A stretch of DNA of 64,000 nt from Adineta vaga (lineage: Eukaryota; Animalia; Rotifera), in the NCBI GenBank assembly GCA_021613535.1, contig CP075494.1, positions 12,462,001 to 12,526,000 on the forward strand, in the 5' to 3' direction. Below, one piece after another: positions 1 through 64,000 of this stretch. The position numbers were made by a program, and so were the translations under genes. Below the pieces are notes generated by a model. The model searched no databases and was not told the DNA's origin. It was given only the letters and a program-made list of their open reading frames with translations. Within the stretch, counting starts at the first letter, position 1. The number at the start of each line of letters is the position of its first letter.

Positions 1-167
1 CGATAACGACGTGGAATTGAACGAAATAATATCTGTACTTTAACCATTATATATTTCAATGATTACTTACTCGGAATATATCGACACGTGTTTGTCGGTT
101 CGATATCATAATATTCATTTTTGTACCTTGCCATATTTTTATGTTCTGTAGTATGAATCATCTTCAT
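1..167 (-). CDS. 5' end of a spliced gene running off the window (product uncertain; ...IPRRY resembles SLC17/MFS N-terminus)
   Basis: In-frame ATGs at 167 and 134, GTAAGT donor at ~70, AG acceptor at ~38; spliced frame reads MARYKNEYYDIEPTNTCRYIP-IQILFRSIPRRY to the window edge. Confidence 0.35.
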
Positions 168-264
168 CAAAAAGCGATAGTTCGCAAATTAGCCTACGTT
201 TTATTTCTTCTTATATAAAAGTGATCAATATCCAAAAACAAAAAAAACGGATATTTGATGCGAT

Positions 265-1383
265 TTAATTTGTTTTTTTCAAACAAACTTCAATTGTAGA
301 TGTAATATTTTTTAAACCTTCCTTTAATTCTTCTATTGTTGGCCATCCATATCCGATTCGCATGAATTTTTTATCCATTTCAAACCAATGGCCAGGTCCT
401 ACAAATGTTTTGAATTTGTTATTTAAAACATTATAGAATTCTTCAGGATTAACATCGACTTTTATTCTTGGAAAACAAACAACACCTCCTTGTGGTTCAA
501 CCCATTCAAGATATTGATTGGATTCATTCATCCATTCTTTAATGATTTGAAATCGTGCTTGGATTTCATTCAAGATTAATGGTAATCGTTCGTTACGTGT
601 TAACATATATCGATAAGCAATTTCTTCATCGACAACAGAACCACAAATCATAATTTGTTCTTTTGCAGCAAGAAATTTTGTCATCAATTTTTTATCTTGA
701 CAAATCAACCAACCCATTCGGATTCCTGGAAGACCATACGTTTTTGATAGTGACGAAACGGATACAACATGTGTATCAAGAGATGCAGCAACGGGTAAAA
801 CATTTGCAAAGGTCATATCACGATATGTTTCATCAACTAGTAAAGTAATTCCTTTGTCTTTCGTTAAGGCAATAAGTTTATCCAGATCTGGACGAGATAT
901 AACCGTACCAGTTGGGTTATTTGGAACAGTTACACTAAGAAATTTTGTTTCGTTAGGTTTAATTTTACCTTCAATATCATTGACAGATGGTAAAGAAAAT
1001 CCATTTTCGAATTGTAGTTCAAGAAAATCAATATGAGCACCAATAGCACGAGGTGTTTCAATATTAGTAGCATAATTTGGATGTTCAACTAGAATACGAT
1101 CATTTTTACCAAGAAGAGTTGTTGAAACAATGAAGAGAGCAGTTGCTGCACCTGAAGTAAGTAAAACATCTTCTGGTGTAACACCTGCATCCTTAGCAAT
1201 CAATTCACGTAGTTTAAAATGGCCAATATGATCTCCATATGCAATAATAAGTTCTTGCAAATTTAGATTTAAATCACCAAGTTTCATATCTGTTACAGAA
1301 CTTTCAGTCAAATTGAACTTGACATTTTCATAACCCATTTGTTCGGGTGATTCAATTTCAATTGGCATTCGTGCATAATTCAT
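265..1383 (-). CDS. PLP-dependent class I/II aminotransferase, bacterial-like, intronless
   Basis: 372 aa ORF with fold-type I motifs TSGATAAL, PNNPTG, VDETY, SLSKTYGLPGIRMGW (PLP lysine), FVGPGHWF and RIGYG. Confidence 0.92.
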   Translation of the reverse strand: MNYARMPIEIESPEQMGYENVKFNLTESSVTDMKLGDLNLNLQELIIAYGDHIGHFKLRELIAKDAGVTPEDVLLTSGAATALFIVSTTLLGKNDRILVEHPNYATNIETPRAIGAHIDFLELQFENGFSLPSVNDIEGKIKPNETKFLSVTVPNNPTGTVISRPDLDKLIALTKDKGITLLVDETYRDMTFANVLPVAASLDTHVVSVSSLSKTYGLPGIRMGWLICQDKKLMTKFLAAKEQIMICGSVVDEEIAYRYMLTRNERLPLILNEIQARFQIIKEWMNESNQYLEWVEPQGGVVCFPRIKVDVNPEEFYNVLNNKFKTFVGPGHWFEMDKKFMRIGYGWPTIEELKEGLKNITSTIEVCLKKTN

Positions 1384-1872
1384 CTTTGATGTCGAATAAT
1401 GTTTTACTTCAATCTAAAAAGCAGATAGAATGCCAAAAAACAACTCAACTCAACTTGGTTTTGTTTTTCTACACGTATCTGAAGTTCTATATATAATAAA
1501 GGTTATCATGTTTAAGATAATGTGTTTCACTTTTTACATATGTTGATTATTTGCCATTAGTTTTTCTTTATATCATTTTATTTTCATGATAAGTATATAG
1601 GTAAGCAACAGAAAAGAAAATACTGTCTGTTAACAAATGATATAACAGTTTTGTTTTCACATGTATACGTTTGCAAAAAAGAAAATAGACACGCATAAAT
1701 AAGCACAATAAAACACTAAAATATCTTCCTGTCTTCCATTTCAATCACATAAAACCCAATATATATATGTATATGAAATATAAATAACAATTTTATGTTC
1801 AAGAAAACTCATTTCAAATGAACATAACAGAGTATTAAAAAAAAACAAATCATTATCATACGTTTTCTTTAA

Positions 1873-4800
1873 CTAAAGATGTTTCTCCTTTCTTTTTCGA
1901 GGATTTTTTCGTTTTCTTCGTTTTCACTTGTTTTCCATCTAATACAATAGAATTTTTCAATATTTCATTTGCAAAATAAATCAATACACTTACTCTCAGG
2001 TACAGGTGATAGAACTCCTTCATTTGACTGTCGTTCGTAACTAGTTGAATTTGGAGTTATATTTGATGAATCAACATTCTCTGAATTGTTCATATCATTA
2101 CTATTAATCATTAAATGTGATAGAGGTGAAATCATTCCATGTGGACTAGTTGTTGGCATTGGAAATCTTGGATGCATCATAAATGCATTGGGAGGAGGAT
2201 GAGGTAGGAAAGGTGTCGGATAAAATGGAGGTCGAGGAAGACCAAACATAGGTGGTCCTATAAAATGAACGAAATTTTTATTAATAAAAACATAGTATGA
2301 ACTAACTTGGCATGAACATATCAGCAGGACTAGTAGCACCGGATTCATTACGTTGATGATCAATAGGTCTAAAACTATAAATATCGCGAATCGATTATCT
2401 GAACTAGTGAGCAATGTAATTACTTTTCTGCTTGTTGATATAAATTTGGTGAATTACCATTTGTTTCTAATTCACCTAAACAATGACAGAATAAAATCGT
2501 TATGTTTCAATTCTCTTTTACCATTGTTTCCATAATGTTGTGGTACGGGTTTAATCATAGTTTTTTCTTGCGAAGAACTTGCATATTTTGTAATTCTACA
2601 AATTTCAATGAAATATTTTAATGATTAATAAATAGTAAAACATACTGTTTGCGTAAAGCTTCACATTCTTTTTTGGAAATATCCAATTCACGGATCAATC
2701 GTTTTACTTCCATCCATTTTTCATGAGTTTCATGTTGTAATTTACCACATTCTTCATTGAATTTCATTTGTTCAGTTGAAAGAACTTTTTGCACATCATC
2801 CAATTGTTGTCTAAACCAAACAGATATTTCAATTAGTTTTTAGAAATGAAAAGAAATTTTACTGTTTAAGATCAAGTTGTTGTTGTAGGATTCGTACACG
2901 TTCTGTATCATTTCTTGCTTTACGTAATTCAGCATCTGTTTGTCCTAATTGTCGTATATGTAAATGAGCATCACGTTCACGTAATTCTAACACAACTTTT
3001 AGTTTAGTTTCCATTTCTTTTGCTCGATCTTTTTCTTGTTTTAATAACAGATCAAGTTCTTTAATTCGATTCGTTTTTTCGTCAATTTCATGATGTAAAT
3101 TACGAATATGTTGATTGGATTTTTCTAAATCATTATCAACAGTTGAAAGAAGTTGTTGATTACTACTCGAAGAGTTCTCTGTAATCAACAAAAGTAAATC
3201 TTCAAATTCTAGAAAAGAAAAGAAAAGAAGAACAACATAACAAATGGAAGTCAGATAATTAAATATTACCTTTAGGTTCTTCTTCATTAATTTTCTCTTG
3301 AATACGTTTGATAGTTTGATCACGTTGTTCAAGTAGAACTTTTAATTGTTTCATACGAAGAGTTAATTGATTATTTTCGATGTCAAGTTGATTCGAATGA
3401 TCTTGAATTTCTTGAAGTTGATCTTTCTGTGTGAATTTATCTTGTTTTAATTGAGTAATTTCAGATTTCAATTCATGAATTAATTCTTGAGATTTCTCGA
3501 AACGTTCTAAAGAGAGATCATTCGATTGATATCGACTAATAGTTGCTCGTTCTTTTTCTAAATCTTGTTTCAATTGAAGAATCTAAAAGATTCAATAAGA
3601 AAATATCCATTGATAAACTGCTCTTCTATCTTACTTCATTATTTAAATATGCAACAGCCTCTGCTTGTCTTTGCATTTCATATTCATGTTTCTGAATTAG
3701 ATTTTGTTTATGATCAATATTCTGTTGTAATGCATCACGTTCAGCACGAACTGTTTTTAAATCATCTTGAAATCGAAAACATTCTTCACGTAATGTAAAT
3801 AGATCTTCATCGGAATCGCGAACTGGAACGCTTTTTAATTCTTCAATTTCATCGGTTAGTCTTAACGAGAAGAAAATATATTTTTATAAAAATAACTATT
3901 GTTTCTATGTATGCATACTTTTGATTTTGTCGTTCAAATGTCGAACGTTCAAGATCAATTTGATTGTTATATTGTTGAAGTTGTTGACAACGAGCACGTA
4001 CTTCTTTTTCAGTTTTACTCTGTTTCAATCGTTTTGTGCCCATAGAAAGAAATAGGAAACTGAATAAAGCACACAATGTACAAACAGAACCAAACCACAT
4101 TGTATTCATAAGAACTTCTCGATCTTCTATACGTCCGAAAAAGACTGTTTGTACAAAATCAGGTAACTAGAAATAAATATCGTTCGAAAAATGAAATTAG
4201 TAAAAGTAAACAAAACATACTATGTTGAGAAATCGAAAAATTTGATTTTCTAATAATTCTATACTTGGTTCGAATCGTTTCGGTAAACGCCAACAAATTT
4301 GTCGATTCTTATCTTGATTACGAGTATTGTTCACTGTTGTATTCATTTTCAAGATACTAGAATTGTTGATATTATCAATCTAAATAGAACTAGGATATAA
4401 AAAAATTAAAATGTTGCGAAATAGCATACTTTCGTTTCATTCGATAACATTGGCAATTTCTCATCGATAAGTGGTTCATGCGTATTAATATCAGGAACTG
4501 AACTAGTAGTGCCAATTGTTGTTGTTTTATCGACATCTTTGTTTAACGTCAAGTTTGTATTTGTATTTGAATCATCAGTCGATGGTGTGACATTCAATGT
4601 ATCCTGTTGATTCATTATTTTAGGCGTATGATGAACACGTACTTGACGAGGTAAATCAATATTATTCACAGGTTTCTGAATTTGATCATTTGAAAACGGA
4701 ATTTGTTGCGTGGTAGTTTCAATATGTGGTTTTTCTGTTGTAGTAGATGGTGCTGTGGTTGCATATTTATCTTTATCGTTCAAATCTTTTGTGACTATCG

Positions 4801-5663
4801 TTTCATGTTGATTAACATCTGCTGAAGAAATTAATTAAGAGATGATTAACGATGAAAAAAAAGACTTGATTTACTTTTTTTTGTCAGATCTTCTGTTGAA
4901 TCTGGTATATGTCGAGGATGTACATGAACTTTTGGTGTTGCTGAACGTAGAATGCGTGCTGCTGTTGTTGTTGCTGTTGTTGTTGTTGTTATAGTTACTG
5001 GAATGTGAGATTCAGTTGATGTTGTTGTACTAGCAATTGTACTTGTTTCAGTTGGTTTCGATGAAATCGAGGGTGTGGGTGAATTCGAAAGACTATTTTG
5101 AGTTGTAGTGTAAATTGTTTGTTGTGTACTTGTAAATGTTGGAATGTGATCAGAAATTGGTTTTATTTGTTCTTGCTGTTGAGATTGAAAATTATTATTC
5201 ACTAATTTTACATTCAATTTATCATTCGAAATTGGAATGTCTGTTTTTATTTGACGAACTACTACTGGTGCTTCGGTTGATTGTTGTTTCGTTTGCGAAT
5301 GTAAAGGCGTTGAAGGTGTGTTGAAATTATTTGAAACAGAGACTGGTACTTGAGTTTGCAATGAGATATCTACAGATGGAGTTGTAAATTGAATTGGTTG
5401 TTCATAGTTAACATCAGATGGTTTAATAGATGGTTGTTTAAAATCTTGCGATATATGAGAATGTATTTCAGTTGCCTCCTCATTTCTATAACTATTTGTT
5501 GTTTCTAATGAAGTAAAAAGGAACTTTTTCATTCATATTTGATTAAAACGAAAATGTGCAACTAACCGGCATGTTTATTAACTGGATCTATATGATTCAG
5601 ATCATGGCAATAACAAAAACAAAGAAAGAAAAAATGCAGAATCAATATCTTCGAAAACCTCAT
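1873..5663 (-). CDS. TANGO1/cTAGE5 (MIA3/MIA2)-like ER-exit-site protein, multi-exon
   Basis: Exon 1 (5663-5567) encodes a signal peptide MRFSKILILHFFFLCFCYC; then a T/S/P-rich region (4406-5510), TM segment WFGSVCTLCALFSFLFLSMG, long coiled coils (~2650-4000) and a Pro-rich tail (GPPMFGLPRPPFYPTPFLPHPPP). This domain order matches the family. Confidence 0.7.
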
Positions 5664-5940
5664 CTGAAAAAAACCAAAAAAATTTCCAATTGAATTAAAA
5701 CAAAAGTTTTTTCTTTTCTTTTTAAGAATGTGTAAATCATTTTTTCGTCAATAACGACAACACGACGACGACGACTAGACATCCATCCTGAACGGTATTT
5801 TAGAGCGTCCAATAAAAAATCGAATGCTGTACGCATTGAGTTTTGTAAGAGAACAAACAACATGGTTTAAAGCGACAGTAAAATTAATTGATTAAAAAAC
5901 AGTTAAACTATAAAAATCGTTTTTTTACTTTTTTTTTCAT
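5664..5940. promoter_or_regulatory. Probable bidirectional promoter region between the TANGO1-like gene and IPK
   Basis: Head-to-head ATGs only 277 bp apart. Confidence 0.45.
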
Positions 5941-6818
5941 ATGGTTACACGTATTATTAAAATCGGAGGTGCATCTATCACAGATAAGAGTCAATTTGAA
6001 CAAGTTCGATTGTCAAATATTGATTTTATTGTTGATTTATTTAAAACAAATTATCAAAATTTAATTTTAATTCATGGAGCTGGATCATTTGGGTAAGAAA
6101 AACGAAAATTAATCAAATGAATTTTATTGAATAGTTTTATAGTCATCATCAAGCAAAACAATTTAAATTAAATGAAGGTTATCTTCCGACTGATGATTAT
6201 GAAAAATGTCGTTGGGGTGTTTGTGATACACGACGATCATTAGGTCGTTTACAACAATATCTTCTAGATGCTTTTCTACGTAATCAAATTCCAGTTGTTA
6301 CCGTTTCACCATTCAATTTTCTTCTTTCGGATAAATTTGAATTAATTGAAGAAAATTTTCAACATCTTTGTCAACATCTAGAACAACTTCTCTCATTTGG
6401 TTATGTTCCACTTTTACATGGTGATGTTTTATTAGATAAAACGAAACATTGGCGAATATTTAGTGGTGATGATTTATTATTAAAACTAGCGGAATATTTC
6501 AAACCACGACAATGTGTCTTTTTAACATCCGTACCTGGAATACTTCGATTGGATGGAAGTGTGATTGAAGAATTCTATATTGATGAAAATAAATTTGATG
6601 AAATGAATTCTCAATCAAAAACAATCGATGTAACAGGATCAATGCAGAATAAAGTCATGATTGCAAGTGATATTGTGAAGAAAATTGATGAATGTCAAGT
6701 ATTTATTTTACAAGGTGTAAGTGATGATTCAAGACAACTTCTATCTTCACACATAGACAATGAACATCTCGTTTTAAATGGTTGTACACGAGTTTTAAAA
6801 AGAAAGACATCCATATGA
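5941..6818 (+). CDS. IPK: Isopentenyl phosphate kinase (amino-acid-kinase family), 2 exons
   Basis: ATG at 5941, intron 6093-6142; motifs IKIGGASITDK, IHGAGSFGH (IPK signature His), PLLHGDV, FSGDD, DVTGSMQNK. The ORF track shows only the C-terminal 89 aa. Confidence 0.88.
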
Positions 6819-8442
6819 TAAATAAATACAAAATAATCATTCTAATGTATTTGAAAGTGATCATCTGGACAATGAAAGTAAACTATTGTTAAATAGCACG
6901 CTTTCATTCTCATTATGTTATATGAGACGATGGCGGCATCAGTTTATTAAAAGTTCATCTATAATTCATATACTAATCATTTTGTTCTCATTGTTATTTA
7001 ATCGAAGAAATGATTGAAATCTATTCGTATTATATTTCCAATGAAAGAATTCTTGTCATTTGACAAGTCACATACGACACGATGAGAATGTCCGACGAAG
7101 AAGAAGAAGAAGAAGAAAAAAAGTGTTATTTATTACAAAAAACAAAGAATTCAATAATGTTTTGTCATATTCTGTTATGAATATTTACACCGTTCATTTT
7201 CACATAGTGACTCTTGATTGAATCGCGCGCATCGTTTTTTTTTCTATTACATACTTCATATAATTACAATCTAAATTCAGTTCAAATAAAAAAAAAGTGG
7301 AGAGCTCGATTTGAGTTCTTTTCATCTCGCATCTCTCTTAACTTTTACATCTCTATGTATGTATAAATACACACGAACAAGTTGTACGAATATTGACAGA
7401 ATTCAATTGAATTGAACATCGAGTCAAGTCTGCACTTGATCGAATGCTTTGATATAACAAATTTTCAATTTAATGGTATGTTGATATTGTCTGTATGTTC
7501 TTGTTCTTTATAATTTGTTCTCTTTTTTTTCTGTATATCTATTAGAATGTAGTCTCTAGTTTCAACAAAAGAAAAAGATTATAAAAAAAAATTTTCGAAG
7601 AACGAGAACATAAGAATTATTTGACCGTTTGATGGTACCGTAATACTTACTCTTTTCTTTTATTCTCTCCGCCTACCTAATGGATAATTGAAAAGAAAAG
7701 GAATCAGTAACAATGTCTTAGAGCTATTAGACACATATAGGTGTATATATATATACCTATATAGATCGATGTAAAAAAACAAACTTCATATTACTAAGTA
7801 CCAGTGCTTTTAAAGATAAAAAAAGTGATCATTTTTGACCAAAAAACTAGGAAGATGTCTTTTTCTTTCTTTGTTCTTGAATATAATCATCCAACTTGAA
7901 ACTGATCCATCTATGCTCGTGTCATTCCATTAAATTTGTCTTTGTCATTCTCATTTTGTTGATGTTAGAATGAATAATGGAATACACAATGAACTGACAA
8001 CACGTCAAATAATACCAACGACTATTCAATCATTGTATGCATACGTAAGTCTAATTGGTAGGATCATATGCATTCTCGTGCACATGTTTGTATTGAAACA
8101 TATCTAATCAAAGAGAAGTAACTGACTAATAGCCTAGAGTACAAACTAATAGCTCGGATAGTTTGAAGAAGAGAAAAAATCGAAAGATAATGATGATGAG
8201 AGTGTATGCATGCACACAAAAGCACGTTTCATTAATTCATTGTACCCTTGCGGCATATTGGATATTAACTAAAAGAGAAAACATCATCCACAATCGATTA
8301 CGTCGAAGGTCTTTTTTTCTTTTCATTCTTCGATTTCTTCTCATTATCTTTCTTATTAACAGTGATACTTTCATCGTCGTCATCTCAATATGAAACTAGA
8401 AAGATCTTGCGACAATCATTTGATTATCGAAAGATCAAAACA

Positions 8443-11273
8443 ATGTCAACGTATTTCCATGTAAGTTTCAATCTTTTATCAATGAAAATTTTTAATCAAT
8501 GTCTATCATTAGTATATTCAATCATCAATAAAATGTCAAATTGTTGTTCATGGTTAAATCGACAATATTGTTGTTGTCGACGGCAATCACGAGGCACATA
8601 TATCTATCTCTATAGTCCAACAATGGGTAGTTCATCATCATTATTTCATTGTCTTATTTGTATACTCTGTGGATTTTGTCTTGCATTTATTCTTATTTTA
8701 ACAACTATTATTATCTATAATATGAACAGTAAGAATCTATCATTAACATCAAAATCGCATACAAATCACGATATGCTACCTATTGCAAGAAAACGACAAT
8801 TACAAGATTTTGTTAATACTAACATTGATCCTTGTGAAAATTTTTATGATTTTGTGTGTGATAAATGGACTCAACAGAGAAAAAAAGAACGATCTTATGA
8901 TGGTGATGATACTAATGATGACGAAGATAGTTACAAACATAAATGGACACGTATTCGACATCGTATTCATGATAAACTAATGATTAATATGACTAAAGAT
9001 CAATCAAAATCAAATCAAAGTATGTAAATAGCAAATACTATTCAATCACTATCGTTTTTATTTCTCTTGAACATTTAGATAATATCTCATCAACAACTTC
9101 CTCTGTTTTAACATTGTATCAATTATGTGAAACTGAATCTCCTTCTTCATTACTTGATGAAGTTGAACGTTACTTTGCTCTTCTCATTCAACAAGAACCT
9201 TATCGATCATACTTAACTCTTTTTAACCAAACTACTTCAACTGATTCGATTTCTTCTGTACCACTTCATTTTCAATATAATCCATTCTTTAAATTAATCC
9301 ATTCAGCATCAAATCATTCATTTACAACAATTCTTCGATTTCATCGTCGATCATTACCATCACCTTTACTCATACTTCCTAATTTGAATGTTTTAAATCA
9401 AACAGCACTTGCTAATCTAATCAAATTTGATAAAGATTATACCAAATTTTTACAAGATGCCAATGATACGATTAAATTCTATGAACAAGAATATAATCAA
9501 AATTCTCTTATAGTCAAACGAATATTAGTCTATCCTGATTATCATATATGTCTTTCATCATTGAATGAAACAAATGGTTTTAGAAAATTAATAGAATTAT
9601 TAAATCATTTTCTTCAAACTCGTTTACGTAAATTTAATACTCGAATAGTTGATAAACAAATTCGTATTCTTGACAAAATTACAAATAATCATACATTAAT
9701 TGAACATCTTCGACGTATTCGATTAGAATTTAAAGTTCTCGAACAAATTTTACCTTTTGAAGATCAATCAATCAGTGATAATTCTTCATGTATTATCCAT
9801 TTACTCGATCAATTACTTGATAAACGTATGAAAATTTCCGATTTATCAATAAATCTGAATTTCTATTCGGATAATACAACATTAGAATATTACATGTCAA
9901 ATGATTGGCCTTATATAATGATGTTGCATGATCGGTTGTTGAAAACTACATTCAAAGATACACTTGTTAATTTCATTTTTTTCGATTATTATCGACATTT
10001 AATTTATCCTTATTATCAACCACATATTCATCGTTCGATTGATTTTAATCTGAATTTGAAAATTGAATCTTCTAGTTTATCCTATGGCACACCGAGTTCC
10101 AATCTCTCATGTCAAATTAATAATTGTTTCGATATTTTAAATTGTTATCATTCATCTTTACTTATTCAAACATTAGTTGATCGAAAACAGGTAATAAAAA
10201 TTAAACGAATAGCTTACAGTGCATTTTAGCATCATATGATTAATCAATGATCGACAGAGAGGAAGAAAAACAGAACAGAAAGGGGTGTGTCATTTGATAC
10301 ACATAGAGAGAAGAATGTAGACTCAAAAATTGGCAACATTTGTTCTTTTTTTTCTTCAGTTACAAGGTTTTATTGAGTAGAAGTTAATTTGTTTGCTAAT
10401 CAAATTCCACATAATATATAGAAGGAAAAAAAAACGTAACATATTACTCTAGTCAAATGAAAACGTACTTTGCATACAAGTTTTTAAATTCAATATTTAA
10501 CAGGAATGTTCTCGAAAGACAAAACTTAATTGAATTCGATTCTTTTCTATATTTAGATTTCACTTGATTCAATACAGATTATTGTTGAAAATTTAATCAA
10601 TCGTTTTCGTTTGATTATCGAACAATCAGATAATCTGTATACAGAAGAAAAAAATCTTTTAATAAATCAATTAAATCAAATTAAAATTATCATTGGTCAT
10701 CCATTTTCATCTCTATTAACTTTACCTTATCTTCATTCATCATCCTATCTCGATTATGTACAATTATTTGCTACAATTTCATCTGATCAACAAGATCACC
10801 AGTATTCAACCGAACCAATTTATAATCCCAACGATCATACATTAATTCTTCCCTATGGATTTATTTATCTCTCAAATCATTCAATTGAATATCCATTAGT
10901 CAAATTTCTTTTAAAAATTCTTTCGGAAACAATTCAATCAAATCCATTTTATATTGAATGTTTAATTAAATCTTTTGATGATTCAAATTCAACACTAATG
11001 GATACAAATGATGAACATATAACCTATCTTCTATTTCGTACTTCATTTCTATATGAACATAATATTATTTTTGATGAATATTTATGGCCATTTATAAGTA
11101 CAAATTCTTTAATAAAACGTTTTCTTATTGATTATACAGCAAATAATTATTGTCAAAATACTAATACTTATCGATTATTTCTTAATAATACTTATTTATA
11201 TGATGATATTTCTTTAGTATTTCATTGTCCTCAAGCAAGTTCTATTAAACAATCGAAATGTAGTGTTATTTAA
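8443..11273 (+). CDS. Divergent neprilysin/M13 peptidase-like type II membrane protein lacking HExxH
   Basis: TM anchor followed by DPCENFYDFVCDKW (M13 N-terminal motif), KIIIGHP, YNPNDHTLILPYG and C-terminal FHCPQ...KCSVI; introns ~8461-8512, ~9020-9078, 10191-10557. Confidence 0.75.
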
Positions 11274-12245
11274 ATTTGTCTGTTCATTTTTCTTTTATTT
11301 TATGTACAACAAAACAGAAACAAAAATCTTTACATTATTTACATTTATATCTTTAACAATAAAGTTCATTTGTATTCGTTAGTGTTCGTATTGAAATTGT
11401 ATAATCGAATTTTTCTATAATGTGCTATTAGAATTAATTCTACCGATGTTGAGCAGTATACCATCGTATCACAGATCAATTGATTTAATGTACTAAAAAC
11501 CATTCTAAGAGATTGATAATATGTTCAAGTCGTCGTATCTTTTGTTGAAGTTGTGATTAAACAAAAACCATCGTTTACTGTTGGAGATGTTGTTGGAGAT
11601 GATAAATCCTGTATAGAGACGATTTCATCGAAGGCTCGAGCATGAATACCAGGATTGTATGTAATTGAAACAAAGTTTCGTGAATGAAATGCCATAATTA
11701 GATTACGTTGAAAGAATAAATTTATAAAATATTTTAACATTCTCTTGTAATATACACTATATGTATTCTTACGATTTTTTTCTAGTATGATAGCTTTGTT
11801 ATGAGTATTTATACCTCGTTGTTATTGTGCACGTAACGCACTTTTATTCTGTTACTTGCGAACGAGTTGAAGGAAAGAAAAAAATGTTTCGTACTCGGTT
11901 ACATGCTCTTTCCTGCACTCTACGATCAAATCATATACTGTTCTCCTAGAGCGTCTATCGTGTTAGCTGTCATGTGTTACCCTATTCTATTCTTTCGAAA
12001 ACAGAAAGCACATATGTTGCACTAAAAAAATACGTAACTTCTCTTTACATTATTTCCTTTTCTTTTTCTGTATAATAAGAAAAGACAACCAATGCTATTT
12101 ACCAGATAACCTTGCGTTTCGTATGAGATATTTTTCTTTATTAGGATGATAAGCCTGTATCAAAACAAACGAACGACAACAAAGACAGAAAAAGAAGAGA
12201 AACAACACTCAATGGTATGAAACAGTTCATTTTTAGATTATATGT

Positions 12246-13675
12246 TTAAATGAGGTCAGCAACATTCATTGGCATTTCATCAATTTGTGTTGCATAATAT
12301 TGTTCAATATCTCGTAAGATACGGATATCATCATTCTTTACAAAATCTATAAGAAAAAGAAAAGAAATAGAGAATAAATTAATAGTATGGATTTATTCAA
12401 CTTACTGATAGCAACACCTTTACGACCAAATCGACCAGAACGACCAATACGATGAATATACAATTCACGAGAATTTGGAAGATCGTAATTAATAACCAAA
12501 CTAACTTGTTGTACATCGATACCTAGATGAACAACAAACGATGCAATTTTTATAGAGGAAAATTTAATTCTTAATATTACCTCGAGCCCAAACATCTGTC
12601 GTAATCAATACACGTGTGTCACCAGCACGAAATTCTTTCATAATAGCATCACGTTCTTCCTGTTTCATATCACCATGCATAGATGAAACAGTAAAATTAG
12701 CTTCACGCATCTTTTCAGTTAACCAAGTAACTTTACGTTTTGTATTACAGAAAATAACGGCTTGTGTAATCGTTAATGTATCATAGAGATCACATAATGT
12801 GTCGAATTTCCATTCTTCACGTTCAACAGCAACGAAGAATTGTTTGATGCCTTCAAGAGTCAATTCATCACGTTTAACTAAGATACGAATTGGATCAGTC
12901 ATAAATTTTGTGGTTATTTCCAAGATTTCATGTGGTAAGGTGGCTGAAACAAGGACAACTTGTGTTTGAGGTGGTAAATGACGATAGACTTCATAGATTT
13001 GTTCTTTGAAACCAAGATTAAGCATTTCATCGGCTTCATCCAACACTAACATTTTAATGTGACGAGTTCCTGAAATAAACAACAAAATTATAGTCATTGT
13101 TCAAATTCAATTATAGAACTTAAACTTCTTTAGAAAAATAAATGATACATACGTAAAGATCCTCGATTGATCATATCAGTGACTCTTCCTGGTGTACCAC
13201 TGACAATATGTTGTCCATAATCAAGTTTACGCATATCTTCTCCTGTACTAGTACCACCAATACAAGCGTGACATTGTACATTCATAAAATCACCAATAGC
13301 TAAAACGACTTTTTGAATTTGTGTTGCTAATTCTCTTGTTGGCGATAAAACTAATGCTTGCGTTTCGCGAATATTAGTATCTAATTTTTGTAACATTGAA
13401 ATTGAAAATGTTGCTGTTTTACCAGTACCCGATTGTGCTTGAGCAATAACATCACGTCCTTTAATAATTGGACGAATACTACGTTGTTGAATTGCTGATG
13501 GTTTTTCAAACCCATACGAATAAATACCACGAAGTAGATTTTCATTTAAATTCATTTGATCAAATGTTGGACATACTTCAACATCTTCACTTGTTTCAAA
13601 ATCAACGGCTTCAATATCATGACCTGTTTTGACAGTACGTTGACGTTTAGCTGGACGTTCAGGAATTGCTGACAT
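12246..13675 (-). CDS. EIF4A3: Eukaryotic initiation factor 4A-III (EJC DEAD-box helicase), 4 exons
   Basis: [21 protein letters not shown] and [10 protein letters not shown] motifs; eIF4AIII-type [22 protein letters not shown] and TDVWARG; C-terminus [11 protein letters not shown]. Confidence 0.97.
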
Positions 13676-14508
13676 ATTGAATTTGTAATTCACAAGCACA
13701 CGTTTAGCAACAAGTATGTGAATGACGAAATAATGAAACTGATAAACAAACAGGAACAATATTTTCCTATTGGTTGATCACGTAAACAAAGGACAAATAA
13801 AAATATTGTTATCAGACGAATAAATTTCTAGGAGAAATTATTTCATTCGTTTTCATTTTTTATGATTATTTTTTCATTAATTTGATTGTAATAAAAATGC
13901 CATCTACTTTTCTACAATTGATTGATAGAGACGACCAATAGTATTAAAGATAGATGTCGCATCCGTTGAATTTTGTTAGAACATTATTTCAACATCAGAT
14001 TCAACCGATGAAATTAACAATGATCGTTTTAAACTAAACTAGTAAGAGAGTGAACTTTTTCTAATCATGGATATTGAATTGTTTTAAGATAACGAGTACA
14101 TTTGTATATACATTACAAAAATCCAATTATAAAATGATTTGCTGATAAAAAGTGTTTATTAGTACAGCGAAAGGATGATTTATTATTATCGAGATAGTTA
14201 CTAATGTAGTATGTATTAGAAATTTTCACAATTGAGAAAGAGTAGATTAGTATTAGTAGAGATATTTCATTCACTCTGAGTTGTATCGACATTTTCAACG
14301 ATTAAGTAAACTATGGTTAAATGTAGAATATTTTTGTCCTAATTGTTTAAAACTATCATTCAACATTTATCTTTTCTAGATGTATATCAGCCATGGTGAT
14401 GTAATTGCATAACAATATTCCTAACACAAATAAGGTAGCGTTCTTTTTTTTGCACAAATAATGTTGTTTGTAGAAATCTCAAATTCATTGCTTATTTGTT
14501 TTTGCAGA

Positions 14509-15830
14509 ATGTCAACAGCAACCGAAATTGCAAATCATTCGTGTCCTATCGATGATTTATCTCGATCTCCAATTGATTCGTTAGGTAAATATCATTCAAG
14601 ATACAATACTGAACTGTCATCATGTTCTTCACCATCGGATTCATCCTCTTCTCTATTAATGGATTCTTCCAATGCTCAAGCATCAGCTTCATCGAATCAT
14701 TCAAAAGAAGCAACTGCCAAAATTCCGTATCCAATATTATCCGATCATCGTGATCCAACATTGATACTGACTCTTCTACAAAAAGAAACTCAAACAACAT
14801 CAAAAAAGATTCTTGAAGTTACTCAATTAGTTGAAACTTATGAGAAAAAATTGTCATCAAATCATGTTCCAGATAAAGATCGAAAATCGTTAAAATTCGA
14901 ATGTATTCGACGTAAACAACAATTAGATGCTTTGAAAAAACATGAACGTCGAGTTAATTTACAGATTGATTATATAACAATGAAAACGGAAATCAGATGT
15001 TTAGAAGATAAACGATTATTAATCAATGATGATAATAATTCAACGGAAAAGAAACAAATTGAAACTTTAGAAAGAAAATTAAAACAAAAATTAGAACAAA
15101 TGAAAATTTATATGAGAAAACGAAATGAAGAAATGAAAAAACTTCTCAATGAGAAACAAAAATCATCATCATCATGTACGAGGAAATAGATCAGAAAATA
15201 TGAATATAATTTCATAAGTTTTTGTTCTTATAGCTGATGGTAACCGTAGACAATCGACATCCGATCAAAAGACACAACAACAAACAACTTCATCCGATTT
15301 AGTAATTTCTCCTTTTCTCGAAATAGTCTCATGGAACTATTTGTAATCATATCATTTTAGAATCGAAAACGATCTTTGCCTGTAACTAAAGCCTCCCATT
15401 CAAACAAACATTTCAAATCAACAACATCTAATCATTCAAAACAGGCCATTGTTCGTCTAGCATCACGTCTATCAAATCATCAAACAAAATCTCAACCCAT
15501 GCAAACGCCAACAGTTCGATTTTTGAAAAAAACAACCGATTCAACAATTAATAATGGAAATTCTGTTTCTCCAACGACACCTGCATCATCGTCTTCAACA
15601 TTATCTCCGCCATTAATTGCCACGACAAGTACTGGTGATGATGCTACTAATACTTCAAAATCTTTACAACGGGTAAACTATTGAATATTTTAATCGATCA
15701 TTGAATTTAAAAATTTCATTTTCCTTAGAATACAAACCATTCTGTTGAAGACGACGGTGAACCTGATCTTGAATTTGATGTGGATGAATTATTCATTGAT
15801 GATTCACATTTAGCAGACTCTGACAAATGA
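14509..15830 (+). CDS. Uncharacterised coiled-coil, Ser/Thr-rich protein with acidic C-terminus, multi-exon
   Basis: ORFs 14461-15189 and 15376-15684 joined by short GT-AG introns; last exon encodes EDDGEPDLEFDVDELFIDDSHLADSDK*. Confidence 0.65.
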
Positions 15831-16134
15831 GAAATATCTAATATATGAGTGTAACAAGTCAATTTGAATATATTCTAAAAGCAGAATCTTTGAAGAAAAA
15901 GAAACTGTATATAAACGTTTATTTGTTTTTTTTGTATATGTCTTCAAATCTCGTTCTGTTCGTGCCCGGTCTTCGTTTGCTTTTTTTTATAATCTTGTCA
16001 TGATGCTTACATTGTTTCTACATTCGTTTTTTTTCTCTCTCCTTCTGTCACTTGTAGTTATAAGAGAAGTAACAACATAACAGACTTATTTTCTTTCTTC
16101 GTTTCTTTTCTAGATTTTTCAGATAGAAAACATT

Positions 16135-18515
16135 ATGGCCGACCCATCAGCAGCACCCGCGAAAAAGGCAGCACGAGTTTTTGATTTAGATGCTATGGTG
16201 GCACAAGCACGATCCGGTGCACAAGAACGATCAAACGTCGATTGGACAAATGAAATCGAGAGGACAAAAGAAGAAAATGAATTACGAATTTCCGAAATGA
16301 AATTAAAAGCAGATCAAGCAGCAAAACAAATGCAGAAAACCACTACTACTACTAATACGACAAATGATGATAATGATGATGATGATGATGATGATTTTGG
16401 CCCATCCATTTCTCTAGCTACAGCATCAGCTGCTAATAATGAAGATGAAAGTAGTGAAGACGACGATGATACTAATAATATTCCATCAGAGGTACGCAAA
16501 ATGATTCAACAATCGATATTATCATTTCCTTCGTTTGTATTTTAGTCGACTGGTCAAGATTCTGAACGATTAGATGATGATGAACAACCATTTTTTCCTG
16601 TAACACATGAAATTGATCTTAAACATGGAACAAAAACAGTATCCTGTTTAACTCTGGATACTAATGGAGAACGTTTAATATCCGGTGGTTTTGATTATGA
16701 ACTTAAAATGTGGGATTTTCCTGTCATGAATAAATCTTTACAATATGCTCGAGCAATATCTCCATGTGAATCTCATCAACTACGTTCAATTGAATATAGT
16801 CCTGCAAGTGATATGTTAGTTATTGCCAGTGGAAGTTGTCAAGGGAAAGTTATTACTCGAGATGGTAAACGAACACAAAAAAGTTTTGTTTCTAAACTAA
16901 TTCTTTTCTATTTTTTAGGAAAAAATATGTATGAATGCGTTCGAGGTGATATGTATCTAATTGATATGCAAAAAACCAAAGGTCATGTTGCTACATTAAA
17001 TCGTGCATGTTGGAATCCCAAAGATTTTAATGTAAGTAAATTTTTCATAGGCATATTTTCTTGTGAAACTGATCTTCTTCCAATAGGAATTTATGACTTG
17101 TTCCGATGATGGTACTGTTCGTCTTTGGTCTTTAGTTCGTCGTACAGAACATGTAACATGCATAAAAACAAAATCTGATCAAGGCAAAAAAACTGCTGCA
17201 ACAACATGTACATATAATACGTATCATACTCATGTTAGTCAAAATGAATATTTAATCACTGCTGGATGTGATGATGGTAGTATACAAATTTGGGATCGTC
17301 GTCGACCATTTGTTAATGTGACATTTATGGGTCGACGTGCACATGAAGCTGGAAATTCCATCACATCACTACGTTGGTCATACGATGGACGAAGTTTAGC
17401 ATCACGTTCAACTGATCATACACTTAAATTATGGGATATACGAAAATTTAAAGAACCACTTTCGGAATACGCCGATTTACATAATCGATTTTCTATGACT
17501 GATGTAACATTCTCACCCGATGATCGATTTCTAATCACAGGTACATCAACACGAAAGAAATCAGATGTTAATGAAAAAGATCCAACAAATGTTGGAGCTA
17601 TTTACTTTTTCAATCGAAATAATCTTGCTCAACCGGAAGGACAAATTCAAGTGAGTGAAAATGCAAGTGTTATTAAAACATTATGGCATTCTAAATTAAA
17701 TCAAATTATGTGTACAACGAGCAATGGCATTGTTAAAGTATTCTACGATCCAATCTGTTCGAAACAAGGTGCATTATTATTTGCTAATCGAGAAGAACGA
17801 CAGAAGAAAGCAAATGATTACTTTATTAACATGAATATTATCAATCCACATGCTTTACCAATGTATCGACAAGAAAGAGTTCGAAATCTATCTGTTATAC
17901 GAACAAAGAATCGACAAGATCCAGTACGTAAAATTTTCTGTATGTTTTTTAGAGATACCTCGATGAGAATCTTGACGACGTCGTTTTTCCTCGAGTGCGT
18001 ATCAGTCATTAAGTTAAATAATTAGTCTTTCATAGTTGTTATCGAAAAAAATTTCATTGCAGAGATCGTTTCTCATTATATTGACGTCATTAAGACATCA
18101 TTATTATTTAATCGACGCAACTTCGACATACTTGAAGGAGTCATGTGAAAAGGATATTTATATAAGTAGATAAATAAAATACGTTCCTCTCTTTTTTTAG
18201 GTAAAATCGAAACGTCCGGATTTGCCAATCAGTGGCGCTGGTTCCGGAGGTCGTATCGGTGTGCATGGTGGTACATTATCGTCATATATTGTCAAGAATA
18301 TTGCTCTACAAAAACCACCAGCACAAAAAGAAGATTCACGTGCTATTTTACTTAGTTACCAAGAAAAATGTGAAGAAGAACCATTTTGGGTGGCACCTGC
18401 TTATAAACTTAATCAACCTAAAGCAATTTTTCAAGAATCAACTGAAGATTTACAACAGAAAAAGAACGACGACGATGATAATATGGGACCACTTTGGAAA
18501 AAACAAAAAACATAA
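16135..18515 (+). CDS. WDR70: WD repeat-containing protein 70 (GAD-1 homologue), 5 exons
   Basis: Acidic N-terminus with DDFGP, then HEIDLKHGTK, RGDMYLIDMQKTKGH, IINPHALPMY and GSGGRIG, all typical of WDR70. Confidence 0.93.
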
Positions 18516-19065
18516 TTTGTTTGTCATTTATGTTTTGTAATATGTTTAAATTTATATGTATAAAAAGAAACTGCTATAAATCGGATGAAAAATGAGAATA
18601 TCTATTTCACATTTTGCGGTAATGACTCGAGGATATTATAGAAAAGTAGGTAGACTGTTTTTTTTAAATAGTTTCGGTTGTTTCATATCGTTTATGTTTT
18701 ACTCTGGCTCATTAGCTTAATATGGACTGAACGTTTCCGGTTTTGCGAAACCGATTCTTTTTCTCAATAGACATAATGAGACAAGACAAAAAGAAACAAA
18801 AAAGTACTCGTTGTATTATTTCTATTTGAAAACTATCAGCTCCTAACAAATCAAAAGAATATTGACTTAAATAGGAAAAAACGACATTTCTTACTAAACA
18901 TCTTAAACACAAACGAGTTATATTTCTAGTTAGTTACATTAATTGGATCCTTCTTCAAGTATCTTCTATTCGTATGCATATATATATATATATATTATAA
19001 ATAGACAATGCATTTTAAAAGTAGTATATAATCTTTGTTGATCGTTCATAATAAGTCTTTTCTAA

Positions 19066-19737
19066 ATGACATCGGCAACATCATCTCGTCGTGTATCAAA
19101 TTTACAATCTATTATAGAAAATTCTTCGAATCCCAATGATGAAGAAACAAATGATCAGACATTATCGAACAGTTGTCCAACCGAAGATTATCGTTATTCT
19201 TTACAATGGTCAACACCAAATCAAGTGACAAAAACAACTCGTGCTCATTCATGTTATGAAGAACGAGCTCCACCACAAACGACAAATGATCGATTTAAAC
19301 ATTTATGTACACGATTAAAACGTCGATTTAGTATATCGAAAGAATGTCGAACACGTAGTGAAGATATGAATCGTGGTTTAACAAAACGTTGTAAGAATTA
19401 TAAATCATTTTCTTCATCATTAGATGAAACATATAATGATTTTGAATGGCCAGATTTCGAACAGATTTATGATACAATTCCAACATGTCTTGCTAATGCT
19501 TTACCTGGCCTTGATGATCTTTCATTGAATGAATCAAGTGATGAAAGTGAAGAAATATTAAATTATCCTCCCGCTGAAAGTATTGAACAATTGAAATTAT
19601 TTGACGGATGTAAACGAGGAATATCTTACCGACGAAATGCTATTTGTCGAAAACTTGATAAAAGTTTATATAAAGGACAACTGAATACATTTATTCAACA
19701 ATTAATGATTGAAAAACTAATGAGAACATGGACATAA
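19066..19737 (+). CDS. Hypothetical orphan protein, single exon, 223 aa
   Basis: Clean ORF with coding-like codon use; TATAAA upstream (~18997) and AATAAA downstream (~19818). Confidence 0.65.
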   Translation: MTSATSSRRVSNLQSIIENSSNPNDEETNDQTLSNSCPTEDYRYSLQWSTPNQVTKTTRAHSCYEERAPPQTTNDRFKHLCTRLKRRFSISKECRTRSEDMNRGLTKRCKNYKSFSSSLDETYNDFEWPDFEQIYDTIPTCLANALPGLDDLSLNESSDESEEILNYPPAESIEQLKLFDGCKRGISYRRNAICRKLDKSLYKGQLNTFIQQLMIEKLMRTWT

Positions 19738-20135
19738 TCCAAGAATCGATTTTTTCTTTCTTCTTCTCCTTTTATTTGTAGTTATACAAATCGAATTCTA
19801 TGTATATGTATATATCAAATAAAGTATAAAAAAACACACGCATCAATATACTTCTAAATGGCGTTTTTGTCTTGAATTTAAGTACACATAGATCTGAAGA
19901 TTACTTTAGCACGTACACAACTACTGACAGACGGAATTACTAACGTTCTTTTTTCATTCATGAAAATAATTTCTTGAGAAAAAAAACGTAACATCAATAA
20001 AGCTCAAGAGAGCAATCCTTTTTTTTCTCATTAAATAATGTTTATTTCAGTTTACTGACTTCATCATAATCTAATCTAAATTTATATTCAGATATAAAAA
20101 ACAAGTACAATACTAAATAATATATATATATATAT

Positions 20136-21640
20136 CTACTTAGCTTGAATATCTCTATATAAAAGATAATTAATTAAATATTGTGAAATAGCTAAATGTA
20201 CAATGTCCTTTTGTTTTATGCTCAATTGACTATTGATAAGATACCGACAACAACTTTTTAATGAGCGTGGTTGAAATTTTGAAAATATTGACCAAAGATG
20301 TACTTGACCAGTACGTGTACCTACAGCCATTGTTTTTCCATCAGGTATAGTTGCAACACAAAGAGCATTATTTTGTGTTTGTTGATAGATTGATTCTGTT
20401 CGACGTGTTGATTCGATAGGAAACCAACGAATACAACTATGATGAAAATTTATAAATCTGTTGAGAGACGATGAAAAATATTTTTCTTACTTATCATCAC
20501 ATGTGCTAATCAGATATTGATCAAATTTGGTAAAAACAATAGATCGAACAAATGAACCATTCTCTCCTCCTGCATAGATTTTCAATGGTTTAGGAATTTT
20601 ATGAAGAAATTCTTTTAAAAGTTCGCCAGTTATTGTTGACCAAAGTAAAATTCGTGTATCAAAAGAAGCAGTTGCTAAAAGAGCACTTCAAAAAAGAAAG
20701 CGATGATAACGATAATATAGTTCCTAAATAAATTTTACCTGTCGGATGAAAAGGCGCAATCGACAACATTATGTAAATGTCCATCGAATTTGTATATCTC
20801 TTCCCATGTAGTTGTATCATAGAGTACAACTAATTCATGTGGACCTACTGCACACAAAAGTTTCTCATTTGGTGACCATTTAACAGTATTAATCACATGC
20901 GTCCAATTATCTAATGTTTTATACATATTACCTAAGTGAAAACACAAACTTCAAAGATTAAAAGTCTTAGGATTTCGAGATCGTTTACCATCATCCAGTA
21001 GATCCCATAATTTAATTGTTGTATCATGTGAACATGATGCTAATTGCATAGTACATGATGTAAATGCTAGGCCACATACAGTTGATTGATGATCAGCTAG
21101 AGTCAAAGTTAATTCTCGTGTATCAACATTCCAAATATTGATCTTTCCATCAGCTAAACCAGCTGCTAAAAATAGATTTTTAGTAAAATCAAAACGATGA
21201 TTGACAGATAAAGTAGAACGTCGTCGACCAAGTAATTCTCGACGTGTTAATGGCACTGAGAAACAATTTTCATTGAATAAATCTGATCTTATGGTTCGTT
21301 GACCGAATGCTAAGGACCAAACCGGTGATGAACAAGAGAATTCTTCATGAACATATAATTCATCTGTTTTATTCGTTGCATGCCAATTTGAACAATAGAT
21401 AAGAACAATACAATCTCCACCATAGATAGTTTGTTTCGGAATAGCTAAATAATGTGAACATGGCGAAAATGTTGTTTTCCAGACATTGTTCGGTAAAAAC
21501 GTTGATGATAATAAATAGTTTTGTAATGATTGATTTAACGGTAATGGGTTAGATGTTACTATTAGATAGAAATAAAAAGGAACAAGTTCTATTCAATAAA
21601 ATTAACTATGATAATTAATACCTAATGTGTGAGTAGTCAT
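20136..21640 (-). CDS. WSB1: WD repeat and SOCS box-containing protein, 5 exons
   Basis: WD40 repeats (LAAGLADGKINIWN, LASCSHDTTIKLWDL, GHLHNVVDCAFS), PLKIYAGGENG and C-terminal SOCS box PRSLKSCCRYLI. Confidence 0.9.
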
Positions 21641-23048
21641 AAATAGAATAAATCGTTAATTAATCATCTACAACTAAATATGTTTAGACATAATTTCGTA
21701 TGAAGTGACACGAATTTTTGTTTATTACGCAGGATGTTTAAAGTTTATAAATATCCTTTCATCTTATATACTATTCCTATTGCATTCTTTAATACTCAAC
21801 GTTTCTTTACATGCACACTTAAGATATGAAGTAGGTATAAATATACACCTTATCACTGACGTCGTATATAAATCTATTTTTAGATTTCATTCTACATTCA
21901 ACAGGAAACATTTACATCTAGCATTTTTATTGAAAAAAAAAATGAGTATATCTCTTTTATTTTATTTAAATAGTTACACAAGAAAATGATTATCTATAGT
22001 GTTTGAAGTACGAAAAAGAACAATGGTTCACAGACTATACTGATCTCACGTATGAAAAAAGTCGAATATTATGTTAGAAATATTGTGAATTTTTTGTACT
22101 AAACAATAGTTAATAACTACGTATTAAAAATCATGCAATCGAAAGAAAACATTGGGTGCTCAGTGTTCTGAAACAGAAGAAATGAAACCAAACCGATTGT
22201 ACTATATATGTCTGAAGTCAAGGTTGCCCTTGAACTATTCTTTAATCAATGTCATATTAAACCTTACAAAATGTTTATAAAGCAAAAAATAGTTTTCATA
22301 AATTTCTACTTGATTTCAAAATTATAAGTATCCAAAACATTGATTGAATGCTATAAGGAAATATAACAGATATGAAATCAAGCAAAAAATTAGAAGACTT
22401 TTCGAAAAAGAAGATACAATTATTCCTGAAAAATCAACTTACATAGTATTTTGTGATTTTTTATCTAAAATAATTGCTTCTCATACATGAAAGTTCTGAT
22501 AATCATACAATACAATATGAATAGAAGCAGCTCTTGTGAACATCAGAGATAACAATTGAACTACATGTATTATTATACGTTGTAAATATGAACCAATCAA
22601 ATTTTTATAGATAATGTTCTCTCCACTCGATGACATTAACATCTTCAATATACTAACAGAATAGTAAATCAGAGTTCCGATACTTCTAAACGAAAACAAT
22701 CTTACTATATTTTTGTTTCATAATCGTAATCAAAAACGATTGCTGCAGCTCAATACTAGTATGACTATTATTTATCAATACAAATTTGTAATATATATAT
22801 ATTATTCAAGATAATTTAAATGTAATCAAAATGATTATTGCGTCTCGTTTTGATACTATAGATTTGGAATCTTGTAAATGTTGACATCTACTAATATCAT
22901 TGTTTTTGTTCTGTAACGAGAAGAAACACTTTCACTATTGACACATTTCTTATGACATCAAAGATAAGATATCGAAACAATTTTATATCTTTTATTTGCT
23001 GTAAAGACACTTAGAGATCGTTTTAATTTCATACATCTAACTACAAAA

Positions 23049-23603
23049 ATGTCTTCAACCTATGGTAACCTTTTATGCATTATTGTCATCATACTTGCCG
23101 GTATCACTATACAAATACGTGATACTCCTCCATTGAATACTTATATATCTAAGAATATTTCTGCTACAAAATCATATGCAACATTTAATGAGTTCTATCC
23201 ATTTTATCTTAGTGAACATACTCAAAAAACAACTCGACAATGTCATTACATAGGCACAACTCTATTTCTTCTCTATCTTTTAACAAAACCGATTCTTTCC
23301 ATTCCACTTCTTGCTGGTGGTCTAGCTGCTTATGCTATCATTCCATTTTCTCGGCATTTATCAACTGGTTTATCTGAAGTAGTGATATTTCTAAGCATTT
23401 ATTTCATTAGTGGAAAACTTCTAACACGTTCATTTATTAAAACATCAATACCACTCTTGCTCGGCTACGGGTTTTCTTGGATTGGTCATTTCGGCTTTGA
23501 ACATAATAAACCAGCTGCATTCATCTATCCAACTTATAGTTTCTTCGGTGATATTCATATGATGTACGATGCAATCAAAGAACAACTTTCTTTAAATTTA
23601 TAA
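23049..23603 (+). CDS. DUF962/Mpo1-family membrane protein, intronless
   Basis: FNEFYPFYLSEH...CHYIGT and GYGFSWIGHFGFEHNKPA motifs with the three conserved His residues. Confidence 0.85.
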   Translation: MSSTYGNLLCIIVIILAGITIQIRDTPPLNTYISKNISATKSYATFNEFYPFYLSEHTQKTTRQCHYIGTTLFLLYLLTKPILSIPLLAGGLAAYAIIPFSRHLSTGLSEVVIFLSIYFISGKLLTRSFIKTSIPLLLGYGFSWIGHFGFEHNKPAAFIYPTYSFFGDIHMMYDAIKEQLSLNL

Positions 23604-23781
23604 ATCTTACCCATCATATTCACATATATTTTTATCCTTATATCAATTAAAACAACTACAATCCAAATGAAAAACTGAAAACTAAATGTACGGAAAATTG
23701 AAAAAAAAAAAAGATTCAAAAAAGAAAATCCTAAGTACATGTACAATATCTTGATAGAGTTAGAAAGAAAAAGGCTTGTTT

Positions 23782-26700
23782 TTAACGCATTTGTTTCTTC
23801 TTGTAATCTTCTTTCAACGCTTGTTCTTTAAGATCAAGTTCTTCAAAATCAGATTTTAACCAATCAAGCATATCAGAAAAGATTACAACACCATTTGCTG
23901 ATGGATCTGATACACCTGGTAATGGTCGTTGAACACTTAACATTTCTGCTTCTTCATCATCATCATTTGTTGTACCATCTTCATTGACCATCATGTATTC
24001 TTCATATTCTAAAGAATTTGATGCATATTGTTGTTGATGAATTTTATAATGATTTTTCATTCGATAAGCTGAAGGTATATATTGTTTACAAATAGCACAA
24101 ATACGTCGTTTTAATTCTTTTCGAACACTTGAACAGCAATGATCGAATGGTAAAATATCATTTTGTGTAAACTGCATAACAATACCATGAAATTGAATAC
24201 GTTGTATTAATGAACCATAGAAAACACCTTTCTGATAATCACGATCGGCCATAGCAATACCACGTGGTGTACGTTCAAATGGAATGGGTGCAGGAAGAAA
24301 ACGATGAGGAAATACTTGAATATAATTCGAACGCCATGGTCCACAACATGAAATTGAATTGCAACGAATGATTTGAATTGTATATTGAGTTTGAAGAACA
24401 TGAGTTGCACACCAATATCTAAACAAAAAAGTTAATTTTAATTTCATTCAATTATAATTATTTAAAAACTTACTCATCAATATCATATTTTGCTGCATCT
24501 TTCATTAGTTCACCATCAGGTGTGAGACGTGGGGCACGAACTCGTTCTTGATAATATTCATCACTTTGTCGAATACGATGTTCAACTGGTTCGTTCTGTT
24601 CTTCTTCTTCACATATACTAGAAGTCATTTCAAATAGAAAGAAACATCAATCAAATGAAATTATCTTACCGATTTAACATATTACTCATTACAAGATTTA
24701 CATCAATTAAACGTAATTCTTCCGGTGTTGATGCTGGTGGATCAATATATTCAGCAACAACCGAATATTCATCAATTACTGAACCACACCAAACTTCTGC
24801 TAGAACTTCTCCAGCTTTTTTGAAATTAGTTCGTTCTAATTCGGGATTCACAGTAACACCTGAATCACTCAAATGTGTACCAAAATGATCATGAGGTAAA
24901 ATGAGACCAGCTAAATCGTGTGAAAGTGGTGCCATACGTCGTTCAACAACATTGTAAGCGGATTGACCTGGTGCATGTGTTAGAACAAATAAAGCATCGA
25001 GATTATATTTACGAAATTTTCGTATAGCAGCAACGAGTGTTTTAGGAAAACGTGGATTTTCATCTGGACCACCATCGACTGTAATGATTACAATGGGTTT
25101 TACTTGTCCGGTATAATCTCGAGCTGATTTTTCGAATTCTTTTAAACCAACTAACCGATCAAAATCACATGAATGACTATTTGCATCACTTCGATCATGT
25201 TTGGCTGAACGAATTGCAATATAAGTTGGACCTGAATAACCAACATCATTATGATCATTTATCATACATCCAGCATAAACACTAGAAATATCATCAATGA
25301 TGAATTATTTTCAAAAATATACGTATCAAATATCTTTACCTTGGTGTAAGTTGATGACGAGGTGCAACAGTCCAATCATGATCCGGTAAACGAACACGAT
25401 AATCCAAATGCATAAGCATAGGTGCTTGAATTTTAGCAGCCGGTAAACCAATCGGTACTTTACATTTATCATCTTGTGATAAGAAGAAAACAACATCATT
25501 ACCGAAAATACCGGCTAAATCTTTTATATAACGAATCGTTGCTGTTGCAAAATGACCATCTAAAAGAAAACGAATTTATTATTGATTATTTCTTCTAAAT
25601 AATTAAATCATTTATTATAACCTTCATGTTTGCCATGTTCGTCATTTAAAGCTTTTCGAAGACGTACAGGAACTGTACGAACATGTTTTTTTCCATCTAC
25701 TGAATTTGCACGATGTGGTAATAAACTAATAAATAAATAAAGAAAGAAAGAATATTATCAATGAATTAGTCTATAACACTTACCGATAGTAGAGTGTGGA
25801 TCGCTTGATATCATAGCCACGTTCTTTGATTTTTTCTCGTAAATCATCTAATGTTAAACAAGGTCGAACAGTTTGTGAACGTCGATTATCGTCAGCAGCA
25901 CCGCCAACTTTTGCAATTTCTTCTATAATTTGTAATAAATCTGGACATTCTTCTTCTATTGGTGGTCGACCAATGACTGGACGATAAATTTTATTTAATT
26001 CGGCAGCTAATTCAGGATTTTTTTCACACAATGCTTCGATTTTACGCTATAATAATAATAAATCTTCATACAATTTCCGAAGACAAAACAAAATAGAATC
26101 TTACTTTTTTAATTTCTCGATAGCGTTTTTTTGCTGCTTGTTCAGCTTTCAATCTTTTTAAATCGTTTGCTTTCTTCTTTTGTTCAACAAGAAGTTTTTT
26201 CAATTGTTTTTCTTGTTCATTCGTTGCCATACCCATATTTTTGACTTGAACTAATTGAATAATTCGTTCATTGATCTCATGAAGTTCTTTGGAAACTTTA
26301 TCTTGTGCTGGTGCTTTCGATTTTTTTGCCAGAATTTCAGCTGCTGTTCGAATCTTCTCTGTGGGTTTCGTTGTTGGTTCTTCTGGTTCAAATTCAGGAT
26401 CTGATGATGCTGCTCGTTTCCGTCGTTTTTTTGATACTCGTCCACCATTCTCTGCATCAATACCTGATTCACATTTTTTCTTTCGTCCACGAGTTTTCTT
26501 CTTTTTTGGTTCATAATCATCATCATTATTATCATCATCCCTTTCATTATTACCATCATCATCATCACCAACCGCATCATCTTGTTTATTATCATCACCT
26601 AAACCAGCTGCACTACTTGAATTGAATTTTTCTATGTATTCATCGATCTTTTCTTGAACATGTTTTTCATCACCTTTTATTTGATTCCATTCTACTTGAG

Positions 26701-26853
26701 CTTCAGCATGAGAGATCTGAAAGAAAAATTATGAGTATTTTCAATCGTTATTTTTTATCCTACTTTTCGAGGAACATTAGCATGTGCTTTCATATAAGCA
26801 TCAACAAATGTGCGGTACAAACAATAACGTGCTGTTGTTTTACGTGCAGGCAT
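23782..26853 (-). CDS. Zator-superfamily (TP36-related) DDE transposase-derived gene, 8 exons; probably domesticated
   Basis: Approximate exons 26853-26764, 26717-26105, 26047-25784, 25726-25622, 25559-25341, 25282-24671, 24617-24474, 24418-23782. Motifs SQDDKCKVPIG, LPDHDW, VDGGPDENPRF, HAPGQSAYNVVERRMAPLS and C-terminal C2H2 finger CAIC...HYKIH. Confidence 0.8.
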
Positions 26854-27284
26854 TGTGTGTAGACTGAACTTTGTAAAAGTAGTAAATGAACATGAGAAGA
26901 AAAAAAAGGACGTCGTTTACTATTTTTGACCGCTTCATGACCTCCTCCCCTAGATAAAACATGCACGTCCTGCTTTCCATCGTTTATTTTAACCAACGAA
27001 ATTTTGACCGACAGTATAAATATACGTCCTTTCTTTCTTTCTTTCTTTCTGTTCTTTCCTACGAACATTGAACATAAATCAACGAGAAATCGTGTACGAT
27101 TGACTGACGTCCGGGTCAGCTTGATGCAGAAGATATCTTTTCTCGTCCTTTACGAATGAGTTTTTTTGTTTTGTTGCTAGAATTTATTCTTGATTTCTTT
27201 TTTTCTTTTAGTAAAATAATAACATAAAGCATACACACTCACAAGAGAAGAAAGAAAGAAGGAAAAACGAGTGAAACAGTCTTT

Positions 27285-29006
<1,722 letters not shown>

Positions 29007-29292
29007 TTTCGTTTCGAATGTGTCCAAATAATGAATAAATGAAGTGAAGTAAAGAAGAAGAAGAAATAAATAATCGACGAGGAGTGAATATGACTGACTC
29101 AAGATCTGATTATGTTAACCAATTGAGAGATTGAATACTTTTAACGGTATAGAGGGCGCTCTCAAATGCACAATTAAAGCTTGTGAGATCTATAAGCAAT
29201 ATTATTATTGAAAGACGCATTCATTGTAATAAAATCTATCAATGGGCAAAGTAACATAAACGATCGAGTTGCACTCCAGGAACCTTATTATA

Positions 29293-29425
29293 TACGATTG
29301 AAACGAAAATAAAGCCCCCCCCCCCCCCCCCAGAATAGACGGCCACCCAAAAAGAAGTGATGTGCCGAGACACTATATAAGGCCATGGCCTTTTATTCTG
29401 GGGGTGGGGTTTATAATATAATCGA
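29293..29425. repeat. Short imperfect inverted repeat with poly-C/poly-G arms; possible degenerate MITE
   Basis: aataaagcccc...ccccagaatagacggcc pairs with ggccttttattctgggggtggggtttat. Confidence 0.35.
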
Positions 29426-29807
29426 TCTCTTCAAGTATGAATAAATGAATATAGGGCGTAGAAACAACGCAAAGAAGAAAATATTTAAATCAGTTATTCT
29501 TATAAGAATAATATATATTAGTTGAGTTTCTTGACATCTCAATGCAGTTATATGATCTATACCTTTCTAATTCAATAAATAATATATAAATATACATTTT
29601 TCATACATATTCAAGTATTCTATATGATCGAAAAAAAATTACAGTTTAAAAACACAATATCGGTAAGATGACAATTATATGCGAAGTGTAGTGATTATCT
29701 TTTTTGAAGATAAGGACAGAGTAAAGAAAAAAAGGTTATCACTCTCTAGAAAGAAAAAAGTTTTAAAATATCATTATTATTTTACAAAACTTTTTAATTA
29801 TGTTAAA

Positions 29808-31349
29808 ATGAATTATTGGTGTTATTGGTATCGACATAAATCAAAGATTATCTTTGCTATTATCATAATTTTTTTGATATTCAACACATTGTTTTTCTAT
29901 GATGTTAAAAGGAGACAATCGATGCTTAATAATGGTTTTAATAATCATGAAATTGTATTGGAATTAGTTCGATATGATCAACTCAAAGATCATTATCAAC
30001 TTACAGGTATTATACTTCATTGGCAACGTTTGACTGGTGTTCAAAATCTTCTCAAAACAATGCTTGAATTCGATGATTTATTTGTTGATATTATTATTTG
30101 GAATAACAATCCAACAAAGAATTTAACTTTGACTGATTTGTTAATTAATTCTAATGATCGTATTCAAATCGTTAATTCTAAAGTCAATATAAAAGATGAA
30201 GCTAAATATCGTGCATGTGAATTAGCAAAAACAAATGCTTGTTTCTATGCTGATGATGATTGGGATGTAAGAATGTATGTTCGAAGTTTATATTCACATT
30301 TTCTACTTGAACCAACAATTTTACATGCAATGACAGATCAATTTACGTATTTTACAAATATAATGTGGACATTTTTTGATCAAACAATTGATTTACATAC
30401 AGGTTTTAGTTGGATTGGTTGTGGATCAGTTTTTTCTCGAGAAAATGCTATTCGACATTTGAAATATTTGGAATATTTTCTTGATAATGAACAAAATCGA
30501 GGTAAATTATGATTCTAATTCATTACTTTTAATAAGAATATTGTTTGAATAGATCTTATTCGACAAGGTGATCAATTTTTTTCGATTTGGATGAATCAAA
30601 TTCCTGCACAATTCAATGGTCGTCTACTTCATTCCGATGAAGGTGCTAGTTCATCGTTTGATAATTTTGATTTCGACACAAATCAATATCGTGCATCTGT
30701 TCTTTCAATAAAAATTCTCGAAAAAACCCTTCGTTCATCTCCATATTCGAAGCTCTTTCAACGAAACCGTGCAAGAAATACTTTAGTTACCTATACAAAA
30801 TCTCCTTGTTCATACAATGATCGATTTATTTTCTTTACCAATCTCTTACCCATTGATAATCTAGAACAAATACCGTTTAATATCACTACGGATCTCCTAC
30901 GTGGTACACGAAGAAATCTACCCAATGAACCTAATTGTCCATATCGTGAAGAACATGTTTTTTTCGAAGATTTTTCAACTGCAAATGCTGTGGATAATAA
31001 TACAAAGACATGTTGGAAAACTCGTCATTCAGTTAAACGTGGTGATTTCTATGGAATTGATTTCCGAACAATTCAAATCAATGCTAATCTTTCGTTTTCT
31101 ATTCAATATTCGCATAAAAAATCTTTACAAAAAAGACTACAGATCTTTATTTCACTTGATAGTTATAAATGGTTACCACTTCCATCACAAAATCAATTAG
31201 GTATTACATATAAAAAACGAAAGAAATATGTTTCGTTTCATACACGATTATTTCCTGTTGGTTTTCAAATCTTTCGTTTTATTAAATTTATGTCATTAGT
31301 CGATGAAGAGAATCCATTTCATATATGTGAGATACGTTTAATTGATTGA
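29808..31349 (+). CDS. Type II membrane GT-A glycosyltransferase-like protein with C-terminal discoidin (F5/8)-like domain, 2 exons
   Basis: N-terminal TM; TGIILHWQR, IIIWNNN, CFYADDDW (DxD) and SWIGCGSVF; intron 30502-30552; NAVDNNTKTCW...FYGIDF...ICEIRL fits a discoidin pattern. Confidence 0.7.
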
Positions 31350-32243
31350 ATAGACACTTTCCTAGTCAGAATAAATTCTATGTTAACTATTGTTTTCGAA
31401 TAATAAATATCTAGTTCATGTTTCAGGACCAAAGAGTTCTCTTCCGTGTCATTGATTCTGCGCACATAGAGTATATTAATCTTCTCTTTTTCAAACCTTT
31501 TATTTCGTTACTTATGTACGGAAAATGTTTTCAATTGATTAAATATCCATAAATAATTAATCTGTCAGACGATTCATAAAGCTTCTTAAAAATCGCCCCT
31601 ACGTAGATATTGACAAATCATTGAGGATTTAACTAAGTCTAACATAACTGTGAATATTTCTTGGGAAATCATGATTTTTGTCCTTGAATAAAGAAATTTT
31701 CAAGTTATTTAATTGTTTTATTAGTTTTTTTTTCATATATCATCTTTGTCATTCTGTCTTTTCAGTGATATTAAAAACAAAAAGTGAAAAATAAAATAAA
31801 CACTCACGCCAACATACAAACAAGAGAGAGAGAGAGAAAAGAAAAGAAACCACACATACATACACACATAGTGACATGTCATCAGTTTTCAAATAGGAAA
31901 TAAAAAGTGCCAGAAAAAATGCGAGAAAGAAAAGAAAAAGAGATTATTTGCTAATACTAAAATTTTCTTCTTGTCTGCTCCTATGTATCGATATTTTTCG
32001 CGCGAATAAATCTTTTGTTAGATTGATATTTATATCACAGTAGAAAGAAAAGAACAAAAAATAAAGAATTTCGTAAATATTGCGCGATTAAAAACTCCTT
32101 GACTGAGAAAATGAGATTGGTCATTTAAAAAAAAAAACAAAGAAAGAAACTTGTGACTAGGAATAGATGATTATTTTCCTGAGAGAATTATATGAACCTG
32201 GCCGGGTTAAATTTTTGACTAGATTTGTTTTTTTGTCTCATGA

Positions 32244-33916
32244 TTACACAAAAATGCCACCATCAGCATCTTGTGCTCGTTTGAAACTATCCCATAATGC
32301 AACCATGATTTCTCCCATGATAACATCATTTGTATTCATTGCAACTAAGCGTAGGACTAATACGCCATCATGTCGTAAGTATTTATTCGAAAATGAATTG
32401 AATAATTTCCTATCGAATGCTTCACGTGTAATACGATTCATGATTTTAAGATATTTTTTAAGGAAATGTTCACGATTAAATGGTAGAATTTGTTCCCATA
32501 TACATATTAGAAAACCATATGATGATAAGATAGAAACAGTGACAAGCCAAAACCATATGAATATAAAAATCTTTTCATTAAATAAATTCACAGGAAGCAC
32601 GCACTAGAAAAAGACAAGAACGCATTTTCATTTTCATGATATTAATAACGAAATAAAAAGACATTCTTTTCTAAAACAAAACTCGTACCTGTATCGTATG
32701 TTTATGTATATGATCAGCCATCGTTCTTATTTCGAAATCACACATTGTAACTCGAGGAAATCGTGCTGATCGACAGCATTCACGACCTGATAAAAAATTC
32801 CTTAGAACTTCAATACCATAACCATGATAATTTGAACCCATAAAAATCTAGAAGATTATTTCATTGGAAAAATCAAAAAAGTATAAATCATTCATAAACT
32901 TACATTAAGTAAAAATAATTGACCAATAACATTCGAAATATACATGAGTTTGACAAATAAATAGACAAAAGTTAAATAATTGCCTTGAGCACGGCCAATA
33001 ACAAAAACTGGACAATGACGACGCACAATACGTTTGAAATGAGAAAAAAAGCCTGTGCCCATTTCACGTTGTATTTCAAGAGCGCGATCAATATGTTTAG
33101 CTATATATCTGAGTGTTCGATCTCGAATATCGGGATTTAATTGTTCCATTGTATGTAATGTTCGAACAAGATTAGCTATATCGAAACCTGTTTTTGTTGC
33201 AAGAGCATGCCATAGAACAGAGGGAATGTAGAAAAGTACGGACATTAAAAGTAATATAAATGGGATCCATTGATAATAGGCTAGAAAGAAACAAAGAAAG
33301 AAATTGAAGTTTAATGGAAACACAAAATCCAACAATAAATACCAATATGTTTTGGTCTTTCATCATGTCTTGCTGGTAGTGTACTTTCAAAGGGGACATA
33401 ATAGGTATTTGATATCCAACAGATATAATTGGCATATTCAACATGTGAACCTAAACGAAACAAAAAATATATATAAAATATTACCATTGGTTAGTTATTC
33501 GAAAGTTCATATCCTATCTCTTTCATTTCTCTACTCGAATAATACTAACTGAAACTATGTGTAATAGATTTCTTTTACTTCTTTCTATTTATTTTTCATT
33601 TCTCGTTTATAATTATAGATAAATATTGAAATCAAATTAAATCAGATTGACCTATTAAAATAGTGAGATTCTATCAAACATCATTATTTATGTATAAAAC
33701 TTATGTAAATGCTTTGAGAGTTTCTTTACCGGTAAATTGTGCTGGAGCAAAACAAGCAATTGGATCACCAACATATTGTTTCGTCGATACAACAACAGTA
33801 AATAACATAAGTAACACCACGGAAAATCGTCTGGATAATCGATCATAGATATCATCATCGTTATGAAATCGAAATTGGCGTACTTTGGCGATGGCATCGA
33901 GAAAGCCCGCTACCAT
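32244..33916 (-). CDS. inx: Innexin (gap junction protein), common coding exons
   Basis: DDDIYDRL, KQYVGDPIACFAP, YYQWIPF, FPRVTMCDF, CVLPVNLFNEKIFIFIWFW and YLRHDGVLVLRL. Confidence 0.96.
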
Positions 33917-34726
33917 GCTGGAAATGAAATGAAAAGAAAAATGTCGTGAAGATCAATATAGTCAACATATCAATGAACATGAAGTAAAAACCTTAGAGAT
34001 CAAAATATTACATAGGGAAATATTTTTATTATCATTAAATTTCTTTTCTTCTGTTCTTATTGTCAAAGAAAAGAATCAGTCATTTATGAGAACATCTTTA
34101 CTGTATAGATAGATGACAAACTTATTTCCCTCGAAGATATATATATATATATAAGTACATGTATTCAAACAATAGAAAATAATTAGAGAGAATAATTAAT
34201 ACTATTCCCATTCGATTACGATCTGTTAAGAGTGAACATTTTGCCTAAAGCATGATCTCTTAACATTTTTTTTTATTATTATATCATTGATCGAATTAAT
34301 GGAAGTAGGTTTTATTTATTTATTATACACATATCTTTTAAAACAAAAAAAAAACTTCATTCGTCTCATTAGAATAGTTTTAATATTCATTAAATTGACA
34401 TTCTATTTTTAGATGAAGAGAAACCTCGTTTCATTCATCTAATAAATTAAAACAAATTTTGAAGGTCACTGATGTTTCTACTTAAAAAGCAAACTTTGTG
34501 CCATCGATTGTTATCTTCCTACAATTCCGTGTTATGAAAATCTCATCAAAAGAAGTTACATCTCTCTTTTTATACAGATAAAACCTTCTATTCATCTTTC
34601 TTTTTTTTCATTGAGATATTCATTAAAATTAATCCAAAACAAAATACGGATCTTTTTATATTTAATCTTTCTAATTCATTCTGAGATATTCTTACCTTAG
34701 TTACATTCTAATTAAATTTTCTTTGA

Positions 34727-34772
34727 TATATATATATATATATATCGAGAGAGAGAGGGGGGGGGGGGGAAG
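34727..34772. repeat. Compound microsatellite (TA)n-(GA)n-poly G
   Basis: Seen directly in sequence. Confidence 0.85.
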
Positions 34773-35116
34773 AGACAAGGAAACGAATCTTTTTCCTTTC
34801 TCCGCCTTTCGATCAATAATAATTTATCTTTCTTTCCTTCATTCGACGTATGTCGCGATTCATTTCCTCTTTTAATCAATGTATTAATTATTTTGATCAG
34901 TCTCTCAAAATCTCACTCATAACTTTTTTTCACCTTTTCAAGTTCTTGTCACACAATATCATCGTCACAGCCGGTTTCCGTTTCAAGGTCAAACATAGAT
35001 TTACACACACATATCAATATGGTATCATGGGAAATTTTGTTCAAAACGATTAAAAGATCAAGAGAGTTAGCGAAGGAAAGAAATAAACATCAATACAACG
35101 TATAATAAATAATTAC

Positions 35117-35136
35117 CTGTGAAAACTATAAAGCAT
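35117..35136 (-). other. Candidate alternative first coding micro-exon of the innexin (MLYSFHS)
   Basis: ATG CTT TAT AGT TTT CAC AG|gtaatt is phase 2, in frame with acceptor ttccag|C ATG at 33917. Confidence 0.45.
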
Positions 35137-36623
35137 GATGATAAGTTTTATAGAAAAAACTTCGTTTTAAACAATGATTGTTATCAATCAATTGAATAAT
35201 AATTTGTTCTTTCGTTCGCATTAACAAAACATCATCCATTTCCCCATATGATAGAAATCAGTTTTATGCAGTGCACTACAGATGCACATTGATTGAAGCG
35301 AACATAGTCGTTTTCTTTTCTATTCTCTGTCTCTATCGTGCGCGCTTTTTTCCTTTCTCCCATTTCGTCAACAAACAATGAAGAAAATCTATTAATACCC
35401 ACTTTCTGTTTCACTATCGAGGAAAAACTCATTCTGGAGTGATTGAACAACATGAGCAAACAATGATAATAAATAGGCAAAATGAGATAAGAGAAGTAGG
35501 TTCAAAAATAATAAAAATCAGTTTTCTATTTAGTTCGTTCTATACTCGAGTTCAATTAAGACAACAGCAGGAATAAAGTCAATGTCAATGTCGTTCTTGT
35601 GTCAACGAAGAATGAAATATGAGAAAATCAGCAAGATTTTATTAACATCTGTCAAGAACATATACTTGTAGTGAATAGTTAGATTTGTTCTTAACGATAC
35701 TAATCATGTTTTTTATCGATCATAAACGAGATCAGTTGACTAGTGATCTGTTACTAAGTAGAAAATCTTTTTCAAATTAGCGTTCTATATTAGATTTATG
35801 CATAAATTCTAATTGAATTGCGATTCGAGATTAGCAAAAAAAAGAAAGTTCTATCTTTCTTAGTTCGATTTCAATTCAATAGAAAATACAGAGAAACAAA
35901 AAATTGTTTAAAATATAATCGGTTTTCTTTATTAGTCTATGAAATGTAAGAATCATCTTTCTCATTCTGTAAATCCCTTCTGAATAACATAGATTCATTG
36001 AGTCGTCATATTTTATTTATTTGAAGATTAAAAAGGTTAGAAAGATATTCTCAAAGGAATGTCTTTTCTTCGAGCGAAACAGGAAAAAAATGACTCCAGA
36101 AGATATTTATGAGAGTGAGTTTAAATCCCATTGCTATCTGGTGATTTATCCATAAAAAAAGAGCTCGACAAATAAATTAACTTACTTAGTAAATATTCCA
36201 TTAATAAAACAAATAGAAACATCATTTTTTTTTGTTTGATAGTGTGAACTTCTTTTTACTTAGACAACAGTTTGAGAAATGCGACCGTTATTTAAATAGA
36301 TAGTGATCTTTCGTTATGATGTCCTTTTTCTTTTGTCTCTGCCGATATTTCCTGTACTGCCGCCGCTCATCAACAATGACGAGCATAACAACAAGAAAAG
36401 GAAGCACAAGACTGATAAAGATATGATTGCTAAAATCTGCATGTCCATCAATTGTCCAGTTCATCGGTGAAAAAAAAGAAGCGACACCGAATATAATAGT
36501 CTGACCTGATACGTTCTCGTTTTCTTTTTTCTATTCATCATCTCGAGTGACTTGGTTTTGTTGAAATTTGTAAGAAGAAGGGAAGAAAAAAAATCAAAGA
36601 GTAAACGAAGAAAAATTACTCAC

Positions 36624-36652
36624 ACAGACGTTCGAGCCGAAAGTGAATGCAT
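36624..36652 (-). other. Candidate alternative first coding exon of the innexin (MHSLSARTSV)
   Basis: ATG...TCT GT|gtgagt is phase 2, in frame with the 33917 acceptor. Confidence 0.45.
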
Positions 36653-37288
36653 TTCTTTTTCTTTAAAGGAATTTATCTGGATAATAATGATAATAATAAT
36701 CAGATCGTTCCATTATTGATTGGACTTTCTTTATCTTACTATTCTTAGGAAATAACAATAATGACACGATGTCAACATTGACTGTTGTTGATGAATGAAA
36801 ATAATGTGGCAAAAATCACACACAACTGCATACACGCATTGAAAACACCCTTGGCTAGTGAAACTGTTAGAACACATATGTGAAGAGAAAGATTTGTCTC
36901 TATTATTGTCGTCGAACGTCTTTCGAAGAAACTAGGCGTGCATTTTCTTTTCTTTCTTTTTTTGTTCTTCACATTGTCAACGCTTTTGCAACTATATTTG
37001 TCATGAGAAAGATAGAAATACTCATATGTAAAGAACAGCAAAGATTACTTGCATTCTTCTTTTCTATCATGCTTTTTCCAATCTTTTTCTCTTGCTCTTC
37101 TTTTACTAGACTTCTAAACAACTATATTAGTGTTGAACTCGAGAAAAAGAAGAAGAAAAAAAAAACGATGATCGAATCTAGTAGTCTGAAGATCGTACAT
37201 AAATATTTTACCGGAAGCATGAATGATTCTTTTAAATAATGTATTTTTCTTTCGATGTCAATCATAGACATTATATTTTGTAGCTTAC

Positions 37289-40200
37289 CTGTCTCCTCCA
37301 CTGATAAACTCGCCAACTTTAAGATCGTGTAATTTGCTTGGTCGAAGTTCAAGATCAAAATGTTCAATACGATCAGGTTCTTCGTGACCTCGTTTACCAA
37401 CTGCACTACTACTTAATTGTTTTGTTCGGAGATTAGAGATACTAGTTAAGCTAAAAGTCAAACGAATAAAGAGTAAACTTCAATTATAATGTATTCTTTT
37501 TTATTCTATACATACCGCTGGATTTCAGCTCGTTTCTGCCGAGGAGCCTTGTTCATTAGCTCTAAACATAGAGAAAAAAAATAAATGATCCATTAGATAC
37601 TGAAAAGAACAATTATATAGGAAATGAATGTTGATTTTCTCCCTTTCAATCTCACCTTAGAAAAAACGACGAAAAAACCGCCATGGCCTGTCGTTTGTTA
37701 CTCCTGTGTCCACCGACAAAAATTTCTTTTTTTCAAATGAACTGACTGATTACTATTTCCTCCGTTTGCCTTTAAGTCTGACCGATCAATCAAGATTGAT
37801 GATGATCATCATTTTGACATGAAAATCTGATTTTTCTTCTAATCCCTTGTCTTTTTTTTTCATTTGATTAGATTTTAAAAGAAGAAAAAATCTCCTTTTT
37901 TTTTCTTTTTATTGATGATCGCACATTTGTCTACTTTTCGAACAATATAATCACTCGATTTATTCAATGCTTTCCTCCCATCGAGTCTAAGTAGCTTTTC
38001 ATTCATTCGATGCAATTCTGAAGATCATTGATATGAAACAGGCCTCTCGTTTTACGATTCTATAAACCATGAATGTCATTTCAAGTGGATCGCAAATACT
38101 TGGCATTCTATTTTCATATTTCTCAAGACTTTATTTTTTTCACACTATCTCATCTTTTTCTTTTTAATCGATCGTTCACAATTACTATTCGAAAGAAAAA
38201 GTTGACTTGGAACGATAGCATTATGAACTATTGTATGCTTGTTTTATTTGTTCTATCATATCGTAGGTTTCGACATCTTTTTTCTTCTTCTTCTGTCTAG
38301 TATAATCCTTTACTGCTAGAATATGTTTATTACGATTTACTTCTTTTTCTTCATTTTATCATTACTATTAGGGGCATTCTGTCGAGGTATTCTACAAAGA
38401 AGAAAATTAAAAAAAACAGATTTTGAACGACATGAATATTAATCTACTATAAAATTATAGTGTATGTTAGAAACTCTAAACTATAATCTGTTTATTATAA
38501 TGGTATACTGCTGAGTAATTCTAATCGAAATAGTAACGATGAACAAACATACCTTTTGTAATAATCTTAATACGAAGAAAAAATAACAATTTCATATCGT
38601 CCTCATGCTCAACATTTTTTCTGTCAATAATCGATCATTGACATGATCAAATGAACACAAATAACGAAAATGAAATAGTCGTAGAAAAACATATTTTAAT
38701 TGTTCCATGTGTTAATTGAATATAATATGGTTCGATGAAGTTGTTGTGTCGAATAGAAATTTTTAAAGAGAAAAATCTATAAGGATCGGCTGAATCGTGG
38801 TACGATTATTATTATTATCATTAACATCTAATTACATCTATTTAATCGTTCATTCTTTACACTTTCTCTTGTTGTTAGCAAATGTATGTGTATTTGTGCG
38901 GGCGCACACACGCACGCACGCAGATACGCTCGTTTTTCTCTCCCATTGAACGAGCGAACAAACACTAGATAGATGTTGAAGAAAAAAAAAGAGAAGAAAA
39001 AGTGTTATTCGGATGAAAATCTCAAAAAAAGAAACTCGTTGTCGTCGCTGTCAATGACACTTCTTTCCTACATACGTCCAGAAATGAAAACAACGAAGAA
39101 TCTCGTTTCTTATTATGTTGTGATTTTACATAACCATTCATCGTCATGATCATCTTGAGAAAGAATGAGTTCAATCTTTCACATATTGTCGTTTCCTTCC
39201 GGATTTCATCTTCCTATCTTACTGTTATTTCCCAGTATAGAAAAATAAAATGGATGCATTTGAATTTTTTATGATCGAAATATCTCAAAGGACAATTACT
39301 AATAATACTTAACGAAACATGAAATTTACTGATTTCTATCAGATTTTCTCTTATACATCCAAATAATACACTCTTGTCTAATATTTGTCTAAGATCAACA
39401 ACGAAGTTCAATACACGATCGTGTTTAATAAAAGATCGATAAACGAATGTGAAAGATCGATTCGGAAATCCAAATATTTAATCTTCGATCGAGGAAACTC
39501 TTAATAAATCTCATGTAAACGTTTGGTGTAACCCCGCGGGCGTATGTATTCAGAAATACAAAGAAGTGTGAACAAGAACATTAAATCTATTCAAAGCTAC
39601 AAGAGACTAATAAAAAGGTTTTGTGCCATTCTCAGATGAATACATAGATAATTTGCTGTAGATAATCTAAAACTGATGATTAGAATTTTTTGACTTGCCT
39701 CATTTTAGTATGTACCATTTAGCTGTTTTTTTATTTTTCATAACAATGTATACATACTAATCTTCCAGAAAAACAACATCAATAGCAATTATATTGATGC
39801 TGATTGTCACATTGTACACAAATATATAAACATAACTGTCTATATGTATATATATATATAATATTTATCAGTAGATCAAAAATAAGACCGACTATCTTGC
39901 AAGAGAGTACCTTTCGAAGAAGCAAAAAAAAATGTTCTTAATAATATAATATAAGGAGAATATGGCAATCATCGAAATCCTAACTGAATTAACCAGACAT
40001 GAGTTATATATGTCAAAGGAAGTTAAGTCGAAAGTTAATTGAGTCGGACATACGCATAAACGAATATATAGTACGTCTGTCACGCAAGTTTCTTCTCTTT
40101 TCTTTTTGTTCTTGTTCTTGTTGTCAAATATTAAGACAAATGAATAAATTTGGAAAGATAGATTTTGTTTAGTTCGAATGATTGACTACACATTAGACAT

Positions 40201-41580
40201 CAACTATTAACTAATAATAGATTATTTAGAACATAAGAAAGAAGAAAAGAAAAAAAAACATTCTTCTATGTCAAAAGCTTATTATGTTAACAGTTTATCA
40301 ATAAGAGCATCAGAAATCAACATTATTACGTTAGAATATCTTATCGATTCTTGTATCTGGATACATATGTATATATATATATATAGACGTAGGCATATAT
40401 ATATTGAAAAAAAATAGATCAGAATATGAGATAAGAGTAGAAAGAATATGTATATTATTATTACTACTGTCATTATTATACTGTTAATTATATCAACAAT
40501 AAATGAGCATCAATGCATGCTTCGAATTATATTCTAACTGTTACTATAACGAATGTTCAAGATGGTAGTGTGATTTCCATATGTCGATAGATATGAAGAG
40601 AAATAAAAGGTTATTTGTCACTGGTTGATAATTAAAACAATAAAATGTTTGCATTCATTTGACTATGGAACATTTTCTTGCACCTTTCATTTCTACGTAT
40701 TCTTAGTAAATCTCATAGGAAGAAGAAGATGATGAAAAAGTGACTGGAATTATAGAGAATAATATAAAGAGCATTAATCATAAGAACAATAAGCATGTTC
40801 TTTGACTTTATCTTAAGAACAACACATAGAAAGAAATTAAGAAGGGAGCCATATGAATGAAAAAGTTCATCAATAACTTGAAGCCATTAATAGTAAACAA
40901 GAAAAGAGAAGAGAAGAACAGACGGATCGAGCATATTGTAGAAAAACCGTTAGGCAATGTTGCACCATTGCTTTCTTTTGCTTATTAAATCATTATTTCT
41001 TTATGAAGGTTCTTTTTTTTTGTCGTAGGTACGGCGAAGAGAACAGAAGAAACTAATGAACTACTAGAACAAGCGAACGACAAATTGTTGAAAAACTTCG
41101 AACTAGAAAACCATGAAAATCACTTAATTAGAAATCACGCGTTCAACATTAAAAGACTAATCGAGCGTTACGAATGCTACTTCCTGTAAGCATCCGAATA
41201 GAAACAGTAGTGCGAGTGAATGAACACAAGTCTTTATTTTTCTTGTTCTTTTTTGTGCTTATTTCTTGCTTATTTGCTAGTATGCATATATCTATATATA
41301 TCTATATATATATATGCAGGTAAAAAGACCTTATTTCATGTCAATAATTAGAAGTATCATATTAATGAAGAGGACGGAAGTTTTTTCTTACTATACTTTT
41401 GCATGAGGAATTCTATATTCTCGGTCTTAGAAGGTTCTATATTGTGGTTAAATTTTTCTGTAATTGTTAAAATGATCTATGTTATTTCTGTGATATAGAT
41501 CGAGAAGAAGAAGAAAAAAAATAAAACGAAAATTTACCGTCGTCATTGATATCTCTATTCTGATCGTTTCTTGTCGTCAT
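37289..41580 (-). CDS. Upstream coding exons of a long innexin isoform (41580-41538, 37561-37516, 37451-37289)
   Basis: Three exons with matching phases (1, 2, 2) give a stop-free extension MTTRNDQNRDINDDELMNKAPRQKRAEIQRLTSISNLRTKQLSSSAVGKRGHEEPDRIEHFDLELRPSKLHDLKVGEFISGGDS joined to MVAGFLD. Confidence 0.7.
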
Positions 41581-41907
41581 TTATCTTCTGTTTTGAGAGA
41601 ATGATGAAAGTATATTGTCTTTTTTTGTCTATCTCAAATAACTGACATACAAATAATTTGCCTAAAAGAGAAGCTTGACACCTCTATTTCTGCTTGCATA
41701 TTCAACCATTATGCGGATTATCTTGTTAACTCTCTGTTTTCTCGTTCTCCTTCTCTCGCGAGTACGCATGTGTTAGGTTTCATTCGAAGTGTCAATCGAA
41801 TTTCGGAAAAAACTACTCACTGTATGCATTCAGGACCGTAGATGGTAAAATCGAAATAATTCAAGGTACATTTTAAAATTGCAATGCATTGAGAAATGAA
41901 ACGGAAG

Positions 41908-41939
<32 letters not shown>

Positions 41940-42799
41940 GCCAGAAGATCTTTGTCGATATGGATAATGATGACGAAGAAGTATTTATTGTATATTTGAT
42001 TGTGTTGATCAAGAAATAGAAGGAGATAAAGAAGAGACTATAATGATAATCGTAGTGCTTGTTTGAATTGTTGATTGCTCGATTTCGTCTTGATGCTTGT
42101 TTGTCGTCGATGAAACTTAACTGTCATGTTAGTTGTCGATCGATGTAGATAGTGGTATTTGCGACATGGTAGGTTTTTCTCGCCGTTGTCGCTCTTAATC
42201 ATCAATGCGGTCGGTCGGTCGGTCTGCGGTTGTTATTATGATTTGTTATTTGAAAGACATAGCGAGACAACAAGAGAGAAAGAAAAGAAAAAAAAGAAAT
42301 TGTCGAAAGAAAAAAAAAGGAAAAGAAAGTGTGTATGTAGTTATCCCACAAAGAGTTCTAATAGAAGAACGAGCAAGATGAGCTTTTCTTCCCTATCATA
42401 TACGAGATTTTACATATGAAAGCATACACATCTCTTCCTTTTTAATACCTCTATCAACAAAGAAATCAAGGAAAAACAGAAAGAGAGACAGAGTCAGAGA
42501 GAGAGAAGACAACATTAGAGCTTCTTTTCTTATTGTTGATTATAGTCATCATTTTTAATTTTGATGTATTATTGTTAAGCATGATATAAAAAAGAAGTCA
42601 ACAGACAACAAGAGCTGCTTTTGCTGCTCTTTTGTCTTGCTTTTGTTATCACCGCTTTGTCTAATTGCGTACCAAAGACCTTGGTTCTCCTTTTTTTAAC
42701 TCTTCAGCATCAAATCCAGCGATTGCATGATGGTCTTTTCGTCTCTCCTTCGTCATCTTGTCACGCAATGAAAGGCTTTGTTCTAATGATCGCTTTTCC

Positions 42800-42800
42800 C

Positions 42801-42839
<39 letters not shown>

Positions 42840-42841
42840 AC
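42800..42841. repeat. Compound microsatellite (CT)n(CA)n
   Basis: Seen directly in sequence. Confidence 0.9.
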
Positions 42842-44688
42842 GTTCCCTTTTCTTTGGCTTCTATTACGTCGTGATAGTTTCGTCAACACTGCTAGTGTTC
42901 CCCTTTTCTCACTCTCTTTTCCTTGTCATCATTGTCGTCAAATTGGCACGGACGACAGCGGAAAACAACAATCATCCATCCAACACGATCATCCAAACGC
43001 GATTCATGCGTATACATTCTCGTTTGTTCTTGTTAAGTGGATACTCACAACGACAAATGTAACAAACGACGAAAAAAAAGAGAGAAAGAGAAACAAGTAG
43101 AATGAATAAGAAAAGAACAAAGAAAGAGAGAAAGAGATGGATAAGGATTGATCGATGTCAGTTGCATCGATGGATCGATTACAACGTACACGTTTGCATT
43201 CAATTCAATAGCCTACTTGTTTTTTATGTATTCGGAAAAAGGAATAAAAAGAAGAAGAAGAAGGAAAAAAAATCAAGATCTAAAAAAGAAAAGACCGGAA
43301 AGAAGAAAAAGGTGATTATGATCAAATTCTTTTCTTCTTATGATTGATCGAGCTTTGTCTTTGTGAATAATACTATTATCAGGAAAAGGTTGAATACCGC
43401 ATATTGTATTATTTAGAATTTATTATTATCTTTTTTTTTCAAAATAAACTTATTCAAACTGCAAGGAAGGTTATTAGAAAGAAAATATTCTTCAAAGTCT
43501 TGTTCTTTCTATTTAGTTTACAGTTGATGACAAGTTTTTACTAATTCTATAAATACATATTTAATACTCTCTCATCCACGTTGATTAGTTGCTCTGTAGT
43601 ATTATTATTAATCAATTTTCTTTCCAAAAAAAGGAAAGAAAAAAAATTATACTTTTTCATCACAATGAAAGTGATATTTATCGGCTTTCTTCTGTTATTT
43701 TTGTATTTCTATTCTCTAATGTTTTTCTAAGAATTCCTTGATTTTATTATTCTAGGTGATGTTTATTAGACTTCACATGACAAGTTCTAAAGAGAGAATG
43801 TAACAAATCAACATACCTACATCATCATTAGATTGCTGTGAATAGAGTAGCAATAAGATATAATCTTGACTTTTCCAATCACAGAAGATATAGATATCAA
43901 TATGTCTGTTCAGTAATGTGTAATTCACTGAAAATGTCAATGAGAAAATGGTTTCTATTATCACTCAATATCTTTACTCTCTATCCGTATAGAGAGAACC
44001 TTCTAAGAAGAAGAAGAAGAAGAGCAAATACACATCAGGGTGTAAGCGACTAAAGGATAAAACATTCAATGATCAAACATATGCCATCGGCAACATATCC
44101 TCTTCATTAAAACAAACAAATAAATAGAAACCATCAATTCAATTTTTGACTAGAGTTTGTATAACAATTGACATAATTCAAATCATCATCTTTCTTCATT
44201 ATCATTTGATTGATGTGATCATTATTTTCAACTAATAATAATATCAAAATGCAAGTTTCTCGTTCGACATTTTTTCCATATCAATACAAGATGTTTTTTT
44301 ATCTTGAAATAAGTTTTTTCCTCATGGAAAATTGTTAAGGACATGTACTTTTTTTTCTAAATAGATATCTCTCTTAAGACACGTTCATGTGCATGACTTG
44401 ATTTGAACTACTAATCTCTTGTTTGAAAAGTAAAGATTAGTTGACACATTTAATTAACAAAAAAAATGTTTATTTACTATTGATATGTAATCATCGGCAA
44501 AGTTTTAATCAATAGTCGAACATGTTGATCTATTAAAATCGATTTTGACCGAGAACGTAATTGTAAGAAATAGATATGTATTCAAAACATTGTCATGATA
44601 TTTAGTATTTATTAGAAAAGTTGACATAGCAAGTTTGAAGACATCATAATACATCGCTATTAACTCACTAAATCATCAAGTTCATTTT

Positions 44689-45353
44689 TACGTAGGATGA
44701 TAGAGAAAAAAATGCTCATTTCTTCCTATGCTATTTGATCATACTTCAACCAATATGATAAAAATAAAATTTTGATAAGAGCTGTTGCATTTGTATGTGT
44801 CATAGTAATACGAAAATAGTCAATCGTTTTTGAATAACTTTCAGTAGAAACAAGATTGAGAAATCTGCGATTTTCACCATTGAAAAGAAGAGATGAAGAT
44901 GCAATGAATCGTAATTATATTACCGATTTTTTCGACCTACTTGTTATAAGGTTTTCAATTGATCTTTTTAGGAACAAACCTATCTCGTAAGATGTTTATA
45001 GTGAAGTTTCCATAATCAGATGTAAATTCAAACTATTAATCGAAGAACTACAAACTACGAAAGACTGATATGAATAATATGATTTTTCGTGAGAAATGCT
45101 CGTTATTTGTGCTTTTTTCGTTTTGCATGGAAAAAAATACTGTAGAAATCGATATTAGAAAAACGAATAATACATGATTCAATGCAGCTTTCTACTGAAA
45201 GTTATTCAAAAAATATTGACTAGCATTCATGTTACTATGACACATACAAACGAAACAGCTCTTATCAAAATTTGATTTTTATCATATTGGTTGAAGTATG
45301 ATCAAATAGCATAGGAAGAAATGAGCATTTTTTTCTCTATCATTCTACGTGTA
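44689..45353. mobile_element. MITE-like non-autonomous DNA transposon (~660 bp) with ~170 bp terminal inverted repeats
   Basis: 44691-44860 is the near-perfect reverse complement of ~45190-45350 (tgatagagaaaaaaatgctcatttcttcctatgctatttgatcatacttcaaccaatatgataaaa...); flanked by TTTTTA and TAAAAA; no internal ORF. Confidence 0.8.
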
Positions 45354-45725
45354 AAAAGAAACTTTTATCAAGCTTAATATGTGATACTAAAAAGTCGTTG
45401 CCACTGCTTTTGAATAACCCTATCTAACGACATACACCATTTATCATAACTAAAATGTTTATTTTATTAAATACAGAATGGAGTAATAATCTATATTATA
45501 TTTGATATTTATTTCCAACATGTGTCATTCTTCAAATAGACTTATCTCTTCCTTTTCTCTTTCTTGGAATAAAAATGATTTATTTATAGTATAAAGCCAA
45601 TGACGGTTTTCGAAACAACTAACAAAAACATTGTTTTGGATTCTCATACTTTTGTTAATACGGTCAATTTGAGAACTGTTCGGGTTTTTTTTTCAAAAAA
45701 TTTCTTTTACTTATATAGACTCAAA

Positions 45726-48231
45726 ATGAATTATCTCAGTTGGATTGATTATGGAGTATTAGTGGTTCTTTTAAGTACAATGATATATATTAGAGTTCTA
45801 ATTGCATGATTGAATTCTTTCTGTGTGATAGGTCTATCAGCAGGTATTGGTATTTATCATGGTTGTATTCGATCAAAACAATTGTCTACGAATGAATTTC
45901 TTATCGGTGATGGACAGATGAAAGTAGAGAGAAGAGTTGAATAGAGGACTGATGAACTAATCAAATCTTCTAGATTTTACCTACTGCAATGAGTTTATTG
46001 GCAACTGTGATGTCAGCAGCAACCCTACTTGGAGGACCTGTTGAAGTCTATGCATATGGTACAATGTATCTCTATTGGAGTGAGTTAGTTGTACGTTTTG
46101 ATTTCAATGCTTTATATTGTATATTTGATAGTTTTTTCTTGGATAATTGGTACATATTTCACAACAAAATTCTTTATTCCTATGTTTCGACAGATTGGAA
46201 ATATTAGTATTTATGCTGTATGTTTGTTTTATTTTCCGAAGATTTTCATATCTCGATGGCTATTCTTTTAGTATCTCGAACAACGTTTTTCATTATCAGT
46301 TCGAATTGCAGTAACACTTACTTTCATTATCATCAATGTAAATTCGAAAAGATTATTTAAACTTTGTTCTATCTATTGTGTTTAGATAATTTATTGCGCG
46401 GTTATTTTGTATGGACCAAGCTTAGCATTAAGTCAAATTACTGGTTTAGATGTTTGGTTAGCAGTAGTTGCATGTGGAATTATTTGCACACTTTATACAA
46501 GTGTCGTATGTATCTGTTTGATATGTATATTCAAACTATGGTCGACGTTTTCTAGGGTGGTATAAAAGCAGTGATATGGACAGATGTTGCACAGACAATA
46601 ATGATGGTTGTAGGAATAATTCTATCGATTGTTTTTGGTGAATTTCGAATAATTTCTATATTCTTTTTTAAAATATGCTATGATTAGGATTGATTGATGC
46701 TGGTGGTATAAGAAAAGTATTTGAAATAGCAATCGCTGGCCAACGAATACAATTAATAAAGTATGTACAATTTAGTTTTGGAGAATTCTATCTATAAAAT
46801 TATCTTTAGTTTAACATTGAATCTATCAACGAGATATTCGATTTGGAGTACTTTTATTGGAGGTGGTTTGTATACATTAGCAGTATGTTCATGTCTTCAA
46901 ACTCAAGGACAACGATATATGTGTGTAAAAAGTACACGAGCAGCGCAGAAGTATGAATTTCAAATCAATTTCATTTGTATGATTATCGAATTGATAGAGT
47001 CGCTTGGATAAATGTAATCATGTTTTCAATAATGCTCTTATTTTGTGCTTGTATCGGATGTATTATTTATGCAAAATATTATCAATGTGATCCATTACAA
47101 GCAAAACTTATTTCGAAACCTGATCAAGTAGGATGATTATTTCTTTGATGATTGATACACACAAGTTCTGTTTATAGATGTATCCATTATTTATTGTGGA
47201 AACATTAGGACGATTTCCTGGTTTAACTGGTCTGTTTATTTCTAGTGTGTTGAGCGCATCATTAAGTACAATTTCCAGTGGAGTAAATAGTATAGTTACA
47301 GTTCTCATTGAAGATATTTATAAACGAATATCAGTGAAACATACAATCTCAGATAGGAAACAAGCAATCATTTCGAAGATACTATGTAGAAACTGATTGA
47401 GAAGAAAATATTTCGTTTGAAAATAAATTTTTAATTTGTTTTTTCATATAGCTGTTTTAATTGGTTTGTTGATTATATTTTTGGCATTCGTCACGTCATA
47501 TTTAGGTGATAATATTCTCGTCGTTGTTTTTCAAATCTGTGGAGCACTTACATCACCTATTCTTGGTGTTTATTTACTTGGTTTTTTTGCACCAAGAGTG
47601 AATAGTCGAGTGAGTCAATCGAATGAAAAGTATTACTTTTAACTGATTGTCTTTTATTTGTTTATACAGAATGTTTTAGTTGCATTTTTACTCTGTTTAA
47701 TCTTTCAAACATGGATTCTGATTGGTGCTAATCTTATGATCAAACAACAGATTGGAAGAAGCGGACGATTGCCAACATCGATCAAAGGTTGCTCATCAAC
47801 AATTAATATCACTACACAACCGATCATTATGAATGCAACGTAAGATTATCAAAATAGACAAAAATATTGAACAGATTGATGCACATATATTCTAGTTCAA
47901 GTCATCCATTATTGCCACTCTATTCAATCTCTTTTATGTGGTATGCTTTTACTGGCGTTTGTCTCACTGTCATTCTTGGTTTACTTGGATCTTTTATCTT
48001 TGGTAGAGTAATTTATATTTGATAAAATCATTATGTATTCAAATACTTTAGGTTCAAACAAATCAAATACAGTAGAAAAATCATTATTGGTATCATGGAA
48101 AGACGTATGTATACATAAATTTGTATCGTAACTTTCAAAATCTCGTCAATTCTCGTCTCTAATAGAAATCATCTAAGTATGATTGTCAAGATCAAGAATT
48201 ACAAACTATTGAACGCGAACGAATGTTATAA
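45726..48231 (+). CDS. SLC5 sodium:solute symporter (SMCT/SMVT-like), ~15 small exons
   Basis: WIDYGV, AMSLLATVMSAATLLGGPVEVY, YLEQRF, GGIKAVIWTD, QRYMCV, PGLTGLFISSVLSASLSTISSGVNS and YSISFMWY. Confidence 0.92.
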
Positions 48232-48277
48232 ATTCATTAATTCGTTTTTTAAATACAAATTTATTCGAGAAATTTAC

Positions 48278-49530
48278 TCATAAATCAGCTTCTGAATCAT
48301 CATGATTAATATTATTATTATTATTATTCGAATTGTTTTTAAATGGTCGACGAAATTTATCTCGAAGACGAGTATTTGTTCGTTGCGACGAAGAAAATGG
48401 TTCCGAACGATCATTTATTGTATCATTCTCTTCAATATTTTCCAAATAAGGTCGACTAAAAAACAGTTCATACATGAATTGTTTTAATGGATCACATGCC
48501 ATTCCACAAATGACAATAGGAAGAAGAATACAACGAAAATTAATTGTAAATAACATCAATTTTAATGCTATTGATTGTGAATCTAAATTATCATTATTCA
48601 TGTCACTGACGATAAGATGGAAAAAAAGTAAAACAATTTCCGAACTAATTACACATGATGAAAGAGATAAATACAATTTGGTATTCACACTAAATCCACG
48701 TACAGAATTGCCTGGTCGAAAACGTGATAAACAACCTTGTTGAACAAGAATGATTACTAATAGAACAATCAATAAACCTAATGCTACATATTCAAACCAA
48801 TATTGTATAATATAAAATGATACAATTTTTGCATAAGTATCAATATTCATTGAATTAAAACAGTATGGAAATGTTATATTTCGATCAGTCGAATTTGCAT
48901 TTATATCTGTAATATCATCACGAGAATCGAAATCAATATCTTCGGCTTGTTCGATGTTTGAAAGTTGTTTTCTTGGTAAAATTTTGAAAATATCATACAA
49001 TCGTTTGAAAAATATTAAAATCAAAGTAATGAAGATTAATAATGCATATAATCTTTGAAATAATTGATGGTTTGTTTTGGTGCGACAATAAATTTTAGTA
49101 AAAATTTTTGTAAATAATCTTTCCAAACTAAATAATAATGTTAAATAAAGTCCAATTGGTTTAGCAAATGTTGATATATAAACAACAAAACGACATCCAT
49201 GATACGGTAGATTTGGTTCACCTGCATTAGTAATCATATATGCTTGAATAAAAAGCGAAGACATATAGGATAAACCAACGATACAAACCAAAAGAAAATG
49301 TGTTGAACGAGTTGTACGAAGTGATCCAGGTGCGAAAAGATATAATAAGGGAAGAATTAAAGAGCAAAGAAGAGCGATTGACCATGTTAAAAGATAATTA
49401 TGTATAAAAGTGATTGAAAGAAAACGATCCAATGATTTATAACTGATATAATAAGATTTCTATGAATGAACATTTTCTAGTAAAACAATTCAATGAAAAT
49501 CAATCTACTTACAGCTGCTACCCAATCCAT
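48278..49530 (-). CDS. Divergent rhodopsin-class 7TM receptor (orphan GPCR), 2 exons
   Basis: Micro-exon MDWVAA (49530-49513) splices in phase 0 to KSYYISYKSLDRF; seven hydrophobic segments, GCRF Cys and a DRY-like FSLERL. Confidence 0.75.
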
Positions 49531-49761
49531 GGTACTCGTTGGTTAAGAAAATGTATTGAAATGAAATAGATAAGAATGATGATGGTTCCGTTTTCGATTG
49601 AAATGAAATATGAGAGAAACTATTATCAAAGATTCTAATTTATTCTTATCAGTTTAGTTTTATCAATTTTCAAAAAACTGATGAAATAGAATATAGAAAA
49701 AAAAGTAGATGTTAAATAAAATAAAATAATCATTTTTATTATCAAAAACAACATTTTTATA

Positions 49762-51044
49762 TTACTGAGATTTTTTAATATAAAAAAGATTCGAAGGAAA
49801 TGACGATGATTTCTCTTTTGACACAGTGCGGTTTCTAACGTATATAATTAAAGCTACACCATAAATACACCAGGTAATATATTTCATAATTGATGATACT
49901 GGATAGAGAATGCTATACAATAATGATACTATCAGCACACCAAATTGGATAATTTGACTAAGTAGATGAGTGATAGATTCCTTTTCAGTCTTTTTCTGTA
50001 TATTTTTTCGTTCTTGTACAGTTGTATTAGAAACTTTCGAATCTACTTTCTTCTTTGGAAAGTAAGCGATACAGAAGAAATGAAGAAACAATCCAAAATA
50101 GATAAAATACATTGCAAATGACCAGCCAATATTTGAATAAGTTACATCACATGCATTACCCATCTGTTTGTAGGTATAAGCTTTGTAATTAACAAAACAC
50201 CCAACAACCATTTGCAAAAGTTGACAAACAGTTATACTGATTTGTACCCATATAGGTATGCGAAATTTCATTGCACGGAATGCATAATACGAATACATCA
50301 TTGCTAAAATGAATGAAAAATGAAATAGATCTAATAATGTCGAAAGAAATCATTTGATTCACCATGTACGGTATAGTTCATAAAAACAAACCAACGACCA
50401 CTTGCTGTCCAATTATGATAACTAAAAAACATGACTATACAGGTGAATGAGTATGTTTTGAGGTTTGATTACCTATACAAGGCATATACCATGACAGTTG
50501 CATGATGAAACCAATGAAGAAAGATTAATTTTTGTTTACGAAGAACGATAAATAGGGTATCGATTAATTCGGGTATTTTTGACCAACAAAATACTGTAAT
50601 CCTAGAGTAATACGAAACAAAATTGAGGTAAAATTGAATTTCTATCAAAATAATAACTTACCAAAATCCTGTAATTCCATAGATATTATCTCGATTACAT
50701 ATTGTGTATTCAAGACCTTCTTTATTTAAATTGTATATCATTTCTGGAACACATCGAATCATTCCGAAGATACTAAATAATGCTAAGAAAATATTCCATA
50801 AAATAAGTGATCGACGCAATTCAAAACGTTCTCTTGTTTTCATCCACATTTGTCCATAAAAAGTCAAACCAATATAGACAATGGCAATGACAATACTTAA
50901 CCACCACCATCGATTCATCCAAGCACCGATCGAATTTGCAAAAGATTTATCAGCAAATGATTGTTCAAAATCAAATACCATTGGATGATAGAGACCATCG
51001 ATATCTTTTACCCAAGGTCTCAGTCTTAATCCAAAAATATCCAT
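49762..51044 (-). CDS. Very-long-chain fatty acid elongase (ELOVL6-like), multi-exon
   Basis: [16 protein letters not shown], His box FLHWFHH, MNYTVHAMMYSYY, QLLQM and C-terminal KKxx. Confidence 0.93.
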
Positions 51045-51554
51045 ATAATGAAACGCAATATGACTATAGTAGTTGAAAGAAAAAGAATATATGCATATGA
51101 AATATGTACGAAATATTTATAAAGACACGCATCAATGCACGTCGGTAGAGGTAAAACAGGTTAAAGCGTAAATAAATATGAATTTCTTCATGCGTGCATA
51201 TATATTGTCTATATGACGGTTCAATTCATGAGTCATATTACTCATGATGCAAAATCAAGGATGATGAATGTGAGGGTGTACTTACTATAACCGATTCAGA
51301 CTAATGATATTGAGAACAAATCTAGATCATATATAAATATGTTTGATTTACAATAACTGTTCATTATAATTTGAAAAAAAGATATTAAAATGATATTCAC
51401 CTTCTCTCGATTTCGTATTATAATTAAAATATTAAAGAATAGTAAAGATAAATCCATTTCTATAATGAATATTTCGATACGTTTAATATTTATTAGAAAG
51501 TTTCTTAGATGAAATATGACATAAGGATATTGTCGTTTGTTATTTCTTTAGAAG

Positions 51555-51843
51555 TCGTTGAGGAATCCATTCCACATCAATGCGTTCTTCGTCGTCTCTT
51601 TCGTTGCTCTCTGGTCGATTGGAAATTGATTCGTTTGGGTACTTTCTTTCTTGTCATTGTATCTACAGGTAAATCTATCTGAAAGATTTCTTCTTTATCA
51701 CAGAATTACGTTTTTATTATTTGTTTAGCGAAAGTTTTTGTTCCCTTATTCACCGGACGTCTTCTATCAAGTGTAGCATACAAAGATCCATATTCAAAAT
51801 TCCATGGCAATCTTTTTCTATTTCTTGATGCATATTTTATCGG
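51555..51843 (+). pseudogene. Two-exon fragment of an ABCB9/TAP-like half transporter
   Basis: Spliced reading RRLFRCSLVDWKLIRLGTFFLVIVSTA/KVFVPLFTGRLLSSV resembles the first TM helix of ABCB9/HAF transporters (FxPxxTGR); the rest of the gene is absent. Confidence 0.5.
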
Positions 51844-51954
51844 GTATGTCATCAATTCTAAAATGTTGATTTTCTTGATTATTTCTTTTCAAATATTCTT
51901 TCCTCGGAAAAATTTCTGTTTCTACGGCAGATTCTGCAGCCCTGAATGAATGCA

Positions 51955-52470
51955 GATCTAACTATTGAACCAAATGGTATTCCTGCTGATATTGTTATCA
52001 ATATGATGATAATACTTGGTTGGCATACAACAACACAAGCATTAACGCAACCTCTACGATAAAAAGTAGATATGTTACCAGTAATTCATTGTTATGCAGC
52101 CGGTCGACGAAGTAATACGGAATCTTTTACTGGTCAACAATTTAGTAAGTTTATGTCAATAACATGATTTTGTTCATCTACGGAATTCGACATTTTTTTC
52201 AAGAAGTTTTATTTGCTCATATTCTCGATCTTATTCTAATGTTAACAAAAAATAAACCAATGTAAGTTTTTGACAAAAGATTTCCTTTATAATCGATAAA
52301 TATTCTTCTATCCATATCAAATAATACTGATCATATTTGTTTATTTTCTATAGTTATTTAATTTTGATATATGCAATCTTAATTGGACAGAATATGTTCG
52401 AAATCAATCATGTTCTTAGCGTTAAAAGATATTTATTGAAAGATGATATGAATCGAATGACGAAATGTTA
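51955..52470 (+). pseudogene. Fatty acyl-CoA reductase (FAR) 3' fragment, disabled
   Basis: IPADIVINMMIILGWHT, in-frame TAA at 52060, AHILDLILMLTKNKP, FNFDICNLNWTEYVRN, then a frameshift to VKRYLLKDDM; these match the FAR C-terminal half. Confidence 0.7.
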
Positions 52471-53201
52471 TGAACGAAATCTCAGATTTTTGTGATTCTA
52501 ATTAGTTTTTTCTCGTTATCGATTTTTTATATCATTGAAGTTATACTGAAGTAAATAGTAATGAATATTGTAAATACGTTCTCTTTACACGTAAAAAATT
52601 AATTTATCACATTGTATCATTCTTATGATTCGATGAAATATGTTATCAATAATTTAAATACCATCGTGTCTGACTTTTCTCTTTATTAAAAATACACCCA
52701 TTAACTTTGCACACTATTCACAATACAAAAAATAAACACAAATTCCATCTCGACAAAAGTATTGTGTATGGTCGCCTAAGACAACTGAAAAATACATATT
52801 CTTCTATTTGTAGGCGTTTTAACTTACGTCACATTCTATTCTCTATTGTTTCTTTCTCTAGAAATGAGTCGAGAGCCTTGACATAGTTTCTTTCTTCATT
52901 TTGTTTTTGAAATTGTTTGTCTAGCCTGGAACTATCCAGTCTGTTTGCCATAATACCATTTGAAAATTAAAACACGAACAAAAAGAAATCTAGTCACATA
53001 CAACCGCGTTTGCGATGTGTGATATATAACCATACGAGAAAAAAATGTGCATTTAAAAAGCAAACATAATTCATTCAAGAACAAGTACATTAAAAGGTAA
53101 GAAATGTTTGTGTTTGTACCATGGATATCTACATTTTGTATGTTTAATGTTGCCTTTCTTTCATTCATTCAGTTCCTCTTGCAAGACTAGTGTTGTTAAT
53201 C

Positions 53202-53587
53202 ATGCCACATCGAACAAGATCAAATTCGAAATTGTATGTAAATACAAGGAATATGAACGATGACCTTTTTCTTATTATTGTAGTTCATTTATGAAACTTC
53301 ATAAATCTACAGTTGGTAAACGTGTATCACGGTTTTTCTCAAAAATACTTTGGCATTTTAATCAAGCAGTACCAAATTATTCTACACGTGATAATCATCG
53401 TTCGAAATCATATAATAGACGTGTATCAATTCGTCATAATCATGAACAACAAATTGGAATTAATAAAAATCATAATCAAATTCGTCGTTATTCAACACGA
53501 TATCGTACATGTTTAATACGTCAACGTCATACAACATTGATGTCGATTGCTGAAGAAAATGAAAATGATGAAATTAATTGTAAATAG
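53202..53587 (+). CDS. Small basic orphan protein, 2 exons (~112 aa)
   Basis: MPHRTRSNSK exon, then a ~50 bp GT-AG intron ending at 53283, in frame with ORF 53291-53587. Confidence 0.5.
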
Positions 53588-53870
53588 AAAATAATAGCAA
53601 ACGGAAAAAAAAACTAGTCCTAGTCACAACTAACTGTTCGGTTTTGAAATTGAATGTGAGTTTTTTTCTTCATTCATTCATTTGTGAGTAAAAGTATGTT
53701 TCACGATATGTATGATTTCATTCATTTTATTGTACATTAGCAGAAAGAATAAATGAGCTTCTTTAGAAAATATTTATTTAAACATGAAAAGCAAATTGAT
53801 CAAATTTTAAGACCTGCATACAATTGACAATAAGCAAAAAAAAAGAGAAAGTATATGTCTATATTGAATT

Positions 53871-54878
53871 TTATTCTGCATAACCAGGTGGTTGATTTGG
53901 AACAAGATCTACTTTCGTCATATTGTCATATTGATCGGCGTCTAACCAACGTTGTACAGGAAAATATGTTGTAGCATTTGTTGTTTCATTTGTTATTAAC
54001 ATATTATCGACGTACCATCCTTGACTTTTGTCACCAGTATGCCAAAGTGTTGCACCTTTGATTTCTCCTAAGACTGGTAAAAATTGTGTAAAAATATCTG
54101 TATGACCATTTTCAAATGGATCTTTATGTGTTTGAGAATGTTGTAAATGTATGGTTTCCGAACTACTTGTTTCACTATGAAGTATTAAATAAACATTTGC
54201 ATCAGTACCAGATGATTTACTTCGAACAAATTTTTTTCCTTCAGAACCTGTTTCAATTGAAATTTTATATTTTTCTTTTCCTTTTAAATCACCATCTGAA
54301 CAATTTGGTTTTGGTACACATCGAAATGAGAGAAATTCATATAAATTAGCATTATCTCGACATCGACGAATAAATTCACGTTTGGATATGTCAGTTTTTT
54401 CATCGAGACCTAAACATTTCATTGTCCAATCAATAATTTTCTCACGTTTCTCTTCATTGTCACCTTCTCCATCTTCATCGGAAGTTTCTGCAAGATCTAA
54501 TATTGCAATAATTACAGTTCGAAAACTTTTACGCGTTAAATTGCTATCCACTTGATTACGATTATAAGCTTTGAAAGCTATTTCAAGTTTTGCTTTTTCA
54601 TCAGTACCTTGAGTAACAGCTACAACACGTAGAAATTCACGAAAATTCAATGCTTGATCATGATCGTCATCGAATGCGGTAAAGAAAAGTTGAGCATAAG
54701 TGTCTGGATTACGTGCACGAGGATAAAATGAACGATAAAGATTTAAATAACGTTCTTTGGGTATACTACCACTTGGACAATCATGTATAAAACGTTTGTA
54801 CCAATCTTGAATTGCTAATTTACTGAAACCAGTTTCTTCAGATAACTGATGAATTTCTTTGGAAGTTAACGACGACAT
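53871..54878 (-). CDS. Neuronal calcium sensor/recoverin-like EF-hand domain fused to a C-terminal PLAT/LH2 domain; no intron in CDS
   Basis: LSEETGFS..IQDWYKRFIHDCPSG, FDDDHDQALNFREF and KLEIAFKAY (NCS); YKISIETG..GTDANVYLILH, FENGHTDIF, GWYVD and YFPVQRWLD (PLAT). Confidence 0.88.
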   Translation of the reverse strand: MSSLTSKEIHQLSEETGFSKLAIQDWYKRFIHDCPSGSIPKERYLNLYRSFYPRARNPDTYAQLFFTAFDDDHDQALNFREFLRVVAVTQGTDEKAKLEIAFKAYNRNQVDSNLTRKSFRTVIIAILDLAETSDEDGEGDNEEKREKIIDWTMKCLGLDEKTDISKREFIRRCRDNANLYEFLSFRCVPKPNCSDGDLKGKEKYKISIETGSEGKKFVRSKSSGTDANVYLILHSETSSSETIHLQHSQTHKDPFENGHTDIFTQFLPVLGEIKGATLWHTGDKSQGWYVDNMLITNETTNATTYFPVQRWLDADQYDNMTKVDLVPNQPPGYAE

Positions 54879-56229
54879 TAGTTCTGTGATGATGATGATA
54901 AGAAAGGACAAGTAGAGAAATGAATTTTGTTGTATTGTGATAACTCTTTTTTCTTCGTCTTCTCCTTTTTTTCTTCTTCTCCTTGTTTCTCGGTGTCTAC
55001 AACAGGAAGCATCCTGTTTGACGAGTCAAAGACTGAAACGTGCTGTTGTCATGTGAACTAATCAACATAATGAAGAAAAACTATGCGAAGATTTTGTTGT
55101 GGTAACTGTAAGACGATTATTCGAGAATACAAAATGAATCCTCACCTGACATTCATTGAAATATGACGTTTTGTTTTTCCTATAGTAGGAAAAAGAAACG
55201 ACAAAAATATGCAAAAAATATTTTCAATATGCCGATTTTTTAGAACATTCATTTGAACTGTTGAAAACAGCCTTTTTTGTTCACAATATCAAATAGTCAT
55301 ATGCTTTAACAATTATTCATAAGCCTTCATTTAATAATTGCAATAATGAAGAAATAAGAGAAACATTTGTTATTTTCTCAATGTGTCCACTTGATGTTGC
55401 ATAGGTAACAGTTGCCATGTATGAAAAACAAAACTACTCATTTTCTTTCATCAATTAAATGAATTTTTATCTAAATAAGGAATTTAACCGCGACGAAAGA
55501 AAAATTAAGAAAATGGATGCAAAGATTTATAACACTTTCTTACAATCGTATCAACATACTGCATTTGTAAGAACATATTAGCTAACTGTTAAGACAATAT
55601 ATTAGGATAGCGGTATCAATAAAAAAAATTTCGTTTTTCAGAGAACTATAGAAGACACGCTGTTTATTTACCAATGAAAAGATCCGAAAAATTGAAGTAA
55701 CCAATTTTCATGGTATCATTTGTTCCGTCACTGGTTTTATAGCCAACAAGACTTTTTAACTTGCTACTAGACTAAGCTATACGCATTACTCGATGAAAAT
55801 CGATATACGTAGTACAAAATTGATGGGAAGTCATACTATTTTGCATAGTATAAGAGAATATGTTCATTTTCAAAAACACTTCTTTTCGATGATCAAATAT
55901 GTATTCCTTTCTATTACGCTTTTATCTTCTTACTTGTCACTGACAAAGAAAACAAGTCTGAAGAGGTAGACAGTAACATGGAAATCTTTCATCACCACTA
56001 CATTTAATTTGTTGTTTTTGTTTTAAAGCATGTGGTAGATGAGAACACAAGAATGCAGGACGTTGTTGCTGATTTCTCCTGCATATGTTTCGGTAGAAAT
56101 TCTCTCTGTGCATATGTCTTCACACGTTTTCTTGTTAGTCAGTTCTACTTTTCTTCATGATAAAGAGAGAAAAAACTAGTCATAATTGTTTTCATACGTT
56201 CGAAGTTTCTAATGTATCGTTGATGATCA

Positions 56230-56860
56230 GGATGGTTTGATGATAGTAATATTCGATTAAGCATAGTATACAGAAAACCATGTCGTGTATACCATCATAC
56301 TGGTGTTTTATTGTGATATTGGTGCCGGAATTGCTTTACTTTATTGGATCCTTGTTCGTTGCCAACAAATATGTTATAACAATAATTAACAAATTCGAGT
56401 AGATACTTTTCTTCGAAGCTAATGCTTAATAATGTTTCTTTGAATATTTGTGTATACATGAAAGATGAATCAAGTTGATCCAATACTTTGCAAGGTGCCA
56501 CAAAGCTCATCGAGACGGCGTTCGGCTTATATTGGTTCGTTATTTGCTTAATAGCGACACAGAGTGGTGTTATATTTATGAAGACATCCTTTACCTTGAA
56601 CTATTGCTTGTAGCATGTCTAATCTTTACCGAAGATAAAAAGAACGATCTAATTGATAGATATTATTTATACATGACACAATATGTTTTACTAGAGAAGT
56701 AGTGATAATCAAACGTGCTTTAATGGCAGTCATATTTAGAATAATTTCAATACAATCATCACTATCTACAAACAAACTAATGTCGTTTATACGACCTTGA
56801 AGTTGAATAATAGCATTTTGACAATCTTCGTTTTTATAATCAATACATTTGCCTAATCAG
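56230..56860 (-). pseudogene. Disabled fragment of a bdelloid-type TPR/ADP-ribosyltransferase family gene
   Basis: LDQLDSSFMYTQIFKETLL...KTPV*WYT..FLYTMLNRIL matches the recalled family consensus FMY.Q..KEILL/P.WWYT...FLY..LNRALR, with W replaced by a stop; upstream VDSDDCIE segment is frameshifted. Confidence 0.7.
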
Positions 56861-58645
56861 ACGACAACGTTATTTTGTTTTGTTTTCCCACTACATAACA
56901 TAATTGTTAGAAAAAGAATGTAAAGATCAGTATATTCAGAAATATTTATTTCAACAGTTCATCAAAACTAATCTATTCGAATAAAAATATCTCAATCTTC
57001 TAATCTTTCAATCATGAGTAACTATTCTTGTCATCTCAAAATTACTGAGAAGGAATGCTGATGTGTATCTACAGACAATTAAGCTCTGGACTCCATTCAT
57101 TCTGTCCTAGAGTAACTACGTATATATATTATTATCTAATTATTCTATCTTCATATTTAGAATTATTCTCAAAAACAATTCATCTTTCTACAAATTTATT
57201 GTCATCAGTAAAATCAATCATATATGAATAGATTATGATTTTTAATATAAATAAAGAAGAACGAAATCACATGACTCTTTGATGACGTATGAATATCTTA
57301 TTACGTTTCAATTATTGAATATTAAAAGTACCGCTGATAAAATCTCTCCTGTTAGTTATATATACATCGTTCTATGGCATTGAAGTTCAAAAAGTGTTCC
57401 ATTGAAAATATTTTTTAGTCACATGATAAATGCATGTGACTAATCTTTAGTTTATAGAACATAACAACAAATTGTTACTTTAAAAAATCACGTTATATGC
57501 TGTGTGTCTCTATTGAAGCGAAACATATTTAGACGTGTCAATGTGTATGAAATTCGAAAAAGTAGTAACAAATATCATAGCACCTTAACAAGAAGAAAAA
57601 AAACGAAAGAGAAAAAAATTTCTGAATAGTTTTTTTTTCTCAATAATCATTGTCAAGTACTGAAGGTAAATGTAAGACGATAGTGTTAATATTCAGATAG
57701 TTAGGTAAGGTTTAACTTCTTTTTTTTCTTCCATTTATCAAATAAGATAAATTCTTGTTGTAAGTGTTATTCTTAATTAAATTATGAGGTGCACTTTTTT
57801 AACACATAAACATGAACGTTGTCAGATGAATACAGATGCGGGCAATAAAACTGATAATCTCATTTTAGCCGGAGTGTTTTTGATGATGTGAATGATCATG
57901 CTCTTTATTCACAAGCTTTCTTTTTTCTCTTATTCAAATTATTGTAATGCATATATTAAGTACTATTTTTCTGCACCTATACATTATGACCAGCAGGTGA
58001 CAGAGCAAAGAGCAAGACAGAAAAAAATACAAATACTTTTAGTTATGGTAATAAACTGGTGAGCATGTAATGTTCGATTGGTTCGAAACGTCTATGAAGC
58101 AAGAAAGAAAAGAACCAATTAACCTTGTTAGATAATAATTATCTTAGTTAAATTAAAAGAAAATCATTGATGAATCACAAATCATCAGTACAAAATGGAA
58201 ATTTCCTCTGAACAATGAGTATTTGCATTCGTCATCGTTAATGAAAACACAAAACTGATTTTGTTTTTCATGGTCAAATTATGTGGACAGTTTTAATCTT
58301 GTCATTCTACTTTTTTTTCTTCTCTTCTTATGCAAAACATCAATATTCAATAATTTTTCTTTCGTTTCTTTGCCTTGCATGAATGAGTAAGATTAGATTC
58401 TCATATTTATAATGTTTATATGTTTATCTATTCTGACAGTTTTATATATTTTCTTTTTATTTCTTCACCCACTCGAACGACTTATCCATCTTAAGATAAA
58501 AAAAATCTTCTTGTTCAAGAGTAATCCAATTGCAATTCGTAAATTAAACATGATTAATTTCCTCTTGTTTTTTTTATAGAAAGGAAAAAGAACTTGAAAA
58601 AATAAACATAGTTTTTCTGACCTTTACTTATATATATTCTTTAAA

Positions 58646-60678
58646 ATGGAATATTCATCGAAAAAACAATCATGGATTGAATTTATCAATGAATCCATGG
58701 GAAATACTATTCCGAATACGTCGAATAATTTTGATCATGCAACACGAACGAATCATACAAATTATTCAATGATTGATTCTGACAGTGAGTCGAGGCACAA
58801 TATAAATTCAGATCAAAATCAACATGCACCTGAAACTCGACTTAGTGGAAAATCCAAAAATACTCAACGACCGATCGGCAATTTAATTAATGGTAAGTCA
58901 TTATTTTCTTGTTCACTGTTCATTGAAATGGAAAAGTCGTCATAGTTATCTATTAATGACAGTAATTTCTTCTTTTTCTTTTTTCTTCTTCGTTTATATT
59001 TCTTTCGCTTTATATAAACACGCCTTCCAAGCACGACTACATCTCTCGACATCGTTCCTGTAGACGTTATTCAGCTGTACAGAGATACAGGGCAAAGAAC
59101 ACGATGACTTCGTCTCCAGATATATACATGCGCTTTTGTCGGGTACAAATATATGTAAAAGAAAAATCAGAGAAATAAGCTTGCTGACAAACACACATTC
59201 TTTTTCTTTTCTTTTCCTTCAGTTTTCTTTTTATCGTTCTCGACATCGTCCTTCACGTCGCAATTTATAATAGAAACTATATTATTTGCATGTACGCTCA
59301 TGGAATCTCGCGTTTTTTTTCATGTCATCCATTTATATAAATATTAAACTTGAACATTTTCTCGAGCAAATTTTTCCAATTTTATCTTGTAGAATTCTCT
59401 GATAATATTGTAATTTCATCAGATAGCTTTTCTCATTCCTACTATTTGAACATTTTCCATTCATAAATGCTTTATAGAGAATAAAAGCAGTCAACAGAAC
59501 TGGTAGGCGCGCTAGACGTAATTGTAAAAACAAAATGAGAAAGAATACTGTCGAATAGGAAAAAATAGACAACGTCATTAGCGAGTATGAATATTATACA
59601 TTTGTTATTTGCCTTTCTGTGTGTGTGTGTGTCTCTTTCTCTCTCCCTTTCTTTCTCGATTTTTTTCCTGTCGAGGTTTTTTTCACTATTACTGCACTGC
59701 AATGACGCACATATTTCTAATGTAGAAATTACCTTAGATTAACTTTCATTGAATAAACACACAAGAAAACGACTATGCATGTTTAAACAACAAAACTAAA
59801 TATGTCATCAAGTATTAAACAGCAACCGATTAGTCCAGTTTCGTATAATTCATTTTCAAATTCCTTTTATCATCATCGATCATCGCCATCGTCGGTAGAA
59901 AATGAACAATTAACACCGACAATACATAATACTATGGAAAGTTCATCAACATCAATATTAATGACATCAACAACAACAAGTGACACTGGGAGAGGTTGGT
60001 ATGACTGAACGATGATGACGAGTTTTGTTTATTTATTTATTTTTCGACATGGAATAATAAATACTATTTTCTTTTCAAAGTATTTTTTTTCCGTTAAGAT
60101 ACATTTTTTTCTTTTTGAACTGTACAATTTATCTAGCTATTTCTCTTTTCATTTAGGTTCATCAACTCACGAAGAAAAACGTCATTGTGTATGTATAATG
60201 AAATTCTATTGAAAATAATGAATTACATTTTCCCATTTCTTAAAGGCCGTATGTAGTGATGTTGCTTCTGGTTATCATTATGGTGTATGGAGTTGTGAAG
60301 GTAATAGTTCCTTAAAACAAAGTAAATATATCTAAGAAAATTTGAATTATTTTAGGATGCAAAGCATTTTTTAAACGAAGTATTCAAGGTACAAATGATT
60401 ATATATGTCCTGCAACAAATACATGTACAATTGATAAACATCGTCGTAAAAGTTGTCAAGCATGTCGTTTACGTCGATGTTATGAAGTTGGAATGACCAA
60501 AGGTACAGCACGGCGAGAAAGAAAATATCGAAAAAAAGCTGTATCTGTCTGTAAAATTACATCCACTTCTTCACATTCGAATACAACAACAAATAAACAA
60601 GATCATACACTTTCAATATCAACAACGAGTACGCGAACATCAACAGGAACACCTTCCGGCTCTCACACAATTAATAAT

Positions 60679-60721
<43 letters not shown>

Positions 60722-61924
60722 GTGCTTTTGTTTCATCACAACCATTGCAAACAATGAAAGTATGATTACTTCTTCATTAAATTTAATTTTTTCTTTGTTG
60801 ATATTCAGTCAACGTCGGATTCAACACGTTCTACAACAACAACTACTGAATTTCTTTCGACTTTATCTCAAGCATCTCGTCTTAATTTACCAGCTAAAAT
60901 CGATCTAAATCGTCCATTAGATGATCAGTATTTTCTTCAATTATTAGCAAAAATTTTCGATCAAGAATTAGTTGTTCTTATCAATTGGGCAAAGGCGATA
61001 CCAGGTATAAATCTTCTTTTTTTTTTTAATTTTTAATTGCTTTACAAACAAATCCTTTTTCGTTGAATAGGTTATACAGAACATTTAACACTTGATCAAC
61101 AAGTAACAATGATTGAACAGAGTTGGTTAGATGCATTACTTCTCGATATAATCGAACGTTCCGTCGAACGTAATGATGATTCACTTCAATTTGCACCTGA
61201 TTTTATCATCTCACGGTAATGAACTAATCAATCTTATTCTATTGAATTGTTTCTATTGATTTTTTGTTTTAGCAATCGTGAACTATCAAGTCCTATATTA
61301 AGTTCAATGTGTACGTATTTGTTTAATATATTGCAAGCATTCAAAGATCCACGTACAACACATGATGAATTTATTGCTTTGAAAGCAACAATATTAATAA
61401 ATTCAATCCCAACAACGATATCTTCAACAAAAGCATTTCGTATTTTAACAAATCAAATCTATCAAATTGTACAATACACATGTGATTCAAATCCAAGTGT
61501 ATTTCATGATAATTATATACGTCATTTTACTCTCCTATTACAATTACCACATATAAAAATGTTAAGTTCGAAATTAATGAGAGTATTCATTGATATGCGT
61601 AGTAATGATTTATTACCACAAGCTGATCTTTTATTAGAAATGCTTGAAGCACAAGATATATTTGACGTAACAGTTCATATGGATGTTGATAATCTTTCAT
61701 CACAAACAAAAGCTTACAATCAAGATTCTATACCAAATACAAATCTATCAACATCTCAATTTTCTATTGATAATCCATTATTATATCCTAATCAGTATTC
61801 AAATCTCAATCAACTATCAGAAAAACGTTCATCATCATCACCCACTCTTCCACATTTTCATTCTACTGATAGTATATCTCCATCAAATCCTGAACATATT
61901 TTAAATGATGATTCATCTTATTGA
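58646..61924 (+). CDS. ESR1: Estrogen receptor orthologue (nuclear receptor NR3A) with two candidate first coding exons
   Basis: Spliced [69 protein letters not shown] (ER-type GVWSCEG, not ERR GVASCEA); [23 protein letters not shown] and AF-2 DLLLEMLEA. Confidence 0.92.
60673..60720 (+). repeat. (AAT)n repeat encoding poly-Asn in the ER hinge
   Basis: Seen directly in sequence. Confidence 0.9.
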
Positions 61925-62951
61925 AAATTTATCATCTGCTCAATTTAAAAGAAAAACATTCTCTTGGCTATGATTTCTTTGTTTTGCTCATTTTCAACCT
62001 GCTCACTCTAATGATTCAAATTCATAGACATCTTGTCTGATTGATTGACCCGTATAATAATAACATCCCCGTTGTATTCATTTCTTACAACTCGGTTGCA
62101 AACTATCTCGGTGTTTTGTTTTCTTTTTTTTCTTGTTTATGCCTTTAAAATCATATTTTGTTTCTGTTTTTTGTTTCCTTCTTTCTTTTGCTTGTTTGTG
62201 ATCATGTTTAAAGCGTGTTTTGTACGTCAGAACAAACAGATGGTAAGTCGTTTCGATCAAAAAAACCAAAAGTTAAAAAAAAACTCGAAGAAAGTTGTAT
62301 CGACGTTTACTGCAAGGTATTAACTTTCATTTTAAAGTAATGAAAGTTCAATTCGTTTTTTTTTCTTCTCTTTATACTATTCAATGACGTCAAAGAAAAA
62401 GACTTTCGAACTGTTAATACATTTTTAGATGGAACCTTATTTTTGGTTTTGAATTGAATGATCTTTATGCAAATTGTTATATTGTTTACAAGAAGAACGA
62501 TCGAATCTTAAAGAAAAATAAAAACAAAAAAAAAGTTCTAGACAATCAAATAATTTAATTCAAAAATTTCATTCTTTTGATACTCTACTGAAGAATAATT
62601 ATTTTCCGGAATTTAAAATGACATAGAGATATTTCAAACAAACAGCTTTTTAAATATTTATAAAGGATAGTTTTTATAATTACTTTTTTATAAAAATAAT
62701 CCTTTATTTCTAAAATAAACAGACCATATTAAGATCGATTTATATTTCTGTTCTTGATCTTGAAATAGAAGCATAAGGTCTAGATTAATAAGAAGCTTTA
62801 CTAGATCTTTATTACTTCAATCGAATTCTAATCTTTTCTTCATAATCATCATTATCTGTAAACGATTTGTCAATAAACAATATGCACTTAACATAGAAAA
62901 TCAATAATTTGTTTTTCTTTCATATGTATATTTGTTCTGTTTTTTGTTTTA

Positions 62952-64000
62952 TTAAAACTTTGCTTGATAGACGGAACTGTCACGTTTAGATACATTATCG
63001 CATGTTGTTCTTCGAAGATCTTCTTCATTATGTTCGATTGGTATTCTACGACTTCTTTTCCATAAAGGCCAAAAGAAAAGATATCTAAAAAGAAAAACAC
63101 ATCATAAACAATAAAAGAAGGAGCAATAACAATTATTCAACTTACCCACTGATTAACAACGGAAGAATTCCAATTACAGCTAGGATAAAAAAGATGATAC
63201 CTGGATAAACTTCAATAGTTCTTGCATAGATCGCATTAGCAACAATACCAACAACATATGAACCAAGTGTTTCAACAATTCCGGTAGCAATAAATACAAG
63301 TGCAAATTCTGTATCATTGACTAATTTTGTTAAATGTGATCGTAAAACAGCCATGACAACAAAAAATAAACATCCGATAAACACAGCTTTTCAATCGAAG
63401 AAAAAAAAGATTAGTTTTTATTTTTTGTCAAATTTTTCAAGAAATTTTTTACCCAGATAAAGAAACCAGACTGTTTGCGCAAGACCAAATAAAACTAAAT
63501 GAATTACGTACAATAGAATTCCAATAAATGGTAATATTAATGAATTAGTAAATCGATTTTGCCAAAGACTAAGAATAATTGATATGATGATCATTAGAGA
63601 AAATTGTGCACTGGTTAATATTGCTAAAGCTAATACATCAAAACATAATGGTTTTCCATAGAGATAGAGCGGATGAATACTTGCAAAACCAAATAAAACA
63701 ATGAAAAGAAGAATTTGTGCTAATGTTAATAAGATTATTGAACGTTGATTATTACCATGACGTTTAATTAAAAATACTTGATATGTACCACGTATTGGTG
63801 ATAGACGAATTTTTAATAATTGTTTAAAAACATGAAAAATACTTCGACTATTTTCACCACGTGATTCAGGTTGAAAAATTAATAGATAAATTAATGCTGC
63901 AACATTCAAACCTAAATTAACTGCCATTGGTAATGTATAACCATGATAACGTAACCAAAAACCAATACCTAATAATGGAAAAATACGTGTCAAAGCTACT
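62952..64000 (-). CDS. MFS transporter, SLC46/PCFT-like (3' part; 5' end outside window)
   Basis: IGFWLRYHGYTLP, FQPES, LYLYGKPLCFD, LRSHLTKLV..EFALVF and AIYARTIEVYPG; introns at ~63388-63452 and ~63086-63145. Confidence 0.8.

What the first reader, a model, noticed from the sequence alone, without database searches (positions are those of the whole stretch)
23782..26853. Intron-rich Zator-type transposase with intact DDE triad and no visible TIRs: candidate domesticated nuclease or recombinase
Seen: 8 exons with 7 host-sized introns and no stops or frameshifts found. The catalytic residues D (SQDDK), D (VDGG) and E (VERRM) are present, as are a C2H2 finger, an acidic tract and a basic NLS-like region. 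The gene sits 178 bp from the convergent DUF962 stop and ~430 bp from the PSMC6 stop, with no inverted termini visible. Established: Zator transposases are related to bacterial TP36 transposases and the mobile elements are bounded by TIRs. Inference: a host gene derived from a Zator element that may still cut DNA. I know of no characterised domesticated Zator gene.
Basis: partly seen in the sequence, partly recalled or inferred. Interest (0 to 1): 0.8.

Follow-up and report, generated by a model that had tools for sequence, protein, structure and literature searches.

The report
Domesticated Zator-like transposase gene in bdelloids
This is an intact, intron-bearing host gene that descends from a Zator/ISAzo13-type "cut-and-paste" transposase. 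It has sat next to the same proteasome gene since before the bdelloid rotifer genome duplication and still keeps its DNA-cutting residues, which makes it a good candidate for a host DNA-cleaving or DNA-binding enzyme whose function is not known.

Summary
On the minus strand at 23782-26853 there is an 8-exon, 893-codon open gene with seven GT..AG introns of 47-62 bp. It has no terminal inverted repeats and no near-identical copies in its genome (Adineta vaga, chromosome 5).

- **Family:** It belongs to a large eukaryotic family with 1634 representatives. 16 of 44 diverse members match the bacterial ISAzo13 transposase model (best E 1.7e-11). One metagenomic relative, 54% identical in the catalytic exon, is a multi-copy 3-kb element with perfect 27-28-bp inverted ends.
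- **Fixed position:** The order PSMC6, then the gene, then a convergent Mpo1/DUF962 gene is the same in Rotaria socialis. A. steineri also has PSMC6 upstream. A second copy lies at the matching place on the duplicate chromosome 2, and in Rotaria that second copy also follows PSMC6.
- **Selection:** dN/dS is 0.13-0.18 overall and 0.04-0.07 in the catalytic core.
- **Active site:** The DDE triad is kept in all nine A. vaga paralogues and in 78 of 84 bdelloid sequences. In a confident model of the catalytic core it sits at the β1 / β4 / α4 positions expected for an RNase H fold.

Other first-stage notes flagged sister paralogues elsewhere in this genome. Catalytic activity and biological role remain inference.

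The parts
26764..26853 (-). Exon 1 (ATG at 26853-26851). It encodes the start of a conserved N-terminal three-helix domain.
   Evidence: Helices 8-66 have pLDDT about 96 in the orthologue model.
26105..26716 (-). Exon 2: the rest of the N-terminal helical domain, an acidic tract (26581-26510), basic NLS-like tracts (26509-26414) and the start of a long coiled coil.
   Evidence: This is one of the fastest-evolving parts (dN/dS 0.21-0.32 against the window gene, similar to exon 7).
25784..26046 (-). Exon 3: helix-turn-helix region (GRPPIEE...; 25971-25900).
   Evidence: Weak match to positions 53-123 of the ISAzo13 model (E 0.018). Relatives match the same model region at E about 1e-6.
25622..25725 (-). 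Exon 4: linker into the catalytic domain (GKRHV..VPVRL motif).
25340..25559 (-). Exon 5: strands β1-β3 of the RNase H-like core. The first catalytic Asp is at codon 25473-25471 (SQDDK).
   Evidence: Identity is 100% with the chromosome 2 copy and with A. steineri, and 98.6% with R. socialis.
24670..25281 (-). Exon 6: the rest of the catalytic core. The second Asp is at 25076-25074 (VDGG) and the Glu at 24944-24942 (VERRM).
   Evidence: 54% identical (E 6e-69) to the transposase of an element with terminal inverted repeats. Weak ISAzo13 match to model positions 262-326.
24474..24617 (-). Exon 7: acidic, disordered linker and the least constrained part of the protein.
23782..24418 (-). Exon 8: Cys/His-rich module (24402-24343), a C2H2-type finger (24099-24037), an acidic tail, a conserved C-terminal helix and the stop codon at 23784-23782.
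   Evidence: C2H2 Pfam models are hit weakly in up to 9 of 44 relatives.
26900..27160 (-). Conserved upstream (promoter / 5' UTR) module. It has five blocks with GGACG(T) cores at about 26912, 26970, 27029, 27112 and 27148, plus an AGGTCA..GGTCA block.
   Evidence: The blocks are conserved in A. steineri, R. socialis and the chromosome 2 copy, which lacks PSMC6. Three of the six GGACGTS sites in the 64-kb window lie here.
23049..23603 (+). Convergent downstream neighbour, an Mpo1-like (DUF962) gene. It marks conserved gene order and is not part of the gene itself.
   Evidence: Pfam PF06127, E 1.8e-26. The same neighbour is present in R. socialis.
27285..27611 (-). Last exon of the upstream neighbour, a PSMC6-type proteasome AAA ATPase. 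It marks conserved gene order.
   Evidence: AAA_lid_3, E 2.3e-14. A 403-aa proteasome AAA gene lies upstream of the orthologues in A. steineri and in both R. socialis copies.

Best explanation
The gene is a host gene recruited from a Zator-like (ISAzo13/TP36-related) DDE transposase.

**Shown.** It lost its transposon ends and became fixed just downstream of PSMC6 before the ancient bdelloid genome duplication. Both duplicate copies have been kept in Adineta and Rotaria under strong purifying selection, with a conserved upstream control module. It belongs to a bdelloid-wide family of at least four groups of orthologues, with nine genes in A. vaga.

**Inferred.** The protein keeps the whole transposase layout: an N-terminal helical domain, a long coiled coil, a helix-turn-helix region, an RNase H-like DDE core and a Cys/His zinc module. 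It therefore most likely pairs through the coiled coil, binds specific DNA through the helix-turn-helix and zinc modules, and uses the intact D-D-E site to nick or cut DNA, or to join strands, at sites the host specifies. The process it serves is unknown.
For: - **Gene model:** intact 8-exon model. No terminal inverted repeats. No near-identical copies: the best other copy is 81% identical at the DNA level.
- **Family identity:** 1634 representatives at E<1e-3. 16 of 44 diverse members hit ISAzo13 NF033519 (best E 1.7e-11) and 2 hit PF07592. Relative P0260 lies in a 3.0-kb unit that is 99.8-100% identical on six contigs with different flanks and is bounded by 27-28-bp perfect inverted repeats. 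It is 54% identical to exon 6.
- **Orthologues:** 90% identical in A. ricciae and A. steineri and 84% in Rotaria (95%, 94% and about 90% in the core, respectively).
- **Gene order:** PSMC6, the gene, then convergent Mpo1-like in R. socialis, and PSMC6 upstream in A. steineri. The copy at C2:4.99 Mb lies beside the duplicate of the window's right-hand block. Chromosomes 2 and 5 are duplicate (homoeologous) chromosomes (PMC8494291). The second R. socialis copy also follows PSMC6 and shares its downstream gene with A. vaga C2.
- **Introns:** all 7 intron positions are shared with R. socialis and with the C2 copy, whereas the transposon relative has none.
- **Selection:** dN/dS is 0.13-0.18 overall and 0.04-0.07 for exons 3-6.
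- **Active site and fold:** DDE is present in all 9 A. vaga paralogues and in 78 of 84 bdelloid sequences. In the AF2 model of the 90%-identical orthologue, D381 ends β1, D494 follows β4 and E538 starts a helix. The core superposes on Metnase/SETMAR (Z 9.0, 173 residues, 3.6 A), Mos1 (Z 8.8), RSV integrase (Z 9.3) and Sleeping Beauty (Z 7.9).
- **Other paralogues:** two more groups are also at conserved positions between Adineta and Rotaria.
Against: - No expression, binding or cleavage data could be consulted, so activity is inferred only from conservation and the model.
- The window's own exons, and the full-length orthologues P0169 and P0168, do not reach significance against ISAzo13 models. 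The superfamily link therefore runs through relatives.
- No Repbase Zator transposase was available for direct comparison.
- The VIA Z-scores of 8-9 are in the range that tool calls 'middling'.
- Conserved gene order could not be shown in Didymodactylos, where the contigs carry no neighbouring genes, nor for the fourth group of orthologues.
- NG86 underestimates dS in this AT-rich genome, so the dN/dS ratios are approximate.
Confidence: 0.85

Rival explanations
1. The gene is domesticated but no longer catalytic. It would act as a sequence-specific DNA-binding regulator or chromatin protein, as CENP-B, POGZ or JRK do. The DDE residues would be kept only because they stabilise the fold or bind metal or DNA.
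For: The helix-turn-helix region, coiled coil, zinc modules and NLS-like tracts are all conserved. The gene has a conserved promoter of its own. Many domesticated transposases are regulators (general knowledge; PMC7386202 for pogo-derived genes).
Against: Regulator-type domesticates usually lose the triad. Here D-D-E is kept in 78 of 84 bdelloid sequences across at least four old paralogue groups. The catalytic exons are also the most constrained part of the protein (dN/dS 0.04-0.07, against 0.2-0.3 for exon 2).
Confidence: 0.3
2. The gene is a fixed transposase source. It cannot move itself but still mobilises non-autonomous (MITE-like) elements of A. vaga in trans.
For: The full transposase architecture and the triad are intact. 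A. vaga carries dispersed MITE-like repeats, for example at window 44685-45355 with about 170-bp inverted ends and dozens of genomic matches.
Against: No sequence link between any such repeat and this family was found or tested. A source that does not replicate itself gains nothing from mobilising other elements, so selection at the transposon level cannot explain purifying selection at a fixed locus, with both duplicate copies kept, since before the genome duplication.
Confidence: 0.08
3. The gene is still an autonomous transposon, or one immobilised only recently, whose terminal repeats are too short or too degenerate to see.
For: It encodes a complete transposase with an intact triad, and bdelloid transposon families are typically low in copy number (general knowledge).
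Against: It has the same neighbours in two bdelloid families and on both duplicate chromosomes. Its intron positions are shared with Rotaria. No copy is more than 81% identical. dN/dS is about 0.05 in the core. There are no inverted termini. The flanking spacers are only 178 and 431 bp, and the longer one is filled by motifs conserved across genera.
Confidence: 0.02

Closest known systems
Zator superfamily DNA transposons and their prokaryotic counterparts, the ISAzo13 (TP36, Pfam DDE_Tnp_ISAZ013) insertion sequences
   Same: It is a DDE transposase. Relatives match the ISAzo13 model in both the helix-turn-helix part (model positions 50-215) and the catalytic part (263-378). A close relative is a genuine 3-kb element with 27-28-bp terminal inverted repeats. 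The fold is closest to the IS630-Tc1-mariner group, as published for Zator (PMC7386202).
   Different: The window gene has no terminal repeats and no mobile copies. It has seven introns, fixed neighbours and its own conserved promoter. It is also much longer (893 aa against 387 model positions), with an N-terminal helical domain, a coiled coil and a C-terminal Cys/His module. Direct clustering with Repbase Zator sequences was not tested.
SETMAR/Metnase (primate gene derived from a mariner transposase)
   Same: Both are domesticated transposases from the wider Tc1/mariner-like group held at a fixed locus. SETMAR is among the best structural matches to the catalytic core (3k9j Z 9.0, 3f2k Z 8.5).
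   Different: As far as I recall, SETMAR is a single, young, primate-only fusion with a SET domain whose third catalytic residue has changed (DDN). Here the triad is intact, the gene is old (it predates the genome duplication) and it has multiplied into a family.
RAG1, PGBD5 and the ciliate PiggyMac/Pgm-like genes (domesticated DDE transposases that still cut DNA)
   Same: In these, as here, the catalytic triad is kept under long-term host selection. PiggyMac, like this gene, comes with a set of paralogues.
   Different: They derive from different superfamilies (Transib, piggyBac). Their substrates and biological roles are known, whereas none is known here. As far as I recall, the PiggyMac-like paralogues have mostly lost the triad, while all nine A. 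vaga paralogues keep it.

Membership tests
Zator / ISAzo13-related DDE transposase superfamily | Sequence homology to bacterial ISAzo13 (TP36) transposases | tested here: met
   Met at family level. 16 of 44 diverse relatives hit NF033519 (best E 1.7e-11) and 2 hit PF07592 (8e-6). The matches cover both the helix-turn-helix and catalytic parts of the model in the expected order. The window's own exons are only weak (E 0.018 and 0.14). The link to relatives is firm (exon-6 profile; 54% identity, E 6e-69 to P0260).
Zator / ISAzo13-related DDE transposase superfamily | DDE triad on an RNase H-like fold | tested here: met
   D, D and E are nearly invariant (72/73, 70/73, 70/73). They lie at the end of β1, after β4 and at the start of a helix in the model. 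The core superposes on Mos1, SETMAR, Sleeping Beauty and integrases at Z 7.9-9.3.
Zator / ISAzo13-related DDE transposase superfamily | Element bounded by terminal inverted repeats | tested here: not met
   No credible inverted termini around the window gene. They are present in the metagenomic relative L047 (27-28 bp). Their absence is what a domesticated derivative should show.
Zator / ISAzo13-related DDE transposase superfamily | Target-site duplication (3 bp, recalled from the original Zator description) | tested here: inconclusive
   There is nothing to test at the window, since it has no ends. The flanks of the metagenomic copies show no consistent duplication, possibly because assembly through repeats made the flanks chimeric.
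Zator / ISAzo13-related DDE transposase superfamily | Clusters with reference (Repbase) Zator transposases in a tree | not testable with these tools
   No Repbase sequences are held here. The assignment rests on the published pairing of Zator with ISAzo13-like elements (PMC5718144).
Domesticated (host-recruited) transposase gene | Orthologues at the same chromosomal position in distant species | tested here: met
   PSMC6, the gene, then convergent Mpo1-like in R. socialis; PSMC6 upstream in A. steineri. The second copy is also at a conserved position.
Domesticated (host-recruited) transposase gene | Loss of transposon ends and of mobile copies | tested here: met
   The nine paralogues are 50-89% identical in protein and lie in different, conserved contexts.
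Domesticated (host-recruited) transposase gene | Intact reading frame under purifying selection | tested here: met
   dN/dS is 0.13-0.18 overall and 0.04-0.07 in the core, across A. vaga C5/C2, A. steineri and R. socialis. The frame is open in all of them.
Domesticated (host-recruited) transposase gene | Expression and a host function | not testable with these tools
   No RNA-seq or functional data could be reached. The only indirect sign is the conserved upstream module.

The most novel reading that the evidence does not exclude
Bdelloid rotifers would carry a conserved family of catalytically active nucleases or recombinases derived from a Zator-like transposase: nine genes in A. vaga, all keeping the DDE triad, and older than the genome duplication. 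These enzymes would make or process programmed DNA breaks in a host pathway, for example the modified meiosis and recombination of these asexual animals, repair after desiccation, or uptake or control of foreign DNA. This would be the first domesticated Zator, and a multi-gene one.
Probability: 0.3. Interest if true: 0.85.

Novelty: new member of a known kind. Interest (0 to 1): 0.66.

Why it matters
Domesticated transposases that still cut DNA (RAG1, PiggyMac, PGBD5, Kat1) underlie some of the most striking genome processes known. Full-text searches here found no described domesticated gene from the Zator superfamily. In this case the domesticate is not a single gene but a family found across bdelloids, with the active site kept in every A. 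vaga member. Bdelloids are notable for asexuality with recombination, extreme repair of double-strand breaks and massive uptake of foreign genes. That gives a concrete, testable set of candidate enzymes for processes in bdelloids whose machinery is still unknown.

Tried and rejected
- **Family scans on the exons.** Pfam gave nothing, and NCBIfam gave only weak ISAzo13 hits in the expected order. Full-length orthologues P0169 and P0168 also missed ISAzo13. The link had to be made through more distant relatives.
- **PF07592 scan of the whole genome.** It hit only a different, distant locus on C1.
- **Foldseek on the 888-aa model.** No match below E 1e-3. The VIA re-alignment was needed to see the core fold.
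- **C-terminal exon folded alone.** This gave a poor model (pLDDT 57), so no fold search was run on it. The fold of the Cys/His module stays untested.
- **Gene order in Didymodactylos carnosus.** The contigs carry no informative neighbours.
- **Gene order for the fourth paralogue group.** Only short upstream matches were found.
- **Target-site duplication of the metagenomic element.** Inconsistent flanks.
- **Promoter as a relic transposon end.** The GGACGT-rich promoter does not resemble the inverted repeat of the element found, and no matching motifs lie 3' of the gene. This idea was rejected as unsupported.
- **Literature searches.** Nothing on Zator domestication or on this bdelloid family.
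- **Handling of the spliced model.** No joined (spliced) protein was handed to any search or folding tool. Queries were exon-by-exon references, and annotated database orthologues served as full-length stand-ins. The spliced CDS was assembled only inside local scripts, to check the frame and to pool exon-wise alignments for dN/dS and the tree.
Full report
**What is there.** The window is AT-rich eukaryotic DNA, about 30% G+C. It lies at C5:12462001-12526000 of a 100.8-Mb, six-chromosome assembly. The assembly is Adineta vaga, because the copy on the 16,274,841-bp chromosome 2 is the NCBI protein I4U23_007343 [Adineta vaga]. On the minus strand I rebuilt the gene from the open frames and splice signals. 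It has eight exons (26853-26764, 26716-26105, 26046-25784, 25725-25622, 25559-25340, 25281-24670, 24617-24474, 24418-23782) and seven GT..AG introns of 47-62 bp. It runs for 893 codons with no stop or frameshift. A search for inverted repeats across the gene and its flanks found only short or low-complexity pairs and no terminal repeats.

**How the spliced model was handled.** All queries were exon-by-exon references. For steps that needed a full-length protein I used annotated database orthologues (for example A. ricciae P0169, 90% identical) as stand-ins. The spliced CDS was put together only inside local scripts. One script checked the reading frame. Others pooled exon-wise alignments for dN/dS and for the tree.

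**What family it is.**
- Pfam finds nothing in the exons.
- NCBIfam gives two weak hits to the ISAzo13 transposase model, in the same order as the model: exon 3 to model positions 53-123 (E 0.018) and exon 6 to 262-326 (E 0.14).
- A profile of exon 6 from five A. vaga paralogues found 1634 cluster representatives at E<1e-3 among 1.8 billion proteins. They come from a springtail, hagfishes, a snail, insects, bdelloids and many unnamed metagenome contigs.
- Of 44 diverse, longer members, 16 hit ISAzo13 NF033519 (best E 1.7e-11) and 2 hit Pfam DDE_Tnp_ISAZ013. The hits cover both the helix-turn-helix and the catalytic parts of the model.
- ISAzo13-like elements are the published prokaryotic counterpart of the eukaryotic Zator superfamily (PMC5718144; PMC7386202).
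- One relative, P0260, lies in a 3.0-kb unit that is 99.8-100% identical on six metagenome contigs with different flanks. The unit is bounded by perfect 27-28-bp inverted repeats and has no introns. This relative hits ISAzo13 at E 1.3e-6. It is 54% identical to the window's exon 6 (E 6e-69) and 31% identical to the Cys/His module of exon 8.

So the gene clearly descends from the transposase of a real cut-and-paste element of the Zator/ISAzo13 kind. I could not compare it with Repbase Zator sequences.

**Fold and active site.** I made an AlphaFold2 model of orthologue P0169 using a 73-sequence alignment. Mean pLDDT is 74, and mostly above 85 across the core, residues 350-640. It shows the β1-β2-β3-α-β4-α-β5-α order of an RNase H-like domain. 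D381 ends β1, D494 follows β4 and E538 starts a helix. There are 112 residues between the two Asp and 43 between the second Asp and the Glu. Foldseek alone was weak. The VIA re-alignment places the core on:
- Metnase/SETMAR: Z 9.0, 173 residues, 3.6 A
- Mos1: Z 8.8
- RSV integrase: Z 9.3
- Sleeping Beauty: Z 7.9

These Z values are moderate. They cover almost whole catalytic domains and agree with the sequence evidence. The model also shows:
- a confident N-terminal three-helix domain
- a disordered acidic/basic stretch
- a roughly 90-residue coiled coil
- helix-turn-helix segments
- a C-terminal Cys/His module packed on the core

Folded alone, the C-terminal exon gave a poor model, so I did not search with it.

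**Mobile or fixed?**
- *Copy number.* The best other DNA match in the genome is 81% identical. Protein searches find eight further full-length paralogues at 50-89% identity, plus one distant ISAzo13-like locus.
- *The chromosome 2 copy.* The closest copy (C2:4.99 Mb) lies about 2 kb from the duplicate of the block that flanks the window gene on its right, in the same orientation. Chromosomes 2 and 5 are the duplicate (homoeologous) pair left by the ancient tetraploidy (PMC8494291). The left block, including Mpo1/DUF962, maps to C2:5.065-5.102 Mb in inverted orientation. One end of an inversion therefore falls in or next to the 178-bp spacer.
- *Other species.* Orthologues are 90% identical in A. 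ricciae and A. steineri and 84% in five Rotaria assemblies, rising to 90-95% in the core. In R. socialis the order is the same as in the window: a 403-aa proteasome AAA ATPase, then the gene, then a convergent Mpo1-like gene. A. steineri also has the ATPase upstream.
- *The second Rotaria copy.* The second R. socialis copy (P0163) also follows a PSMC6 gene, and it shares its downstream neighbour with A. vaga chromosome 2. The PSMC6-gene pairing is therefore older than the genome duplication, and A. vaga later lost the chromosome 2 PSMC6.
- *Introns.* All seven intron positions are shared with R. socialis and the chromosome 2 copy. A. steineri has lost introns 3 and 7.

**Selection.** Nei-Gojobori estimates on exon-wise codon alignments compared the window gene with the chromosome 2 copy, with A. 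steineri and with R. socialis. They give dN/dS of 0.13-0.18 overall and 0.04-0.07 for exons 3-6. Exon 2 gives 0.2-0.3, and the short exon-7 linker is the least constrained. dS is probably underestimated in this AT-rich genome, so the true ratios are likely lower, not higher. The triad is intact in all nine A. vaga paralogues and in 78 of 84 bdelloid sequences in the tree alignment.

**A family, not a lone gene.** I built a FastTree of 94 sequences on 606 columns. The A. vaga loci entered as exon pieces merged in alignment space. Apart from one partial D. carnosus sequence (P0244) whose placement is weakly supported (0.37), the bdelloid proteins form one clade against those of other animals (support 1.00). 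Inside it are at least four groups, each with Adineta and Rotaria members. The window's group contains both duplicate lineages and has the shortest branches. Two other groups are also at conserved positions between A. vaga and R. socialis. L035 and L053 share a DEAH helicase and a proteasome alpha subunit upstream. L037 and L054 share a DUF3431 gene downstream. This was not shown for the fourth group. Introns 3-5 are shared among three groups. The fourth group has lost several introns and gained two. Two other first-stage notes in this genome (s1-484759, s1-505421) describe 'domesticated Zator' candidates on other pieces. These are presumably some of the same paralogues, so the scan has met this family before on other DNA.

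**Regulation.** The roughly 330 bp upstream of the ATG contains five or six blocks of 10-20 bp. They are conserved between the window, A. steineri, R. socialis and the chromosome 2 copy, which has no PSMC6, so the blocks belong to this gene. Most have a GGACG(T) core, and one holds AGGTCA..GGTCA. Three of the six GGACGTS sites in the 64-kb window lie within these 205 bp. The other paralogue groups lack the cluster. This looks like a dedicated host promoter. Which factor binds it is unknown.

**Mechanism.** Four things are shown: transposase ancestry, immobility, age and constraint. The rest is inferred. Because the whole transposase layout and the triad are conserved, and the catalytic exons are the most constrained, the protein most likely pairs through its coiled coil. 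It would bind specific DNA through its helix-turn-helix and zinc modules, and cleave or join DNA. The main rival is a non-catalytic DNA-binding regulator (about 0.3). A fixed transposase source for MITEs is possible but unsupported (about 0.08). A still-mobile element is effectively excluded (about 0.02).

**Novelty.** Domesticated DDE transposases are a well-known kind. Full-text searches found no report of one from Zator, and nothing on this bdelloid family. I rate it a new member of a known kind. It is made more interesting by the multi-gene family, the intact active sites and the biology of the host.

Noticed in passing
window 26900-27160: Upstream of the gene there is a cluster of conserved blocks with GGACG(T) cores, plus an AGGTCA..GGTCA pair that resembles nuclear-receptor half-sites. 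The blocks are conserved across Adineta, Rotaria and both duplicate copies, and are absent from the other paralogue groups.
   Followed up: partly
window 23604-23781 (against C2:5064996 and C2:4994238): The window's left block (3600-23599, including Mpo1/DUF962) matches C2:5.065-5.102 Mb in inverted orientation. The gene and the right block match C2:4.994-5.019 Mb in direct orientation. An inversion of about 70 kb therefore has one end at or near the gene's 3' end.
   Followed up: partly
L042:5147-6016 (G000 C1:17823152-17823358): This is a separate, distant ISAzo13/Zator-like ORF: PF07592 at 27.9 bits, NF033519 at E 1.6e-6, and 31% identical to exon 6. It looks like a more classical Zator-type remnant or element in A. 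vaga.
   Followed up: partly
P0025 / P0152 (hagfish proteins found by the profile search): Homologues in Eptatretus burgeri and Myxine glutinosa are 93% identical over 710 aa, keep the DDE motifs and are annotated with several isoforms. This suggests a possible independent domestication of the same transposase family in hagfishes, animals known for programmed DNA elimination.
   Followed up: partly
L035 (G000 C5:12.385 Mb) and L053 (R. socialis): A second paralogue, only 100 kb from the window gene, also sits just downstream of a proteasome gene (an alpha subunit) in both A. vaga and R. socialis. Two family members each next to a proteasome subunit gene may be coincidence or shared regulation.
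   Followed up: no
window 44685-45355: This is a MITE-like repeat of about 670 bp with roughly 170-bp inverted ends (130 nt at 94% plus 34 nt at 94%) whose termini start ACGTAG. It has dozens of matches on all six chromosomes in both orientations. Its superfamily is unknown, and no link to the transposase family was tested.
   Followed up: partly
L047:3044-6047 (ENA metagenome contig; also L048-L052): This is an apparently active, intron-less 3.0-kb Zator-like transposon with 27-28-bp perfect inverted repeats, present at 99.8-100% identity in several contexts. The host organism is unknown and no clear target-site duplication was seen.
   Followed up: partly
L043:11072-11076 and 12320-12324; L038-L041: Introns have turned over within the family. 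The A. steineri orthologue lacks introns 3 and 7. One paralogue group lacks the introns between exons 3-6 and has new ones inside the regions matching exons 6 and 8.
   Followed up: partly

Follow-up and report, generated by a model that had tools for sequence, protein, structure and literature searches.

The window analysed here, a 64-kb stretch of Adineta vaga DNA, carries an intact and spliced estrogen receptor (ER) gene of the NR3A type with a product of 558 amino acids (Table 1). All of its introns are GT-AG, and every coding exon is open in its own phase. Spliced contigs from four studies carry the intron joints, and the listed pieces have the same letters at the pocket codons; the runs behind them are RNA only by guess, and splicing is shown by the intron-free contigs themselves. 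The start at ATG 59802 matches that of the A. ricciae orthologue. Open frames, GT-AG introns, spliced contigs from four studies, and low dN/dS rule out a pseudogene or a sequencing error.

Table 1. Features of the estrogen receptor locus and its surroundings (window positions; residues in ERα numbering)
Feature	Position	Strand	Detail
Upstream exon	58580..58892	+	Joint 58892>59726 in one contig of run X1
ORF from ATG 58646, in upstream exon	58646..58945	+	Frame check: spliced out of frame with ER
First coding stretch, A/B region	59802..59994	+	ATG 59802; exon start 59726
32-base coding exon ending in first Cys of zinc finger 1	60157..60188	+	Joints in runs X1, X5, X11
Coding exon, zinc finger 1 to ER-type P-box (GVWSCE/GCKA)	60246..60300	+	
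Coding exon, remaining DBD and hinge	60356..60759	+	Pfam zf-C4, E 1e-18; hinge poly-Asn run at 60666-60733
LBD helices 1-4	60809..61004	+	PDB ER match, E 2e-6; E353 at 60965 (GAA)
F350 codon (ERRα F232/F328 position)	60956..60958	+	TTC
LBD helices 4-5 and beta-turn	61071..61215	+	Best PDB match oyster ER 4N1Y, E 6e-7
W383, D385, D390, E393, R394, F404	within 61071..61215	+	W383 at 61124; D390 at 61145; R394 at 61157 (CGT); F404 at 61190 (TTT)
Last coding exon: LBD helices 6-12, F domain, stop	61273..61924	+	PDB ER match, E 9e-10; C425 at 61310
Helix 11 pocket face	61574..61588	+	L521 at 61574 (TTA); V524 at 61583 (GTA); F525 at 61586 (TTC)
Q536, A537, AF-2 helix DLLLEML, charge-clamp E542	61619..61645	+	Q536 at 61619 (CAA); A537 at 61622 (GCT); E542 at 61637
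Adjoining exons of a multi-pass membrane protein	63142-63993	-	SLC46-like major-facilitator transporter look, by eye

The open reading frame in the upstream exon is similar in blastp (E 1e-6 to 1e-4) to N-terminal extensions found on paralogous bdelloid ERs. A single spliced contig covers it, and there an out-of-frame join brings a stop within the first few codons of the next exon. This frame may be a former N-terminus of the receptor that has become an upstream ORF. Within the LBD, the best PDB sequence match of 60809-61215 is ER-PRS*, a computationally thermostabilised design and not wild-type ERα. Bdelloid ERs naturally carry D407 and Y341; as few as 0.3% of ERs have Y341, which in the ER-PRS* design makes a tyrosine corner that adds stability (PMC8131754).

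By its sequence, the gene is a true ER (NR3A). The DBD is a C4 zinc finger with the ER P-box (CEGCKA) and is 80-88% identical to those of mollusc and vertebrate ERs, whereas the ERR compared differs at diagnostic positions (GVASCEACKA and KRT). Each LBD exon finds ERs as its best match, and the best ~100 non-rotifer profile matches, following the bdelloid entries, are all ERs. Helix 12 reads DLLLEML against HKLFLEML in ERR, and the ERR-type combination of a CEACKA P-box, KRT, and helix 12 HKLFLEM was not found in the A. vaga ER. The fold comparison used AlphaFold's prediction for the LBD of the A. ricciae orthologue (mean pLDDT 90), which shares 56/65, 41/48, and 109/127 residues with the three A. 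vaga LBD exons. Its search ranked ERs first, with ER beta, ER alpha, and oyster ER at Z about 29-31, and the model resembles agonist-form ER structures. AlphaFold usually models nuclear receptors in the agonist form regardless of ligand need, and the agonist-like model is not evidence on constitutive activation.

An NR3 tree, built with one long-branched ERR as outgroup and having an open base and a long acanthocephalan branch, places 17 bdelloid rows among the ERs as one clade, whose sister is an ER from Pomphorhynchus laevis, an acanthocephalan (100/99). Rotifers stand apart from the molluscs, whose partner in the tree is the annelid Owenia (95/95). The P. laevis sequence is annotated as a "hypothetical protein"; it is an ER, and helix 5 (about 383-400) is missing from its gene model, probably through a skipped exon.

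The genome searched is a 100.8-Mb assembly of six contigs. The window gene lies on contig C5, and a second ER copy, on contig C2, matches NCBI protein I4U23_007356 over the exons compared; the window gene is one of two ohnologous A. vaga ERs. In the public model I4U23_007356, zinc finger 1 is missing its residues between AVCS and CKAFF, probably because a small exon was overlooked. No NR3 genes other than these two were found in the genome, which has two occurrences of the ER motif CKAFFKRS and none of the ERR motif CKAFFKRT. No recognisable ERR (NR3B) was found in the genome, where an ERR query reached only 35-55% identity; since such searches score only the best candidates, absence of ERR is likely but short of proven. 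ERR is otherwise widespread in animals. Neither A. vaga copy has an open-pocket partner to repress. Perfect EREs showed no enrichment in the genome (6 sites, with 4 for the control) or in the 64-kb window.

The original prediction had read the LBD as carrying F350, L521, V524, F525, Q536, and A537 in ERα numbering, with E353, R394, F404, and the AF-2 motif DLLLEML retained. Direct codon reading and exon alignments to solved ER LBDs agree on every one of these residues. The alignment is ungapped over helix 3 and over helices 11-12, and it places R394 and F404. Numbering comes from a 58-sequence alignment in which the mammalian ERα reference row returns the expected A350, E353, W383, R394, F404, G521, H524, L525, L536, Y537, D538, and E542, so the register is right. 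Where an estradiol-type pocket has A350, G521, H524, and L525, the A. vaga receptor has Phe, Leu, Val, and Phe, and it keeps the A-ring clamp E353/R394/F404. Further changes that had not been listed are T347A, E385D, G390D, W393E, F425C, and M517L. The H524V substitution holds for this A. vaga copy but not as the bdelloid state, because 34 of 35 bdelloid sequences have Leu there.

The remaining substitutions extend across the group. L521, F525, Q536, and A537 occur in all 35 bdelloid sequences, a set that includes some redundant cluster members, and F350 occurs in 20/20 bdelloid ERs and in the single acanthocephalan ER. Position 350 is Ala or Ser in 133 other ERs, and position 521 is always Gly, Ala, or Ser in 168 others. 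The P. laevis ER reads F350, I521, Y524, L525, A536, and G537; F350 and L/I521 are thus confined to bdelloids and the acanthocephalan among the ERs compared. About a dozen further bdelloid metagenome loci that reach the LBD show the same pattern. Bdelloid entries named "Estrogen receptor" in UniRef and NCBI (Adineta, Rotaria, Didymodactylos), names given by automatic annotation only, are orthologues or ohnologues with 70-85% identical LBD exons and the same residue set. One very diverged invertebrate ER-type metagenome gene (JAAUYG010228072.1) carries Cys at position 350, and its helix 11-12 region is altered.

Given this wide distribution, the residue set is an old, conserved lineage trait. 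Copy-specific degeneration is ruled out, as the second A. vaga copy and all bdelloid ERs share F350, L521, F525, Q536, and A537. LBD divergence between the two A. vaga copies (dN 0.09-0.12, dS 0.56-0.76) indicates purifying selection. If the single acanthocephalan gene model is right, F350 and a bulky residue at 521 are older than the bdelloid-acanthocephalan split.

The heavy remodelling of the pocket is evident from the positions lining it. Over 18 positions that we take to be pocket-lining, the A. vaga ER differs from mammalian ERα at 11 and the oyster ER at 8. Summed side-chain volume rises relative to mammalian ERα by 198 cubic angstrom in A. vaga and by 228 in other bdelloids, falling to 117-147 when F425C, which frees about 80, is counted. 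For scale, the human ER cavity measures 402 and estradiol 245 cubic angstrom (PMC3886901). The volume sum is a crude measure, because the oyster ER gives +3 despite its occluded cavity.

A structural precedent is found in ERRα (NR3B1). F350 lies, as had been noted, at the position of a pocket-filling Phe that clusters with three others in ERRα (PMC4041375, PMC10178695), and that receptor is constitutive through Phe232/286/399/414 (PMC4041375). Estrogen would clash with its Phe232 and Phe399 notwithstanding the Glu/Arg pair (PMC4041375), and for the Phe matching A350 the conflict would extend even to the A ring of the steroid. Since both ERRα and the ligand-independent oyster ER keep this pair, its retention in A. 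vaga says nothing about binding. Bdelloid ERs have Phe at three of the four cluster positions (350, 404, and 525), where the match at 525 is one we infer from the ERR alignment, and they share the Glu/Arg pair (PMC4041375). They differ in belonging to another subfamily, as seen in the P-box and helix 12, and in the fourth Phe, on helix 12 (540), which is Leu in bdelloids. To this set the bdelloid receptor adds L521, and it has lost the His partner of the 17-OH. Taken together, our analysis suggests that the A. vaga ER is very probably insensitive to estradiol.

Whether such a receptor activates without hormone depends on helix 12 and the coactivator groove. Across 17 bdelloid ERs, 14 of 15 groove positions are invariant, as against about half of all LBD positions, and the groove and its charge clamp match those of mammal and oyster. 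Such conservation argues that the LBD still recruits coactivators. In human ERα, A350F reportedly renders the receptor constitutive. In one side-by-side assay, however, human A350F was devoid of activity, none was seen at the basal level for Y537A, and L536Q behaved approximately as wild type (PMC7137763), whereas a review lists L536Q as gain-of-function (PMC5148801). L536S, together with L372R, has been used to favour the inactive helix-12 position (PMC8131754), and L525F alone abolished the activity of an ancestral lophotrochozoan receptor (PMC3886901). These conflicting assays indicate that single-residue effects depend on background, and the constitutive activity of the bdelloid ER is accordingly put forward here as something we infer.

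Two supporting arguments of the original prediction fared less well. It had tied activation to the Y537 and L536 substitutions of endocrine-resistant breast cancer. A small residue at 537 is, however, the usual invertebrate state (Cys or Ser in molluscs, Cys in Owenia), so A537 is no telling equivalent of a Y537 mutation, and Q536 is polar. It had also attributed mollusc constitutivity to pocket filling. In the oyster, filling per se is not the cause; constitutivity rests on the larger hydrophobic F536, which packs helix 12 (PMC3886901), and the Gln of bdelloids at 536 is a change in the opposite direction.

The comparison with molluscs favours a separate route, as had been suggested, on the grounds of both residue alignment and NR3 tree. 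Mollusc ERs (Crassostrea gigas ER 4N1Y; Bridgham et al. 2014, PMC3886901) have in common with bdelloid ERs an ER-type DBD, E353/R394/F404, an intact AF-2, F525, the loss of H524, and a small residue at 537. They differ in having W415, Y/F524, F536, A350, and G/A/S521, whereas bdelloids have F350, L521, L/V524, Q536, and C425 and lack W415. The mollusc combination of F536 with W415 or an aromatic 524 does not occur in bdelloids, which read Q536, E/D415, and V/L524. F525, found in 35/35 bdelloid sequences as in mollusc-type ERs, is Leu in the acanthocephalan and in Owenia. An independent origin is therefore the simplest account, and an origin shared with molluscs is disfavoured, because F525 is the only state in common and neither the acanthocephalan nor Owenia has it. 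Constitutivity has been measured in mollusc ERs, while in bdelloid ERs it is a prediction from residues.

On the reading we prefer, an ordinary ER DBD would bind ERE-type DNA, and the LBD would no longer take estradiol, with F350 from helix 3 and both L521 and F525 from helix 11 protruding into the steroid cavity and the 17-OH-binding His lost. Together with F404, these three residues may form an ERRα-like hydrophobic cluster that stands in for the ligand. The cluster would hold helix 12 active, so that coactivators could dock on the conserved groove even when no hormone is bound. The plug would have started, as F350 with a bulky 521, before the bdelloid-acanthocephalan split, separately from the mollusc W415, Y/F524, and F536. 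The residues, their conservation, expression, ER identity, and the groove are observed, and a predicted occlusion and activity are added to them. Against the constitutive reading, F425C frees space, F536 is absent, human A350F was inactive, Y537A and L536Q were not constitutive in the same assay, L525F killed the ancestral receptor, and the published account of a Brachionus ER with an open pocket and a response to estradiol conflicts with it. We consider an occluded-pocket, ligand-independent activator to have about an even chance of being correct.

An alternative is that the receptor is still regulated by a ligand, with a smaller or non-steroidal molecule occupying a pocket that was reshaped and not abolished. 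The Glu353/Arg394/Phe404 clamp would then hold a phenol, with room opened near helix 7 by F425C and T347A, both of which reduce bulk. The clamp is present in all bdelloids, whose pocket is invariant at 13/18 positions, and D390 and E393 bring polar groups near it. ERRγ has F525 by sequence alignment, yet structures of it with ligands exist. Rotifers, moreover, respond to steroids and phenolic probes (PMC5336670). The ligand-independent oyster ER and ERRα nonetheless keep the same Glu/Arg pair (PMC4041375), packed core residues are conserved as well, and the cavity of ERRα, with Phe at 350, is only about 100 cubic angstrom. Small-ligand regulation thus appears unlikely, though it deserves serious consideration.

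The receptor could otherwise be ligand-blind and weak or inactive, acting as a DNA-binding repressor or competitor. Such a system is known from amphioxus, whose ER orthologue (BfER) has 11/18 pocket residues changed, is estrogen-insensitive, and acts as repressor of an activating paralogue, with which it competes for EREs (PMC2527136). The inactivity of human A350F (PMC7137763), the inactivating effect of L525F in the ancestral receptor (PMC3886901), and the ability of a polar 536 to favour the inactive helix-12 position (PMC8131754) point the same way. BfER, however, has lost R394 and F404, whereas the bdelloid ER keeps both, and the amphioxus lesions R394C and F404L are absent from A. vaga. 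There is also no activating NR3 paralogue in that genome, as the residue set is common to its two ERs and the searches turned up no ERR, and the groove and charge clamp are nearly invariant. A repressor role is consequently improbable.

Among rotifer ERs, function has been studied solely in the monogonont Brachionus manjavacas, of the same phylum, for which an ordinary estradiol-activated receptor was reported (Jones et al. 2017, PMC5336670). There, an ER-like LBD gave estradiol-dependent yeast growth and an open modelled pocket; the comparison with the bdelloid ER follows the published description. The A-ring clamp retained in A. vaga would be compatible with the same behaviour. That receptor, though, comes from another class, shares 25% identity with human ER, and was identified from a sequence that leaves out its DBD. 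The two rotifer classes may differ, or the Brachionus receptor may not be the orthologue. No monogonont (Brachionus) ER was among the matches listed in the homologue and representative searches or among the metagenome loci of the pattern scan, which is a gap and not evidence of absence. F350, L521, F525, and the lost H524 all face the steroid, and we consider estradiol activation in A. vaga very unlikely. The view of the gene as an ERR or an ER/ERR chimera, in which Phe at 350 would be trivial, may draw on the ERR-like states F350, bulky 521, and F525 and on the lack of a separate ERR in the genome, but is practically untenable given the ER-type P-box and DBD, the LBD exon and profile matches, helix 12, and the fold search.

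The literature searched, whose scope is thin on subscription journals, yielded no paper about the pocket of bdelloid ERs. The pocket substitutions of the bdelloid ER are real, lineage-wide, and apparently undescribed, whereas the concept of a constitutive invertebrate ER is already known from molluscs. The broadest proposition, that the bdelloid and acanthocephalan ER became ligand-independent by convergence on the ERRα plug, independently of molluscs, and replaces a lost ERR in bdelloids, is tentative, and we regard it as rather less than an even prospect. If true, the steroid switch would have been lost naturally a second time by a different structural route, and estrogen effects in bdelloids and acanthocephalans would not run through the ER.

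The bdelloid ER would stand beside that of molluscs as a second natural experiment on the loss of an allosteric switch, with another set of residues. Substitutions that inactivate or activate human ERα, depending on the assay, are here fixed and conserved in another background. Reviews treat rotifers, like annelids, as protostomes whose ER binds ligand (PMC8222990), a claim that for rotifers depends on one Brachionus study. The function of the bdelloid receptor bears on whether the ER of rotifers is estrogen-activated, as has been claimed. A plugged ER in bdelloids and acanthocephalans would qualify this picture, and it matters for the use of rotifers in endocrine-disruptor tests.
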